A stretch of DNA of 63,726 bases, the filler included, from Aduncisulcus paluster (Eukaryota): assembly GCA_024181965.1 (NCBI GenBank). It is 16 parts of 16 records of this genome, joined end to end, with 100 filler letters (N's around TTAATTAATTAA, not from the genome) between each part and the next. Parts side by side here need not be neighbours in the genome. Positions count along the whole stretch, not along the records: positions 54,110 to 62,233 come from BQXS01000493.1; 15 more parts are not named here. The stretch is one strand, 5' to 3'. Under the pieces are notes generated by a model. That model searched no databases. It had not been told where the DNA came from and saw nothing but the letters and a program-made list of their open reading frames with translations. Made by a program: the position numbers and the translations under genes. This document shows, one piece after another, positions 1 through 63,726 of this stretch (the first letter of the stretch is position 1; each line of letters begins with the position of its first letter).

Positions 1-2253
1 GTATGAACGAGACACAGTGGATATGGGAGAGTATGTTTCATAGGGAAGCGTGATAACTGTAGTTCCAGACATTTCACTGTGAACAAGAGGGGCACCAATG
101 AGATATCCTCCGTAAGAAAAGACCTGATCGGTGTCATATAGGGCAGTCAGTTGGGGCCAGTCGGCTTGCAGAGGTCTGACGATGGATCCACCTTGAACAT
201 GTGCCTTCAACATCTCAGAATACATCAGAGCGATCATTCTGTACTTAGTCAGAGCACTCTCACGTTGAATATCGCATGCATCTGACCCATATTCCTCTTT
301 CCAGCATACGTGGTCGAATGGTTTCATAGCATGCACACGAGTGAATGGGTAATATGATCCCGCAACCACCCAACGTTTGAAGAGATCCCTTGAGGGGATT
401 CCAGAGAAACCAGGGATGTCGGCCCCAATGAGTGGAATACCGTGCAGAGATGAGGTGAGGACTTCTCCAAAGGAGTCTTCAAGGTTATTGAAGAGACAAT
501 AGTTATCGCCTAACCATTGGGATGTATATTTACCAGATCCTGAGAAAGAAGAACGTGTCAACATCAATGTCTTGCTCTCAGAGGGCAATAAAGCATCAAG
601 AGCTTCCCTGGTCCTCACAGACATGTACATTCCAAAGACATTACGGAGATCAACCATACCAGCGGGCCTGTTCGTGTCAGCAAAGAAATAAGGAGTGTAC
701 GCATTCATGGTTAGGGAGGACTCATTCAAAGGTCTTGTTCCAGGCCTGAAGGGAGGATCATCAGGATCATATGAGTAAATTAAAGAGTCGGCGTACGTGG
801 GTTCGTATTTCTTGCCGTCAGAATCACACTCTCCGTCAACCATTGTTGCAGGTTCACACATATCATTCCATATTCCCTGTAATTGGACATTGTTCTCGAA
901 ATAATTACCGAGCTGAGTTTGAACCCAAGTCAGTGAATCTTCGTTGTAAAATGATGGAAACAAGGAAGGACCACCCCATACACTGTTTTGAGCATACCTC
1001 TCTCCAACCCCGTCCTCATCTACCTTCAGGGCAATATCCATGGACAAGATGTCATCGTAAGCATCATAATCTCCACTATCATCCACTTTGATACCAGGGT
1101 CGAAGATGGCAACGAGTTCAATGTAATCGGCAGCAAGATTCTCTTGGAATGGTTGGAGTTCATCGGGTGGGAAATTCACAGGATCAACAGTATAGGCTGC
1201 ATAGTCATCTTGAGCATCAATATCTAACCATTGGACATCAAGGGGAAGGTCAAGGGAACGGTATTGCTGAACAACTCCCCACACTTCTTCGATATCACTG
1301 TAACCCCACCGACAGTTCTGCCATCCGAGCTGGTTGATCGTGACACTCACGGGGAGTCCAACAAGGAGTTGGTATTGCTGGGAGGCTTTGAACATTGTGG
1401 GTCCTGCGAAGAAATACATCACAATTTGTCCAGACATTCCACGAACAATAATGCTGCCAGAGTCAGTGAGTTCAAACTCAGACAGAGTAGTATTCGCAAA
1501 GAAAGCACCGGTAGCCGTTACAGGCATGAACACATTGTAAGCAGAAGTGTCTGAGAGATGCCATGTGACTGGATGATTGGTGTAACCATTGACACCTTCA
1601 CGGAGAGCTGCAATAGGCTGTTTGTTAATGATAGGGTATGTTCCTGCTTTCCTTCTAAAGTCTGTACGTCTGTTCCCAAGACCAAACATTGCAACATCCC
1701 CATCGGGGGAAGGAGATGGAGTATAAGAAAACTGGATGTAAGAATCCTGGAAAACAATTTCAGTTTCTTCGTCTTCACCACCAAAAGTGAATAAAGGAGC
1801 GTCTATCGTGTGCAATGTTGAGTTTCCTCGTTGATAGAGAGAGAATGTAAAGTATTCGTCAGAAATATCTGGAGGTTCAATCAACAACGCATGAGGTTGA
1901 GATCCATCATATGCTTGTTCTCCACCTTCAAGGGCAAATACTTCTTTTGGTGTTGAGAAACAATTCCAATCGGTCGTCGAAATAGACACTTTGACAGCAG
2001 AATTATACACAGTGTCAGTATCGGTATAAAGATCGGCTAAACTAGGAGTAGCTAGGGAGATGTATTCAACATCAACATCCAAATAAGATGCATTTGAACC
2101 GTAAAGCTTTGAGGATGGATTTGATTCAAGCTTTAAGACGGCCGAAAAGGATCCATCCACTTTTGTAATCATTGAAGAAATAGAATACTGGCAAAATCCA
2201 AAGATTACAAAGGATAATAGCGAAATAACAAATAAAATTGTTGATGAGTTCAT
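1..2253 (-). CDS. Glycoside hydrolase family 31 alpha-glucosidase, secreted/lysosomal type (3' end runs off the window)
   Basis: Absent from the ORF track because no stop lies in the window. Manual translation from the ATG at 2253 gives a signal-peptide-like start (MNSSTILFVISLLSFVIFGFC) and GH31 motifs LGWQNCRWGY, PLDVQWLDID, IFDPGI, GIWNDMCEPA (nucleophile), QWLGDN (acid/base), GADIPGF and YPFTRVH. Confidence 0.93.
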   Translation of the reverse strand, partial: MNSSTILFVISLLSFVIFGFCQYSISSMITKVDGSFSAVLKLESNPSSKLYGSNASYLDVDVEYISLATPSLADLYTDTDTVYNSAVKVSISTTDWNCFSTPKEVFALEGGEQAYDGSQPHALLIEPPDISDEYFTFSLYQRGNSTLHTIDAPLFTFGGEDEETEIVFQDSYIQFSYTPSPSPDGDVAMFGLGNRRTDFRRKAGTYPIINKQPIAALREGVNGYTNHPVTWHLSDTSAYNVFMPVTATGAFFANTTLSEFELTDSGSIIVRGMSGQIVMYFFAGPTMFKASQQYQLLVGLPVSVTINQLGWQNCRWGYSDIEEVWGVVQQYRSLDLPLDVQWLDIDAQDDYAAYTVDPVNFPPDELQPFQENLAADYIELVAIFDPGIKVDDSGDYDAYDDILSMDIALKVDEDGVGERYAQNSVWGGPSLFPSFYNEDSLTWVQTQLGNYFENNVQLQGIWNDMCEPATMVDGECDSDGKKYEPTYADSLIYSYDPDDPPFRPGTRPLNESSLTMNAYTPYFFADTNRPAGMVDLRNVFGMYMSVRTREALDALLPSESKTLMLTRSSFSGSGKYTSQWLGDNYCLFNNLEDSFGEVLTSSLHGIPLIGADIPGFSGIPSRDLFKRWVVAGSYYPFTRVHAMKPFDHVCWKEEYGSDACDIQRESALTKYRMIALMYSEMLKAHVQGGSIVRPLQADWPQLTALYDTDQVFSYGGYLIGAPLVHSEMSGTTVITLPYETYSPISTVSRSY

Positions 2254-2906
2254 TTTGGCAACCAAAAAGTGAACTTCATTTGTTGGAGCTCGAGTTCAAG
2301 GGAAAACAGAAATTTAACATATTATTCAATTGTATTATTTCATTTTATTTCGAAAAGGAAAATAATTCAACACTTGATGCAAGACCAGAGAGAAATTGAC
2401 CAAACTTCAAAGTTGCAACTGGCCAAGTTGGCCCCAATTAGGCGGGTTGAATTACGGGCGGCGAATGTCGGAGATATTAATTGNNNNNNNNNNNNNNNNN
2501 NNNGATCCATCCACTTTTGTAATCATTGAAGAAATAGAATACTGGCAAAATCCAAAGATTACAAAGGATAATAGCGAAATAACAAATAAAATTGTTGATG
2601 AGTTCATTTTGGCAACCAAAAAGTGAACTTCATTTGTTGGAGCTCGAGTTCAAGGGAAAACAGAAATTTAACATATTATTCAATTGTATTATTTCATTTT
2701 ATTTCGAAAAGGAAAATAATTCAACACTTGATGCAAGACCAGAGAGAAATTGACCAAACTTCAAAGTTGCAACTGGCCAAGTTGGCCCCAATTAGGCGGG
2801 TTGAATTACGGGCGGCGAATGTCGGAGATATTAATTGTAATTTATTATTCGATTGTATCAACATATAACGTACAATCAAAGGATATGACAAGAATACAAA
2901 TTAAAT

Positions 2907-3695
2907 CTACTTCTTGGCAGCCTTCTCAGCCTTACGTTTAACGAAGTTGAAAAGAACCCATTCAGATTGTCCAGTGAAGATGGTGAAAGCAGATAATCCA
3001 ATGAAGATGGCAATGGCAACAGTCTTGAACAAATTCTCGCTCAAAATCTTTCCAATGAAGGGGAAAGGAAGGACGCAAAGGATGTAGTAGAAAACACCGA
3101 TGAAGGCATTGGAGAAGGCGAAGAAGTTGGAGCCGTCGAATAAATTATCAGAGTCGTCACCTTCAAAGAGTTTCTGGATAGCAACCATAAGCTCATTTCC
3201 GTAAGAGACAAGGTAGACAGCGAAGAAAACGATGAAAATACAGCCCAAAGCATTGAAAATTGCACCGGGGGTGAGGAGCATTCCAGGGGTAAGCTCTTCA
3301 GTGGCAAGGTTGATAATGCTAATGATAAGGTCTATACGACCGATAGAAAGGTGGGTAGAGAGTCCGAATAAACTAGATTTGGAACCAGTGATCTTAGCAA
3401 AGTAATCTTTGGGGCCATAGAGAACCAAAATGAAGAGGATAACAGTGATAACCATATCAAGGGGTTCAGTAACACCGGGAACGGGAACTTCAGGGAAAAG
3501 GAAGTGGAGAACAAGGGGAATTCCAAAAGTGTAGAGGATACACCAGACGAAATTGTAGAAGAAAGATTTCTTCTCCTTGTGACTTGGGAAAGTGTTCTTC
3601 CAATCAAGAATGTTGAACAACTGGTCAGAGAAGACAAGAGTCTTGTGACCTCCAACCATGTTCAGGATGGTATTTAACTTATCAAAAATTTCCAT
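2907..3695 (-). CDS. Polytopic membrane protein, probable TRIC/TMEM38-like cation channel
   Basis: 262 aa with about 7 hydrophobic segments. WCILYTFG..LHFLFPE and ILVLYGPKDYFAK resemble TMEM38 motifs (MLxCFG..LLLGE, YLVFFCPxDLFYK). The basic C-terminus KAEKAAKK resembles an ER-retrieval signal. Confidence 0.55.
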   Translation of the reverse strand: MEIFDKLNTILNMVGGHKTLVFSDQLFNILDWKNTFPSHKEKKSFFYNFVWCILYTFGIPLVLHFLFPEVPVPGVTEPLDMVITVILFILVLYGPKDYFAKITGSKSSLFGLSTHLSIGRIDLIISIINLATEELTPGMLLTPGAIFNALGCIFIVFFAVYLVSYGNELMVAIQKLFEGDDSDNLFDGSNFFAFSNAFIGVFYYILCVLPFPFIGKILSENLFKTVAIAIFIGLSAFTIFTGQSEWVLFNFVKRKAEKAAKK

Positions 3696-4210
3696 GATAG
3701 ATTAAAACAATACACGACAAAAAATCCTGTTTCAGTTTGAATCTCGTGTAATCGAAATAAAACAGGGGTTTGTTGCAGAAAATATTAATAAAATACAAGT
3801 TTAATTGAATATCTTATTTTATGTCATCATTATATCCTGTGGGTAGAGATCCAAGAAAAAGAAGGACAAATTGACACTCAATACTCCTGGAGGATGTCTA
3901 GCAATTTGGATTTAGCTTTACTGAGAAAAAGGAGTTGAAATGTATTTTAAATAAGCACTAGGATTATTCAACTATGACCATGTTGAAATTATTTTTCTGG
4001 TTACGACGGAAATCGCCCGGTGGCGACAGTTCCTAACCGGCCAGAGTTTCGTGAAACTCCAGTATTGATCTTCTTAATAAATTAAGATATTATTTTTATC
4101 TTATTCGTATTCTTGGAACATTTCTCATATCTTTTGCCATCTTCGCGGACTTAGGAATGATACTCTGACCGAGTTGTGGCACTGGCCTGCTTTTTGACAC
4201 AAAACATTCA

Positions 4211-5276
4211 ATGGATAGACTTCAAGAGATAAGAAAGGTATGTTCTATTATTCCCATTTAGTTTTATTGTGTTTTGCGAAGTATACTTTCACTAATTTTT
4301 GAATTCTGTCTCTGACTCTTATTATATTGCGAAATAGGACCCTGAGTTAAACCCAGTTGATGACATTGAGGATATTGATCTTTTTGAAGATTCAGAAGAC
4401 TCTGCTTTTTCTCTTGATTCAGAGGATTCAAAAAAAGAAGAAGGTTCAAAGAAATCGGCCACAGAAATTTCATTGCCCTCATTTTATGCTGGTATCACTA
4501 AAATTCGTGAAATATTTGGTAAAATAGATGCTTTGGTCTCCCAACTCCGAACATTAACTCAAGCTGCTATTGATAGTCCCCACGCGCCGAATAAGAAAGC
4601 TAAAGCAAATACTGAGATTATTACAAATGCTTTAAGGAAGCATTTTGCATTTTGTCAAATTATTTTGAAGTCAATTAAAAAAATGAATGACGACCAGATT
4701 ACAGAACAAGGGAATCGTATTTCTGCTGAATTACGATCCAAAATCAATGTACATAAAACATTATCCCGTGAATTTTATTCTAGACTCACTGATTTTCAAT
4801 CTTTCCAGTATCATTCTAAGGAAACAATGATTCGGCGACTTGAATTACAGATTCGCACGATCGCCGACGATGATTCGGCAATAACAGTTGATCAAATCAG
4901 AGAGGAATATGATCGCGATGGTGGAGCTGAATTGTTAACGAAAATGTTAAAAGATGATCTCACTTCCGCAAAAAGTGAATACATGCTTGCCCGTGGGCGG
5001 CATGAAGATATTAAGCGAGTCGTTCAGACAATTCGTGAATTACATCAAATTGCCCGTGATTTTGCCTGGCTTATAGATGAGCAAGGAGAGATGCTCGAAC
5101 GTGTCGAGGCCAATGTTGCTTACGCCCGTGATTATACGAATGATGGAATTCAACACATTGACAAAGCAATGAAAAAGCAGAAAAGGAAGAGGAAATGCAT
5201 GTTTTGTTGCATGTGTGTCCTCATTATTGTCGCTCTGTTCTTGATCGCTGGTATCATGGTTGGAATATTGGTATAA
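4211..5276 (+). CDS. Syntaxin-1-like Qa-SNARE; exons 4211-4237 and 4338-5276
   Basis: Exon 1 encodes the syntaxin N-peptide MDRLQEIRK. A phase-0 intron (GTATGT...AATAG) joins it in frame to the 4473 ORF. SNARE motif RHEDIKRVVQTIRELHQIARDFAWLIDEQGEMLERVEANV, then a Cys-rich C-terminal TM anchor. Confidence 0.93.
4238..4337 (+). other. Spliceosomal intron (100 nt) in the syntaxin gene
   Basis: GTATGT donor, TAG acceptor, candidate branch point CACTAAT near 4290. Removal restores the reading frame. Confidence 0.85.
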
Positions 5277-5438
5277 TCAAAATGATATTAAAAATTTTTT
5301 ACATTAGGATTTTTTTCGAGTAAAGTATTGACAACTAGTATGTAATAGTCCAGGTGAAAGTTGACTCACAAGTTGTGAAAGGGGAAATAATGATTTTTCT
5401 GGCCATCTATATATCATTCGAATTGAATATCGATTTAT

Positions 5439-6744
5439 ATGCAATTCCAAACGACACCAGATAATCCTTCGATGTCAAGTTATAGTTTTAATCCCTCACG
5501 AATATTGGAAAGGATGAGATCCTCGAATCCTGCCATGCCAGAGTTAAGAATGCACTTAGAATCGCAAATGTTTCCATCGTCATCAAGTATTGGGGATCTT
5601 CGAGAAAGAATTGGACATTTAGAAGCTGAAAATTCGTTGTTGAAGACTGAAAATGATCGTTTGAAGTCTGAGAGTGCCAGATTGAAATCTGAACATGAAA
5701 AAGAAACTCAACGACTTTTAGATGCTTTACATAAGACTCAAGAAATGCTTTATTCCCTTATTCCGTCACAAAGACACTCTGATGCTGCATTTTCCCCTAC
5801 AGCTTCCAAAACACTTCGTCTTGTCTCCGGTGTTGCTTCAGGTGTTGCTGATTCGTTAACTCAATATCCACATGCCCCCCATAAGGCCAAGATACAATTA
5901 AAACCCCAATCACACCCGTCTGATCCCACTATTTCGAAAGAATTCATTCCAGACCCGAGTTCAACCCATTATCCTCGATCTTTCCCACGATCTGTTGAAT
6001 CTCCCCATCAATATGACCAAGGTGGGTTCGGCGGAGACTTTTCATATCCTCAACGTCCGACATATCCAAGCCATCCTCCTTCTCATCCTTATGACCATCA
6101 AGGAGGGGACTTCTCATCACATCACCGTCAACCTCAGTCTCAAGCATACCCACAGCCATCATATGGACCACCTCCTCAACNNNNNNNNNNNNNNNNNNNN
6201 TCCTCGATCTTTCCCACGATCTGTTGAATCTCCCCATCAATATGACCAAGGTGGGTTCGGCGGAGACTTTTCATATCCTCAACGTCCGACATATCCAAGC
6301 CATCCTCCTTCTCATCCTTATGACCATCAAGGAGGGGACTTCTCATCACATCACCGTCAACCTCAGTCTCAAGCATACCCACAGCCATCATATGGGCCAC
6401 CTCCTCAACAATATCCTCCCTCATACACTCAACATCAACATCCATCGACAACAAGAGATACTTCTCATCCTTCCACTGGTGGTCAGTATACCGGTGGTCA
6501 CAACGGATCAAGGATTATGCCATCATCACATTCGCAATCGAGACACCCTGTGCAACAAAAAGCTGTGCAACAAAAACCATTCAACCTTACTGTCAGGGCC
6601 AGAAGAGCCTCAGCAGATTCCAAGGAAACAGGAATGGATGCAAGAGATATGTCAAGAGATCCAACGACTATCAGGGCAAGGTCACCTGTTAAAAGGAGAA
6701 TTAAACCTTCTAGGAAGAAAGTAGAGAGAAAACCTTGGAAATAA
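5439..6744 (+). CDS. Hypothetical protein with N-terminal coiled coil and P/Q/S/Y/H-rich low-complexity region, split by an assembly gap
   Basis: ORFs 5439-6227 and 5995-6744 merge into one frame once the duplicated gap flank (5971-6180 = 6201-6410) is collapsed. Heptad pattern LRERIGHLEAENSLLKTENDRLKSE. Confidence 0.7.
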
Positions 6745-7474
6745 CAAATGGTATCTCTCGTTATTTGCATTTCTAACAATAACACACATTGTCTTTTCCG
6801 ATGATAAGTATTTATTTTTTCGTTTATCAACACCACAATGGCTTCTTTCAGAGAAGGACGATACGAATTTATGTGATGGGTTGAGATGCTGTGAATAGTA
6901 TAGTATTCCAATTCTGTGATGTTGTACAGTATAGTACAGTATACATTGTCCAACGAATGATTTTAGTACCTTTCATAGACTTCATTGTTAAGAACAGAAA
7001 AATGGATTGTCGGAGTCATAGTTTGCACTTAGTTAGATTGGGAATCAAGAAAGAGTGGAGTGATTTGAGATCTATAGAGAATAATAACGAGGTATTGGTT
7101 TGTATTTAATTGTAAATTTGGCTGGAACTGCTTCTTTAAGGTGGGTAACGGTTATTTTTGAATTGGAAGTAAAGTGTTGATGATATTCAAGAAATATGAT
7201 ATCCAAATTAAGGGACATACTCCGCCGGTGAATGATAGTGGCCAGTGGCCACATTGAGAAAGTTCACGATTTGAGAGAGAGCAAGTTTATTCTTTATAAG
7301 TGACAAGGTCACAGAACTCGATATCACCACTTTCAAAGTTCTACTTTCAAGATTATGGAAAGAAAAGGATTCAGAAGAAGGGAACGAGTAGTCACACAAA
7401 AATAGACATTGAATTTGAGCATTTTCACCAAAGGAATAATATATTCTAATAATATTTGAGACATTTCGAGTTTA

Positions 7475-7787
7475 GAATTCTAAAAATAGAAATTCTAAAA
7501 ATAGATATCATGAAGTAATATTACAAAAAAATCCAACAAAATCGATCCAATATTGAGATATCCTTGGATATATAACACGCTATGTCATATTATAAGTCTG
7601 CATTGGCTTGGTTGTCTTTCCCAAATCAATCACAGCCAACTTTCCAACCATCTCGAATTCTTTCCCAATGATTGTGTCATCTGCAATATATTTCTCGTTT
7701 GTAGGGGCATAAAATCATAAATCAGCCCAAATAAGATGATTTTGAAAAATACGATTCTATTTTTAGATTTTCTATTTTTAGAAATTC
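7475..7787. repeat. Imperfect inverted repeat, arms about 31 bp (7475-7505 and 7756-7787), each built of two TCTAAAAATAGA units
   Basis: Left arm gaattctaaaaatagaaattctaaaaataga; reverse complement of right arm gaatttctaaaaatagaaaatctaaaaataga. Confidence 0.7.
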
Positions 7788-8115
7788 ATATCTTAAAATC
7801 GTGTTTTTCCCTTGTTAACTTTTGTAAAATTCGATGATAGTTGATTTTTTTTGAATATATGAATATATGAACTTGATATTCGAGTGGAAAATCATAAGCA
7901 TCGCAAGCATCATAAGAATGCCAATAATCCTAAAGAACCCCAAGAACAACAACGAAAGAATGAGTGTTTGGAGAGATTTTTACTTTGATTGACAAAAGCT
8001 TTTGTTCATTGTTGAACTGTAATAATTCACTGACGTGATAATAATATATGATAATATGGATAGATCGAATGTTAACAATTCCCAAAACAGAGTTTGATTC
8101 TAAATAACGTCATTC

Positions 8116-8215
8116 NNNNNNNNNNNNNNNNNNNNNNNNNNNNNNNNNNNNNNNNNNNNTTAATTAATTAANNNNNNNNNNNNNNNNNNNNNNNNNNNNN
8201 NNNNNNNNNNNNNNN
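8116..8215. other. Artificial contig spacer N44-TTAATTAATTAA-N44 (first of 15)
   Basis: Identical 100-bp spacers with stops in all six frames start at 8116, 15671, 17111, 18336, 24391, 26479, 27827, 29198, 42503, 43951, 45427, 51185, 52658, 54010 and 62234. Confidence 0.98.
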
Positions 8216-8535
8216 AGAAGAAGATCAACAAGTATGCCTTTTCTGGTGGAAGAACAACTGTTGAAGAGCATCGTGAGCTTGGTGCTGACCTTTCTGTGGA
8301 TATTCCATACCACTATTTATTCTTCTTCTTGCATGATGATGATGAACTCGAGAGAATCAAAAAAGAATACGGAGAAGGGCGGATGTTGACTGGTGAAGTT
8401 AAAGCAATTTTAATCAAGATCCTTCAAGATATGGTTCTGGATCATCAAGAAAAGAGGAAGGACGTTACTGATGAGGTTGTTCAGCACTTCATGACTCCAA
8501 GAAGAATGGAGGTATACAAAAAAGATGAAAAGTAA
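8216..8535 (+). CDS. WARS1: Cytoplasmic-type tryptophanyl-tRNA synthetase, C-terminal fragment
   Basis: KKINKYAFSGGRTTVEEHRELGADLSVDIPYHYLFFF...GRMLTGEVK is the characteristic eukaryotic/archaeal TrpRS anticodon-binding region. 5' end cut by the contig edge. Confidence 0.95.
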
Positions 8536-9844
8536 TCTATCAGCATCGTTTAAAGTTGTAAAAGATCCTCCTAAACTAATAAATTGTAAATATTTTATGA
8601 AACTCATCGACTTTTTTTTGGTTTTTGAAAGCGGAAAGCGACTGAAATTTCGTCAAATCTTGCCGGTTTAGTCTTAACTTAAATCATTATATAATAAGAA
8701 AATGATTTGTATTACAATACTTGTCCTCGATGTCGAAAATACCCAATCATCTCCCTTCAGAGCAGCCACATCAACAAAAAGCAACAGAATTGATCCATTT
8801 CAACCATAAAAAAAGCAATAGACCTCATTCTTATTGCTTCGACTCCCACCAAAGGGTTCGTTTAGGATGGCTGCGACCGAAAGAAATCGACGAAAGCTCT
8901 GAATCTGTTGAAGGAAATGAGGCGAATGATAATAATAAATTGCATGTCAGAAAATGGATTCCATTTCTTCTTTCTCATGCCAAGCACTGGACATTAATCT
9001 TCCATTCCGGGCACATTGGCAGATTCGAACTTGCAAATGTTATAACCAAGTGCTTAGATAGCTTGGCAGACTTTGAAGGTTCAAATCGAGATGCATTATA
9101 TATATCTCATCGCTTTACACATTTTTCGTGGCTTTGAAATGAATGGAATCGACGACAAAGACATGTTTGCATTAACATGAGAAAGACACGGCAGTTTTAT
9201 CCTTTTGGAAACGAAAAGAAGTTTTTGTTCGCGTGTATATTTAAGTTTGTGGATTTCTACGATAATTATTTCTTCCCANNNNNNNNNNNNNNNNNNNNAT
9301 GCCAAGCACTGGCATTAATCTTCCATTCCGGGCACATTGGCAGATTCGAACTTGCAAATGTTATAACCAAGTGCTTAGATAGCTTGGCAGACTTTGAAGG
9401 TTCAAATCGAGATGCATTATATATATCTCATCGCTTTACACATTTTTCGTGGCTTTGAAATGAATGGAATCGACGACAAAGACATGTTTGCATTAACATG
9501 AGAAAGACACGGCAGTTTTATCCTTTTGGAAACGAAAAGAAGTTTTTGTTCGCGTGTATATTTAAGTTTGTGGATTTCTACGATAATTATTTCTTCCCAT
9601 TATCCATTTGTGATGCTATTATCTTGAAAACGAGACGAGAACGCGTATTTGATGCCTTGCAGCGGATACATGGAAAATAAGTTATAATATATGCTATTCA
9701 AATGTCATTGAAGCATATTTTTGATATCGTAGCAAAGGAGGTGACAGGCTGATCGCTCCTCAGTGAGGAATCGTGTCTCGAGGGATCTTCATCGAATCAA
9801 ATTCGTATTTTCCTCTTTTTTGTTACACAACACATTAAAATTTA

Positions 9845-11107
9845 ATGGAATCAAAAAAATTGGTCTTTTTTTCCCTTGGTCTATTGATCTTTGGTGCTTT
9901 TAACACCATCGACTGTGACATAGAGTTTTCTATGTCAGCTGCAGGCAGAGATGGTGTTATCACCGGAATGGATACAAAACCCTTTGTATTCTGGACATTT
10001 GTGATGTTCTTCGGAATGTCACTCTCTTCCATCACTTGGTCTATTGAGGCCAGATCTGCGAAGAAGAAGTCATCAACCGCTGTCGAGCTCTCTGAGCATC
10101 GAATCGAAGATGTTGTGCCCGATAATACTGTTAGTACGAATAACAACAAATCGTGGCATCTCATCGTCCTGAGCACGCTTTTCAACATGCTTGGATCATG
10201 TTGCATCAATTGCGGCTTTGCTTTAGGGGTCCCACCTTCCGTTTTCCAGTTCCTCTGTGGATCCGTGATTATCTTCTCCGCTTTATGCTCCACAGTTTTC
10301 CTGCGTAAAAAACCCAAGGGATTCCAATGGTATGCCATCGTTGTTGCCATCATTGGGCTTGGGCTTGTTGCCATCACCAATGCAATGAATAGCAAAAGTT
10401 CCTCATCGAACGCCATTGTAAAGACTCAGATCTTTGCTATGGGTCTTGTCGTTCTTGGGCAGGTCTTCTACGCCTGTGAGTTTGGAACTGAGGAGAAGTT
10501 GTTGAAAACAACTAACGCCACTGTCTACCAGGTGGTCGCCTCCGAAGGTTTGCTCGGTATCCTCATGACTGTTGTCATTCTTGCCCCTCTCTGTTGGTTC
10601 ATCAATGGAACTGACAATGGTCACATCGAGGATGTTTTTGAGACATTCATCATGATCAAAAACAACCCTTTGATATTGCTGCCAACATTTGGTTTTGCCT
10701 TCAGCATCTTCTTTTACACCATTTGTGGGCAGCATGTCACCAAGCTGTCCTCATGTGTTCACAGGACTCTTATTGAGGCCCTCAGATCCGTTGTTGTCTG
10801 GGTTGTATCAATCATCGAAGGGTATACGCTCAACAATGACAAGTTGGGCGAGAAACTCACTTGGTGGTCTCTCTTGGAAGTCATTGGTTTTGTTTTGATC
10901 ACATATGGAACATTTATATATTATCAGGTCATAAAGCATGAGAAGATGTTCAACTATCAGGAGGATCAAACTACGGCTGACGATGAAGCCAAGGCCGATA
11001 TTGAACCCGATGAGAGAGATTCTCTGGATTCAGTGAAAGTTAGTCAGATCATTACTAAGCTCCCCTGCTGTGTAGACATGGGGAAGGAGATGGAGGGAGT
11101 TGCTTAA
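9845..11107 (+). CDS. DMT-superfamily nucleotide-sugar-transporter-like protein (SLC35F6-like)
   Basis: About 10 TM segments; KPFVFWTFVMFFGMSL, PSVFQFLCGSVIIFSAL, EEKLL, SEGLLG, VTKLSSCVHRTLIEALRSVVVW. Confidence 0.85.
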   Translation: MESKKLVFFSLGLLIFGAFNTIDCDIEFSMSAAGRDGVITGMDTKPFVFWTFVMFFGMSLSSITWSIEARSAKKKSSTAVELSEHRIEDVVPDNTVSTNNNKSWHLIVLSTLFNMLGSCCINCGFALGVPPSVFQFLCGSVIIFSALCSTVFLRKKPKGFQWYAIVVAIIGLGLVAITNAMNSKSSSSNAIVKTQIFAMGLVVLGQVFYACEFGTEEKLLKTTNATVYQVVASEGLLGILMTVVILAPLCWFINGTDNGHIEDVFETFIMIKNNPLILLPTFGFAFSIFFYTICGQHVTKLSSCVHRTLIEALRSVVVWVVSIIEGYTLNNDKLGEKLTWWSLLEVIGFVLITYGTFIYYQVIKHEKMFNYQEDQTTADDEAKADIEPDERDSLDSVKVSQIITKLPCCVDMGKEMEGVA

Positions 11108-11661
11108 ACAACTCTGGTATTATTATTATTCTTATTGGTATCAATTAGTATTTATTTGTTTTTTGTTTAATTTGTTCATTTTAACATTTATAAGTCTAGG
11201 TGAGATGACTCAAATTTTATCTTTTCATGATATTTTTGAAATGTTAATATTTCTCTGTAGTAATATCAAGAACCACAAATAAAAATGAATATTCATCATT
11301 TTGTTGTAACAAAATTTGTTACAATTTTTTTGTAGATCTTGCATTCACAAAGAAAACAACGCCATGAAGAGAAACGTATCGATGCAAAAGCAATAGGCAC
11401 AGATGTCCTATTGCACTCACCATCTGAAATATGGTGTTCATAGTCAGAGAATCTGAGCAGATCACGATCTTAATATACTATACTATACTATACTATCTTC
11501 GGATTGTTGGTGAATATCCTCGATGAAAAAGGAGAGTGGAAGTGATTATCATCAAATACATTAAACATTGAACATATAACATGTCTAATATGGATGTTAT
11601 GTCCCTTTAAGGGTGATAAACTCCGTCATAGGATATTCACATTACAGAGCAACTAACTCAG

Positions 11662-12399
11662 TTATATTCTTTTTGCAACAATTGCATAAACAGGGAATAT
11701 ACCTTTTTCTGCTGCCATAACTCCCTCATCTCTGCGGAATATATGTACTTTAAATCCGAATTCTTGCAATAACAGCACCATGTCACTCATTGTTCGGATA
11801 ACTAAGCCAATATCATCACAAAGGACTGGATAAGCATCGTCATCTGGAACTATTCCCTTCCCAGCGGAATAAGAGTCCTCAATAAAATTATCTTTGATCA
11901 CAAGGAGCCCATTGGGCTCAAGATAACCATGAATATTCTTCAATATTACTGATAATTCACGATCAAGGATGTGGGAGAAAACCCATTGCGCCCATACAAC
12001 GCCATATTTAACTGTGGGAATATATTTTTCAATTGAAGAAATGATCCTCTTCTTGATACGTACATGGGGAGATTTTGTGACACTAGCTTTAACTAATGAT
12101 TCATTAGGTTCTACGAGATCAATCTCATCAAAATATAACGAAAGAACATTCTCTGATACCCGACCTTCCCCAGCTCCGACGTCAAGGGCACGTTTTAAGT
12201 GAGTTTTTGAGATTGCATCAGAATCAATCAGCTCTTTTATCAATGAGCATGAAAACATAACATCGGGTTTGGCAAGATGTGTAAGGCCACCAAGTGTAGT
12301 ATCAACAGTTGGAGAACTGGTATCATAATATTTCTTAACGCTAGCATAAAATGCTTCTCGATCATCTTTCTCTTGCAACCATAGTTTTGAATCGCTCAT
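11662..12399 (-). CDS. NTMT1: Alpha-N-terminal protein methyltransferase (NTM1/Tae1 family)
   Basis: YY...PTVDTTLGG, RALDVGAGEGRV, FDEIDLVEP, YGVVWAQWVFSH, NGLLVIKDN, FPVYAI. Confidence 0.9.
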   Translation of the reverse strand: MSDSKLWLQEKDDREAFYASVKKYYDTSSPTVDTTLGGLTHLAKPDVMFSCSLIKELIDSDAISKTHLKRALDVGAGEGRVSENVLSLYFDEIDLVEPNESLVKASVTKSPHVRIKKRIISSIEKYIPTVKYGVVWAQWVFSHILDRELSVILKNIHGYLEPNGLLVIKDNFIEDSYSAGKGIVPDDDAYPVLCDDIGLVIRTMSDMVLLLQEFGFKVHIFRRDEGVMAAEKGIFPVYAIVAKRI

Positions 12400-12639
12400 T
12401 TACAAATAGTGGTTATCTAAATTTCTAAAATTTAAATGAATTAAATCACAAATATTTTTTGGTTTGCCGAGAAAATATGATTCGAGCATTGAAGTGAGAA
12501 AATTAAAAGTTGGATATCTTAAGAATGTGAAAAAGATATTTATTATGAAAAATAGTTCATCAACTTTCAGATCGTTGTCGAAAAATTCCTCAAGCACCAA
12601 TTAGACAAATTTTCCAATTTTGACTCTCTATCAAATTCG

Positions 12640-13059
12640 ATGTCGAGAAAGTTGTTTCTTACCCTTTTTATTCTTTTTATTCTCTGCTTTATTACTTTCG
12701 TTTTTGCGAGGACCCGTGGTGTAAACGTGTACCAATTTCAAAAATTTATCAACAACGCAGACTATGCTCTAGTTGATGTTAGATCCGAACAAGAATACAT
12801 TGGAGGTCATATTCCTGGATCAATTCATGCTGACATGTATGATTCCTCATTTGGTGATATTATTGTGTCTCAGATTCCCAAAGATAAGAAAATTCTTGTC
12901 TATTGTTACAGTGGAGCTCGTAGTGCCAGATCTATGAAATCGATTGAGAAACTTGGTTATTCTGAAGTTATTAATCTCTCTGGTGGTATTCGTGCCTGGT
13001 CCTCTGCTGGGAAGCCAGTTGAAAGAGGATCTAAGAGAATAGAAAGGACCGATCTGTGA
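12640..13059 (+). CDS. Single-domain rhodanese/sulfurtransferase (PspE-like) with signal peptide
   Basis: LVDVRSEQEYIGGHIPGS, active-site loop YCYSGARS, NLSGGIRAW; hydrophobic N-terminus; C-terminal RTDL. Confidence 0.9.
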   Translation: MSRKLFLTLFILFILCFITFVFARTRGVNVYQFQKFINNADYALVDVRSEQEYIGGHIPGSIHADMYDSSFGDIIVSQIPKDKKILVYCYSGARSARSMKSIEKLGYSEVINLSGGIRAWSSAGKPVERGSKRIERTDL

Positions 13060-13335
13060 TTCTTATCTTCCTGTTCTTACCGATTTCAGAGGATATTTGT
13101 TTAATTGTTGTCCTTAATCCTCATAAATGTATCTGTTGCTGAATTACAAATTCATAGTATGAAGAAACCCTTGTCTACTTGTTATTTGAAAACTTAAACA
13201 CACATCAATCATATCATAATAAGCGCTGTGAAGTAGTCCCATGCAATAAATTTAGGTTCCGATACTCCTTAAATGTTATGACAGAAGACAATCTTTCGTC
13301 AGATCAGAAATCACTTGTTTCTCTGCAATATTAAC

Positions 13336-13632
13336 ATGGCATTCAATCAAAATCCCCTGGCCTCAACATTAAAACTGCTTGGAATATGTTTAGCAGCTTT
13401 ATTCACAATAATATTTTTTGGAAACCGATATTTAATTATCTTGGTCATTTTAATAATTGCTGGAACATTAATATTTTTCCCAGATAGTAGTGGTGCCAAA
13501 CAACTTAAAAAATACTATAAAGACCTTAAGAAACTTATTCAACGATCTAAGAAAGAAGTCAATTCATCATCAGGACAACAAGCCATATCTGACGCGGTTG
13601 ATGAAATCAAATGGATGGTCAAGTATAAATAA
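13336..13632 (+). CDS. Small hypothetical membrane protein (2 TM)
   Basis: 98-aa ORF from ATG 13336 with two hydrophobic stretches and a basic helical tail, flanked by AT-rich DNA. Confidence 0.5.
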   Translation: MAFNQNPLASTLKLLGICLAALFTIIFFGNRYLIILVILIIAGTLIFFPDSSGAKQLKKYYKDLKKLIQRSKKEVNSSSGQQAISDAVDEIKWMVKYK

Positions 13633-13908
13633 AATAAATTTCACTGATAATTGTCATTTTTTTCATGATAACAAAATTTTTCAAAAAATCAATCCCTTTT
13701 CCTTTCGTTGGGAAGTTTATTGGATGGGTTCTATCTTAACTGGATACTCGTTCTATGCTACTTCTCAATAATGTCCTTTTCATGAAAGATAACCTCATTC
13801 TTTGTGTTTCTATACAGCAGTTTGACAAGAGTGGGATTCCGATTGAATTATATCAATTATTTTTAAATTAAGCAACATTATTTCATTTTATTTTACTGAA
13901 TGTACACC

Positions 13909-15670
13909 TTAAAGAAATACAACACATTTAATGCCATGTCTGCGGATTGTTTTTAAAATAAGCTGTTTTCCGACTTGAGAAATACTATTTTCTTTTAATA
14001 CTAACTTTTCCAATGTCTCCAAATGTAATAAGATCGAACATATTTCCTTAACTCCCTCATCTCGAATGACATTTCGACTCAGATCGATCTCTTGGAAAGA
14101 ACAGGCGGAAATTCCCTTTAATGCCGCTGAAATGTGTTTTGGCTTTATAAAATTGTGTGAAAGGTTGAGATGTCTAATGTTTTTACATCCTAATAAGTGT
14201 ACAACGTGTTCTTTCAAGTCACAACTCGACACATCCAATGTTCTGATACAAGGAAGTTTAGATATACATTTGCTCAACAACTGAATATCACGGCACCCGA
14301 GTGGATTTCCTTTCAGAGAGAGAGACGATAACTGGGTGAAATTGGATAAATATTCACACAATGACTTAACGTGCCTTTCAGAAATCTCATTACCACCCAA
14401 GAACAAAGAATAAACCTTATTGCAATATGACGACATGGCCTTCACGACTTTCACAACATTGGAATCAAGTCTATTTCCCTCTAAATTGAAGGAAGTAAGC
14501 ACAGGGGAGTGTTCCAAGAGCTTAACGAGAGCGTTACCGGTTGCTTCGTCTCTACCGGCCCGGTTATAACTCAGATCAAGTGTGTGCAAGGTCTTCACAT
14601 TCTTGAGAGATGCACAAATGACCTGGACACCTTTCCTGCCGAGCTGGTTATTAGAGAGGCTCAGTGATTCAAGTAGAGGTAAAGTGGAGAGGAATTTACA
14701 CACGCTCTTCACTCGTCCGAGTCCAATGTTACATCCACTGAGATCGACTTCATCGATCGATTCAACTCCCTCGGATCTTACACGTTCAATTAGTTTAAGA
14801 ACTTTGACCCTTTCGATACCACTCAAGGAAGCAGAGAGGAGATAACTCAGAGGAGAAGACGAAGAAGTCTGAGATAAGCTGGAAGATGATGCATTGGCCC
14901 CATCATAGCCACCCATGGACACTCCTCCACTCATCATTGAGCTAGACATGGGAGACAGAGAGGGAGATGTTCCACGTTGACCGTATTTGCCAAGGACACC
15001 ACCAGAGCCAGGAGGAGATAACATAGAAGAGTATCCAGATGAATTCAGGTGTTGTTTCTTACCACTAGATCCGACAGCAGAGAGAGATTGAGAGAGGGGA
15101 ACAGTGGATGAACTGATATGACCATGTCCAGACCTTCCCAGGGCCAGGGTAGTCGAACGCATGGGGGATGGAAGAGAGGAGGAGAAGGAAGTGGGAATAG
15201 AGGAAGAGGAGGAGGGACGAGGGTGAATAGGGGAAGACGGGGAGAAAGCAGAGGAGGACTTGTGGGGAGCAGGTGGGGATATTCCCAAAATAGGTTGAGA
15301 AACAATACGGAGCTCATTTTTCAATTCAAGAACCTGGTTCAAGAGGTCCTTTCGTTCAGAAATCCATGATTGTTTCTCTTCTTCCAATTGGGCAATGCGA
15401 CCTCTAAGGAGATCAATTTGGCGTTTACAAGCTTTCAAAGAGTATGATTTAGCACTTTTCGACATCCTTTTGGCCATATCTTCATCCAAATCCCTCTCTT
15501 TATCAACCAATTTACCGTAATCCATCTTCACAAAGGCGGGCTTATCGTCTTTCTTCTTCTCTTTTGCTTTGATTGGGGTTCTACGTTCTGTTTGAATAAA
15601 AGAAGTTACGTCAGGCTTAGTGGATTCTTTCTCCTTCTTGGCTTCTTCTTCTTCTTTTTTCTTACGCTCT
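13909..15670 (-). CDS. Coiled-coil, Ser-rich linker and ribonuclease-inhibitor-type LRR protein (5' truncated)
   Basis: About 28-aa LRRs (LESLSLSNNQLG, LHTLDLSYNRAG, LSSLSLKGNPLG, IDLSRNVIRDEG). The frame stays open upstream of 15531 to the contig edge. Confidence 0.85.
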
Positions 15671-15770
15671 NNNNNNNNNNNNNNNNNNNNNNNNNNNNNN
15701 NNNNNNNNNNNNNNTTAATTAATTAANNNNNNNNNNNNNNNNNNNNNNNNNNNNNNNNNNNNNNNNNNNN

Positions 15771-15806
15771 GATGTGAGTTCATCCTCATTATCGTGTGTG
15801 CTCATC

Positions 15807-15843
<37 letters not shown>

Positions 15844-17110
15844 TAACTGCATCCTTGTATGCTGTATGCTCTAGTCTCTCGGGTACCAACAAGAAGTGCA
15901 TTGGAATAGGCTCTGATGCGTCTGTTGATGGAATATCCATTGTGTGTTCTGACGGATGGTATGGTGACGATTGTCTGTCCGAATGTCCTGTTGATGAGTA
16001 TGGGTATGAATGTGGGAATTATGATGGAACCGATACTTGTGACTCTGAAACACACACATGTACCTGCTCTTCATCTTCATCGTCACCTCTCATGACTGGT
16101 GACCTGTGTGAGATTGAGAGTGGAGTGACACTACTGTCTTCCCTTGGGATGGATGTTGCCCTCGTTGAAGCTATCTGTGAGTCCATATATGTTGATGATG
16201 CAGATGTTCAATCGTTATGTTCTTCTGATGAAAACATTCTCTCCTCGTTGACTGTGGATGATCTCTCCACCATCACATCTCTCACCATCCCAACAACTGT
16301 ATCTTCTCTATCAGGGCTTGAATATGCCGATCACCTTGAAATCCTTTCGTTTACACCAGGGAATACTCTCATCTCCGATCTATCACCCATAGCATCCTTA
16401 TCCTCGTTGTATGTGCTTGAGCTTGATTCACTTGAAAACATGGATGTATCACTTCTGAGCACATTGACGGATGCTGTTGGTGCTCTGAAGATGGATCTTG
16501 AGTCTGACACTTCACGATGGAATGGAACGTCTGAATCGTACTGTGTCGGTTTGTGCTCGTTGCATTCCTTGGAGATCAGCGGGAATGATGATTCCATTGG
16601 TTCTGACCTGTCATCGTTTTCTTCTTTGCTGAACAACATTGCCATGTGCAGTGGTCAGTGTGTCGACAGTTATGATGATGGAACGAAAGTGTATCCATTG
16701 TCATCCACTCTGACACATCTTGATCTGTCCTCCAATGGCATCTCTGACCCTACCATCGTTTCACTCCAACCTGGTCTCTCTGGTGTGACACATCTGACTC
16801 TGAGTGACAACTCCATCTCTGACCTTGTTCTGTTGCAACAAGCTATTGATGGTCTTGAGAATGTCGCATATGTTGATGTGAGTGACAATAGACTTGATTG
16901 TGGGTCGACTGTGTCTGAGTGTTTCGCAACCCTTAATAACCTTTGTGACCGTGATCTTTATGACACTAGTTCCTTTAGTGCTGTCGATTTCGGTAGTGAT
17001 GATGTTTTTGGGCCTGTCTCCCAGGATACAACTTCTGCATGTGGATCTGACTCTTCCTCTTCCTCTTCTTCTGATTCGTGCTCATATCTGGAAGATCATC
17101 GTGTGTGTGG
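15771..17110 (+). CDS. Fragment of an LRR plus Cys-rich/EGF-like surface-type protein; allele or paralog of the 54110-62233 gene
   Basis: 15771-16220 is nearly identical to 61809-62233. EGF-like CSDGWYGDDCLSECP...C..CTC...TGDLC, followed by internalin-like LRRs. Open at both contig edges. Confidence 0.88.
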
Positions 17111-17210
17111 NNNNNNNNNNNNNNNNNNNNNNNNNNNNNNNNNNNNNNNNNNNNTTAATTAATTAANNNNNNNNNNNNNNNNNNNNNNNNNNNNNNNNNN
17201 NNNNNNNNNN

Positions 17211-18335
17211 AAAAACAGGATTGACAATAGTGGGGTCATCTCGAGGGATTGGAATACAAGAAAAATCTCCTTCTTGAACAAACTGAGGTTCTCTGAATAA
17301 AAAGTAACTTTCAAGAAATATCAGAGAAACAATCTTAAAATATCGATTCTTGATTTCATTCTGCGAAGCAATTCCTTTCCCTTGAATTTCACACAATACA
17401 ACAGTTGACAAATCGATATCAAGGAAGTACCATTCACAATCCAATTTGGGTTTTGAGAATTTATACTTCTTAAACGTCTTCATACCATCAGAATTGGTGA
17501 AAGTGAAAAAGAGCTGAAGTAAACAATGGCCTTTGTCCACACAGATATAAGCCCCTTTCATAGAACCAGCTGACGGAAAACGAATAGAAAGATGGGATAA
17601 GATAACATCACCTTTTCCTTCTAACATTTTTTGAGCATTTGAACTCTGATCATAATACCTTGATTCGGGACTTTTTGAATCATCTTTTCCTTTGACAATT
17701 GAAGGAACAATAACTGCCGAATCATCACGAGGAATCGGAACAAAAGTGGCGTTTCCAGGCTTTATGAACTCTGGTGTGATTGTAGGCTATATTATATATA
17801 TAATTGAACGAATAAAATAAATTAAAATGATGAAACAAAGGTAAACAATCAAAACTCAATAAAATTAATAAATAAAGTAATAAATAAAAACAATTAACAT
17901 ACAGTATCAGCCCAGCGATTCTCATGGAGTTGAAGAGAAGAAAGTGCCTCAAATACTTCTTTTCGGACGAAAACGAGGGAATTAACTTCAAACACTCGAC
18001 TGTTTTTCTCTTTCCACTTTCCTTTCCCTTGTATTTCACATAACACAACATTGTCCAAATCAATATCAAGAGAACAACATTCGTATTCATGTTTAGGCCT
18101 TGTGAATTCATACTTCTTGGATGTCTTTGTTCCATCAGAAAGTGTGAAAGTGAAGAGAAGAAGAGATGAACTTTCATCCCTATTCACACAGATATAAGCA
18201 CCCTTTATAGAGCAAAGGGATGGAAAAGGGATGGAAAGATGGGATAATTTAACATTCCCTTCCCCTTTTAGCATTCTTTTTGCATTTGAACTTTGATCAT
18301 AATCCTCAGATTCCTTCCTTTTTGAAGCATCCTTT
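17211..18335 (-). CDS. Lineage-expanded repeat-domain protein (SHLSIPF...GAYICV...FTxSDG.K..KKYEF...IDLDNVVLCEI), at least 3 tandem domains; exons 18335-17903 and 17786-17211
   Basis: The two track ORFs (17894-18274 and 17163-17627) are homologous domains joined in frame by a phase-0 GTATGT...ATAG intron. A third domain begins at EPQFVQEGDFSCIPIPRDDP. Truncated at both ends. Confidence 0.85.
17787..17902 (-). other. Spliceosomal intron (116 nt)
   Basis: Minus strand ...GAT ACT|GTATGTTAA...ATAATATAG|CCT ACA...; AT-rich and frame-restoring. Confidence 0.85.
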
Positions 18336-18435
18336 NNNNNNNNNNNNNNNNNNNNNNNNNNNNNNNNNNNNNNNNNNNNTTAATTAATTAANNNNNNNNN
18401 NNNNNNNNNNNNNNNNNNNNNNNNNNNNNNNNNNN

Positions 18436-20624
18436 ACGCATAACTGTCTGGAAATACTTGCTCAAAGAATTATCTCTATATTTACGATCGTTTTGAGAAG
18501 ATTCATCATCAAGAGAGATTGAAAGAATAAAGAAACGCTCATTGTCGACCCAACCTCCATCAAAAACATATCTGCCAGTGTATAACGGAGGGATAATATC
18601 AAAAGGATAGATATTGGGCCGAATCTTAAACTTACCAGCTTCAAGAGAGAAAACAAATGCATTGGAATAGATGAAAGTCCCAACAATAATTGACTTAGAA
18701 TCTGGAGAGAATCGAGATACCTGAATTGGTGGAACATTCTGCTTCGTTGTTTGTTCTTTCTTCCCTTTCCCCTTTTTGCTCTTTTTTGCTCTATCAAAGG
18801 AATCATAAAGATCAAGACGTTGGTGAACATGGCAGGGTGAGAAAGGTGCCAACAGATCTCTAGTTGGTGGAGATTTGAACGGAACATCCTGGCCAAGATC
18901 CCCAGACACAAATGAACAAACAAGCCCATCTTCACAACGCTTTCTAAGATCATCTCTGAAACGAGTTTCATATCCCTCTTTAACTTTCGTATGGAAAACC
19001 TTCCTCTTCTTAATTACTGATAATATACTGATGACATTCACAGTCCCATTATCTTCACCCACGGCAATGAATTTACAGTCATCAGAAATATCGCAAGTTC
19101 GAATCTGAGAAGAGGACTCATATTTCATCAGAAGGGACCACTCATGGAAAATAACCTGTTTGATGGTTGAAGACTTTTTCTTTGGTTCTTCTTCTTTCTT
19201 TGGTTCTTCTTCTCCCTTTTCTCCTTCTTCATCTTTCGCTTCCTCTTCCTCCTCTTCCTCCTCTTCCTCTTCCTCTTCATATTGGTAATATGGTTCACGA
19301 ATAAATACAAATAATATATTAGTGTTAGTATCAGAGGCACACAAAATATGACATTTATCATCTCCAAACAAAACTTCTTGACAAACCAAATATTTCCATT
19401 TCCCAAGCAAATCAGTAATCAAGCTGACTTCTTTCCCCGTATCAATCGAATACACAGCAAGAGAACCAAGTGGATTATAGCCAATGATAAAGTTGGAATT
19501 GTCCATGAAGGTCATGTCACCAATATCCATATCGAGATCAGCGACAGAAAGACTATGACGAACAATTGGTCTAGAACCACCTTGAACAACCTGACCATGG
19601 AAAGGAGGTTCTGGGAATGAATCAATGTCATCTTTTTCTTTGTGATCAGACTCTTTATCTCCATCTTCTAGTTCTTCCGTAGATTCTTTTTCTTTCTCAC
19701 ATTCTTTTTTTGTTTCATCAGGATAACCATCTTTGGTGTTGAAGACTTTTTCTTTGGTTCTTCTTCTTTCTTTGGTTCTTCTTCTCCCTTTTCTCCTTCT
19801 TCATCTTTCGCTTCCTCTTCCTCCTCTTCCTCCTCTTCCTCTTCCTCTTCATATTGGTAATATGGTTCACGAATAAATACAAATAATATATTAGTGTTAG
19901 TATCAGAGGCACACAAAATATGACATTTATCATCTCCAAACAAAACTTCTTGACAAACCAAATATTTCCATTTCCCAAGCAAATCAGTAATCAAGCTGAC
20001 TTCTTTCCCCGTATCAATCGAATACACAGCAAGAGAACCAAGTGGATTATAGCCAATGATAAAGTTGGAATTGTCCATGAAGGTCATGTCACCAATATCC
20101 ATATCGAGATCAGCGACAGAAAGACTATGACGAACAATTGGTCTAGAACCACCTTGAACAACCTGACCATGGAAAGGAGGTTCTGGGAATGAATCAATGT
20201 CATCTTTTTCTTTGTGATCAGACTCTTTATCTCCATCTTCTAGTTCTTCCGTAGATTCTTTTTCTTTCTCACATTCTTTTTTTGTTTCATCAGGATAACC
20301 ATCTTTGGTTAAATGTTTGGGGATTTTTTGGAGAGTTTCCACTAAAACTTTAACATTGCCGAATTGATCAACTGATTCGATCACACCGTATTTTTGGGTC
20401 AAATCTTTCCTCCAAGGTTCTTTTTCAATATCCTTACCACTACTATTTGAATGACGAACCAAACAACCCTCTCTAAAACGAGGTAAAATAGGCTTAAGCC
20501 GATTTCTAGGACCAGTCAAGTGGAAAATGGCTGGTGGACCGTGCAATGACCAAATTAATGCGTTAGTTCCGCTTTTCCCAGCCTTAATCAGAGGGAATCT
20601 TGGATATGAAATTATCGGTTTCAT
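18436..20624 (-). CDS. WD40/beta-propeller-like protein with acidic insertion, interrupted by a 572-bp tandem duplication, 3' truncated
   Basis: Blade-like segments IRTCDISDDCKFIAVGEDNGTVNVIS and IQVSRFSPDSKSIIVGT. 19166-19737 repeats as 19738-20309 and shifts the frame. A possible extra first exon MNLYDSILK lies at 20723-20697, with a GTAATA...TTAG intron at 20696-20625. Confidence 0.65.
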
Positions 20625-20934
20625 CTAATGATAACAAAACAATTTGGATTTATTCTTTGTTGACAGTAATAGATATAATTTATAGAATATTATTACTTTT
20701 AAAATACTATCATAAAGATTCATTTTTAAGCCATTATTGCAATTCTAAGATATGCATTCCAAGATTTAGTGAGTCCAGCATTTTGGTGTCTTTTGGAGAT
20801 ATGATAATTATTAAGAATGCCGCAATATGTTATTAGCTCAGACAAAACATTTGTATTGCTGTAATTAACTCCAATTAGTTTCTTGTTGTTTCTTTGTCCA
20901 AACAAATTTTTGTTTATTGTGTGCAGCCTATGAA

Positions 20935-21657
20935 TTATTGTAGGAAATTTAAAATATAAGACAATATAGCAAGTTGTTGATCAAGAGATGAGATTGTAGC
21001 CACTCCATCTCCTTTCTGAGGCCCATACCAGCCAAATTGTGCATGGTTTCCACCATTTATCTCGTGAATAATTGTATTATTGGGTAAATTACAAAAAGAT
21101 TCATCGAATTTTGTCTGATTGATAACGGAGTCATACTCAGCTTGAATAACCATTACGTTTTTGTCTGTTAGATCAACTGTTGAATAACTCGCCATTAAGA
21201 TAACTCCATTCACCAAATCATTTCCGACTGCAACCATACTTCCCACTACACCACCAAGTGAATGTCCAATGACTATGTTTTCATAATTCTCTTTCAAGAA
21301 TTTTTTTGCATAACCTGGTTTTAATATCGCAAGATTATATGGCGCTTTCCATATTGTAACATCATATCCCATCAAAGCAATTCTGTTTGCAAGATATTCA
21401 TATGAATTAGCAGCAACCAATCCACCTGGAATGATAATCACATTTTTGCGGACTATTCCCGCTTTATAATAATAATTTATGCTATCTTTCCCTTCAAAGC
21501 GTTCAATATTTACATTATATTCCGTATCTATTGCACTATACATTTCTGGTAAAGCTCCAGCCGATCTGAGGGAATAAACGTTCAGACTCACAAATACAAT
21601 TACGAATATTATTGAAATACTTATCATCAACCATTTGACCAACTTTTTACAAATCAT
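20935..21657 (-). CDS. Bacterial-type alpha/beta hydrolase (Abhydrolase_5-like carboxylesterase) with N-terminal membrane anchor
   Basis: IIIPGGLV...YEYLA, nucleophile elbow GHSLGG, ILMASY, and HEINGGNHAQFGWYGPQKGDG, typical of this bacterial family. Confidence 0.9.
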   Translation of the reverse strand: MICKKLVKWLMISISIIFVIVFVSLNVYSLRSAGALPEMYSAIDTEYNVNIERFEGKDSINYYYKAGIVRKNVIIIPGGLVAANSYEYLANRIALMGYDVTIWKAPYNLAILKPGYAKKFLKENYENIVIGHSLGGVVGSMVAVGNDLVNGVILMASYSTVDLTDKNVMVIQAEYDSVINQTKFDESFCNLPNNTIIHEINGGNHAQFGWYGPQKGDGVATISSLDQQLAILSYILNFLQ

Positions 21658-21773
21658 TGTTGCTCAAAAGCAATTTTTCATTCTCTCTATTTTTTTTTCT
21701 GTTTTTTTCTCTGAATTAACAAAGAATCACCAATTGTTTTTTTTATAATATCGAATTATTCTGATTATTAAAA

Positions 21774-22817
21774 ATGATTTGTTGTGTTATTGGATCATAC
21801 AATCGTGACATCATGTATATTTCTGCTTCTCTGCCTCTCCGTGGTCAAACTATTTTAGGTAGATTAGAAGAAGGGCATGGAGGAAAAGGAAATAACCAAG
21901 CAATCGCTTGTGTTAAATCTCATGTTCCTACACGTTTCTGTTGTGCACTTGGTGAAGATGCTCATGGAAAAGAGGCTCAAATGCATTTTGATTCGTATTC
22001 CATCGATTCTTCACATGTTATCTCGATCCCAGATAAAAAAACTGGATCTGCTGGAATTTTTGTTGGGGAAAAAGATGGTGCGAACTCTATTATTGTAGCT
22101 GCCGCTGCAAATATGTGTTTAGAACCAAAACATGCAATTAAATCCATTGATAAAGCTGTAAAAACAGTTGTTATGCAGTTTGAAATCGATTTGACTACCG
22201 TTTTGGCAGTTGGAAATTCCATTCGTGAAATGACAACCCCCCCGATTTTTATCATCAATCCTGCACCAATTCCAACTTCTCATCCTTTAAAAATTTATGA
22301 ATGTATTTCAAAATGTGATATTTGTACACCAAATGAGACAGAATTTATTGATCTTCTTCATATCATACGTGATATGTCTTCTTCAGAAACAAAGGACTCT
22401 ATTTCAGAGTTATCTTCAATTCCTGACGCCTCTCTCTTATCCAGTTTATCTGATGAGGAACTCATTAAATTATGTCGCTTTATGCCTTGCCCATGTGTAA
22501 TAATTACGATGGGTGGAGCCGGATGTTTCATTTATCTTGCCGATTCAACAGAATGTGTCACGGTCCCTGCAATTGATGTGAAGCCTATTGATACAACAGG
22601 AGCAGGAGATGCTTTTACTGGAGCTTTTGCTGCTTTTTGTACAGCATTTTGTGAGAAACACGGAGAGGTATCCATTAGATCACCGGAAAAGAAACCATTT
22701 GTTCTTGAAATGTTGAAAGGAGCTTGTCGATTTGGTTGTATTGTTGCCGGGAAAAGTACAGAATCGGTAGGAACATCTTCTGCAATCCCAACAATCGATG
22801 TTCATGAATATTTATAG
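21774..22817 (+). CDS. rbsK: Ribokinase (PfkB family)
   Basis: VIGSYNRD, GGKGNNQAIA, GANSIIVAAAAN, INPAP, TPNETE, ITMGGAG, DTTGAGDAFTGA. Confidence 0.93.
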   Translation: MICCVIGSYNRDIMYISASLPLRGQTILGRLEEGHGGKGNNQAIACVKSHVPTRFCCALGEDAHGKEAQMHFDSYSIDSSHVISIPDKKTGSAGIFVGEKDGANSIIVAAAANMCLEPKHAIKSIDKAVKTVVMQFEIDLTTVLAVGNSIREMTTPPIFIINPAPIPTSHPLKIYECISKCDICTPNETEFIDLLHIIRDMSSSETKDSISELSSIPDASLLSSLSDEELIKLCRFMPCPCVIITMGGAGCFIYLADSTECVTVPAIDVKPIDTTGAGDAFTGAFAAFCTAFCEKHGEVSIRSPEKKPFVLEMLKGACRFGCIVAGKSTESVGTSSAIPTIDVHEYL

Positions 22818-23363
22818 AGTCTAAAATATAGACGTTTATTTTTAAGAAATTTTTTTTCAAGTCTTCAAAGAATTTCTTTGAAAGAAGAAAACATGCTGAA
22901 ATTACATTTACTAACCACAAACGTAGATGAAGTAAATTTTAAAAATTNNNNNNNNNNNNNNNNNNNNCACCGGAAAAGAAAACATTTGTTCTTGAAATGT
23001 TGAAAGGAGCTTGTCGATTTGGTTGTATTGTTGCCGGGAAAAGTACAGAATCGGTAGGAACATCTTCTGCAATCCCAACAATCGATGTTCATGAATATTT
23101 ATAGAGTCTAAAATATAGACGTTTATTTTTAAGAAATTTTTTTTCAAGTCTTCAAAGAATTTCTTTGAAAGAAGAAAACATGCTGAAATTACATTTACTA
23201 ACCACAAACGTAGATGAAGTAAATTTTAAAAATTAATGTCCAAATTAGAGAGACATTTTGCCAAAAACACTTCAAAAAATGTTATTATTTTTAAGAAACG
23301 AGTAAGTACGAGTAAGAAACAAAGTGAGTAAATCACGAACATTCACAAATCACAACAACAAGC

Positions 23364-24390
23364 TTAGGCACAGAGACCTGCAACAACGGAGGATTCAATA
23401 CCACACTCGTTGTCACCCTTGACGATACGGAAGAAACCAGCTTCTCCCCAGTCAGCTCCCCAAGAGTTGGCAACAGTCCAGTACTTGGTATCTTCTTCAA
23501 GACCCCAACCAACAATCTTGATGGCGTGACCTCCCATGTATGAACCCCAGGTGTGCTCGTAGATACCACTAGTGTAGGAGTAGAAATCTTCATAGACGCT
23601 GAAGGCAGCTTCAACGGGACCATTGTTAAGGATCTCAGTTGCAATAGAGGTCTCGTTAGAGTCAACGTTGTAAATGGTAGAAGCCTTGTAGAAAGTCAAA
23701 GCTGAGCCATCATCACAAGTAGTGGGACAAGGAAGCTCCTTACCGTCATCATAGGTGACATCAGCGTAAGGGAAGCATTCTTCAGTGACATCTCCAGTGG
23801 TCTTCAAGAAAGCCCAAACGAAGTCAATGTTACCTCCATTGCAGCCATTCTCCGCTGTATCACAAGAAATGAGGTACTCGGGAGAAAGTTCAATGAAATT
23901 GGAACCACGAGCGATAGCACAACGGTCAGAAAGAACTTCAGAAGCACCAAAAGCCCAGCAACCACCACATTCACCTTGGTCACGGATACCTCCAATAAGT
24001 CCAGGCCAGGCGGTGGAGGATTCGAAGGATTCAGGAAGAGCATCAGCAGACATGAAGTGACGCTTCACGGGAAGGGCAGGACGCTCAGTGGAAGTACGGA
24101 GGATTTTCTTGGCTTCAGAAATAGTCATACCCCTGAAACGGTCGTACATCTTGGCAGTCCACTTGGAGTTGCTGGCGTTGTGCTCAGCAATCTTCTCAGC
24201 AACCTGGAGGAGAGCAGTATCAATGGCACCGATGTGGTCAAGGTCTGGAGTACCAGCAGTAACATTACCCTCAATACCACACTCGTTAACACCCTTAACA
24301 ATACGGAAGTAACCGTCTTCTCCCCAGTCAGCTCCCCAGGAGTTGGCGATGATCCAGTAGTCAGTACCATCTTCAACACCCCAACCAACA
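23364..24390 (-). CDS. Tandem cathepsin B-like (papain C1A) protease: C-terminus of domain 1 fused in frame to propeptide and complete domain 2 (5' truncated)
   Basis: Open frame from the contig edge: VGWGVEDGTDYWIIANSWGADWGEDGYFRIVKGVNECGIE...TAGTPDLD, linker, WTAKMYDRFRGMT, then QGECGGCWAF, GGHAIKIVGWG, YWTVANSWG. Confidence 0.93.
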
Positions 24391-24490
24391 NNNNNNNNNN
24401 NNNNNNNNNNNNNNNNNNNNNNNNNNNNNNNNNNTTAATTAATTAANNNNNNNNNNNNNNNNNNNNNNNNNNNNNNNNNNNNNNNNNNNN

Positions 24491-24886
24491 CAACCAAGGA
24501 GATCTTTGTAAATACTGATAACATCATCCGTGGCAGCATTGGAGGGAGTGTATGCCAGACTTACACATGGATCATCACATGTTGGAGGGGTTGAGGGAAC
24601 AGTGGTTGATAACGATTCAGTCATATCTTTTCCGATGGCGGCAATAAATGGCACGGCATCTTCGAAAAGATTCTACAAAAAGGTCAAAAATAAACACAAT
24701 GAACAAGGAAGAAAATAGAAAATTCATGCTGTGACAAACGGATAAACATACCTGAATAGCAATAAGAATTCCCAACCACAAGAAAGGACTCAAAATGACG
24801 AAAAGAGTTCCCTTCCAGTTTCTGAGATGGAGAATAGTATTTTTTCTAAACAAAGCATTGAATTGCTGAAACCAATTCCGGGCCAT
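24491..24886 (-). CDS. ABC transporter subfamily A, N-terminal fragment; exons 24886-24752 and 24672-24491
   Basis: ABCA N-terminal motif QQFNALFRKNTILHLRNW followed by TM1. A 79-nt phase-0 intron 24751-24673 (GTATGT...TTGTAG) leads into an extracellular loop. Confidence 0.78.
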
Positions 24887-26307
24887 GTAACAAAATTGGA
24901 GTGTAATTCAGAACAAAACAGCACTGCCCAAGAATGATTTCCCAATCTGGTGAATTAGGCTCATAGATTGGTCAAATTAATATTAATCTTTTGTTAAATT
25001 GTATAATAAGATATATATCAGATAATTTGAAGATTTTATTATCACGATACTACGATTTTGAGATTTTGCCATGTTAGACAGTAATCTGTGTTTAAACTTT
25101 GAAATGGTGCATGATTTGCCACCCAATATTTTGTGGTTCAGTCATTTAATTCATTCTTTCTGTGATTAAATTATGATTTTCGATGTAAAATCGAAGTTCA
25201 TCATTTGGAGTTTGTAATTCACACCGTTTCGGCACAATTGAGGGTTATTTCCTGTTTCAAATGGCATAGAATTTATTTCTTTTGATGTATTTGTTTTCTG
25301 AAACATTGATATGAGGCTGGGTTGGTGTTGTCAATTCAATTGATCATATTGTGTTTCGAAATGTATCCACAAACAATCTTAAACTTCTTTTTCTGTGTCA
25401 TTTCTTTCTTTTTTTGCTCTCAGAGTGACATTCCTTCCGGATACTTAGGTGAAACAGACGTGTATTTGAGAGTCACTGGTTGTTGCGGTATTTCTTTCTT
25501 GTCAAGAAATTCTTGAAAAAGATAAAAAGCCATTTTAGGTTAAGGGTAGCTACTCTGCTTGATTTCGATTGAGTGGTGCCTCCCTTAATCAACCCTATGT
25601 CAGAATCTGACAGTCAGATGGCATTCGCGTTGGACTCTAAAGAGTTTCCTGCAGGAGGAGGTGTTTGGGGTTATGCGATTAAACGTTGTGTTTTTATAAC
25701 ACTGGACGAAGTCTTGTCGTTTTATTATCTTATGGTAATGAAATGGACATTATTTCTAGTTTACTACTGTGGACTGTTCCCTTTTTTGTTGATTGCTAGG
25801 GTGTAACGTCATGTATATTTCTTGATTTATAGCATTGTCAAGAAATAAAGATGGAATTATTTAGTAATTCATGCCTAATTTTTTATTTATTGTCTCCTCT
25901 TTGTGAAATGGAGTGACTCCATTGGAGTCATACATCCATTCATAATAATACTGGTGTAGTATTATGCTGTTTACTCCTTTTCTACCTGTTGGTGTTGTTC
26001 TTAGTCTTACGTTTGAGCTGATCATTAATCTTGTTGTGATAGATATGTTCGACACAATTCCTTTTGAATCCATGCATGTATGTGCGATAGTCCCCTGACT
26101 ATTAGTCTTGTGACTGATTGTCTTGTACTTTGTCATGTACTTTTGTTTGGAGTCTTGGCTTCTGACTGGTACCAATTTCCTTTTAAATTTGCCGAACTAA
26201 TATTGCCATGCCCTCTGTAGGTTACTATATCTAAATGTATTGATTTCTATTTTTTATTATGATGCAATCTGTGATTGTCGTTTCCACGAGTGTGATGGAA
26301 TAAATTA

Positions 26308-26346
26308 TGACTACGGATCAGGAGGGAAGCAGATAAGTTCAAGTCC
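26308..26346 (+). pseudogene. Degenerate partial tRNA-Arg(ACG), anticodon arm to T arm only
   Basis: TGACTACGGATCAGGAGGgaaGCAGataaGTTCAAGTCC matches the neighbouring tRNA on the opposite strand, with indels and no recognisable D arm or acceptor stem. Confidence 0.7.
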
Positions 26347-26375
26347 GTGGGCGATATTTTTCTAAAAGAAAAATT

Positions 26376-26448
26376 CGGACACAGCAGGACTTGAACCTGC
26401 AACCTCCTGATCCGTAGTCAGGTGCTCTGCCAATTGAGCCATGTGACC
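26376..26448 (-). tRNA. tRNA-Arg(ACG)
   Basis: GGTCACA-TG-GCTCAATTGGCAGAGC-A-CCTGA-CTACGGA-TCAGG-AGGTT-GCAGG-TTCAAGT-CCTGC-TGTGTCC-G: a full cloverleaf with one U-U mismatch in the acceptor stem, followed by T-runs. Confidence 0.93.
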
Positions 26449-26578
26449 GCTGAAAATATATTTTTGTAACATACCTCCNNNNNNNNNNNNNNNNNNNNNN
26501 NNNNNNNNNNNNNNNNNNNNNNTTAATTAATTAANNNNNNNNNNNNNNNNNNNNNNNNNNNNNNNNNNNNNNNNNNNN

Positions 26579-26910
26579 CTCCTAAACTCTCCAGTTCTCC
26601 CCTCTTTGACTCTCTCTTGACCATTGAGGATGGCAAGTACGAACCTGTTCATAAAATATTTGATGAAGTATTCACAGGTCTCACTCTGCTTGACCGTAAG
26701 AAACGCATGAGTGTGCATGAAGCTCGTGTGAAAGTCCAATGCATCAAACCTTTCCTTCCCACGATTGGCGAAGACTATGAGTGTCCAAGCATTGAAGCCA
26801 TTATCCGTGAGCAACGCAAGAAGTATGGTGGCTCTGTTGGAACCATTGAAGGAATGAGATGTGGTGTTGCTGGTGTTGAGCATGAGGAAGGTTGGGATCA
26901 GAGTCAGTGA
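26579..26910 (+). CDS. C-terminal fragment of a probable protein kinase
   Basis: IFDEVFTGLTLLDRKKRMSVHEA resembles kinase subdomain XI (LxxDPxxRxS/TxxEA). Catalytic motifs would lie beyond the contig edge. Confidence 0.5.
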
Positions 26911-27476
26911 GTGATGTGGAAAGATTCTGATGGATGATTTTATTCTTTATTCTTAATGCCATCAAGTTAATGGAACAATTGAGAGAAGAGTTCATTTCAA
27001 GCTTGAAGTTGATTGTTGATTGTTGAACAAGTTGCATACTCTCCTTCACGATGAGACATTATTATTGAACTTTGGAGCGTTGTTTGGAATTGTTCTCTAT
27101 TCTGTATTATTATTGTTGTTGTTATAAAAACATACATTCATGAAGTAAAAACATGGATCTAATTAATCATAAATTAATCGCACAATCACAATCACAATCA
27201 CAATATACTCCATCATTCGAGTCCAAGAAACTATCGTTGTTTGCACCTATCGTAGACTGTCTGAAGGAGAAAAGAACAGCGATAAATTGGCATCAAGGGA
27301 AATCGAATCGAAGATGCATTCTCTGTCAATGTAATGTAATCAACAGTGACAACGTGGAGTTCCATGAGAATTGGAATGATTCGATTATCATGGAACATAT
27401 CTGCACACAAATTGCCCATTGTTCAAGTCAAACATACCCGTGCCACTCAATATTGGTAAGATTTCTCTCTTTCTTC

Positions 27477-27826
27477 TCAGCATTCCATTTTAAGAAATTC
27501 TCCAACTTTCTCAGCAACTAGATATCCATCTTTTACGACAGTTTCACCACCCCTCAGGACGATATCTACCTTCCCCCTGAATTCCATGCCCTCATACACT
27601 GTATAGTCAGCATTCTCATAGAAGAAATCACTATCAACAGAAGCCTTTGTACTCTTGGAAGTGTCAATGATAACAATATCGGCATCAGATCCAACACATA
27701 TGGCGCCTTTTCGAGGGAAGAGACCGTATCTTTTGGCAGCATTCGAACTGACAACATCCACAAAACGTGCAGGATTCAAGTGGAGGAGAGAGTAGATTCC
27801 GATGAAACGATATTGAATGCCTCCAA
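27477..27826 (-). CDS. Dihydropyrimidinase/D-hydantoinase (amidohydrolase), C-terminal fragment
   Basis: RFVDVVSSNAAKRYGLFPRKGAICVGSDADIVIID...DYTVYEGMEFRGKV...RGGETVV...GEFL. Confidence 0.9.
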
Positions 27827-27926
27827 NNNNNNNNNNNNNNNNNNNNNNNNNNNNNNNNNNNNNNNNNNNNTTAATTAATTAANNNNNNNNNNNNNNNNNN
27901 NNNNNNNNNNNNNNNNNNNNNNNNNN

Positions 27927-29197
27927 CATTGATTCCAATCAATCGTCATATTGGCAATCTAATCTTAGTTGTCCCCACAAAATATTTATAAAATTTTCAA
28001 GGCCTATTTTTGTTAAGTCTTTCTACGTTCACACGTCAAATGGGGACGGAAATTACCAACCAGATCGTCTTAAAATTACTTTTTCTGAAGAAGGTGGTGT
28101 GGAACATGCGACTACCCCAGATAGTACAGCAAGAAATGATGGGTGGTCTGTCATTCCCTGCCCATCTCGGAGAAAGATAGAGAGAATTGAACTCTCTATC
28201 GAGTCAAACCATGATGGAGGATGTGATTGTCGAGTTCGTAATATCGCCGTTGAACAACTTAAGGGTGTGTTAGAAGAAGATAAAAAACAAATCCACTTGA
28301 AATCTCTCGCCAAAGACTTTCTCAAAATTATTCCTTCCGTCATTCTTGGAAAAGATGAAAAAGAGGAGAAACCACAGTTGATTGCTGAGGAAAAGGAAGG
28401 TATTCCTCCTGATTGTTCTGTAAAGTGTTCTTCAATCTCTCTCCCTGCTCACGAAATCATTCTCCGTTGCAGAATCTCCAATTTTGACAAATTCTGGGAT
28501 GATTCTGCACGTGTTCTTGATCTTAGTCAGTATGATGATGTCTCTATCCGTGGAATATTGATGTACGTCTACAGCGGATGTGCTGACTTGATCATTGCTT
28601 CTCTCTTGAAGTCAATGGCTGAGGTTGAGGATGAAAAATGCGAAGATAAAGCTGATATGGTGTCCTCAGTGTCCTCGGAGCTTCTTAAAAAGGCGATCAA
28701 GTCCACCCAACATCTCTACTCCATCGCCAAGGATCTTGGTGTTATTGGAGTCCTTGAATTCTGTCACGATTTCATTGCTCGTAATCTCAAACCCTCAGAG
28801 CTCGACATTGAGACCGTAAAGTTTGTGATTGAGACCAAGAGTGAGATCTTACATGAGATTGTTGCTGCCTTCATTCTCCACCTTCCATTTCCAAAAATGA
28901 AGGCCTTATTGGCACAAATTGACGATTCTTCCGTTCGAAAAATGGTTGAACTTCATCTCAAGAGTGAAATTAAGGTTGATGAAGATGAAAGCGCTGCCTC
29001 CAGTACAGGCGAGCAGGATATTATTGGTGATGTCATTGTCAAACCTTGGGATGATTTCAAGGAAGGAATGCGTGTGCATTTAAGATTGTCATCACTCACT
29101 AATGAGAATTTATTCTACGGTATCGGAACAATTTCATCAATATCAGAGAGCGATGTTATTGTCGATTTCATTGATATCAAACAAGTTACTATTCCAA
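27927..29197 (+). CDS. DOC/APC10-like domain plus BTB/POZ domain protein (both ends truncated)
   Basis: Frame is open from the contig edge: SSYWQSNLSCPHKIFI...NYQPDRLKI...IESNHDGGCDCRVRNI (DOC), then DCSVKC...AHEIILRCR..F...ILMYVYSG (BTB). Confidence 0.78.
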
Positions 29198-29649
29198 NNN
29201 NNNNNNNNNNNNNNNNNNNNNNNNNNNNNNNNNNNNNNNNNTTAATTAATTAANNNNNNNNNNNNNNNNNNNNNNNNNNNNNNNNNNNNNNNNNNNNCTT
29301 TCTATCCACACAGAATGGAACTTCCATTGTTCTTCAAGAACACAGTCCACAGGAAAACTTATCAACACCAGATAAGAAATCGCACAAAATCTCGACAGTT
29401 GGTATGTATTTTGAATCGAGGACTGAGGACAATGCAAATTTAAACAATAAAACGGACACAATACGAAACACAGACTTTGGACCGTCCAACTCTGTACTCT
29501 GACAGAGCGCTGCAGTTTGTAGATAGTTCAGGTTGAAGCCAAAAATTTCATACTGGCAATAAAATGAGTGCAGCAATGAAGTCCCACAAATATCGACATA
29601 TTACAATGCTCAAAAAGGAACATGGCAAGGAAGCACGATTTCACACAAA

Positions 29650-30090
29650 CTATTTCAGAGATGGAACAATTCGGTGCACGGCCTCAAGCTCGACAGAAAA
29701 GTGGAATTGTTCGGACTCTGGTCTTTGTTCAACCTGGGAAAGGATGGATTGGAGAGAGGCAACAACAGCTCGTTTCGACAAGAGATGACGAGTACATCTT
29801 TCTTCATCGTCATGGAATCTACGCTTTCCGGTCCCTGAATGTTGTTGAACTTCAAGCGAGTGTTTCTTAAATTCTTCTTTATCATGTACTCTCTGTTTCT
29901 TTTCATCAGATAACGCAGACTGAAGATCTTTGAGAGATTGTGTTGTCGAAAACATAAAATCGGAAAGTTCTTTCTCCTTTCCTTCTTTTTTAAGACATTC
30001 TTTGGGTTCTATTTCTTTCTTTGCTTCTTGAGCTTTCTCTTGCTTCTTGTCAATCACGAATCGAATGCCATACAAATAAATAACGAAAGA
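29650..30090 (-). pseudogene. Orphan coiled-coil tail of the expanded family
   Basis: IYLYGIRFVIDK...SDF..STxQ...LSDEKxQRVHDKEEF...SLxSxLSQV is homologous to the C-terminal half of 41443-42267, but lies out of frame behind the stop of the upstream paralog. Confidence 0.65.
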
Positions 30091-30479
30091 AAGATATTCT
30101 ATAACCATGGAAGCATCGCTAATCGTTCAATTGTTGCAAGTTCATGCTCTTTGGCGGCTTTCATTTTCTCTTGCTTATTGTCAATCACGAATCGAATGCC
30201 ATACAAATAAATAAAATCTTGTTTTCCATCCAGCGTTGATATAACATGAATATCACAAGAAATAACATTATCAAGATCTATAGGAAACTCTTGCCAGAAA
30301 TAATGCCTTGGAGGCATCTCTCCCATTTGATATTCTTTTGTAATCTTCTTGCCATCTGATGTTGTGAATGTAGCATCGAAATCTTTGATTNNNNNNNNNN
30401 NNNNNNNNNNGAGCTTTCTCTTGCTTCTTGTCAATCACGAATCGAATGCCATACAAATAAATAACGAAAGAAAGATATT

Positions 30480-31061
30480 CTATAACCATGGAAGCATCGC
30501 TAATCGTTCAATTGTTGCAAGTTCATGCTCTTTGGCGGCTTTCATTTTCTCTTGCTTATTGTCAATCACGAATCGAATGCCATACAAATAAATAAAATCT
30601 TGTTTTCCATCCAGCGTTGATATAACATGAATATCACAAGAAATAACATTATCAAGATCTATAGGAAACTCTTGCCAGAAATAATGCCTTGGAGGCATCT
30701 CTCCCATTTGATATTCTTTTGTAATCTTCTTGCCATCTGATGTTGTGAATGTAGCATCGAAATCTTTGATTCCATTCCGAAAACTATCATGACTTACAAC
30801 AAACTTACTGAGATAATGTCGTGTAACAAATGGGAGATGTAAATTGGGATAGAACCAGATGTGTTTTTTACCTCTTACGAATTGCAATAAATTAGAATGA
30901 TTATGACCACTGTGATAATCCCCATATGCTTTGGATCCATCAATTTCAGATAGATCTGGATGGCCAACAGGAAAGGGGCTTTCCAAAGCCGCTTTCAACA
31001 TTTCGTCAGTCGTATTTGTAATATCTAGAATATCTAGAATACATTTGCCAATAATTCTCAT
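30480..31061 (-). CDS. Expanded-family single-domain protein (MRIIGKC...GHPDLSEID...FTTSDGKK...PIDLDNV), short LPWL tail; copy 1
   Basis: Paralogous to 31453-32001 and 41443-42267. Its 3' part is repeated across the gap (30030-30390 = 30411-30770). Confidence 0.8.
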   Translation of the reverse strand: MRIIGKCILDILDITNTTDEMLKAALESPFPVGHPDLSEIDGSKAYGDYHSGHNHSNLLQFVRGKKHIWFYPNLHLPFVTRHYLSKFVVSHDSFRNGIKDFDATFTTSDGKKITKEYQMGEMPPRHYFWQEFPIDLDNVISCDIHVISTLDGKQDFIYLYGIRFVIDNKQEKMKAAKEHELATIERLAMLPWL

Positions 31062-31452
31062 CACAAACAATAACACAACTACGGATTATCCAATATCAAA
31101 TTAAGTAGAATAATAAACACAAATAACCTTCCAATTGCAAGGAAAAGCACAATTTTACAATTGTCTTGGAACAGAACAATAATATCCAAAATCGATGTTT
31201 CTTATCATTATTAATATGCATACATGATAATAAATCATTTATTTTGTAAACACATTTGTTCTCCAAATAAGGCGTACTCAGACATTGTTGACATTATTGA
31301 CAATACAGCGATATAAACATGAAAGTGACAATATACACGTGGTATCCATCATATCTCAAGACATGACAGGAAGTGATGGTTCATATAATATGATTGTTAT
31401 CAGGAAAGAAGTTGTATTCAATCCTTGTTGTAACAATGATATGAAGGATCAG

Positions 31453-32001
31453 CTATAACCATGGAAGCATCGACAATCGTTCAATGGTTGCACGTTCATA
31501 TTTCATTCTCTCTTGTTCTTTGTCAATCACGAATCGAACGCCATTCAAAAATATATAGGATCGTGATCCATCCCATGACGATATAACATGAATATCACAA
31601 GAAATAACATTATCAAGATCTATTGGGAACTCTTGCCAGAAATAATGCTCTGGAGGCATCTTTCCCATTTGATATTCTTTTGTAATCTTCTTGCCATCTG
31701 ATGTTGTGAATGTAGCATCGAAATCTTTGATTCCATTCCGAAAACTATCATGACTTACAACAAACTTACTGAGATAATGTCGTGTAACAAATGGGAGATG
31801 TAAATTGGGATAGAAAAAGATGAAACTTTCACCTCTTAAGAATTCCAATAAATCAGAATGATTATGACCACGATGATAATCCCCATATGCTTTGGATCCA
31901 TCAATTTCAGATAGATCTGGATGACCAGTAGGGTAGGGGCCTTTAAACATTTTGCCCCAATCATATCCAATATCTACAATACATTTGCCAATAATTCTCA
32001 T
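31453..32001 (-). CDS. Expanded-family single-domain protein, short LPWL tail; copy 2
   Basis: Tandem paralog of 30480-31061 with long identical stretches (PNLHLPFVTRHYLSKFVVSHDSFRNGIKDFDATFTTSDGKK). Confidence 0.8.
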   Translation of the reverse strand: MRIIGKCIVDIGYDWGKMFKGPYPTGHPDLSEIDGSKAYGDYHRGHNHSDLLEFLRGESFIFFYPNLHLPFVTRHYLSKFVVSHDSFRNGIKDFDATFTTSDGKKITKEYQMGKMPPEHYFWQEFPIDLDNVISCDIHVISSWDGSRSYIFLNGVRFVIDKEQERMKYERATIERLSMLPWL

Positions 32002-32512
32002 CACAAACAATAATAACACGCAAATATCGAAATTTAATTGAAATAAAAAAAGACAATAAACACCAGTAACCTCCCGCAGTTGCAAGGAAAAACACGATTT
32101 GTTGAATCGCGATCCAAAATCGTTGAATGAGCGTGCTTCTCACTTAATGGGGTGTCTCTTAACATTTGGAATACAATACAAAATGTTCAAGGAATCAAAT
32201 AATTAATTATATTTTTTCTTTATTCTCTTTCTTTCTATCCACACAGAATGGAACTTCCATTGTTCTTCAAGAACACAGTCAATTACTGTTTTTCCAATTG
32301 TTGATGAATGTGCTTGATAATAATCTCCAAGAAAAAGCCACAAAGTGAGTTGGAAAAAGATCGATAAGAAAATCGCATTTAGAAAGTGAAAAATATCGAA
32401 TATAGGATTATTTCAGGTTTTATGTGGTGACGATATAATTTTCAAACCTCGTAGTCAGAAACCCCCATAATATTTTAAAGGAATATACAAATACTATCTC
32501 CAACTATTCGTT

Positions 32513-34621
32513 TCAATCATCGATATCCTCTAAATCAATAAATTCTTCTGCTTTTTCTTCTGCTTTTTCTTCTGCTTTTTCTTCTGCTTTTTCTTCTTTT
32601 TCAACCTTTCTTGTCTCACCGAATATTTTCATAGCAGAGGTTTGTGAGGGTTCAATTTCGGATATCATTGGTATTTCTTGAATTGCTGGCTTTGTTTTCG
32701 ATATTATCTCCGGTTTCTGTTTCTGTTTTGGCTTTTGCTTTTGCTTTTGCATTTCCTTTTGCTTTTTTGCTTCTTTTTTCTCCATTTCTTCTTCTTTCTT
32801 CTTTTTTTCCTGAATAATCAAATTGTCCCTTTTCTCTTCAGCTTGTTTCCTCTTCTCCTCCTCATCTTCTCGAATCTTTTTCAACCGCTTACACTGATGT
32901 TTGTGAGACTCCTTCCAATCTTTTTTCTGGCACTCTCTCGAACAATACCACACCGATTTACACCGGCTGCACCGAAATTGAGCATTTGAACCACCACACG
33001 AGGCACATGGTGGACGAGAAAAGACGTCAATGTATGAATCATCACAATAAACGTCAATCAAAGAGCTCAGATCACGGCTTCTCTCTTCAGATCTGGATGT
33101 AAGTAACCTGGGTAATATGACGTGGATAGCAATGAAGAAAAAGGCATGAAGGGTCTGCTGAGAAGGAATGAGACGTGATGGGTATGGAATTGTTCGATAT
33201 ACATTCACTTGAGCGGGAGAGAGAGAGGAGAGAACGTCAGAAATACTAGTAGTAGAACAAGAGCTGGCAGCTTCTTCTTCTGTCACATCAGTATCAACTT
33301 CTTTTGTTCTTTGTTCCTCTTTACATTCTTCGTCTTTCTTAGAGTCTGAAGCCATGAGATATTTTTTCCCCTTAAGATCCCATTGTACACATCTACAGAA
33401 TTGAATGATGGTACAGATATCACGAACTTCATTCTTCTCGGCTACAGACGGGCTTGTACGTTGTCTGAAGAATGTTTCATACTCTTCCCGCATTGTGGAC
33501 ATCATGGCACTCACTTGTTCTATTTTGAAAGAGGAAGATTTAATAAATTGCGCCAACTCTTGCCTTTTGCGCACATCAGTTCCTCTGTCGCTTGCACCAG
33601 CAAGACCCATATCCTGAAGCTTTGTTCCATATCCTTGAGAGATGTTACAGAGGCCCGGAAGAGCACCTTCGCCACTAATACCGACATTCTCACAGACTCT
33701 CTTCACCTTCGACAATAAGGGGAGTTGATCGCAGAGAGAGGTGTGAATACGTTTGCTGAGGGTCTTCACGGCTTCTAAACGAGACTCTGAGAGATGGTAA
33801 CGAGCAGTGATCGTGGGGGAAAGTATAAACATGGCGAGGGTAACCCAGACAGAACCGTTTGTATTGAATAGCTTGTTGTATGAACTCGCAGGGAGAGGTT
33901 GCCAGACGTTGTCAAGGTAATGCTCCAAAGATGTCGTCTTTGTGGCACTTGGAACTATTTTGACCGACTTTCTCACCCATGGTTGTTGAGAAACTGGAAG
34001 TGATAAAATACTTGATAAATACAGAAACATATCGTGTTGTTCAGTAAAAGAACTCAAAACACTAAGAGATAAACTATCAATATTCGCAACAATATGCCGG
34101 AATATGGAAAGGGCTGAAATACAACAAGCAAACCGAATATCTCTAGTTTGAATGGCTTCACGAGGAATTGCAGGAAGATTCCAGTCAAACTCATTGTGTA
34201 TCAATTCAACCGTCTTCTTTGCACAATATTCGACTAGTTCCATATTCAAATCACCCAGAGTTTTAACAGCATCTTCTGCATATTGGAAGGATATTTCAAG
34301 GAGATTGAGTAAAACACTCTCATAAAACTGCATGAAATACCATTTTACACTTATATTGTCGGCTGTCACGTGCTTATCACGGAAAACACGATCATAGATG
34401 AGTGGAGATATAACGGAATTCACTTGCTCAGCAACAATCAATTCATGCAAAAGTATTGGGAGCTTCTCTTCTTCGAGAATCATCTCAATAACACTTGGAT
34501 CTTTTTGCGATTCGGCCACAATTTTCTGTATATCTGATAACTGCTGAGTATATTGCGAAGTACCCACCTTTTGGAGTGGAAACTTTGTTATTTTTCGGAT
34601 AAGAGGTCGCATTTTTATCAA
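32513..34621 (-). CDS. ZMYND10: ZMYND10-like MYND zinc-finger protein (dynein arm assembly factor)
   Basis: N-terminal KLPILLHELIVAE, ESVLLNLLE, ELVEYCAKK, QHD and PWVR match ZMYND10 blocks. MYND finger CASC...CSRCKSVWYCSRECQKKDWKESHKHQC. Tail has AEEK repeats. Confidence 0.8.
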   Translation of the reverse strand: MIKMRPLIRKITKFPLQKVGTSQYTQQLSDIQKIVAESQKDPSVIEMILEEEKLPILLHELIVAEQVNSVISPLIYDRVFRDKHVTADNISVKWYFMQFYESVLLNLLEISFQYAEDAVKTLGDLNMELVEYCAKKTVELIHNEFDWNLPAIPREAIQTRDIRFACCISALSIFRHIVANIDSLSLSVLSSFTEQHDMFLYLSSILSLPVSQQPWVRKSVKIVPSATKTTSLEHYLDNVWQPLPASSYNKLFNTNGSVWVTLAMFILSPTITARYHLSESRLEAVKTLSKRIHTSLCDQLPLLSKVKRVCENVGISGEGALPGLCNISQGYGTKLQDMGLAGASDRGTDVRKRQELAQFIKSSSFKIEQVSAMMSTMREEYETFFRQRTSPSVAEKNEVRDICTIIQFCRCVQWDLKGKKYLMASDSKKDEECKEEQRTKEVDTDVTEEEAASSCSTTSISDVLSSLSPAQVNVYRTIPYPSRLIPSQQTLHAFFFIAIHVILPRLLTSRSEERSRDLSSLIDVYCDDSYIDVFSRPPCASCGGSNAQFRCSRCKSVWYCSRECQKKDWKESHKHQCKRLKKIREDEEEKRKQAEEKRDNLIIQEKKKKEEEMEKKEAKKQKEMQKQKQKPKQKQKPEIISKTKPAIQEIPMISEIEPSQTSAMKIFGETRKVEKEEKAEEKAEEKAEEKAEEFIDLEDIDD

Positions 34622-34803
34622 TAAATTCCCGTTTAATCAAAACAAGAAAAAAAATCAATCAGAAATTATTGCACGCTATAATATTAGAATTGTTGTTAAT
34701 TCTAGCATATAGATTCCCTTTTATTTATAATTTATGGTATTAATATCAAATTTATTTTTAAGATCTGGAATTTAGACAAATTCGCCTTTTTCTTGACGCT
34801 TCA

Positions 34804-37800
34804 ATGCATGGATACGATAGAGATTCAGTTCCAATGGGACCATCCTCCCTGTTTGCTTCATTGGAACATTCGCTTGATTCTTTTGACCACTTTTTAGACA
34901 CTGTACATTCGATATCCACTTCGCCAATACAAAAAACACGTAAATCTTCAAAATCTACACCTATTTTACCTGCACTATCATCTTCTATAAAAAAACAAGA
35001 AAAATATATTCCAAAGCTTGATGCTTCCCAAGATGGTGATAATGGACCACTATCTCCTGTTGCTTTAGCCAAAGAAAGAGATATTAGTGGAAATTATATT
35101 CAAAAAAGTCCAAGATATCAAAATCAATCAAACATTTTATTTGAATCATCGCTTTCTCGAGATAATCATAAACATCCTCCGATTCGCAGTTATTCTTCCT
35201 CCGCTGCCACCTTTCAACGTGGTAAACGCCATAGCGCGTTATCTAGACATGCAACAACAACATCCGAAATCCTCGATGGACAAGATACAGTTAGTGATGA
35301 TTATGAGTCGTTCGATCCTCATCCTCTGCTTCGTCCTCAAAGTTTCTCATTTAAACGGCAGTCATTTACACCCGCTCAAATCCCGTCGATGCCACGGTCT
35401 GCCTCTCGCGAAAAGAATTCAATTGGAACATTAGCCGATGAAGAACGAGAACAATCCACACCCTCAGTACGGCATTTATCCTATTCTGGTCACGATCCTC
35501 AAATATTATCTGAACAACCACCGCCACGATACTCCAAACAGGGCCTGAAACATTCCTCACTTTCGGCTCGGATGTCTCGATTCCACAGAGTTAGCTCTAT
35601 TGTTCTTTCTGATGAATCGTCGCATGCTCAGGAATTATCATTGCCAAAAACAGATCCATTGCACGTATCTGACCGTGACAAAGCATTAGACCAGGTTCCC
35701 ATCAGTCCTCAGTTTATCAGAAGGAAACAGGAGAGCCATGGAAGGAGGAAAGGAACAGAAATTGAGTTAATTGATCGTCAGTATCATAACTCAGAAAGAA
35801 GAGAAGAAGAACAATATCACCAATCGCAACATACTCCATTTTCTACCCAATCTTCCCTTCACCAAACCCATGATCCTTCCACTCCCCATATTGATATAAG
35901 GACTTCTATTGCAGGGGAAGGTGAAGAAGATGGAGAGACGTCCCTTCAGCATATCTCTCAATATAAGCATTCAACCATACCATCTCAACCATGCTCAAGC
36001 CCACACGTTACTTCAAAACCTCCTTCTTCCTCTTCCTCTTCAGCACGTGCTGTAACATCAGGAAACTCGAGCAAAGAAGAAGAAGATGGATCAAATAATT
36101 CATCCGATTTCCATAAAGATTTTATTCATTATGTGCCATCTTCCAATCCTCAATTTATGTCCGATGTTCATTCCGTTTCCACTACATCTACCCTTATGAA
36201 AAGCTCTAATTCCGGCAAACTCCCAGGTTCCAAACCATCGACAATGTCTCCTTCATCCCCAACGCAACACAAGGCCTCTCCAATCCACGTATTCATTGAT
36301 GAGTATGGAAGGACCATTCAATCACCCACACACACACAGCAGCATGTTGGGATCTTACAGAACACTGCCACCACTGCCACCACTGCCACTAATGGTCAAG
36401 CAAGGGAGGACGGGATGGTTAGGGCACGGTCTTTAAGTGTAAGCAAGATAGAAAGCACACAATATAACCAACAACAACGAAGGCTATCAAACCCTTTCGT
36501 TTCCTCTTCATCCTCTTCCTCTTCAGCACGTGCTGTAACATCAGGAAACTCGAGCAAAGAAGAAGAAGATGGATCAAATAATTCATCCGATTTCCATAAA
36601 GATTTTATTCATTATGTGCCATCTTCCAATCCTCAATTTATGTCCGATGTTCATTCCGTTTCCACTACATCTACCCTTATGAAAAGCTCTAATTCCGGCA
36701 AACTCCCAGGTTCCAAACCATCGACAATGTCTCCTTCATCCCCAACGCAACACAAGGCCTCTCCAATCCACGTATTCATTGATGAGTATGGAAGGACCAT
36801 TCAATCACCCACACACACACAGCAGCATGTTGGGATCTTACAGAACACTGCCACCACTGCCACCACTGCCACTAATGGTCAAGCAAGGGAGGACGGGATG
36901 GTTAGGGCACGGTCTTTAAGTGTAAGCAAGATAGAAAGCACACAATATAACCAACAACAACGAAGGCTATCAAACCCTTTCGTTTCCTCTTCATCCTCTT
37001 CCTCTTCATCCAGGAAACTCGAGCAAAGAAGAAGAAGATGGATCAAATAATTCATCCGATTTCCATAAAGATTTTATTCATTATGTGCCATCTTCCAATC
37101 CTCAATTTATGTCCGATGTTCATTCCGTTTCCACTACATCTACCCTTATGAAAAGCTCTAATTCCGGCAAACTCCCAGGTTCCAAACCATCGACAATGTC
37201 TCCTTCATCCCCAACGCAACACAAGGCCTCTCCAATCCACGTATTCATTGATGAGTATGGAAGGACCATTCAATCACCCACACACACACAGCAGCATGTT
37301 GGGATCTTACAGAACACTGCCACCACTGCCACCACTGCCACTAATGGTCAAGCAAGGGAGGACGGGATGGTTAGGGCACGGTCTTTAAGTGTAAGCAAGA
37401 TAGAAAGCACACAATATAACCAACAACAACGAAGGCTATCAAACCCTTTCGTTTCCTCTTCATCCTCTTCCTCTTCATCCTCTTCCTCTTCTTCTGATTC
37501 CTCTGGTGACAATGCTCTTGTTACTGGGGGAATCGTATCTCCCGATAAATCATCATATAAACAACAACTACCTCTAACCAGTGAGGCTGTTCTAGATCAT
37601 TCTAAATCCAAATATAAGACACAAGATGATCTTACCGGTGCTTCTTTGATGATGTCTCCTTCCTTTATAAGGTCTCAGGGATCCAAACCACAGTCACAGG
37701 CATTCACACAGGGAGGAAAAGGAGTAGCCAATGGTGATGTCTCCACTGATGATGTGTATCAAGCTTCCATGCCTTCTTGCATGGTCAAGAGTGATCATCA

Positions 37801-38371
37801 CTCGACACATCCTAACACAACTATTGTGCAAACTAGTGAAGGATTTCCAACCATCACTTCTCCTTCAACTAATTCTATATCCAAAACTCAGACACATTCT
37901 GCTCGTCTAAATGGTAATATAACAGCGAGTGAAGGAGAAGGATCTGGAATAGAAGCCTCTACTACCACTCCTATGATACGTACCAGGGATATTCCAAGGG
38001 AGACCAAAGACATGCTCGAACACTCTCCTTCTGTGAGTCGCTGTGTCCTTCAATCTAATGTTGAAGGGGGATCAACAATGCTTCATTCGGCTACAACAAC
38101 TTCCAAGCCCCGTGATCATACTGATGGTGATCATTCTTTATCTCGTTATGATAGATCTTCGGACCCATCTCCAATCGATGCTGGGAGGATGCTTCCTATT
38201 ATGACCGAAAATGGAACTGTTGTTCCAATGTGGTCATGCATTCCCCTTGGAACTGGGAAGAAACAAAGCAAGAATAAGAAAAAGAACAAAGATATCATGT
38301 TAATAGGCACCAAAAGGGGACGATCAGGCAATTTATCAGGATACTCTCAATCGTCTGAATCCTCCTCCTCT

Positions 38372-38403
<32 letters not shown>

Positions 38404-40768
38404 ATCTTCTTCTGCTTCTGATTCGTATGAATATGAAAACACACAAGAGTTGAAAGCTCGGAAAGAACGGGAAGCTATAGAGAGAGAAGAAGAGATAGAG
38501 AGAGAAGTTCAGCGGAGGTTGAAGGAAATTCGTAAGAGAGAGCAAGAAGAAGCTGAAGAATCAAAGAGGAGAGAAGCAAAGAGGAAAGAAGCAAAGAGTA
38601 AGAAAAAGAGTAAGAAAAACAGGAGTCACGAGAAAGAGGAGGAAAGAGAGAGAGGGGGGACAACAGGTAAAGGTAAAGAAAAGAGGATAGATCGTGAGGG
38701 TAGACAATCAGTGAGATCAAGGGATTCTTCAAGAGGTGAGAAAGAAAGAGGGAGAACAAGGAAAGAAGAAGAGTCTTCTGCTTCTTCATCGGGATCCTCG
38801 CATCCACCGAGTGATAAGGACTCACTCATACCTGAAGATACCACTGCTCGGCAGGATGATAGTGAGAAGTCCTCAAGTATGGTTAGTAATAATGGGACAC
38901 AGGAAAAGATTCAGTATGATGAACCAGATGATAATGAATCTTCCTCTTCTTCCTCCTCCTCCTCCTCTTCTTCCTCCTCTTCCTCTTCTTCCTCTAACTC
39001 TCATCGTGGGGCGAGAAGGAAGGAAAAGGAGGAAAGTCGTAGAGGATCATCCAAACATGGGAAACCATCACAGCCAAATAAGGTCAGGAGAGAAGATAGG
39101 AGAGAAGCTAAGGTAAAGAAAAGAGGATAGATCGTGAGGGTAGACAATCAGTGAGATCAAGGGATTCTTCAAGAGGTGAGAAAGAAAGAGGGAGAACAAG
39201 GAAAGAAGAAGAGTCTTCTGCTTCTTCATCGGGATCCTCGCATCCACCGAGTGATAAGGACTCACTCATACCTGAAGATACCACTGCTCGGCAGGATGAT
39301 AGTGAGAAGTCCTCAAGTATGGTTAGTAATAATGGGACACAGGAAAAGATTCAGTATGATGAACCAGATGATAATGAATCTTCCTCTTCTTCCTCCTCCT
39401 CCTCCTCTTCTTCCTCCTCTTCCTCTTCTTCCTCTAACTCTCATCGTGGGGCGAGAAGGAAGGAAAAGGAGGAAAGTCGTAGAGGATCATGAAAGAAGAA
39501 GATCATCGGGATCCTCGCATCCACCGAGTGATAAGGACTCACTCATACCTGAAGATACCACTGCTCGGCAGGATGATAGTGAGAAGTCCTCAAGTATGGT
39601 TAGTAATAATGGGACACAGGAAAAGATTCAGTATGATGAACCAGATGATAATGAATCTTCCTCTTCTTCCTCCTCCTCCTCCTCTTCTTCCTCCTCTTCC
39701 TCTTCTTCCTCTAACTCTCATCGTGGGGCGAGAAGGAAGGAAAAGGAGGAAAGTCGTAGAGGATCATCCAAACATGGGAAACCATCACAGCCAAATAAGG
39801 TCAGGAGAGAAGATAGGAGAGAAGACTACAGGAAGACGGACAGAACAGATGGGCATTCAGATGCAACAAGATCGTTACAAAGTGTGAGTCGCAGTAGTAA
39901 TTCAACGCAGATTCAATCATCGCCCCGGTTGGACGGTTTTGGACGGTATGGTGAAACCGAAAGGGATGATCGAGACGGTTGGGCCGATAGTCCTTCTCGC
40001 ATTCGTTTCATGGATGGTTCTTCTCCCAAGCACCTTAAACAGGTCGAACGTGAGCGTCAACGTTTAATTAGCCTTGATAGTCGCAAAAGGAAAGAACAGA
40101 TGGAAAGAGAGAGGAGAAGAGATGAAAAACAGAGGAGATTTGAGCGCAAACAAGAGTGGAAAGAGGAGAAACGGCGTCGAAAAGAAGATGAAGAGGATGA
40201 ATCGTTCAGTCTTTCCCCATCCAACCCTCGAAGACACTCCCAGCGTCTGTCAAAAGAAGGAAAGGATTCTTGGAAAGGCAAGAAGTCGAAAGATTATTCT
40301 CACTCACATTCTAAAAATAGTCGTTCCTCAAAATATCATGGTGGTCGTGAAGATAAGAAGGGGAAAAGAACCTCTTATGGTGATGAAGAGGCTTCTGAAG
40401 GATCGTCTTCGTATTGTGGTGATGATTCTCCCCATCGCAAATATAATGTTGGTTCTTCACTCTCAGCAGGTAGTAAGAAAAATGGTTCTCGAGGTGCAGG
40501 ATCGTCTCGTGGAAAAGATATAGCAAACCATGAAAAATATTCGTATTATCATTCCCCTCTTCCCCATCCTCCTTCCAAAGTGACGCCTAAATCTACCCCG
40601 ATTTTCCGTCGGAGCACGTTTTACCGGAGTGCCATTGAGGACATTTCCTTTGATGATGAAGACACGACGAACACGCCGTCCCTCACGCCTGACGTTGCTG
40701 GTGGTGTTGACGGTGACTCTTATGAATATTATGATGAGTATTTTGAAGATGATGAAGACAAGAGTTGA
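34804..40768 (+). CDS. Large intrinsically disordered Ser/Arg/Glu-rich protein, fragmented by internal tandem duplications
   Basis: ORFs 34804-37050, 37085-39130 and 39176-40768 join into one frame if the repeated blocks are collapsed (about 480 bp x3 at 36030-37490; about 330-440 bp x3 at 38670-39825). No recognisable domain. Confidence 0.6.
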
Positions 40769-41442
40769 AGATATCAATGTTGTTCCGACCTTTCAATGCT
40801 ATATATATTGTCTGTATTCTGTGTCACAGAGCTCTGTACAGAATCTGTATCAGTATGCAGTGTATGTCATGCCATGTACTTCGACACTCAGTGCAAGTGA
40901 AAAGCAACCTTTCGAAGGATCAAATCAATTAAAAAAAAAAAAAATTGTGGCGTTGTCACCTACTTTTGTAGCACAAGGATAATTCTTGGATAATCCAAGC
41001 TTGGATTTATTATTTCTGTTGTTTTTTTTGGTACGAAATTCAATTTCGGATATTGAATAAAATGAACTTAATTTTAATAGAAATTATTAGATTTAGAACA
41101 AGCAAAAAGGCTAATTTTCTCAAGCAATTCGGTTAGTAAAATACGTGAAGGACATATCAAAGCATTCTTTGTCACTAACAGAATGCAGTCGCTCAGTCAA
41201 TTGTTGAACAAAGTGGGGGATGAAAAAAAAAAAAAAAGAGAAATTAGATAGATTTTAAGTTGTGAATACAAAACCCGGAAGGAAACACTGGCTCTGAGGC
41301 AATAATCAAATAATTTGATTCAAATTTTAGATCGAGATTCAACAAATCGTGTTTTTCCTTGCAACTGCGGGAGGTTACTGGTGTTTATTGTCTTTTATTA
41401 TTTCAATTAAATTTCGATATTTGCGTGTTTTTATTGTTTGTG

Positions 41443-42267
41443 ATGAGAATTATTGGCAAATGTATTGAAGATTTAGGATCTGGTTATCTTGCGTTTGACA
41501 ACCAGTTTAAAGGCCCCTACCCAATTGGTCATCCAGATCTATCTGAAATTGACGAATCTAAAGCATATGGGGATTATCACAGTGGTGATAATCATTCTGA
41601 TTTATTGGAATTCTTAAGAGGTTATGGAGACATCAATTTCAATCCCAATTTACATCTCCCATTTATTATGCCACATTATCTCGGTAAGTTTGTTGTAAGT
41701 CATTATAGTTTTCGGAATGGAATCAAAGATTTCAATGCCACATTCACAACATCAGATGGCAAGAAGATAACAAAAGAATACCAAATGGGAGAGATGCCTC
41801 CAAATCATATTTTCTGGCAAGAGTTCCCTATAGATATTGATAATGTTACTTCTTGTGATATTCATGTTATATCGTCATGGGATGGAAAACAAGAAGATAT
41901 TAATTTGGAAGGCATTCGATTCGTGATTGACAAAGAACAAGAAGCAAAGAAAGAAAAAGAAAGGAAAGAACAGATTGAAAGAGAACTCAAACGCGCCGAA
42001 ATGAAAGACTTAATGAGTGATTTTATCTCTTCCACTCAGCAGAGATTTGAAGAGCTTGAAAAGAAGTTATCTGATGAAAAGGAACAGAGAGTACATGATA
42101 AAGAAGAGTTTGAAAAGATTAGAGAGAAAGATAGAAAAGAGTTTGAGAAAGAACTTCAATCCAAACAATCTCAGATCGTTTCCCTGCTGTCGACTCTTTC
42201 ACAAGTGCAACAAAAGTCTGAATCTGACCGTTTGCGTCTTTCTCGAGAGTTTTCGTCTGTGCAATGA
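41443..42267 (+). CDS. Expanded-family protein with long coiled-coil tail; copy 3
   Basis: Same N-terminal domain as 30480-31061 and 31453-32001, followed by an E/K-rich coiled coil. The frame stays open past the TGA at 42265. Confidence 0.8.
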   Translation: MRIIGKCIEDLGSGYLAFDNQFKGPYPIGHPDLSEIDESKAYGDYHSGDNHSDLLEFLRGYGDINFNPNLHLPFIMPHYLGKFVVSHYSFRNGIKDFNATFTTSDGKKITKEYQMGEMPPNHIFWQEFPIDIDNVTSCDIHVISSWDGKQEDINLEGIRFVIDKEQEAKKEKERKEQIERELKRAEMKDLMSDFISSTQQRFEELEKKLSDEKEQRVHDKEEFEKIREKDRKEFEKELQSKQSQIVSLLSTLSQVQQKSESDRLRLSREFSSVQ

Positions 42268-42602
42268 GAACTGTCCTGCGTGTCTGCCCGTGTGTCTGGC
42301 GGCACTGCCGAAGTGAGTGGCCGTGTGCAGAGCATGTATGAGCACACTGTTTCCCACCGTGCAGGCGTTCTGTCTGTTGTTGGAGAGCATGTTGATGTGA
42401 GTTGTGATGTGTCGACGATGAGTTCCACGCTGATGACGTCTGTGCCAAACATGGGAAACCATCACAGGTCTTCCTCTTCTTCTGATTCCTCTGGTGACAA
42501 TGNNNNNNNNNNNNNNNNNNNNNNNNNNNNNNNNNNNNNNNNNNNNTTAATTAATTAANNNNNNNNNNNNNNNNNNNNNNNNNNNNNNNNNNNNNNNNNN
42601 NN

Positions 42603-43950
42603 AAAAAACTTCTTGATCCGCGGACATCAATTGATCCAACCCTCTCTCTCTCTATTCTCAAGTCTATCGTCAACATCTCAAAATCTATTTTTTTCCATGA
42701 TATTCCGCACGAATATTTAGAGAATCTTGATATGTTTTTCAAGTATTTAATCTTTATTATCAATGAGATTCCCCTTCCAGATGTGGAATCATCTCCCAAA
42801 CATCGTCCTCACCTCGTAGATGAGCTCAAAGAAGAGGTTGTGAATGTTTTTACTCTATGTATTCAGAAATACTTCGAAGATATCAGTGGTGAGCCCAATC
42901 CTGATTCAGCCTATGCCCCAGTCGCCAAGGACACTATCCAAAACATGACAAGTGCCGTCTGGACGAATCTAAGCAAGATGGGTCTCATCCGGCGGTTCAA
43001 TAATTGTGCCCATGCCTCTCTTCGTTTCCTTTCCTGTGTTGTTAACAGTCCCAGCTACTCATTATTCGAGTCCAAGGAACTCCTTCGCAAGATCATTGAT
43101 GATGCAATCCTTCCCTCTCTCATGCATGGTGAGTCCGATGAAGATCTGTTCACCTCCGATCCAAGGCTCTATTGCAACATTCAGCTTGACTCATCGACCA
43201 TCTCTATGACTGGAAGCTGTATCAACGAGAGACGTAAGGCAGCCAAAGTCCTCATGCGGGCACTGTTGCAAAGGTTCGAGGACCAAATCACTGGGTATGT
43301 GAATGCCAAGCTCCGTGATATTTTACCCAAGCTTCGTGTTGATCACCAGGGCGATAAAGAGCCTGTCTGTGCCTTGATATCTCTCCTCTCTCTCTTCTCT
43401 TCCGTGTCTGCGAAGTCTTTGCATCCTTTCTGCGGTGTATCCATGATCTTTTCCAACTGTGAAGTACAAGGCATGTACACTAATGTTGTTCGTCCTTTCC
43501 TCGAATCAGTTGCACAGGGCAAATCGATCAGCATCCACTCCCATTTCCCTCTGGTGCCGATTGCTGTCTGCGAGTGCTTCAAGTTCTGCTCAGACTATAG
43601 AGCCTTTATCGATGTTGATCCCTCTGGCAAACGTGAGTGTCCTCTATTCGATCTCTCTTTATTCGCATGCATGATATTGAGACAAATTAAGGAGGATGAA
43701 CTCGAAACTATGGAGGCAGTGTTCAGCTATTGTGCTTATTTCATGGGAAAGACTTTCAGACTTACAAAGGAAGTTGGAGAGTGTGTGCGTGCTGGAAAGT
43801 CTCTATCTGAACTCCCTGATGAATTCCTCCCTTCTAGAAGCTCCAACTATGTCATCCCTTCGCTTGGGATCAAGACCCTGATCATGAAACACCAATTATT
43901 GCGTGTGTTCAGTGCCTTTGTGAGTGTGGATCGTCAGAATGAGTATATTA
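42603..43950 (+). CDS. CSE1: Exportin-2 (Cse1/CAS)-like importin-beta family protein, internal fragment
   Basis: IIDDAILPSLMHGESDEDLFTSDPRLY...ERRKAAKVLMRALLQRFE matches the Cse1 block IxPNxxxxxxDEELFEDxPxEY...TRRxAA; ISKSIFFHDIPHEYLENL also fits. Confidence 0.72.
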
Positions 43951-44895
43951 NNNNNNNNNNNNNNNNNNNNNNNNNNNNNNNNNNNNNNNNNNNNTTAATT
44001 AATTAANNNNNNNNNNNNNNNNNNNNNNNNNNNNNNNNNNNNNNNNNNNNGCTGGAGGAGCCAGACCACGACGTCACCAGGTCAGACCACCTTGCACACA
44101 ACCGTGGAAGTCGGACTGTGAAGGCTACCGAACCAACACCCCGGGAGGACACCGATAAAGGAAACCTAGGATCTAAAAATAGATCGTCGAAACCCTTGAG
44201 AAACTCCAGAAGATTCTGGAACCATAGATTGATCATCTACTACGTTCGTGTCATAGTATCCGAATAGCTGCGATCACAAAGTGATCTGGGAAAGTGAGAG
44301 GAGGATGTGGTATCCTTGCAGGTTCTCAGAGGATCTATTTATAGAACCGACTATGATGTGTTCGTTTATTAATAAATTGTACGTAAGCTTTATCGCATTC
44401 TACCATAATGTTATCGAAAATCTAGTTAAATTATAATTACCTATATAATTTTTTTTATTTATAATTATAAATATTAAGTGATTAATGGAGGGGAAGGAAT
44501 GAAGTGAAATTGCTCTCTGAGAAGAAAAGGGGGTAGTGTGGCATGTGGAACATTGCCGGAACTAGATATGGATCGATTAGATATAGTAAATTGTGCTCAG
44601 TTATAGATCTAGCGCCGCTATCAAACTACAAGAATGACGTGACAAGTATTGAAGAGAGTAACATATTATAGTAAATTGTGCTCACCACAAGAATTTTATT
44701 TTCCAGGAATATTACAATAGTATTGGTGTTAGATCTCTAGGTTAAGGAGTATTATGACGTTTTATTATCGGATATGATGGTTACTAATTTGTTTTGTTTA
44801 ATTAAGTGCTCACCTGTTTAGTTATTGCTTTCTTATTAAAGAAGGCCGGGTGTGGTGATCACCTTTAGATATCCAATCATGAAAATATTAAAATG

Positions 44896-44968
44896 TCATA
44901 TATGGTTCAGTTGGTATGGCAGCTGTCTGCTGTACTGCTAGTCCTGGGTTCAAGTCCCAGGAGATGTA
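44896..44968 (+). pseudogene. Degenerate tRNA-like element (tRNA pseudogene or SINE head)
   Basis: A box TGGTTCAGTTGG, perfect T arm CTGGG-TTCAAGT-CCCAG, imperfect anticodon arm with loop CTGCTGT, broken acceptor stem, then TTTT. Confidence 0.6.
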
Positions 44969-45092
44969 TTTTATTAACGTACTGTAAGGTACTGTAGCTT
45001 GTCATGAGGGATGACATGACAAGCATTATGACCATTGAAGTCTATTAAAGTAAATTTGCTACAGCCACAAGTATTTTATTGTTATTCACCAC

Positions 45093-45426
45093 ACCAGTCA
45101 ATTTCAGAGATTCAACGATTCATGCAATTATTATGGAAAATTTTTCATTTTCATAAGCCCTATGAGTCTAGAAACATTAATTCCAATGTCAAATTCGCCA
45201 AGAAAAAAGCGGTCACGCAGGAAAAATAGATTTCAGTGGTCAGACCAGTCAATTTCAGAGATTCAACGATTCATGCAATTATTATGGAAAATTTTTCATT
45301 TTCATAAGCCCTATGAGTCTAGAAACATTAATTCCAATGTCAAATTCGCCAAGAAAAAAGCGGTCACGCAGGAAAAATAGATTTCAGTGGTCAGACCAGT
45401 CAATTTCAGAGATTCAACGATTCATG
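45093..45426. repeat. Perfect 151-bp tandem repeat, about 2.2 copies, running into the contig end
   Basis: The unit ACCAGTCAATTTCAGAG...TTTCAGTGGTCAG recurs at 45093, 45244 and 45395. Confidence 0.9.
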
Positions 45427-45526
45427 NNNNNNNNNNNNNNNNNNNNNNNNNNNNNNNNNNNNNNNNNNNNTTAATTAATTAANNNNNNNNNNNNNNNNNN
45501 NNNNNNNNNNNNNNNNNNNNNNNNNN

Positions 45527-46623
45527 ACCATCTTTCCATCACTCACAATTGAAAGGATGTCAGAAGTAGCTTCAAGGGAGGATTTTACACATTCAACGTA
45601 TTTTTCACTCTTAGTGGATACTTTCCCAAGGACAACAATGTGATTTGGGAATGAACATGGGATAACCTGGACATTTTCAAACTCCTTCCGAATCACACAT
45701 GGGACGGATATGAATGGATCTTCACTGGAAGTGGCAGCTGCGGCCTCCAATGCATCAATCGAAGGGATGGTGAGATGGATGATGGATGAACTCGAACCAA
45801 TGAACAAAGTGTAAGAAGAAGCAGAGGCTTCTCCATCATGAAAGATGGGACACATGACAAGAGAGAGTCCACGAGAATTAATGACAACATCTTCTCCATC
45901 ATAAACAAGAGCAAGACGAACAGCACGTGTTCCACCAATGGGGAGAGCGTAGAGAGAGTTCTTGCTTGAAAAGATATCAACAGGATAAGTCCCATCATTG
46001 GGTGCAAGGAAGGCATTGTGATAGTCAGCAATTTTACAAATCTCATAGTTGTCCTTCCACGATGTCTCGATTGAGCTCAATAAAGTATAGCCTTCAGAGG
46101 AAGCAGTTTGATATTCAGCATTGGTTTGGAAATCTTCACGACGGACATCAATGGGAAGAGAAGCAAACTCACTGAAGGGAACAGCGAGAGTTGTACTCCA
46201 TGTTGAGAGAACAAAACGACCATCTCCAAGAACACCAGAAATTGCACCAGGCACTCTAGGAAACCAGTGATTATTTGTAAGAGCAGTGACGGACCCATCA
46301 GTTTCATCAATAGAAAAGCTCCGATATCCAGTACCAAGGCAGTTTTTAGCCGTAAAGAAACTTCCAACGACAGTGTAAATCCCATCTTGGAAGGAAAATG
46401 CCGAACATTTGTCAATTTCACCAATTTCACGTCCTTGTTTGACAAGGTGTAAAGAAGAATACGTTTCTCCATCTTCTGTTGACATGATATAATTTGCGAA
46501 CTGAACAGTAAACTTTGGAGATATGGAAAGTGTCTTTGGGATTACTGTGGCCTTTGATGAAAAACCTGAATCAGAACCCACAGATATGAATTCATCGATA
46601 GGATTTAATACAAATTCAGGCAT
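45527..46623 (-). CDS. Hypothetical beta-strand-rich protein (3' truncated)
   Basis: Uninterrupted ORF of about 365 aa from ATG 46623 with host-like codon usage; no family recognised. Confidence 0.7.
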
Positions 46624-47194
46624 TTATGTTTTTGTTATATTCCCAAATCAACGACATCTTCAAAATCGACAAAATGTCTCGAATAAGAACAACTAATGAG
46701 AAAGTAAATGGTTAAAGTGAATTTATATTTCTATAAAAACTAAAAATAATACCAATTAAATGATCCCATTTGGCTTATAATAGAATCTAGTCGGGAGTAG
46801 TAAAAAATAAGCAATTTATTGAGAATCAAAATAGCTGTTATAACCTATAACGTATAGACACTTCTTTAACTTTCTTTCGGTCATCTCATAGATAAACAAT
46901 GACCAAGACATTGTGGGGGGGTATGCTATCATAGTATGATCTCTGCTTCACAATGGATTGGCATCAGTCATCACATGATAGAATACCAATAACTATCTGT
47001 GTATAGTGGAATAACCTGGGCGTAGTATGAGATTATCTCCACAATCTTCTCCAAAATATCCAATATCGAATAGTCACACAATAATATGACATAAACATCA
47101 TTATTATCACAACTATCCGTTTTGTATGAGTTATTTTATAAAACAATTTCATCATGTTCCATTCAATTTTCCCTCTTCAAGCCCTCATCTCACG

Positions 47195-49726
47195 TTAAAA
47201 CAAGTTCAGATCAGATATATTGAAATCACTCATGCACAACAGAGCAATGACAACGCCCACTATTGCAATGAACAAGAAGATGACGGAGAACATCATACAG
47301 GGACCTGCATTGCCATACATCATGCGTGATCTTGTCTTAACCAGGCGTAACAACAACCCAAGCCTTCTCAGAACAATCTCTTGCCTGGGGAGAATGTCTC
47401 CCTCTTCTTCCTCGGTCCCAACCAAGAGATCGGATGAGGAGAGCAGAGCAACATGTTTCAAGCTCAAGGAATAAAGGAAAGTGGATGCTTTTCCATGGCG
47501 GAGCTGTGCAAGACTATCTTCGTTTTGTGATAACATATCAATAACTCTTATCATTTCTGCATCACTGACACATATTGCCTTGAATTCATCAGTGAGGGCA
47601 CATCTAGCAAGATAATATGGGAATTTGATACGATTGAGGAAGGTGACAAGGGGAGAATCTGAAAAAAGTGGGCAAAAAATATCAACAATTGTTATAACAT
47701 CACTCAACATTTGAATATTAACATTTCCAGTGGACATTTTGAGGGTATCCTTTACGAAAGATTCAGAAAGAGAGGAAAGGGTAGAAAACGTAGAGGAAAT
47801 CAACTTGGATTCTTCGAGGTTCACCATGACTTGTGGTGAGGACGAGTCCTTTCCATCTTTCTTCACATCCTTAATATCAGAACAAGGAGAATTGGCTTTA
47901 AGAAGAGTGAAATCAATATCTTGACAAATGGCACAAAAACCACGCAATAAAGTGACAAAACTCTCCTTTAACCACAACACGTCAGAGAATTCCTCTTCGA
48001 TAATAAGGATAATCTTAAACAATTCAGAATAACTTGAGATATCAAGAACATTCAATTGAAGAACAATCTTGAATACATTGTGGACGGCAGAATCACAGGA
48101 AATGGACAAGACTTTCAGAGCTGCAAGAGATGCGTCTAAACATTCCTCTTTTTGTTCGACGTCGAGCGCTGAGCGAAACTCTTCGGTAAACTGAATAAAA
48201 TTGTTATAAATTGAATAAAATTCTTCTGTCAAAGTCTTTTTGCCATCAGACAAGAAATTTTCTTGGAGAGAGGCTACTTCTTTAAAGAGCTCAAAAACGT
48301 CAGAACATGCGTCAACTGGTGCGTTCTCAATGGAAATCTTGGAAATAGCAAAGAAAGGATGGATATCTTCTTCATCTTGTGGCTCAAGTGAAGAAATGGA
48401 ATCTTGTTGTTTAGCATCATCAATTATAAAGGGGGGAAAGGGGGATAAACTCTTAGGAGATATGGATATAAGCTTCAAAAAGGATGATTGTTTGGATATT
48501 GAAACTAAATATTTCAATATTTTTGAGGATTCTTCTTCATGGGGGGATATTAATGTCATTCTTTTTGAGATGAATTTGAGAATCCCACTCACGATAAGTA
48601 AATAGTCAGTCCCAACAACCAAGCCCTTCCAGGGCCTTCGTTCTGTTTGCTTGAACAATTCCGTACATAATGATAACATGGAGGAGACAGCGGGCATCGA
48701 TAATTTGCTCCCTTCAAGAAAAATGAACAGATCGTGAAGAGATGACAAACTCACAACTATTGCAGATTTTTTCGCTTTTGCGGGACGTTGATGGTGGTCT
48801 TTGTCGCCTTCCATTCCACTCTCTTCTCTGGATTCCTCATGGTCATGGTCGGACAGAGTCAAAACTCCATCAACATCATCAAGAACATCATCAATGGAAA
48901 TTGAATCCGATTCTTCTTCTGTCTCTTCTTCAGAAGATGCTTCTTCCCTTTCTTTTGCTTGTCTATCTTGCATTAACTCTGTATGTTGAGCTACTCTCTC
49001 AAGCAACGAGGATACAGAATATCCACGCTCAGCAAGACTCTTACACGCACCAATAATGCGATGAAAGAGATGAAGGGATGTGCATATGGATGAGCATTGG
49101 GTAATTGCAGAAATAATAGGGGAAATGTGGAAGGATTGGGAGGAATGGGAAGCTTGATGAGAACCATCCTCAGACACTGAAAGAAGGGAGGAAGTAGATG
49201 AGTCACGAGAGAGACGAGGTTGTTGAGAATCAATGGCATGTTTTTTAGCCTGGCGTAGAGCTGTGCGAGTTGAGTAAAAGGGAGCAGAGAGGATAGAATG
49301 TTCAATAACGCTCATTATTGACAATATTGTGCATCTAGAAAGCTTATCAAATGGCAAAATAGAGATATCATGCATAAATCTTGCGGAAAGTTTTGGACGT
49401 TCGAGGTCGTCAAGGAATAGAAACAAAAGACAAATGCAACTTAAAATGGCTTCAAGAACTTCAGAGCTAAATGATTTTGGTTGTGAAAATGTGAATAAAG
49501 CAAGTTTTAAAACTTCTGGTATGTCATTTTCAATGATTTCTTGGGTTAAACCGGGGGACAAATCTTCAATTACACGGCAATAGTCACAGGTAAATTCGAC
49601 ATCTTTCTCAACTGAGATTTTTGTCAAACAATATGAGCATGGTTTAAGATATTCTTTAATACTCGCCCACAACTCATCATTATCGATAGGATATTCTCCA
49701 TCCAAAAGTTCGGTAACAAAGGTCAT
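47195..49726 (-). CDS. Hypothetical alpha-helical (ARM/HEAT-like) protein with a single C-terminal TM segment
   Basis: 843-aa ORF with Leu/Ile/Ser-rich amphipathic helices, an acidic loop, and terminal hydrophobic stretch MMFSVIFLFIAIVGVVIALLC. Confidence 0.75.
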   Translation of the reverse strand: MTFVTELLDGEYPIDNDELWASIKEYLKPCSYCLTKISVEKDVEFTCDYCRVIEDLSPGLTQEIIENDIPEVLKLALFTFSQPKSFSSEVLEAILSCICLLFLFLDDLERPKLSARFMHDISILPFDKLSRCTILSIMSVIEHSILSAPFYSTRTALRQAKKHAIDSQQPRLSRDSSTSSLLSVSEDGSHQASHSSQSFHISPIISAITQCSSICTSLHLFHRIIGACKSLAERGYSVSSLLERVAQHTELMQDRQAKEREEASSEEETEEESDSISIDDVLDDVDGVLTLSDHDHEESREESGMEGDKDHHQRPAKAKKSAIVVSLSSLHDLFIFLEGSKLSMPAVSSMLSLCTELFKQTERRPWKGLVVGTDYLLIVSGILKFISKRMTLISPHEEESSKILKYLVSISKQSSFLKLISISPKSLSPFPPFIIDDAKQQDSISSLEPQDEEDIHPFFAISKISIENAPVDACSDVFELFKEVASLQENFLSDGKKTLTEEFYSIYNNFIQFTEEFRSALDVEQKEECLDASLAALKVLSISCDSAVHNVFKIVLQLNVLDISSYSELFKIILIIEEEFSDVLWLKESFVTLLRGFCAICQDIDFTLLKANSPCSDIKDVKKDGKDSSSPQVMVNLEESKLISSTFSTLSSLSESFVKDTLKMSTGNVNIQMLSDVITIVDIFCPLFSDSPLVTFLNRIKFPYYLARCALTDEFKAICVSDAEMIRVIDMLSQNEDSLAQLRHGKASTFLYSLSLKHVALLSSSDLLVGTEEEEGDILPRQEIVLRRLGLLLRLVKTRSRMMYGNAGPCMMFSVIFLFIAIVGVVIALLCMSDFNISDLNLF

Positions 49727-50402
49727 AAATAAAATATTAACTTAAGTTTGTTAAATAAAACTGGTTTAGGATAAAAAATAAAATAAGTAAGATTTTGGAA
49801 AACTCTTAGAAGCTCAAAAAAATTCAAAATAAAGGTTGCAAATGATCCATGAATAATTGGTTTAACTCATTAATCAAATTTAAATTTATATTATTTTGAG
49901 TATTCTTTGACTATGCAATAAATTCATTTAATGGCTCATTCCTATGTTTAGAATGAAATATTCATTTTCTGCAATCCTATTTCCTTATAACGAAATTTAA
50001 TCGGCTATCCTTGTGTTATATCTGACGATATTGAATATTTATCGATTATTACTCTTTTTACTCAATAATTTTCTTCTTTTTGCCATATTGCTCACTATCT
50101 CTTCAATGACGTGATTTAATGTTGATTAATGGATTTAAATTTTAATTAATGGTTAATTTGTCCCTACTTTGTTTGCTATTTTGTCGTTGTGAGTTGATTT
50201 TTTATGAAGCCAAACCGATCTTTGTGTTTGTCTTTAAAATCTGTCGTTATTTAAGCTCATTTGGTATTATTTTTTATGTACATTTATTTTAGTTTATAAA
50301 AGTTAGACTGCTTAGTTAGATTTTCCATTTTGACCCCGACCCAGTAAAAAAGTTGGTGATTTTCCCTTTTTGACCTAATTCGAAACATCCAACATTCTAA
50401 AA

Positions 50403-51184
50403 ATGTCTGGATCACTTTTTAAACGATCATTAATTGATAAAAAAGACGAAACTTTTACATCAACGCCTTCTATTCATTATACTATCGATTGTTCAGGTTC
50501 AGACGGTAAACCTGGAGTGAATGGGACAGATAGATCGAAATACAAGCCCCTTAGCGACCCTTTATCGTCAGTAACACCAAGACCATCGACGGCCAAGGGA
50601 ATCCCCGGTGCTCGTGGTGGAAATGGAATGGATGGAGATACTGTTGGAGACAAAGAATTTATTTTGACAGGAGACGAACGTTCCATGAGTATTCAAGATA
50701 CCAGCGGAGGATCCCAACCAACTACTCTATATAGTTTTTCTCCCGTTGAAGCCAAAGAAGGTATTGTTCACATTGATTGCTCTGGTGGAGATGGAGGAAG
50801 AGGTGGAGATGGAGAACCAGGTCAGAAAGGAAAACGTGGTGATGCTGGTATTGTTCAAAAAATTACATTAGCTGCCGGTCAGAAGGTCCCTCGTGATCTC
50901 CTTCGTGAGATTCGCGGGAAAGATGGATCCATGGGTGGAACAGGAGCTCCTGGAGGTGCTGCTGGAAATGGAGGGAATGGAGGTGTTGTAATTCTCAAGA
51001 GCAAAGAGCCTGATATGTTTTACTGTGTCTCTGTCGATGTTAAGGGTGGGTTGCCCGGAGAAGGAGGTTTTAGTGGGAAAGGAGGTGAAGGAGGTGAGCC
51101 TGGTGAACCTGGAATGCTTACAGTGATCCAAGAGAAGAAAGTGAAGGACAAGTCTACCACATCCAAGGAAGGAACTCCAACAAC
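50403..51184 (+). CDS. Gly-X-Y repeat (collagen-like/polyglycine) protein, N-terminal fragment
   Basis: Five short GXY runs (e.g. GGDGGRGGDGEPGQKGKRGDAG), three of them introduced by IDCSG/VDVKGG strands; no signal peptide. Confidence 0.75.
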
Positions 51185-51284
51185 NNNNNNNNNNNNNNNN
51201 NNNNNNNNNNNNNNNNNNNNNNNNNNNNTTAATTAATTAANNNNNNNNNNNNNNNNNNNNNNNNNNNNNNNNNNNNNNNNNNNN

Positions 51285-52657
51285 TGTGATTCTTCCAGGA
51301 GCTATGGCTTTTCCTTGAGCAGAGATAGTATATCCAAGGAATTCGACTTGTTCGAAACCAAGACGGCATTTTTCGAAGTTAATCACCAGTCCAACTTCAC
51401 CACACCTCTCCAAAATGGTTTTCAGGTTATGGACGAAGTCGTCTTGAGATGTTCCCAGAACCAATATGTCGTCCATGTAGATGATACACCTGTCGTCGGC
51501 CATTAGATCACCAAACACCGCCTGCATTGTATATTGGAAGTGAGCAGGAGCATTTCGAAGACCAAACGGCATGCATGTATAGTGATAAATCCCAGTCGGC
51601 GTGCGGAATGCAGTAAACAACTGACAATCTGGATGTATGGGTATAAGGTTAAACCCATTGGAGAAATCTAGCGTTCCAAACACTTTCTTTCCTTCCAAGG
51701 AGTCTAAAATGTCGTCAATACGTGGTAAGGGGAACTGGAAGGGGACAGTGATGGAGTTGAGGATTCGGTAATCTATACATAACCTTTGGGAACCGTTCTT
51801 CTTTGGGACGATCACGACAGGAGAGTAGAATGGGCTCATGCTTTTTACAATGAGTCCCAGACCACTCAGCCTTTTGATCTCAGTCTTTAAGAACGTCTTG
51901 TGGGCATTGTTCACTCTACGACCTGAGGAAAGTGTAAACTTTTCACCGGGGATGAGCCTTATGGAGAATGGCTCAACATCGGCTGGTGCAGATCCACGTG
52001 AATCAATTTGAGCAGTGTATCTCTCAATGAGGGGTAAAATCATGAGCTTAAGATGCTTAGCAATCTCAATTTCCTCATGGGTGTCCTCCTCCAGGTCCAT
52101 AGCGTCATCAGGAGGAGGGAGTGCACTGGTAGACAGTAGAGAGAGTAAATCCTTCGACTTAATCGAGGGATATCCAATCACTAATGGCGTATCTGTTACA
52201 CCCATTTCTATAACCACCAGGTTCTCGAGAATAATAGTGGGGATGTGTCCAGGTGGACAGATCCTCAGCTTCAGGGATACTTCTTCCTCGGATTCAATGA
52301 TGGTGCCATCTCCAATAGTAATTCTGCGGGTCTGGTTCTTGATTGGGACGAATAAATCCTTCTTTAATGAACATATGAAGGCTTTGGACACAAAGGACAG
52401 TGATGCTCCTGAGTCCAGTAAAGCTTTCGTCTCGGAAGCAGTCTCACCCTTCGCATTGAGTAGATTGACAGGGAGAACAGGTCTATCATGCATGGCAGAA
52501 GTAGAGAACACCTTGAATGTGTGTGAGCTTCGATTGAGCGGGCAGTCTCGCTTATAATGTCCGAGTTGTTTACAACGGAAACATTTTACCTTAGAAAGGT
52601 CTCTTTGAACCCGGTTCATGGGGGCTCCAGCCGAAGAACAAGAAGAAGTAGACACTC
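51285..52657 (-). mobile_element. Ty3/gypsy LTR retrotransposon gag-pol fragment (zinc knuckle, protease, reverse transcriptase)
   Basis: CFRCKQLGHYKRDC, ALLDSGA, SPVVIVPKKNGSQRLCIDYRILN, TAF, MPFGLRNAPAHFQ, YMDDILV, VEFLGY in one open frame. Confidence 0.96.
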
Positions 52658-53493
52658 NNNNNNNNNNNNNNNNNNNNNNNNNNNNNNNNNNNNNNNNNNN
52701 NTTAATTAATTAANNNNNNNNNNNNNNNNNNNNNNNNNNNNNNNNNNNNNNNNNNNNGGAGTTAATGAGGGACGGAGAGGGTTGGCGAATATCTGATAAT
52801 TGGGAAAATTGACCCCTTTTTGCTTTTTCTTTTTGTTTTGAATCGTTCCAACTCCCCTGAGCTCTCATATTAATTTCGAATTGTTGTCAAAACGGCTAAA
52901 TCTTCACAATCATATCGGACATGTCTTCTCACAATTCAGCTCGATAAAAGATCATAATTAACGGTTTACTTAATTGCTATTTGCAAAGAAAAACTTATAT
53001 GAGTGAAAAAAAATTCATAAAAAAGACCCAGTATTTGTTTATGACCTTGAGGCCGCTGGAAAGCTGATGAGTGCGGTAAACTCCAATTTTAAACGATAAA
53101 AGTCTCAATATTCAACTCGTAATTTCATTTTTCATACAATATTCGAAAATGATTAAGTTTCTGATTCAATACAACAAAAATAGATCAAAGGTCTTAAAAA
53201 CGTTTTGTTGGGGACAAAAAAAAATTAAAATCAATTCAATTATCAAGAATGGCGTTAAAAATTGCATTTTCTTTCTGATAATTTCATGTGTGATGAGAGA
53301 AATTTCTCGAATTCATACACAACACAAGAAAAGATCGAACTTTGACAAAATAAAATATGTAAACTGTCAAATAAAGCATAATAAATGCCCTTTACATTCT
53401 TTTTTTCTTTGTGATGGAAAAAGAATTGGCTGGTCTAAAATAGTCCGTTTTCGATTTGATTTTTTTTTCTTTTTTCTTGACTATTTGATAGAC

Positions 53494-54009
53494 ATGAAAT
53501 ACATCTCTGTCGTATTTGCTAGCATTATTGCTATTGCCTTCGCCTACAGCCACAGTGCTTATGTGGCTTCTCAGGTTGCTGGTCGTACCTCTCTCTGGAC
53601 TCCTGGAGAAGTTACCAGATTCGCTTCCAGACAGGACTTCCTTAACGCTATCATGAGCGAAATTCCTGAAACTCCTAGAGGCTACCCTGTCCAACAATTT
53701 GTTATGAACGATGATCTTCCCGATGAGTTCGACTCTGTTGACCAATGGGGTGATGTGTGTCCCAAGATCGGAGAAGTCCGTGACCAACAATCTTGTGGTT
53801 CTTGCTGGGCTTTCAGTTCTTCTGAGTCTTTGGGTGACCGTTTCTGTATTGCTACCAACGGTGACTTGCTCCAAGATGAGTTCCTCTCCCCCCAATGGTT
53901 GGTTTCTTGTGATCCCTATGACAATGGATGCAATGGAGGAAATGGTGCCCGTGTTGGTTTCTTCTTCAAGAAAGACGGAACCGTCACTGATGACTGTGAC
54001 CCTTACGTT
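53494..54009 (+). CDS. Cathepsin B-like cysteine protease, N-terminal fragment (signal peptide, propeptide, catalytic Cys)
   Basis: Likely start MKYISVVFASIIAIAFA at 53494; LPDEFDSVDQW..C, VRDQQSCGSCWAF, DRFCI, LSPQWLVSCD, GCNGG. Confidence 0.93.
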
Positions 54010-54109
54010 NNNNNNNNNNNNNNNNNNNNNNNNNNNNNNNNNNNNNNNNNNNNTTAATTAATTAANNNNNNNNNNNNNNNNNNNNNNNNNNNNNNNNNNN
54101 NNNNNNNNN

Positions 54110-57100
54110 GTGTGGCTTCATTGAGGAATATTTCATATCCTGCAGTGATCGATTTCGATGGTTCTGCCCTTCTTGACTCTGATCGTGTTTGTCTACTCGA
54201 TGGAATTGAACACTTGACTTCCCTTTCTGGAATCTTGTTGCCGCATCACCAGGTTGAATCTCCTGAACTTCTAATTTGGCTCAACAATATCGACACTATA
54301 TCTTTTGCCAACAATCCTTCTGATGGGTTTTCTGATCTCTCGTTTATTTGTTCCCTTCACTCACTTACTGGTTTGAATCTTGCTTCAATTCCCTCTGTAG
54401 ATGCTCTTCCCGACACTTCCGAGTGTGCTGATACATACACCTCCTTGAGCTCTCTCAATCTCGCAGAAACATCCATTATTGATGTTAGTGCTCTTCTTGT
54501 TGCTACCGACTCTACCAATGTTTCGTTGACGGAGCTGATAATGAATGGTGTGTCGTTGTATGATGATGTTGCAGAAACGACTTCATTGTTTGACCCATCC
54601 ATTCTTGAGAGTTTCTCTTCCATCACATTCTTGGAACTCGCATCCCTGGGTCTTGTAGATTCCGATCTCTTATCCATTGTGCATCTTCCTCTTGTTGAAT
54701 TGAATGTTGCTGATAATTCCCTTGTTGATATCTCTCCTTTATATCAATTGAATGGTGACTTGGCCACACTCGATATCAGCTACAATTCCATCTGTCTTGA
54801 TGGAGTTGATTATGATGACGGTTCCGCATTGTATGATTTCTTCCCTGGAGCTAATTCAAGTGCTAATCCTCCTCCCATCACATCTTCCTCACAGGACACT
54901 TCTTCCTGTGGTTTCTGTTCATCCTCTGAGACTGCTGGAGATGGTACTGATGATCCCGTTATTCATTGTTCAGATACTTCTTCTGCCGCGTCTCTTTCCT
55001 CCAACACGATCTGTCGTAAAGTGTGGGACTGGACAGAAACTGTTGAAGAAGATGATGGCTCTGGTGGAGTTACCACAACCACAATTTACCACGAACAATG
55101 GAGTGTGGAGTGTAATCTGTATAGTTACAAAGTAGATAATGGAGATGGCTCAAGTTCATGTGTGTCATANNNNNNNNNNNNNNNNNNNNTGATTATGATG
55201 ACGGTTCCGCATTGTATGATTTCTTCCCTGGAGCTAATTCAAGTGCTAATCCTCCTCCCATCACATCTTCCTCACAGGACACTTCTTCCTGTGGTTTCTG
55301 TTCATCCTCTGAGACTGCTGGAGATGGTACTGATGATCCCGTTATTCATTGTTCAGATACTTCTTCTGCCGCGTCTCTTTCCTCCAACACGATCTGTCGT
55401 AAAGTGTGGGACTGGACAGAAACTGTTGAAGAAGATGATGGCTCTGGTGGAGTTACCACAACCACAATTTACCACGAACAATGGAGTGTGGAGTGTAATC
55501 TGTATAGTTACAAAGTAGATAATGGAGATGGCTCAAGTTCATGTGTGTCATATCTTGATGAATCGGATAACTACACTCCTCCTGCCTCATTCCCCACGTG
55601 TGTAAACTTTTCCTTGGATAATTTGAATATTGAGTGTTGCGATAACTATGGTAATGATAACTCTTGTATTGAAGGATGGTATGGTTCCTCTTGTGATGAG
55701 AAATGTCCTTCAATTAACTATGAGATGTGTGGTGGATATGGTGATTGCTCTGATGCTACACATACATGTGTGTGTAATGATGGAATGACTGGAGAATTCT
55801 GTTCAGAAATGTCAAATGTTGCTCTATCTGCTTTTATATGTAACAATTTATCTGATTCTTCCAAAGTTGAGCTTGTACCTGGTGAATCAATTTCATGCTT
55901 TGGCGATAACTCAGAGGAAATGCTTCCTTCTGACTTGATTAAGATCAAATACTTGAATTTATCAGGTGAAAGTGGTAATATTACGACATTGGAAGGGCTT
56001 TCTGCTGCCACAAATCTTGAGTCACTGGATATTTCGAACTTGACATTCGATTCTGATGAATATTCCTCTTTAAACTTATCTTTGTTGCAAGATCTTTCAA
56101 ACCTTTATACTTTAAATATTGCCAACACGAATGTTATTCTTGATGCTGATTCGAATCTCCCTTCTTCTCTTATTGAAGTTAACATTGACAACACTGATCA
56201 AACATCCTTCGAGTTTATCCCAACTGGAGTACAGATTTTATACGCTAATTCATGTACTAATCTTGGAACTTTTTTGGATCAATTGAAGGAATTCGAAGAT
56301 CTCACTGTTCTTGAGCTTTCTGGTTGTCAGATATCTGATCCATCCCCATTGTATGTGCTCGATTCTCAGCTCACTGACCTTGATATCTCCTACAATAACA
56401 TATGTGGAAGTGACATTTCCTCTGTCATGAACTCAAAGTTCTCGCACGTCGATGTAATTTTTGGGAATCAAACATGTTTCTGCCCTGGATTTACTGAAGA
56501 ACTTTTGGGAGACAGCAAGGTCTGCAGTGAGACCAAGCCTGGGTCTACCGCATGGTATGTTGTGTGTGCCAGTGATTCATACATATCATATACTGATGCA
56601 TCGACATTTTCATGCTTTTCTCCTCTCAATTCAGACAACACCACATATGGATGTGCTGGAGGATGTGCGTATGGGTATGAATGTCGAAAGGATTCAGAAT
56701 CAGACCCTCCTGCGTGTCAACAAGTCATTGTTGATGTTGAACTCCATTCCTGTGTTGCTGATATGTTTGGTGATGACGAGACACATGTCATTGTTGGGAC
56801 TGCTTCTGATGGCGTATCTGAATTGATGTTGTTCAGTGTGGCTTCACTGAAAACTCTTGTGAGTGTGGAGGACATTTATACCGGTGCATACGTTCCCATG
56901 TTATCTTGTTCCTATTCCACTGTGTCAAGTGTGGCTGGAATTGAACATTTAGTCAATGTTAAAGAAATTAAATTGATTCAGTCATTTGATTCTGGTAGTA
57001 TTGTGGATCTTAAATATCTATCAAGTTTATCAAATCTTTTGAATTTATACTTACCTTGGAACAGTTGTTTGACTACACTTCCTGATATGACTTTGTTGAA

Positions 57101-60100
57101 CCTCGAAATATTGAATATCGAAGGCACTAGTATCGCTTTGCCCGCGAGCACTGACACTTCCACTCTACTTCCAAGCTCATTACAATATCTATTTATGTAT
57201 GATACACCAACTGAACAAGATGCTTTTGATATTCAAGTCGGTGTAGACAATTTGTTCAATTTGAAAACGATTTCTTTGGGTAATAATGATAATATTAGTT
57301 CTATATCTTCCCTCACAGGTCAACTTGAACAAATTATAATCAAAAATACAACAGCTATCACAGATTTGGTGACTGTTATCGAGTCTAAATGCATTTTGAC
57401 TTCTGTGAAGCTCGTAAATGTCGGTTTGAGTTCCATTCCCAATCTATCAAATTCTCAAGTTACACTCACTTTCCTCAACTTGTCTAATAATAGCGACATT
57501 TCAAGTGTTTATCCAATAATCAAATATGGTTTGACAAATCTTTATCGATTTGTTTGTTCAAATTGTTCCCTTTCTGATTTATCACCCTTGTATTCCTTGC
57601 CCTATTTGCTAGAGATCACTCTCATTGGAAATAATTTCTGTTTAAGTTCTGGAAACACGGAAGCCCTTGTCTCTAAGTTCTATAATAACGAAGCTGATGA
57701 TTTCAAGCTTAATCTTGGATCTGAGCTTTCGACTGATCAAACGTGTGAATGCTCTTTTGATGACATTGGATATACCGATACTTTGATTGCTTCCAACAAG
57801 GTATGCAGTGAGACTCTTCCTGGGTCTGGCACGTGGTATATTGTTTGTGCCAGTGATTCTGTCACCTCTTACACATCTGCTGAGGACTTTACGTGCATTT
57901 CTCCAGATAATGGTGATGGAACGTATGGATGTTCTGGAGGGTGTGAGTATGGATATGAGTGTAGATATGATTCAGAGTCGACTTCATCATCGTGTCAGCA
58001 AGTGATAGTTGATGAGAACTTGCATGCCTGTGTTGCTGACATGTTTGGTGAAAATACTGATCACATTTCGGATTCTTCTGCATATATTCCCATATTCAGT
58101 GTTGCATCCTTGAGAACTCTTGAGAGTGTTCTCGATAGTGAAACTCAGCAATATTCCCCCATTTTGAAATGCAATAGTGTTGATATCACAACTCTTGATG
58201 GAATCGAACATTTGGTGAATGTTTCTGAGGTTGACCTTACTGATGTAACAACAATAGAATCTGCAGATCTAATTTTGATTTCCACAATGTCAAAACTCAA
58301 AGGTTTGGTTCTTTCAGGTTGTACTTCGATCTCGTCTTTACCCGATTTGTCACTGGTTCCGCTAGAATCTCTTTTTATGGCTGGTACAAATATCACTTTG
58401 CAAGACACAATCGATCCGACATTGTTGTTACCTTCAAGCTTGAAAGTTCTTTCGATTCTCAATGTACTGATTACTCAAGAGCAATTCTCTGCCCAAATCA
58501 GTGTGAATAATTTGCCAAATTTAGAGTATCTAATTTTGGGAGGGGAAAATTCCTCAATTAACAGTATTTCCACACTTGGCACGAATATCACAACTCTGAA
58601 AATTGAAAGCACAAATTTGATCACCGATATTCCTGTTACTGTTTCTAGTTTGCTTCTTGAAGAGCTTGATTTAATTAATATTGATTTGGATGTGATCCCT
58701 GATCTCTCGAACAGCCAAGAAACTCTGAAAACTCTCAGTATTTCCAGTAATTCCAAACTCTCTTCTGTGCATGAGGTTTTTGAATATGGTTTGACAAAAC
58801 TTGAAACGTTGACTTTCATGAATTGTAATGTTTCTGATTTATCTCCATTGTATTCTTTGGGCTCTTTAAATAATATCAATGGAAAAGGAAATAAGTTCTG
58901 CATTGGTTCTGAAAGTGTGGCAACATTGTCTGAAAAGTTCAATAATTCCGAAATTAATCTCGATCTTGGCACTGACCTCGCGACATCCCAATCATGCCAA
59001 TGTTCCTCGATCGCATATGATATTGATTCCACATACACTCCAATTACAGATAACATTGTCTGTAGCGAGACTAAGTCTGGGTCTACCGCGTGGTATGTTG
59101 TGTGTGCCAGTGATTCATTCACGACCTACACTGACGCATCGACATTCACGTGCACTCAGCCTGAGTCAGCCACCACGAACTGTTCTGGAGGCTGTGAGTA
59201 CGGATATGAGTGTAGATATCTTGGTGATGATGATAATGGTGACTCTGAGGCTTCGTGTCAACCTGTGATCGTTGATGATAATTTGAGACAATACATTGCT
59301 GATAACTTGATCAATGACTCTACTCACATGGATGACTCTGATTCCTCGATTGCTCCAAAATTCAGTGTGGCTTCATTGAGGAATATTTCATATCCTGCAG
59401 TGATCGATTATTACACATCGGAAGATTCTGACAAAATCCAAAATGTAGACGGTATTGAACACCTTGGATCTTCTCTAACGAATCTTATATTGAACTTTAA
59501 TCTTATCTCCGATCCATCTCCACTTAAAACTTTGACATATCTCACTAATTTGTCTCTTATGCAGAATGTTGATATCGATGACATGTCATTCATTTGTTCT
59601 TTGACTAATCTTGACTCTCTCAATATGAATTATACCTCATGTTCCAGTATCCCTGCCACAGAGCTATGTTTATCAACTTATTCGTCGCTGCATGAATTAT
59701 ATCTTGTGTCAACGTCTATTCTTGACATTTCCCCACTTTTGTTTGAAGAAGATCCTAATGGAGATTCAAATATTAATTCAACACTTACTACCTTAGACTT
59801 GAATTCTGTTTCTAAATATGATGAGATTAGTGATTCGTATGAATATTTCGATATTTCAATCCTTCAAAGTTTCACTGCCATTGAAGCAATTGATCTTCAA
59901 AGTTTGGGCATTGAGAATGAAGATCTTCAATATCTTATGCATCTCCCCTTGAAATCTTTATGCTTAATTACAAATAATATTTCAGATTTGTCTCCAATTT
60001 TACATTTCAACAAAACTCTTACCTTGTTATATCTCGGTTATAACCGAATTTGTCCGTATGCGGACGTTATTGACAGTAATATTGAGTTTTATCAGACATA

Positions 60101-62233
60101 TTTCCCTCTTCTTGAAATTATAGGATTCAGAGGAGAGGATACATCAACTTGTTCTTATTGTTCTGAATCTACAACAACCTCTGATGGCTCTGTTGATAAT
60201 CCATATATTCATTTCGATGGGACTCAAGATCCAATCGTTACGGCTGGTTTTGCTTCCAACACGATCTGTCGTAAAGTGTGGGACTGGACGGAAACTGTTG
60301 AAGGAGCAGATGATGGCTCTGGTGGAGTGACCACAACCACAATTTACCACGAACAATGGAGTGTGGAGTGTAATCTGTATAGTTACAAAGTAGATAATGA
60401 AGATGGCTCAAGTTCATGTGTGTCATATCTTGATGAATCGGATAACTACACTCCGCCTGCCTCATTCCCTACGTGTGTGATATCTTCCTTGGATAATGTA
60501 AATGCTGAATGCTCTGACCTGACAGGTTCTGATATTTCTTGTATTGAAGGATGGTATTCTGGCTCTGAGAGTGAACTATGTATTTATGAATGTCCAACTC
60601 AAGAGAACGATGAAGGCCTATTGCTTCCTTGTGGAGGTGAAGAGGAGGGCTATGGAGTATGCGATATGGAATCACATACATGTAAGTGTGAAGGCAGTTA
60701 CACAGGCGATGCATGTCAATATGTCAATTTTACAAACTCTGTTCTCGAATCCTTCTTGTGTGACCTTGATGAAATCGATTGTAGTGGCTCTGATGGACAT
60801 TTGACACCTGATATTCTCGCTACAATTACCAAACTTGACCTATCCGATGTTTCTCTTGTGTCTGAAGATGATGAATATTCGATTTCTGATGCTCTTGATG
60901 GGTTGAGGTTCGCTACATCCCTTGAAGAGCTTGATCTGAGTGTTTTAGAGTTCACTATTGGTCTGACATATGACTTATCTGAATTGAGTGAGCTATCTTC
61001 TCTCAAAACTTTGAACCTTAGTGGTAATGATATGTCTTCAACATCTGAACCCTCGTGTGAGTCCAATATTGCTGCACTTCCGTCTTCTTTGACCACTTTG
61101 ATATTGGATAATGTCGGACTTGAGGAGACAGATGCCGATTTCTCTGGTCTTTCTCAACTCGCTACTCTGTCAGTACGTGATAATCCGACTTTCAACCCCG
61201 AAGATGATGAAGAATTCACAGCTAGCTCCCGTTTCTCAGCTTCATTGCAAAATCTCAACATTGGTGGTTGTTCTGAGATTTCAGATATCTCATTTATTCC
61301 AACTTATCTCACAACTCTGATTGCTGATGGATGTTCTCTTGACGAAACCACTGATTTCTCTGCCTTTTTAAGCCTTACGACTCTTGATGTGTCTGATAAT
61401 TTGGATTATGATGTCACGAATGAAGTATGTTTGCCTGAATCTGTCACATCATTTTACGCTGCAAACACTTCAATTTCTCAAATATATGAGATAACTATTA
61501 TGTTACCAAATGTTGTAAACCTTGATTTGAGTGATAACAGCATCTCTGACCCATCTCCATTGTTCTCACTCTCATCCACTCTCACCGCACTTGATCTGAG
61601 TGGTAACAATATCTGTGGCATGGATGATGAAGAGGAAGTGAATGCTTTCGTTTCTACCTTCCCGCTGTTGACAAGTGATGAGTCTACCATATTTGCTAGC
61701 AATGTATGTCCATGTGATGATGATTCCATCTCACTCTCATCCAATATCGTCTGCTCTGAGCTCTGGCCTGGCAAGTATTCTGCAACATGTTGTTCATCAT
61801 GTTACACCGATGTGAGTTCATCCTCATTATCGTGTGTGCTGATCGATGATGATGAAACTTCTGCATCCTTGTATGCTGTGTGCTCTAGTCTCTCGGGTAC
61901 CAACAAGAAGTGCATTGGAATAGGCTCTGATGTGTCTGTGGATGGAATATCCATTGTGTGTTCTGAAGGATGGTTTGGTGATGATTGTCTGTCCGAATGT
62001 CCTGTTGATGAGTATGGGTATGAATGTGGGAATGCTGATGGAACCGATACTTGTGACTCTGAAACACACACATGCACCTGCTCTTCATCTTCATCGTCAC
62101 CTCTCATGACTGGTGACCTGTGTGAGATTGAGAGTGGAGTGACACTACTGTCTTCCCTTGGGATGGATGTTGCCCTCGTTGAAGCTATCTGTGAGTCCAT
62201 GTATGTTGATGATGCAGATGTCCAATCGTTATG
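54110..62233 (+). CDS. Giant modular LRR plus Cys-rich/EGF-like protein (more than 2500 aa, both ends truncated)
   Basis: One frame once the gap duplication (54807-55169 = 55190-55551) is collapsed. At least six LRR blocks, opened by SVASL/GIEHL or GL..AT.LE motifs and closed by SDxSPLY...NxxC caps, alternate with Cys-rich linkers. Confidence 0.92.
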
Positions 62234-62333
62234 NNNNNNNNNNNNNNNNNNNNNNNNNNNNNNNNNNNNNNNNNNNNTTAATTAATTAANNNNNNNNNNN
62301 NNNNNNNNNNNNNNNNNNNNNNNNNNNNNNNNN

Positions 62334-63726
62334 GTTTGACCCTCCTTTGTCTTTCTTTTTCATGCCTATCCTGAATTTCTCTTGCCAGTTCATGAAATTT
62401 ATCCAGTTTGTCACGATATGATTTCACAAATTCAATCGATCTCTCCTTAGTTTGTTTGTTGCTTAATTTTAGATCCTCGATATGAATAGATTTCTTGAAC
62501 AAATCCATCATCTCTGTTCCTTTTCGTGCGAAAGCCATTTCGAAAGGAGTGAGGCCTGTACTGCTATTTACTTGTGTGTTCATATAAAAACGACATATGT
62601 AAATAGCTTCATCCCATTCGTCCTTCCTAATCTTCCTTGAACCAAGAATTGCTTTCAGAAATCTTAATAATTCTTTGTTACTTCTTTCGACAATCCCATT
62701 TCCTTGAGGGTTTTCAACAATAACTCGGTGATGCTTGAGGCCAAGGGATTTAATGATACACTCCCATAAAGAGTTCACGAACTGGCTCCCATTGTCAGAT
62801 CGTATGATCCCTGGTACCCCATACCTGGTGATAAAACGATTAAGGAGAACCTTTCCAGCCTCTTCGGCTGATGTTGACTGAATGGGGAAGAGCTCGATAA
62901 ACCTTGTGAAGGTGTCAATTGCCGACAAAACATATTTGTTTCCCCCAGATGATTCTCGAAATGGGCCGATAGTGTCAACAGCAATGCAGAAAAACGGGCG
63001 ATCCTCCCATGTAACAGCTGGTGTAATAGTCTTTGAAATAGACATTCGATCACGTTGACAGATTAAACAGTCATGTACAAAAGACGTCACATCTCTCTTC
63101 ATCCCTTTCCATCTAACATCCAACTCCTTCAGACCACGCAGAGTAGCATTAATTCCAATATGGCGACTATCATGTACATGCCCAATTAATTCTTTCTTTA
63201 AAGGAACCGCCCCTTTCGGGATAAAGACAGAGCCGTCTTTAACATGTAAGCCCAAGTCATTTTGGGGCAAATCTTTGCATTCAGGGAACTTTTCCTGCTC
63301 TTCCACAATTCTCTGAATCCACATAGATTTCGAGTCAAGTCTGGCCACAGATTTCACTTGATGTCTTGGGATCAATCCGGTGAGTCGCGACAGACAATCA
63401 GCGGCTTCATTGGTTCTACCCGGTATATGATGGATACTGAAACTGTAATCCATTAGTCTAAGCCACCAACGTGTTACTTTCGCATTTTTCACCCTCTGGA
63501 TGAAAGTGAGATTTCTATGATCGGTAAATAATTTGAAATGTCTGTTTTTCAGGTAATACTCCGCTTTGGAGATGCAGAAAACAATTCCATAAGCTTCTTT
63601 TTCATAAACCGACCACCGTTTCTGAACCGAACTCAGTGCCTTCGACATATACATGATGACTTCTCTTTTTCCTTCAAATTCCTGCAGCAAGATCCCCCCA
63701 ATTCCGATATCGGAGGCATCAGTGTA
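62334..63726 (-). mobile_element. Ty3/gypsy LTR retrotransposon pol fragment (RNase H and integrase)
   Basis: TDASDIGIGGIL, EKEAYGI, FTDHRNL, NEAADCLSR (RNase H); H..RHIG...CLIC (HHCC); AVDTIGP, IDTFTRF, SDNGSQF, PQGNGIVERSN (DDE). Confidence 0.96.

What the first reader, a model, noticed from the sequence alone, without database searches (positions are those of the whole stretch)
54110..62233. Giant LRR array with hypervariable LRR blocks between near-identical DNA linkers: candidate cassette-shuffling receptor system
Seen: the protein is a chain of LRR-block plus Cys-rich-linker modules. The modules starting at 54110 and 59365 share an identical 45-nt entry (54110-54154 = 59365-59409) and a near-identical exit of about 220 nt (55383-55601 vs 60255-60478), yet the LRRs between them are heavily diverged. 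A second linker type (VCSETxxGSxxWYxVCASDS...GGCxYGYECR...CQxVIVD) recurs three times, near 56520, 57800 and 59060. Established: internalin-like LRRs bind ligands; lamprey VLRs and parasite surface antigens diversify by recombination at conserved flanks. Inference: a large family of prey-, virus- or self-recognition proteins diversified by recombination or gene conversion at conserved linkers.
Basis: partly seen in the sequence, partly recalled or inferred. Interest (0 to 1): 0.8.

Follow-up and report, generated by a model that had tools for sequence, protein, structure and literature searches.

The report
Giant mosaic LRR surface-receptor gene fragment
This is one short-read contig from the free-living flagellate Aduncisulcus paluster, carrying part of a giant membrane receptor gene whose cysteine-rich connector pieces are kept nearly identical between copies, most likely by gene conversion, while most leucine-rich binding blocks have drifted far apart.

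Summary
But 54110-62233 is one whole 8,124-nt contig in a window of concatenated contigs from the short-read Aduncisulcus paluster draft. The 45-nt 'entry' starts at the contig's first base and is the tail of a two-copy repeat of at least 208 nt. A perfect 363-nt duplicate around a 20-N gap is a scaffolding artefact.

The gene is an open-ended fragment of about 2,580 codons: six LRR blocks (internalins rank first by fold) joined by two kinds of Cys-rich connector. Paralogues show signal peptides, EGF-like repeats, one transmembrane helix and a cytoplasmic tail. At least 53 gene models belong to the family, all from A. paluster.

The L1 connector core (221 nt, 97% identical) has dS 0-0.18 while its flanks are saturated, so selection alone fails. 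The three L2 copies here have dS of 0.5 or more, so selection suffices for them. Connectors have 26-250 times the k-mer depth of LRR blocks. Connector and LRR identities are uncoupled across paralogues.

Best reading: germline short-tract gene conversion in a lineage-specific receptor or adhesin family. Nothing supports VLR-like somatic shuffling, and module order needs long reads.

The parts
54010..54109 (.). Artificial contig-joining linker (N44-TTAATTAATTAA-N44); the contig starts at 54110
   Evidence: One search lists 15 such linkers in the window; one search shows the sequence
54110..54154 (+). 45-nt tail of an L2c-type connector, identical to 59365-59409 and cut off by the contig end
   Evidence: P0007 residues 1704-1788 equal the first 85 codons here, and the rest of that connector lies upstream in P0007
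54112..54806 (+). LRR block A. From about 54412 it is multi-copy among paralogues
   Evidence: LRR_4; 90% or more identity in 1-8 of 52 models
54807..55169 (+). First copy of an exact 363-nt duplicate: an unmerged scaffold overlap
   Evidence: (D2)
55170..55189 (.). 20-N scaffold gap
55190..55850 (+). Connector L1: C-flank of block A, Cys-rich core, EGF-like unit (55704-55808) and cap of the next block
   Evidence: (EGF_Teneurin 19.7 bits and EGF_2 16.7 bits, both below cut-off)
55383..55603 (+). L1 core tract, 97.3% identical to 60255-60478; dS 0-0.18
55851..56519 (+). LRR block 1, single-copy
   Evidence: best paralogue identity 0.38-0.62; X2 depth about 1,340-1,610
56520..56855 (+). Connector L2a; a near-identical twin exists in P0007
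   Evidence: (0.99)
56856..57800 (+). LRR block 2, single-copy, with N-terminal helical cap; the modelled module
57801..58115 (+). Connector L2b
   Evidence: (70% or more identity in up to 33 paralogue sites)
58116..59057 (+). LRR block 3, single-copy
59058..59409 (+). Connector L2c. 59202-59409 is a perfect Logan contig at 2.1 times the flank depth, which indicates two genomic copies
   Evidence: record 13, depth 2,726 against 1,292-1,302
59410..60134 (+). LRR block 4, the diverged counterpart of block A, single-copy
60135..60770 (+). Connector L1', containing core tract 60255-60478
60771..61670 (+). LRR block 5, single-copy
61671..62233 (+). Connector L1'' (Cys-rich plus EGF-like), multi-copy; the contig ends inside it
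   Evidence: 90% or more identity in up to 10 models; X2 depth 111,000-327,000
15771..16219 (+). Paralogous copy of L1'' at the start of another contig in the window
   Evidence: 90.9% nt identity to 61809-62233; dS 0-0.14

Best explanation
The region is one contig carrying an internal fragment of an intronless gene, about 2,580 codons after collapsing the gap duplicate and open at both ends. The gene encodes a giant surface protein of Aduncisulcus paluster.

Shown: it is a chain of six LRR domains, each with an N-terminal helical cap, joined by two kinds of Cys-rich connector. L1 carries an EGF-like unit. L2 has no known relatives.

Shown in paralogues only: an N-terminal signal peptide, EGF-like repeats near the membrane, one transmembrane helix and a basic cytoplasmic tail. 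That makes the family type I membrane proteins.

Inferred function: a receptor or adhesin that binds extracellular ligands such as prey bacteria, substrate or other cells.

Inferred from the dS and discordance data: the family evolves as a germline mosaic. Short-tract ectopic gene conversion, roughly 200-450 nt, repeatedly homogenises connector segments between modules and between genes. Most LRR blocks have diverged too far to pair and so evolve independently. Some exchanges also end inside LRR blocks.
For: Organism and family: the contig's own model P0003 and 18 long plus 34 short relatives are all named A. paluster, and all but one are marked partial.

Architecture: self-comparison; LRR_4; the AF2 module has pLDDT above 90 across the LRR. 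Internalins are 9 of the top 10 Foldseek rows. InlF is first in VIA at Z 24.9, rmsd 4.2 A, 295 residues aligned, and InlA aligns from its residue 39, so its N-terminal part is covered.

Topology: transmembrane helix plus tail in P0053 and P0054; signal-peptide-like N-termini in P0012, P0020 and others. The first 69 residues of P0054 are 93% identical to this contig's 3' end.

Gene conversion:
- L1 core dS is 0-0.18 and dN 0-0.05, against pS 0.64-0.90 in the LRR part.
- 0 of 2000 shuffles reach the tract score.
- L1'' against the 15771 contig has dS 0-0.14.
- Two blocks of about 125 and 150 aa are almost identical between P0007 and this contig, with diverged flanks.
- Of 12 L2 pairs at 95% or more identity, 0 of 8 testable upstream LRR bodies reach 90% (median 0.32), and both testable downstream bodies are 0.23 and 0.41. 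Reverse cases also exist.
- 5 L1 pairs at 90% or more have downstream LRR median 0.29.

Independent of the assembly: summed k-mer depth in run X2 is 34,000-327,000 over connectors against about 1,290-1,960 over LRR blocks. Perfect k=31 contigs cross three of the four tract edges.
Against: - All joins across connectors rest on 150-bp paired reads with about 500-bp fragments, assembled by MaSuRCA. No listed Logan contig bridges a connector core. Chimeric joins or consensus-like collapse could therefore inflate both the connector identity and the discordance.
- Runs X1 and X2 come from one sample and may be the assembly's own data.
- The three L2 copies in this contig show no sign of conversion with each other.
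- Across the family the contrast is weak: 118 of 242 Cys-rich windows against 352 of 843 Cys-poor windows have a match at 90% or more in another model. Block A is multi-copy.
- dS could be computed only for DNA inside this window. Paralogue comparisons are at protein level.
- The tool warns that summed depth is not a copy number.
- Ligand and function are untested.
Confidence: 0.6

Rival explanations
1. Mostly an assembly artefact. A short-read assembler collapsed or mis-joined a repeat-rich family, so the near-identical connectors and the connector/LRR discordance are products of chimeric contigs and consensus-like repeats rather than of real recombination.
For: The assembly is short-read only, with N50 4.6 kb and 25,863 contigs. 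The contig starts and ends inside multi-copy segments. The 363-nt gap duplicate is a proven artefact; 4 of 6 gaps in the window show such an overlap, 3 of them perfect. 9 of 54 family models carry exact adjacent duplicates. All but one of the 53 models named are partial. Pairs that are about 97-99% identical on one side of a connector only are what graph mis-joins would produce.
Against: The two L1 tracts lie in one contig, differ at 6 of 221 positions and have sharp edges. Independent k=31 contigs with zero mismatches cross three of the four edges. K-mer depth does not depend on the assembly, and it shows connectors as multi-copy and LRR blocks as single-copy. Collapse cannot create unique LRR flanks attached to shared cores.
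Confidence: 0.2
2. Plain purifying selection. The connectors are structurally constrained Cys-rich domains and the LRRs are free to vary, with no recombination needed.
For: The three L2 copies in this contig have dN 0.11-0.65 with dS 0.5 to saturated. Cysteines and many other columns are invariant across 17 modules.
Against: Selection on the protein cannot hold synonymous sites. dS is 0-0.18 in the L1 core and 0-0.14 in L1'' against saturated flanks. The same L1 core is only about half conserved in the more distant paralogue P0014, judged by eye from the printed sequence. Connector and LRR identities are uncoupled.
Confidence: 0.07
3. Programmed or somatic cassette shuffling, as in lamprey VLRs: cells assemble different receptor genes by copying LRR cassettes between the conserved connectors.
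For: Only the anatomy supports this: conserved joints flank diverse LRR blocks, and there are many connector copies.
Against: The gene is one uninterrupted open frame of 2,347 codons after the gap. Every LRR block is covered by single, perfect contigs at uniform depth. All 10 listed joints have sides of 35 nt or less and lie in or at the edges of connector regions, as other paralogues' connectors would give. Contigs cannot show rare variants, so this evidence against is weak.
Confidence: 0.03

Closest known systems
Trichomonas vaginalis BspA-like (TvBspA) family
   Same: A very large lineage-specific family of LRR surface proteins in a metamonad. It has 911 entries, 193 of them with a transmembrane domain and cytoplasmic tail, and its authors suggested recombination as a source of diversity (PMC2843621, passages read).
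   Different: TvBspA uses TpLRR repeats, and another paper equates BspA-like proteins with Pfam LRR_5 (PMC11437800). Here Pfam gives LRR_4, LRR_8 and LRR_EndoS and no LRR_5. TvBspA proteins are 58-1865 residues long. Here the models reach 5,239 residues with several capped LRR domains and Cys-rich connectors. The host here is free-living.
Listeria internalins (InlA, InlF, InlH)
   Same: They are the best structural matches. InlF scores Z 24.9. InlA aligns over model residues 49-427 against its residues 39-338, so the N-terminal cap plus LRR solenoid is covered.
   Different: Sequence identity is only 18-22%. Other LRR proteins (FBXL2, Roco, SDS22, designed LRRs) score within 2-4 Z units. No Ig-like inter-repeat domain is seen. 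The protein is eukaryotic, with a type I transmembrane anchor in paralogues, and it is multi-domain.
Slit-type architecture in animals (recalled, not tested by any search)
   Same: Several LRR domains, each bounded by Cys-rich flanks, followed by EGF-like repeats.
   Different: No Pfam LRRNT or LRRCT hit was returned. The L2 connector has no relatives outside A. paluster among those that could be named. The resemblance is in layout only.
Lamprey VLR somatic assembly (recalled)
   Same: LRR diversity sits between conserved flanks.
   Different: The germline gene here is a complete open frame. No non-coding intervening sequence or loose partial cassettes were seen.
Mosaic multigene surface families shaped by ectopic gene conversion, such as Plasmodium var and trypanosome VSG (recalled)
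   Same: Patches of near-identity alternate with deep divergence among paralogues, and trees disagree along the gene.
   Different: The protein fold and the organism are different. Nothing is known here about switching or exclusive expression, and this is a free-living bacterivore rather than a parasite.

Membership tests
Leucine-rich repeat proteins (Pfam LRR_4 type) | Repeated LRR motif recognised by the family profile above its cut-off | tested here: met
   LRR_4 scores 88.4 bits against a cut-off of 27, E 2.4e-25. The AF2 model shows a regular strand/helix solenoid with pLDDT above 90.
Listeria internalin family | N-terminal helical cap followed directly by an LRR solenoid | tested here: met
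   InlA and InlF align from their residue 39 to model residue 48-49 onward, Z 21-25. Other LRR families score nearly as high.
Listeria internalin family | Ig-like inter-repeat domain after the LRR (definition recalled) | tested here: not met
   Only about 50 residues lie between the last repeat and the next connector, modelled as two short helices and one strand. The InlA alignments stop at its residue 338.
Listeria internalin family | Bacterial wall anchoring through LPXTG or GW modules (recalled) | tested here: not met
   Paralogues P0053 and P0054 end in a single transmembrane helix and a cytoplasmic tail. This contig itself has no end.
BspA-like / TpLRR proteins | TpLRR repeats (Pfam LRR_5, as used in PMC11437800) | tested here: not met
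   LRR_5 is not among the Pfam hits for the contig protein or for P0014, P0053 and P0054 at E up to 0.01-0.1.
VLR-like somatic assembly system | Incomplete germline gene with a non-coding insert, completed from flanking partial cassettes | tested here: not met
   The frame is continuous over 2,347 codons with no stop. LRR blocks are covered by single perfect contigs.
VLR-like somatic assembly system | Cell-to-cell differences in module order | not testable with these tools
   Only contigs of bulk runs were available, and contigs drop rare variants.
Gene family under ectopic gene conversion | Tracts with near-zero synonymous divergence inside otherwise saturated paralogue alignments | tested here: met
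   L1 core dS 0-0.18 against pS 0.64-0.90. L1'' dS 0-0.14. Not met for L2a/b/c against each other.
Gene family under ectopic gene conversion | Discordant relationships of adjacent segments across paralogues | tested here: met
   at protein level only and on short-read gene models.
Gene family under ectopic gene conversion | Mosaic structure confirmed on molecules that span whole modules | not testable with these tools
   No long reads are available, and the whole genome is not held.

The most novel reading that the evidence does not exclude
The connectors may be more than passively homogenised. They could serve as the recombination joints at which whole LRR blocks are reassorted between the many paralogues in the germline. 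That would give a free-living bacterivore a combinatorial repertoire of giant surface receptors for prey or self recognition, a protist counterpart of cassette-based receptor diversification. The one-sided identity breaks at connectors fit this reading (for example upstream 0.97, connector 0.94, downstream 0.34). A short-read assembly could also fake them.
Probability: 0.3. Interest if true: 0.7.

Novelty: new variant of a known kind. Interest (0 to 1): 0.45.

Why it matters
Expanded LRR surface families that evolve as mosaics are known mainly from parasites and from animal and plant immunity. Here one appears in a free-living anaerobic flagellate related to Giardia. The genes are unusually large, with models up to 5,239 residues. 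The L2 connector domain was found in only 43 of 1.84 billion representative proteins, and every one that could be named is from this species.

No paper in the searched library describes the family. The genome note does not mention it, and only one paper contains both 'Aduncisulcus' and 'leucine-rich'.

If the mosaic holds up on long reads, the family would be a tractable case of how short conserved islands channel gene conversion while binding domains diversify. It would also be a candidate prey-recognition or adhesion system in a lineage used to study the origin of parasitism.

It is also a warning. The deposited gene models carry scaffold-gap duplications and are broken at exactly these repeats.

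Tried and rejected
- Whole-genome search: no genome is held for this window. I could not collect all genomic copies. dS was limited to DNA inside the window, and all other paralogue comparisons are protein-level.
- Expression: no RNA holder is listed. X1 is only guessed to be RNA.
One search named only P0061.
- L2 connector: no Pfam family (best E 0.094), no PDB sequence match (best E 0.61) and no protein-atlas hit. Its AF2 core has pLDDT 32-52, so its fold is unknown. I do not claim it is a new fold.
- Enrichment of contig ends in multi-copy segments is weak: N ends 18 of 34, C ends 35 of 48, interior windows 144 of 288.
- The idea that all LRR blocks are hypervariable: rejected.
- Real tandem duplication at 54807-55552: rejected in favour of a scaffold overlap. 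Collapsing it keeps the reading frame, by my arithmetic on the coordinates.
- dN/dS above 1 in LRR blocks: not assessable, because dS is saturated.
- Supplementary tables of PMC11437800 and PMC2843621 were not seen. They may list LRR counts that bear on the claim that the family is undescribed.
Full report
**What the window is.** The window is not a continuous piece of a chromosome. It holds 15 artificial joins of the form N44-TTAATTAATTAA-N44 and six 20-N gaps. The finding's coordinates, 54110-62233, are exactly one unit between two joins, with one 20-N gap at 55170-55189. A protein search names it. The translated contig is 100% identical to 'hypothetical protein ADUPG1_000890, partial' of Aduncisulcus paluster, on a contig of 8,124 nt. 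I read the genome announcement in full (PMC9933649). It describes 150-bp paired Illumina reads from fragments of about 500 bp, a MaSuRCA assembly, 25,863 contigs, N50 4.6 kb and BUSCO 40%. It does not mention an LRR family. Neighbouring contigs in the window therefore say nothing about genomic context.

**Check of the observation.**
- The 45-nt identity is exact and exactly 45 nt long.
- The 'exit' is 55383-55603 against 60255-60478: 221 aligned columns, 97.3% identical, longest exact run 70 nt. None of 2000 codon shuffles reached its segment score.
- The LRR part between entry and exit is 40-56% identical in nucleotides.
- The second connector begins at 56520, 57801 and 59058.

Three points change the picture.
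- First, 54110 is the first base of a contig. P0007, a model on another contig, ends with 85 residues identical to the first 85 codons here. Upstream of them it carries an L2c-type connector almost identical to 59058-59409. An independent k=31 contig of run X2 covers 59202-59409 without a mismatch, at 2.1 times the depth of the unique flanks. The 'entry' is therefore the tail of a two-copy repeat of at least 208 nt, and about 440 nt judged from the protein.
- Second, 54807-55169 and 55190-55552 are identical over 363 nt on either side of the 20-N gap. Of the six 20-N gaps in the window, four show such an overlap, three of them perfect, and the others lie in unrelated contigs. Nine of 54 family gene models carry exact adjacent duplicates. 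This is an unmerged scaffold overlap. The deposited model P0003 translates it as a repeat of about 100 residues. Collapsing it keeps the frame and gives about 2,580 codons open at both ends.
- Third, LRR block A is shared at 90% or more with up to 8 of 52 paralogue models.

**What it encodes.** Self-comparison gives this order: LRR block A, L1, LRR, L2a, LRR, L2b, LRR, L2c, LRR, L1', LRR, L1''.
- Pfam finds LRR_4 and sub-threshold EGF-like matches in L1.
- An AlphaFold model of one L2-plus-LRR module, built on 17 family modules, has mean pLDDT 80 and values above 90 across the solenoid. The Cys-rich L2 core reaches only 32-52.
- Listeria internalins fill 9 of the top 10 Foldseek rows.
- InlF is first by VIA-align at Z 24.9, rmsd 4.2 A, 295 residues aligned. 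InlA aligns from its residue 39, so its N-terminal part is covered. Other LRR proteins score only 2-4 Z units lower.

The blocks are thus capped LRR domains for which internalins are the top-ranked fold match. They are not members of the internalin family: there is no Ig-like inter-repeat domain and no bacterial anchor.

Paralogues supply the missing ends. P0012, P0020 and others start with signal-peptide-like segments. P0053 and P0054 end in EGF-like repeats, one hydrophobic helix and a basic tail. The first 69 residues of P0054 are 93% identical to this contig's last residues. The family is therefore most likely a set of type I membrane proteins with giant ectodomains.

**Family size and spread.** Two word-based searches returned this contig's own model P0003, 18 long and 34 short A. 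paluster models, all but one marked partial. Beyond those came only four weak, generic LRR hits. An exhaustive profile search with the L2 connector found 43 representatives among 1.84 billion proteins. Seventeen of them are named A. paluster, including a 5,239-residue model on a 17.2-kb contig. They are 28-100% identical, over their best local alignment, to the named ones. L2 has no Pfam, PDB-sequence or atlas match.

**Selection or recombination?** I ran Nei-Gojobori windows of 30 codons.
- In the LRR part, module A against its counterpart at 59367 gives pS 0.64-0.90, which is saturated.
- In the L1 core, dS is 0.11, 0.06, 0.00 and 0.18, with dN of 0.05 or less.
- Just beyond the core, dS rises again to 0.6-1.6.
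- The L1'' end against the copy that opens the contig at 15771 has dS 0-0.14.

Protein-level constraint cannot hold synonymous sites, so these tracts are young. They are recent copies laid into old, diverged modules, which is the signature of short-tract gene conversion. The tracts are also richer in GC, 0.44-0.45 against 0.33-0.36 in LRR blocks.

By contrast, the three L2 copies in this contig have dS from 0.5 to saturated and dN 0.11-0.65 between each other. For them, purifying selection is enough. L2a and L2c each have a near-identical twin in P0007 instead.

**Discordance across the family.** I compared 67 full-length L2 cores in 2,211 pairs.
- Twelve pairs are 95% or more identical. Their upstream LRR bodies (8 testable) have median identity 0.32 and none reaches 0.9. 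The two testable downstream bodies are 0.23 and 0.41.
- One-sided cases exist: connector 0.93 with upstream 0.24 and downstream 0.99; connector 0.94 with upstream 0.97 and downstream 0.34.
- So do reverse cases, for example connector 0.46 with downstream 0.91.
- For L1, five pairs at 90% or more have downstream LRR median 0.29.

The contrast between conserved connectors and variable LRRs is weak over the family as a whole. Of Cys-rich 40-aa windows, 118 of 242 have a match at 90% or more in another model. Of Cys-poor windows, 352 of 843 do. The family is a patchwork in which any segment may be shared, and connectors are shared somewhat more often and in more copies.

**Evidence that does not depend on the assembly.** I laid Logan contigs of two runs from one sample on 55190-62233.
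- LRR blocks sit at about 1,290-1,960 in X2. Connector bins reach 34,000-327,000, which is 26-250 times higher.
- In X1 the figures are 386-818 against 2,079-5,439.
- Of 1,777 X2 contigs laid, 674 were 99% or more alike, 551 were 95-99% and 552 were 90-95%.
- Perfect contigs cross three of the four L1 tract edges: 55565-56353, 59380-60283 and 60425-61598. None of the listed contigs bridges a connector core.

The tool warns that summed depth is not a copy number, and that the best holder may be the assembly's own sample. Shared cores attached to unique flanks are therefore real in the reads. Which left flank goes with which right flank is not proven.

**Mechanism and rivals.**
- Most likely (0.6) is a germline multigene family of giant receptors or adhesins. 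Short conserved islands keep exchanging by ectopic gene conversion, and LRR blocks that have diverged too far to pair evolve apart.
- An assembly artefact is the main rival (0.2). It certainly explains the gap duplicate, the contig ends and perhaps some one-sided breaks.
- Selection alone is refuted for L1 and sufficient for the three L2 copies (0.07).
- VLR-like somatic shuffling has no support (0.03). The frame is continuous, LRR blocks are covered by single perfect contigs, and the 10 listed joints have sides of 35 nt or less in or at the edges of connector regions.

**Comparison with known systems and novelty.**
- The closest biological parallel is the TvBspA family of Trichomonas, with 911 entries of which 193 have a transmembrane domain (passages of PMC2843621). 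It uses another LRR type and its proteins are much smaller.
- A diplomonad survey searched LRR Pfam domains but reports no such family for Aduncisulcus (passages of PMC11437800). It is the only paper in the library that holds both 'Aduncisulcus' and 'leucine-rich'.
- Searches found no description of this family. I could not see the supplements.

I rate this a new variant of a known kind: a lineage-specific, giant, multi-domain LRR receptor family with a private connector domain and a gene-conversion mosaic. It needs long reads before any claim of cassette shuffling.

Noticed in passing
window 1-63726: The window is a concatenation of 16 contigs or scaffolds joined by 15 N44-TTAATTAATTAA-N44 linkers. 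Gene neighbourhood across linkers is meaningless.
   Followed up: yes
window 2150-2503, 5972-6200, 30030-30410: Other 20-N scaffold gaps also have the sequence after the gap repeated just before it: 334 and 361 nt perfect, 209 nt imperfect. Two further gaps (9279, 22948) do not. This is a systematic unmerged-overlap artefact of this assembly.
   Followed up: yes
paralogue models P0005, P0008, P0011, P0015, P0017, P0021, P0026, P0061: These deposited gene models contain exact adjacent duplicates of 23-179 residues, probably the same gap artefact translated into protein.
   Followed up: partly
window 53494-54009 (+): The 5' part of a papain-family (Peptidase_C1, E 6e-20) cysteine protease gene with a signal-peptide-like start, cut off by the contig end.
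   Followed up: partly
window 51237-52655 (-) and 62278-63690 (-): Retrotransposon pol fragments on two separate small contigs: zf-CCHC plus RVT_1 on one, and RNase H plus integrase zinc-binding and core domains on the other.
   Followed up: no
window 13909-15531 (-): Another LRR protein of a different repeat type (LRR_6 and LRR_1). blastn and tblastn did not relate it to the family studied here.
   Followed up: no
window 15771-17110 (+): A contig that opens with an L1''-type connector and continues into an LRR block. Its translation is 94% identical to P0033, and P0054 carries the same kind of connector start. It represents the 3'-proximal part of a paralogue.
   Followed up: partly
window 55190-55424: The first part of L1, a Ser/Pro-rich stretch before the Cys-rich core, has the highest summed depth in the 5' half of the stretch: 287,771 in X2, with 9-30 distinct contigs per variant site. 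Only the last bin, 62005-62233, is higher at 326,798. It may be the most repeated piece of the family, or its low complexity may attract contigs.
   Followed up: no
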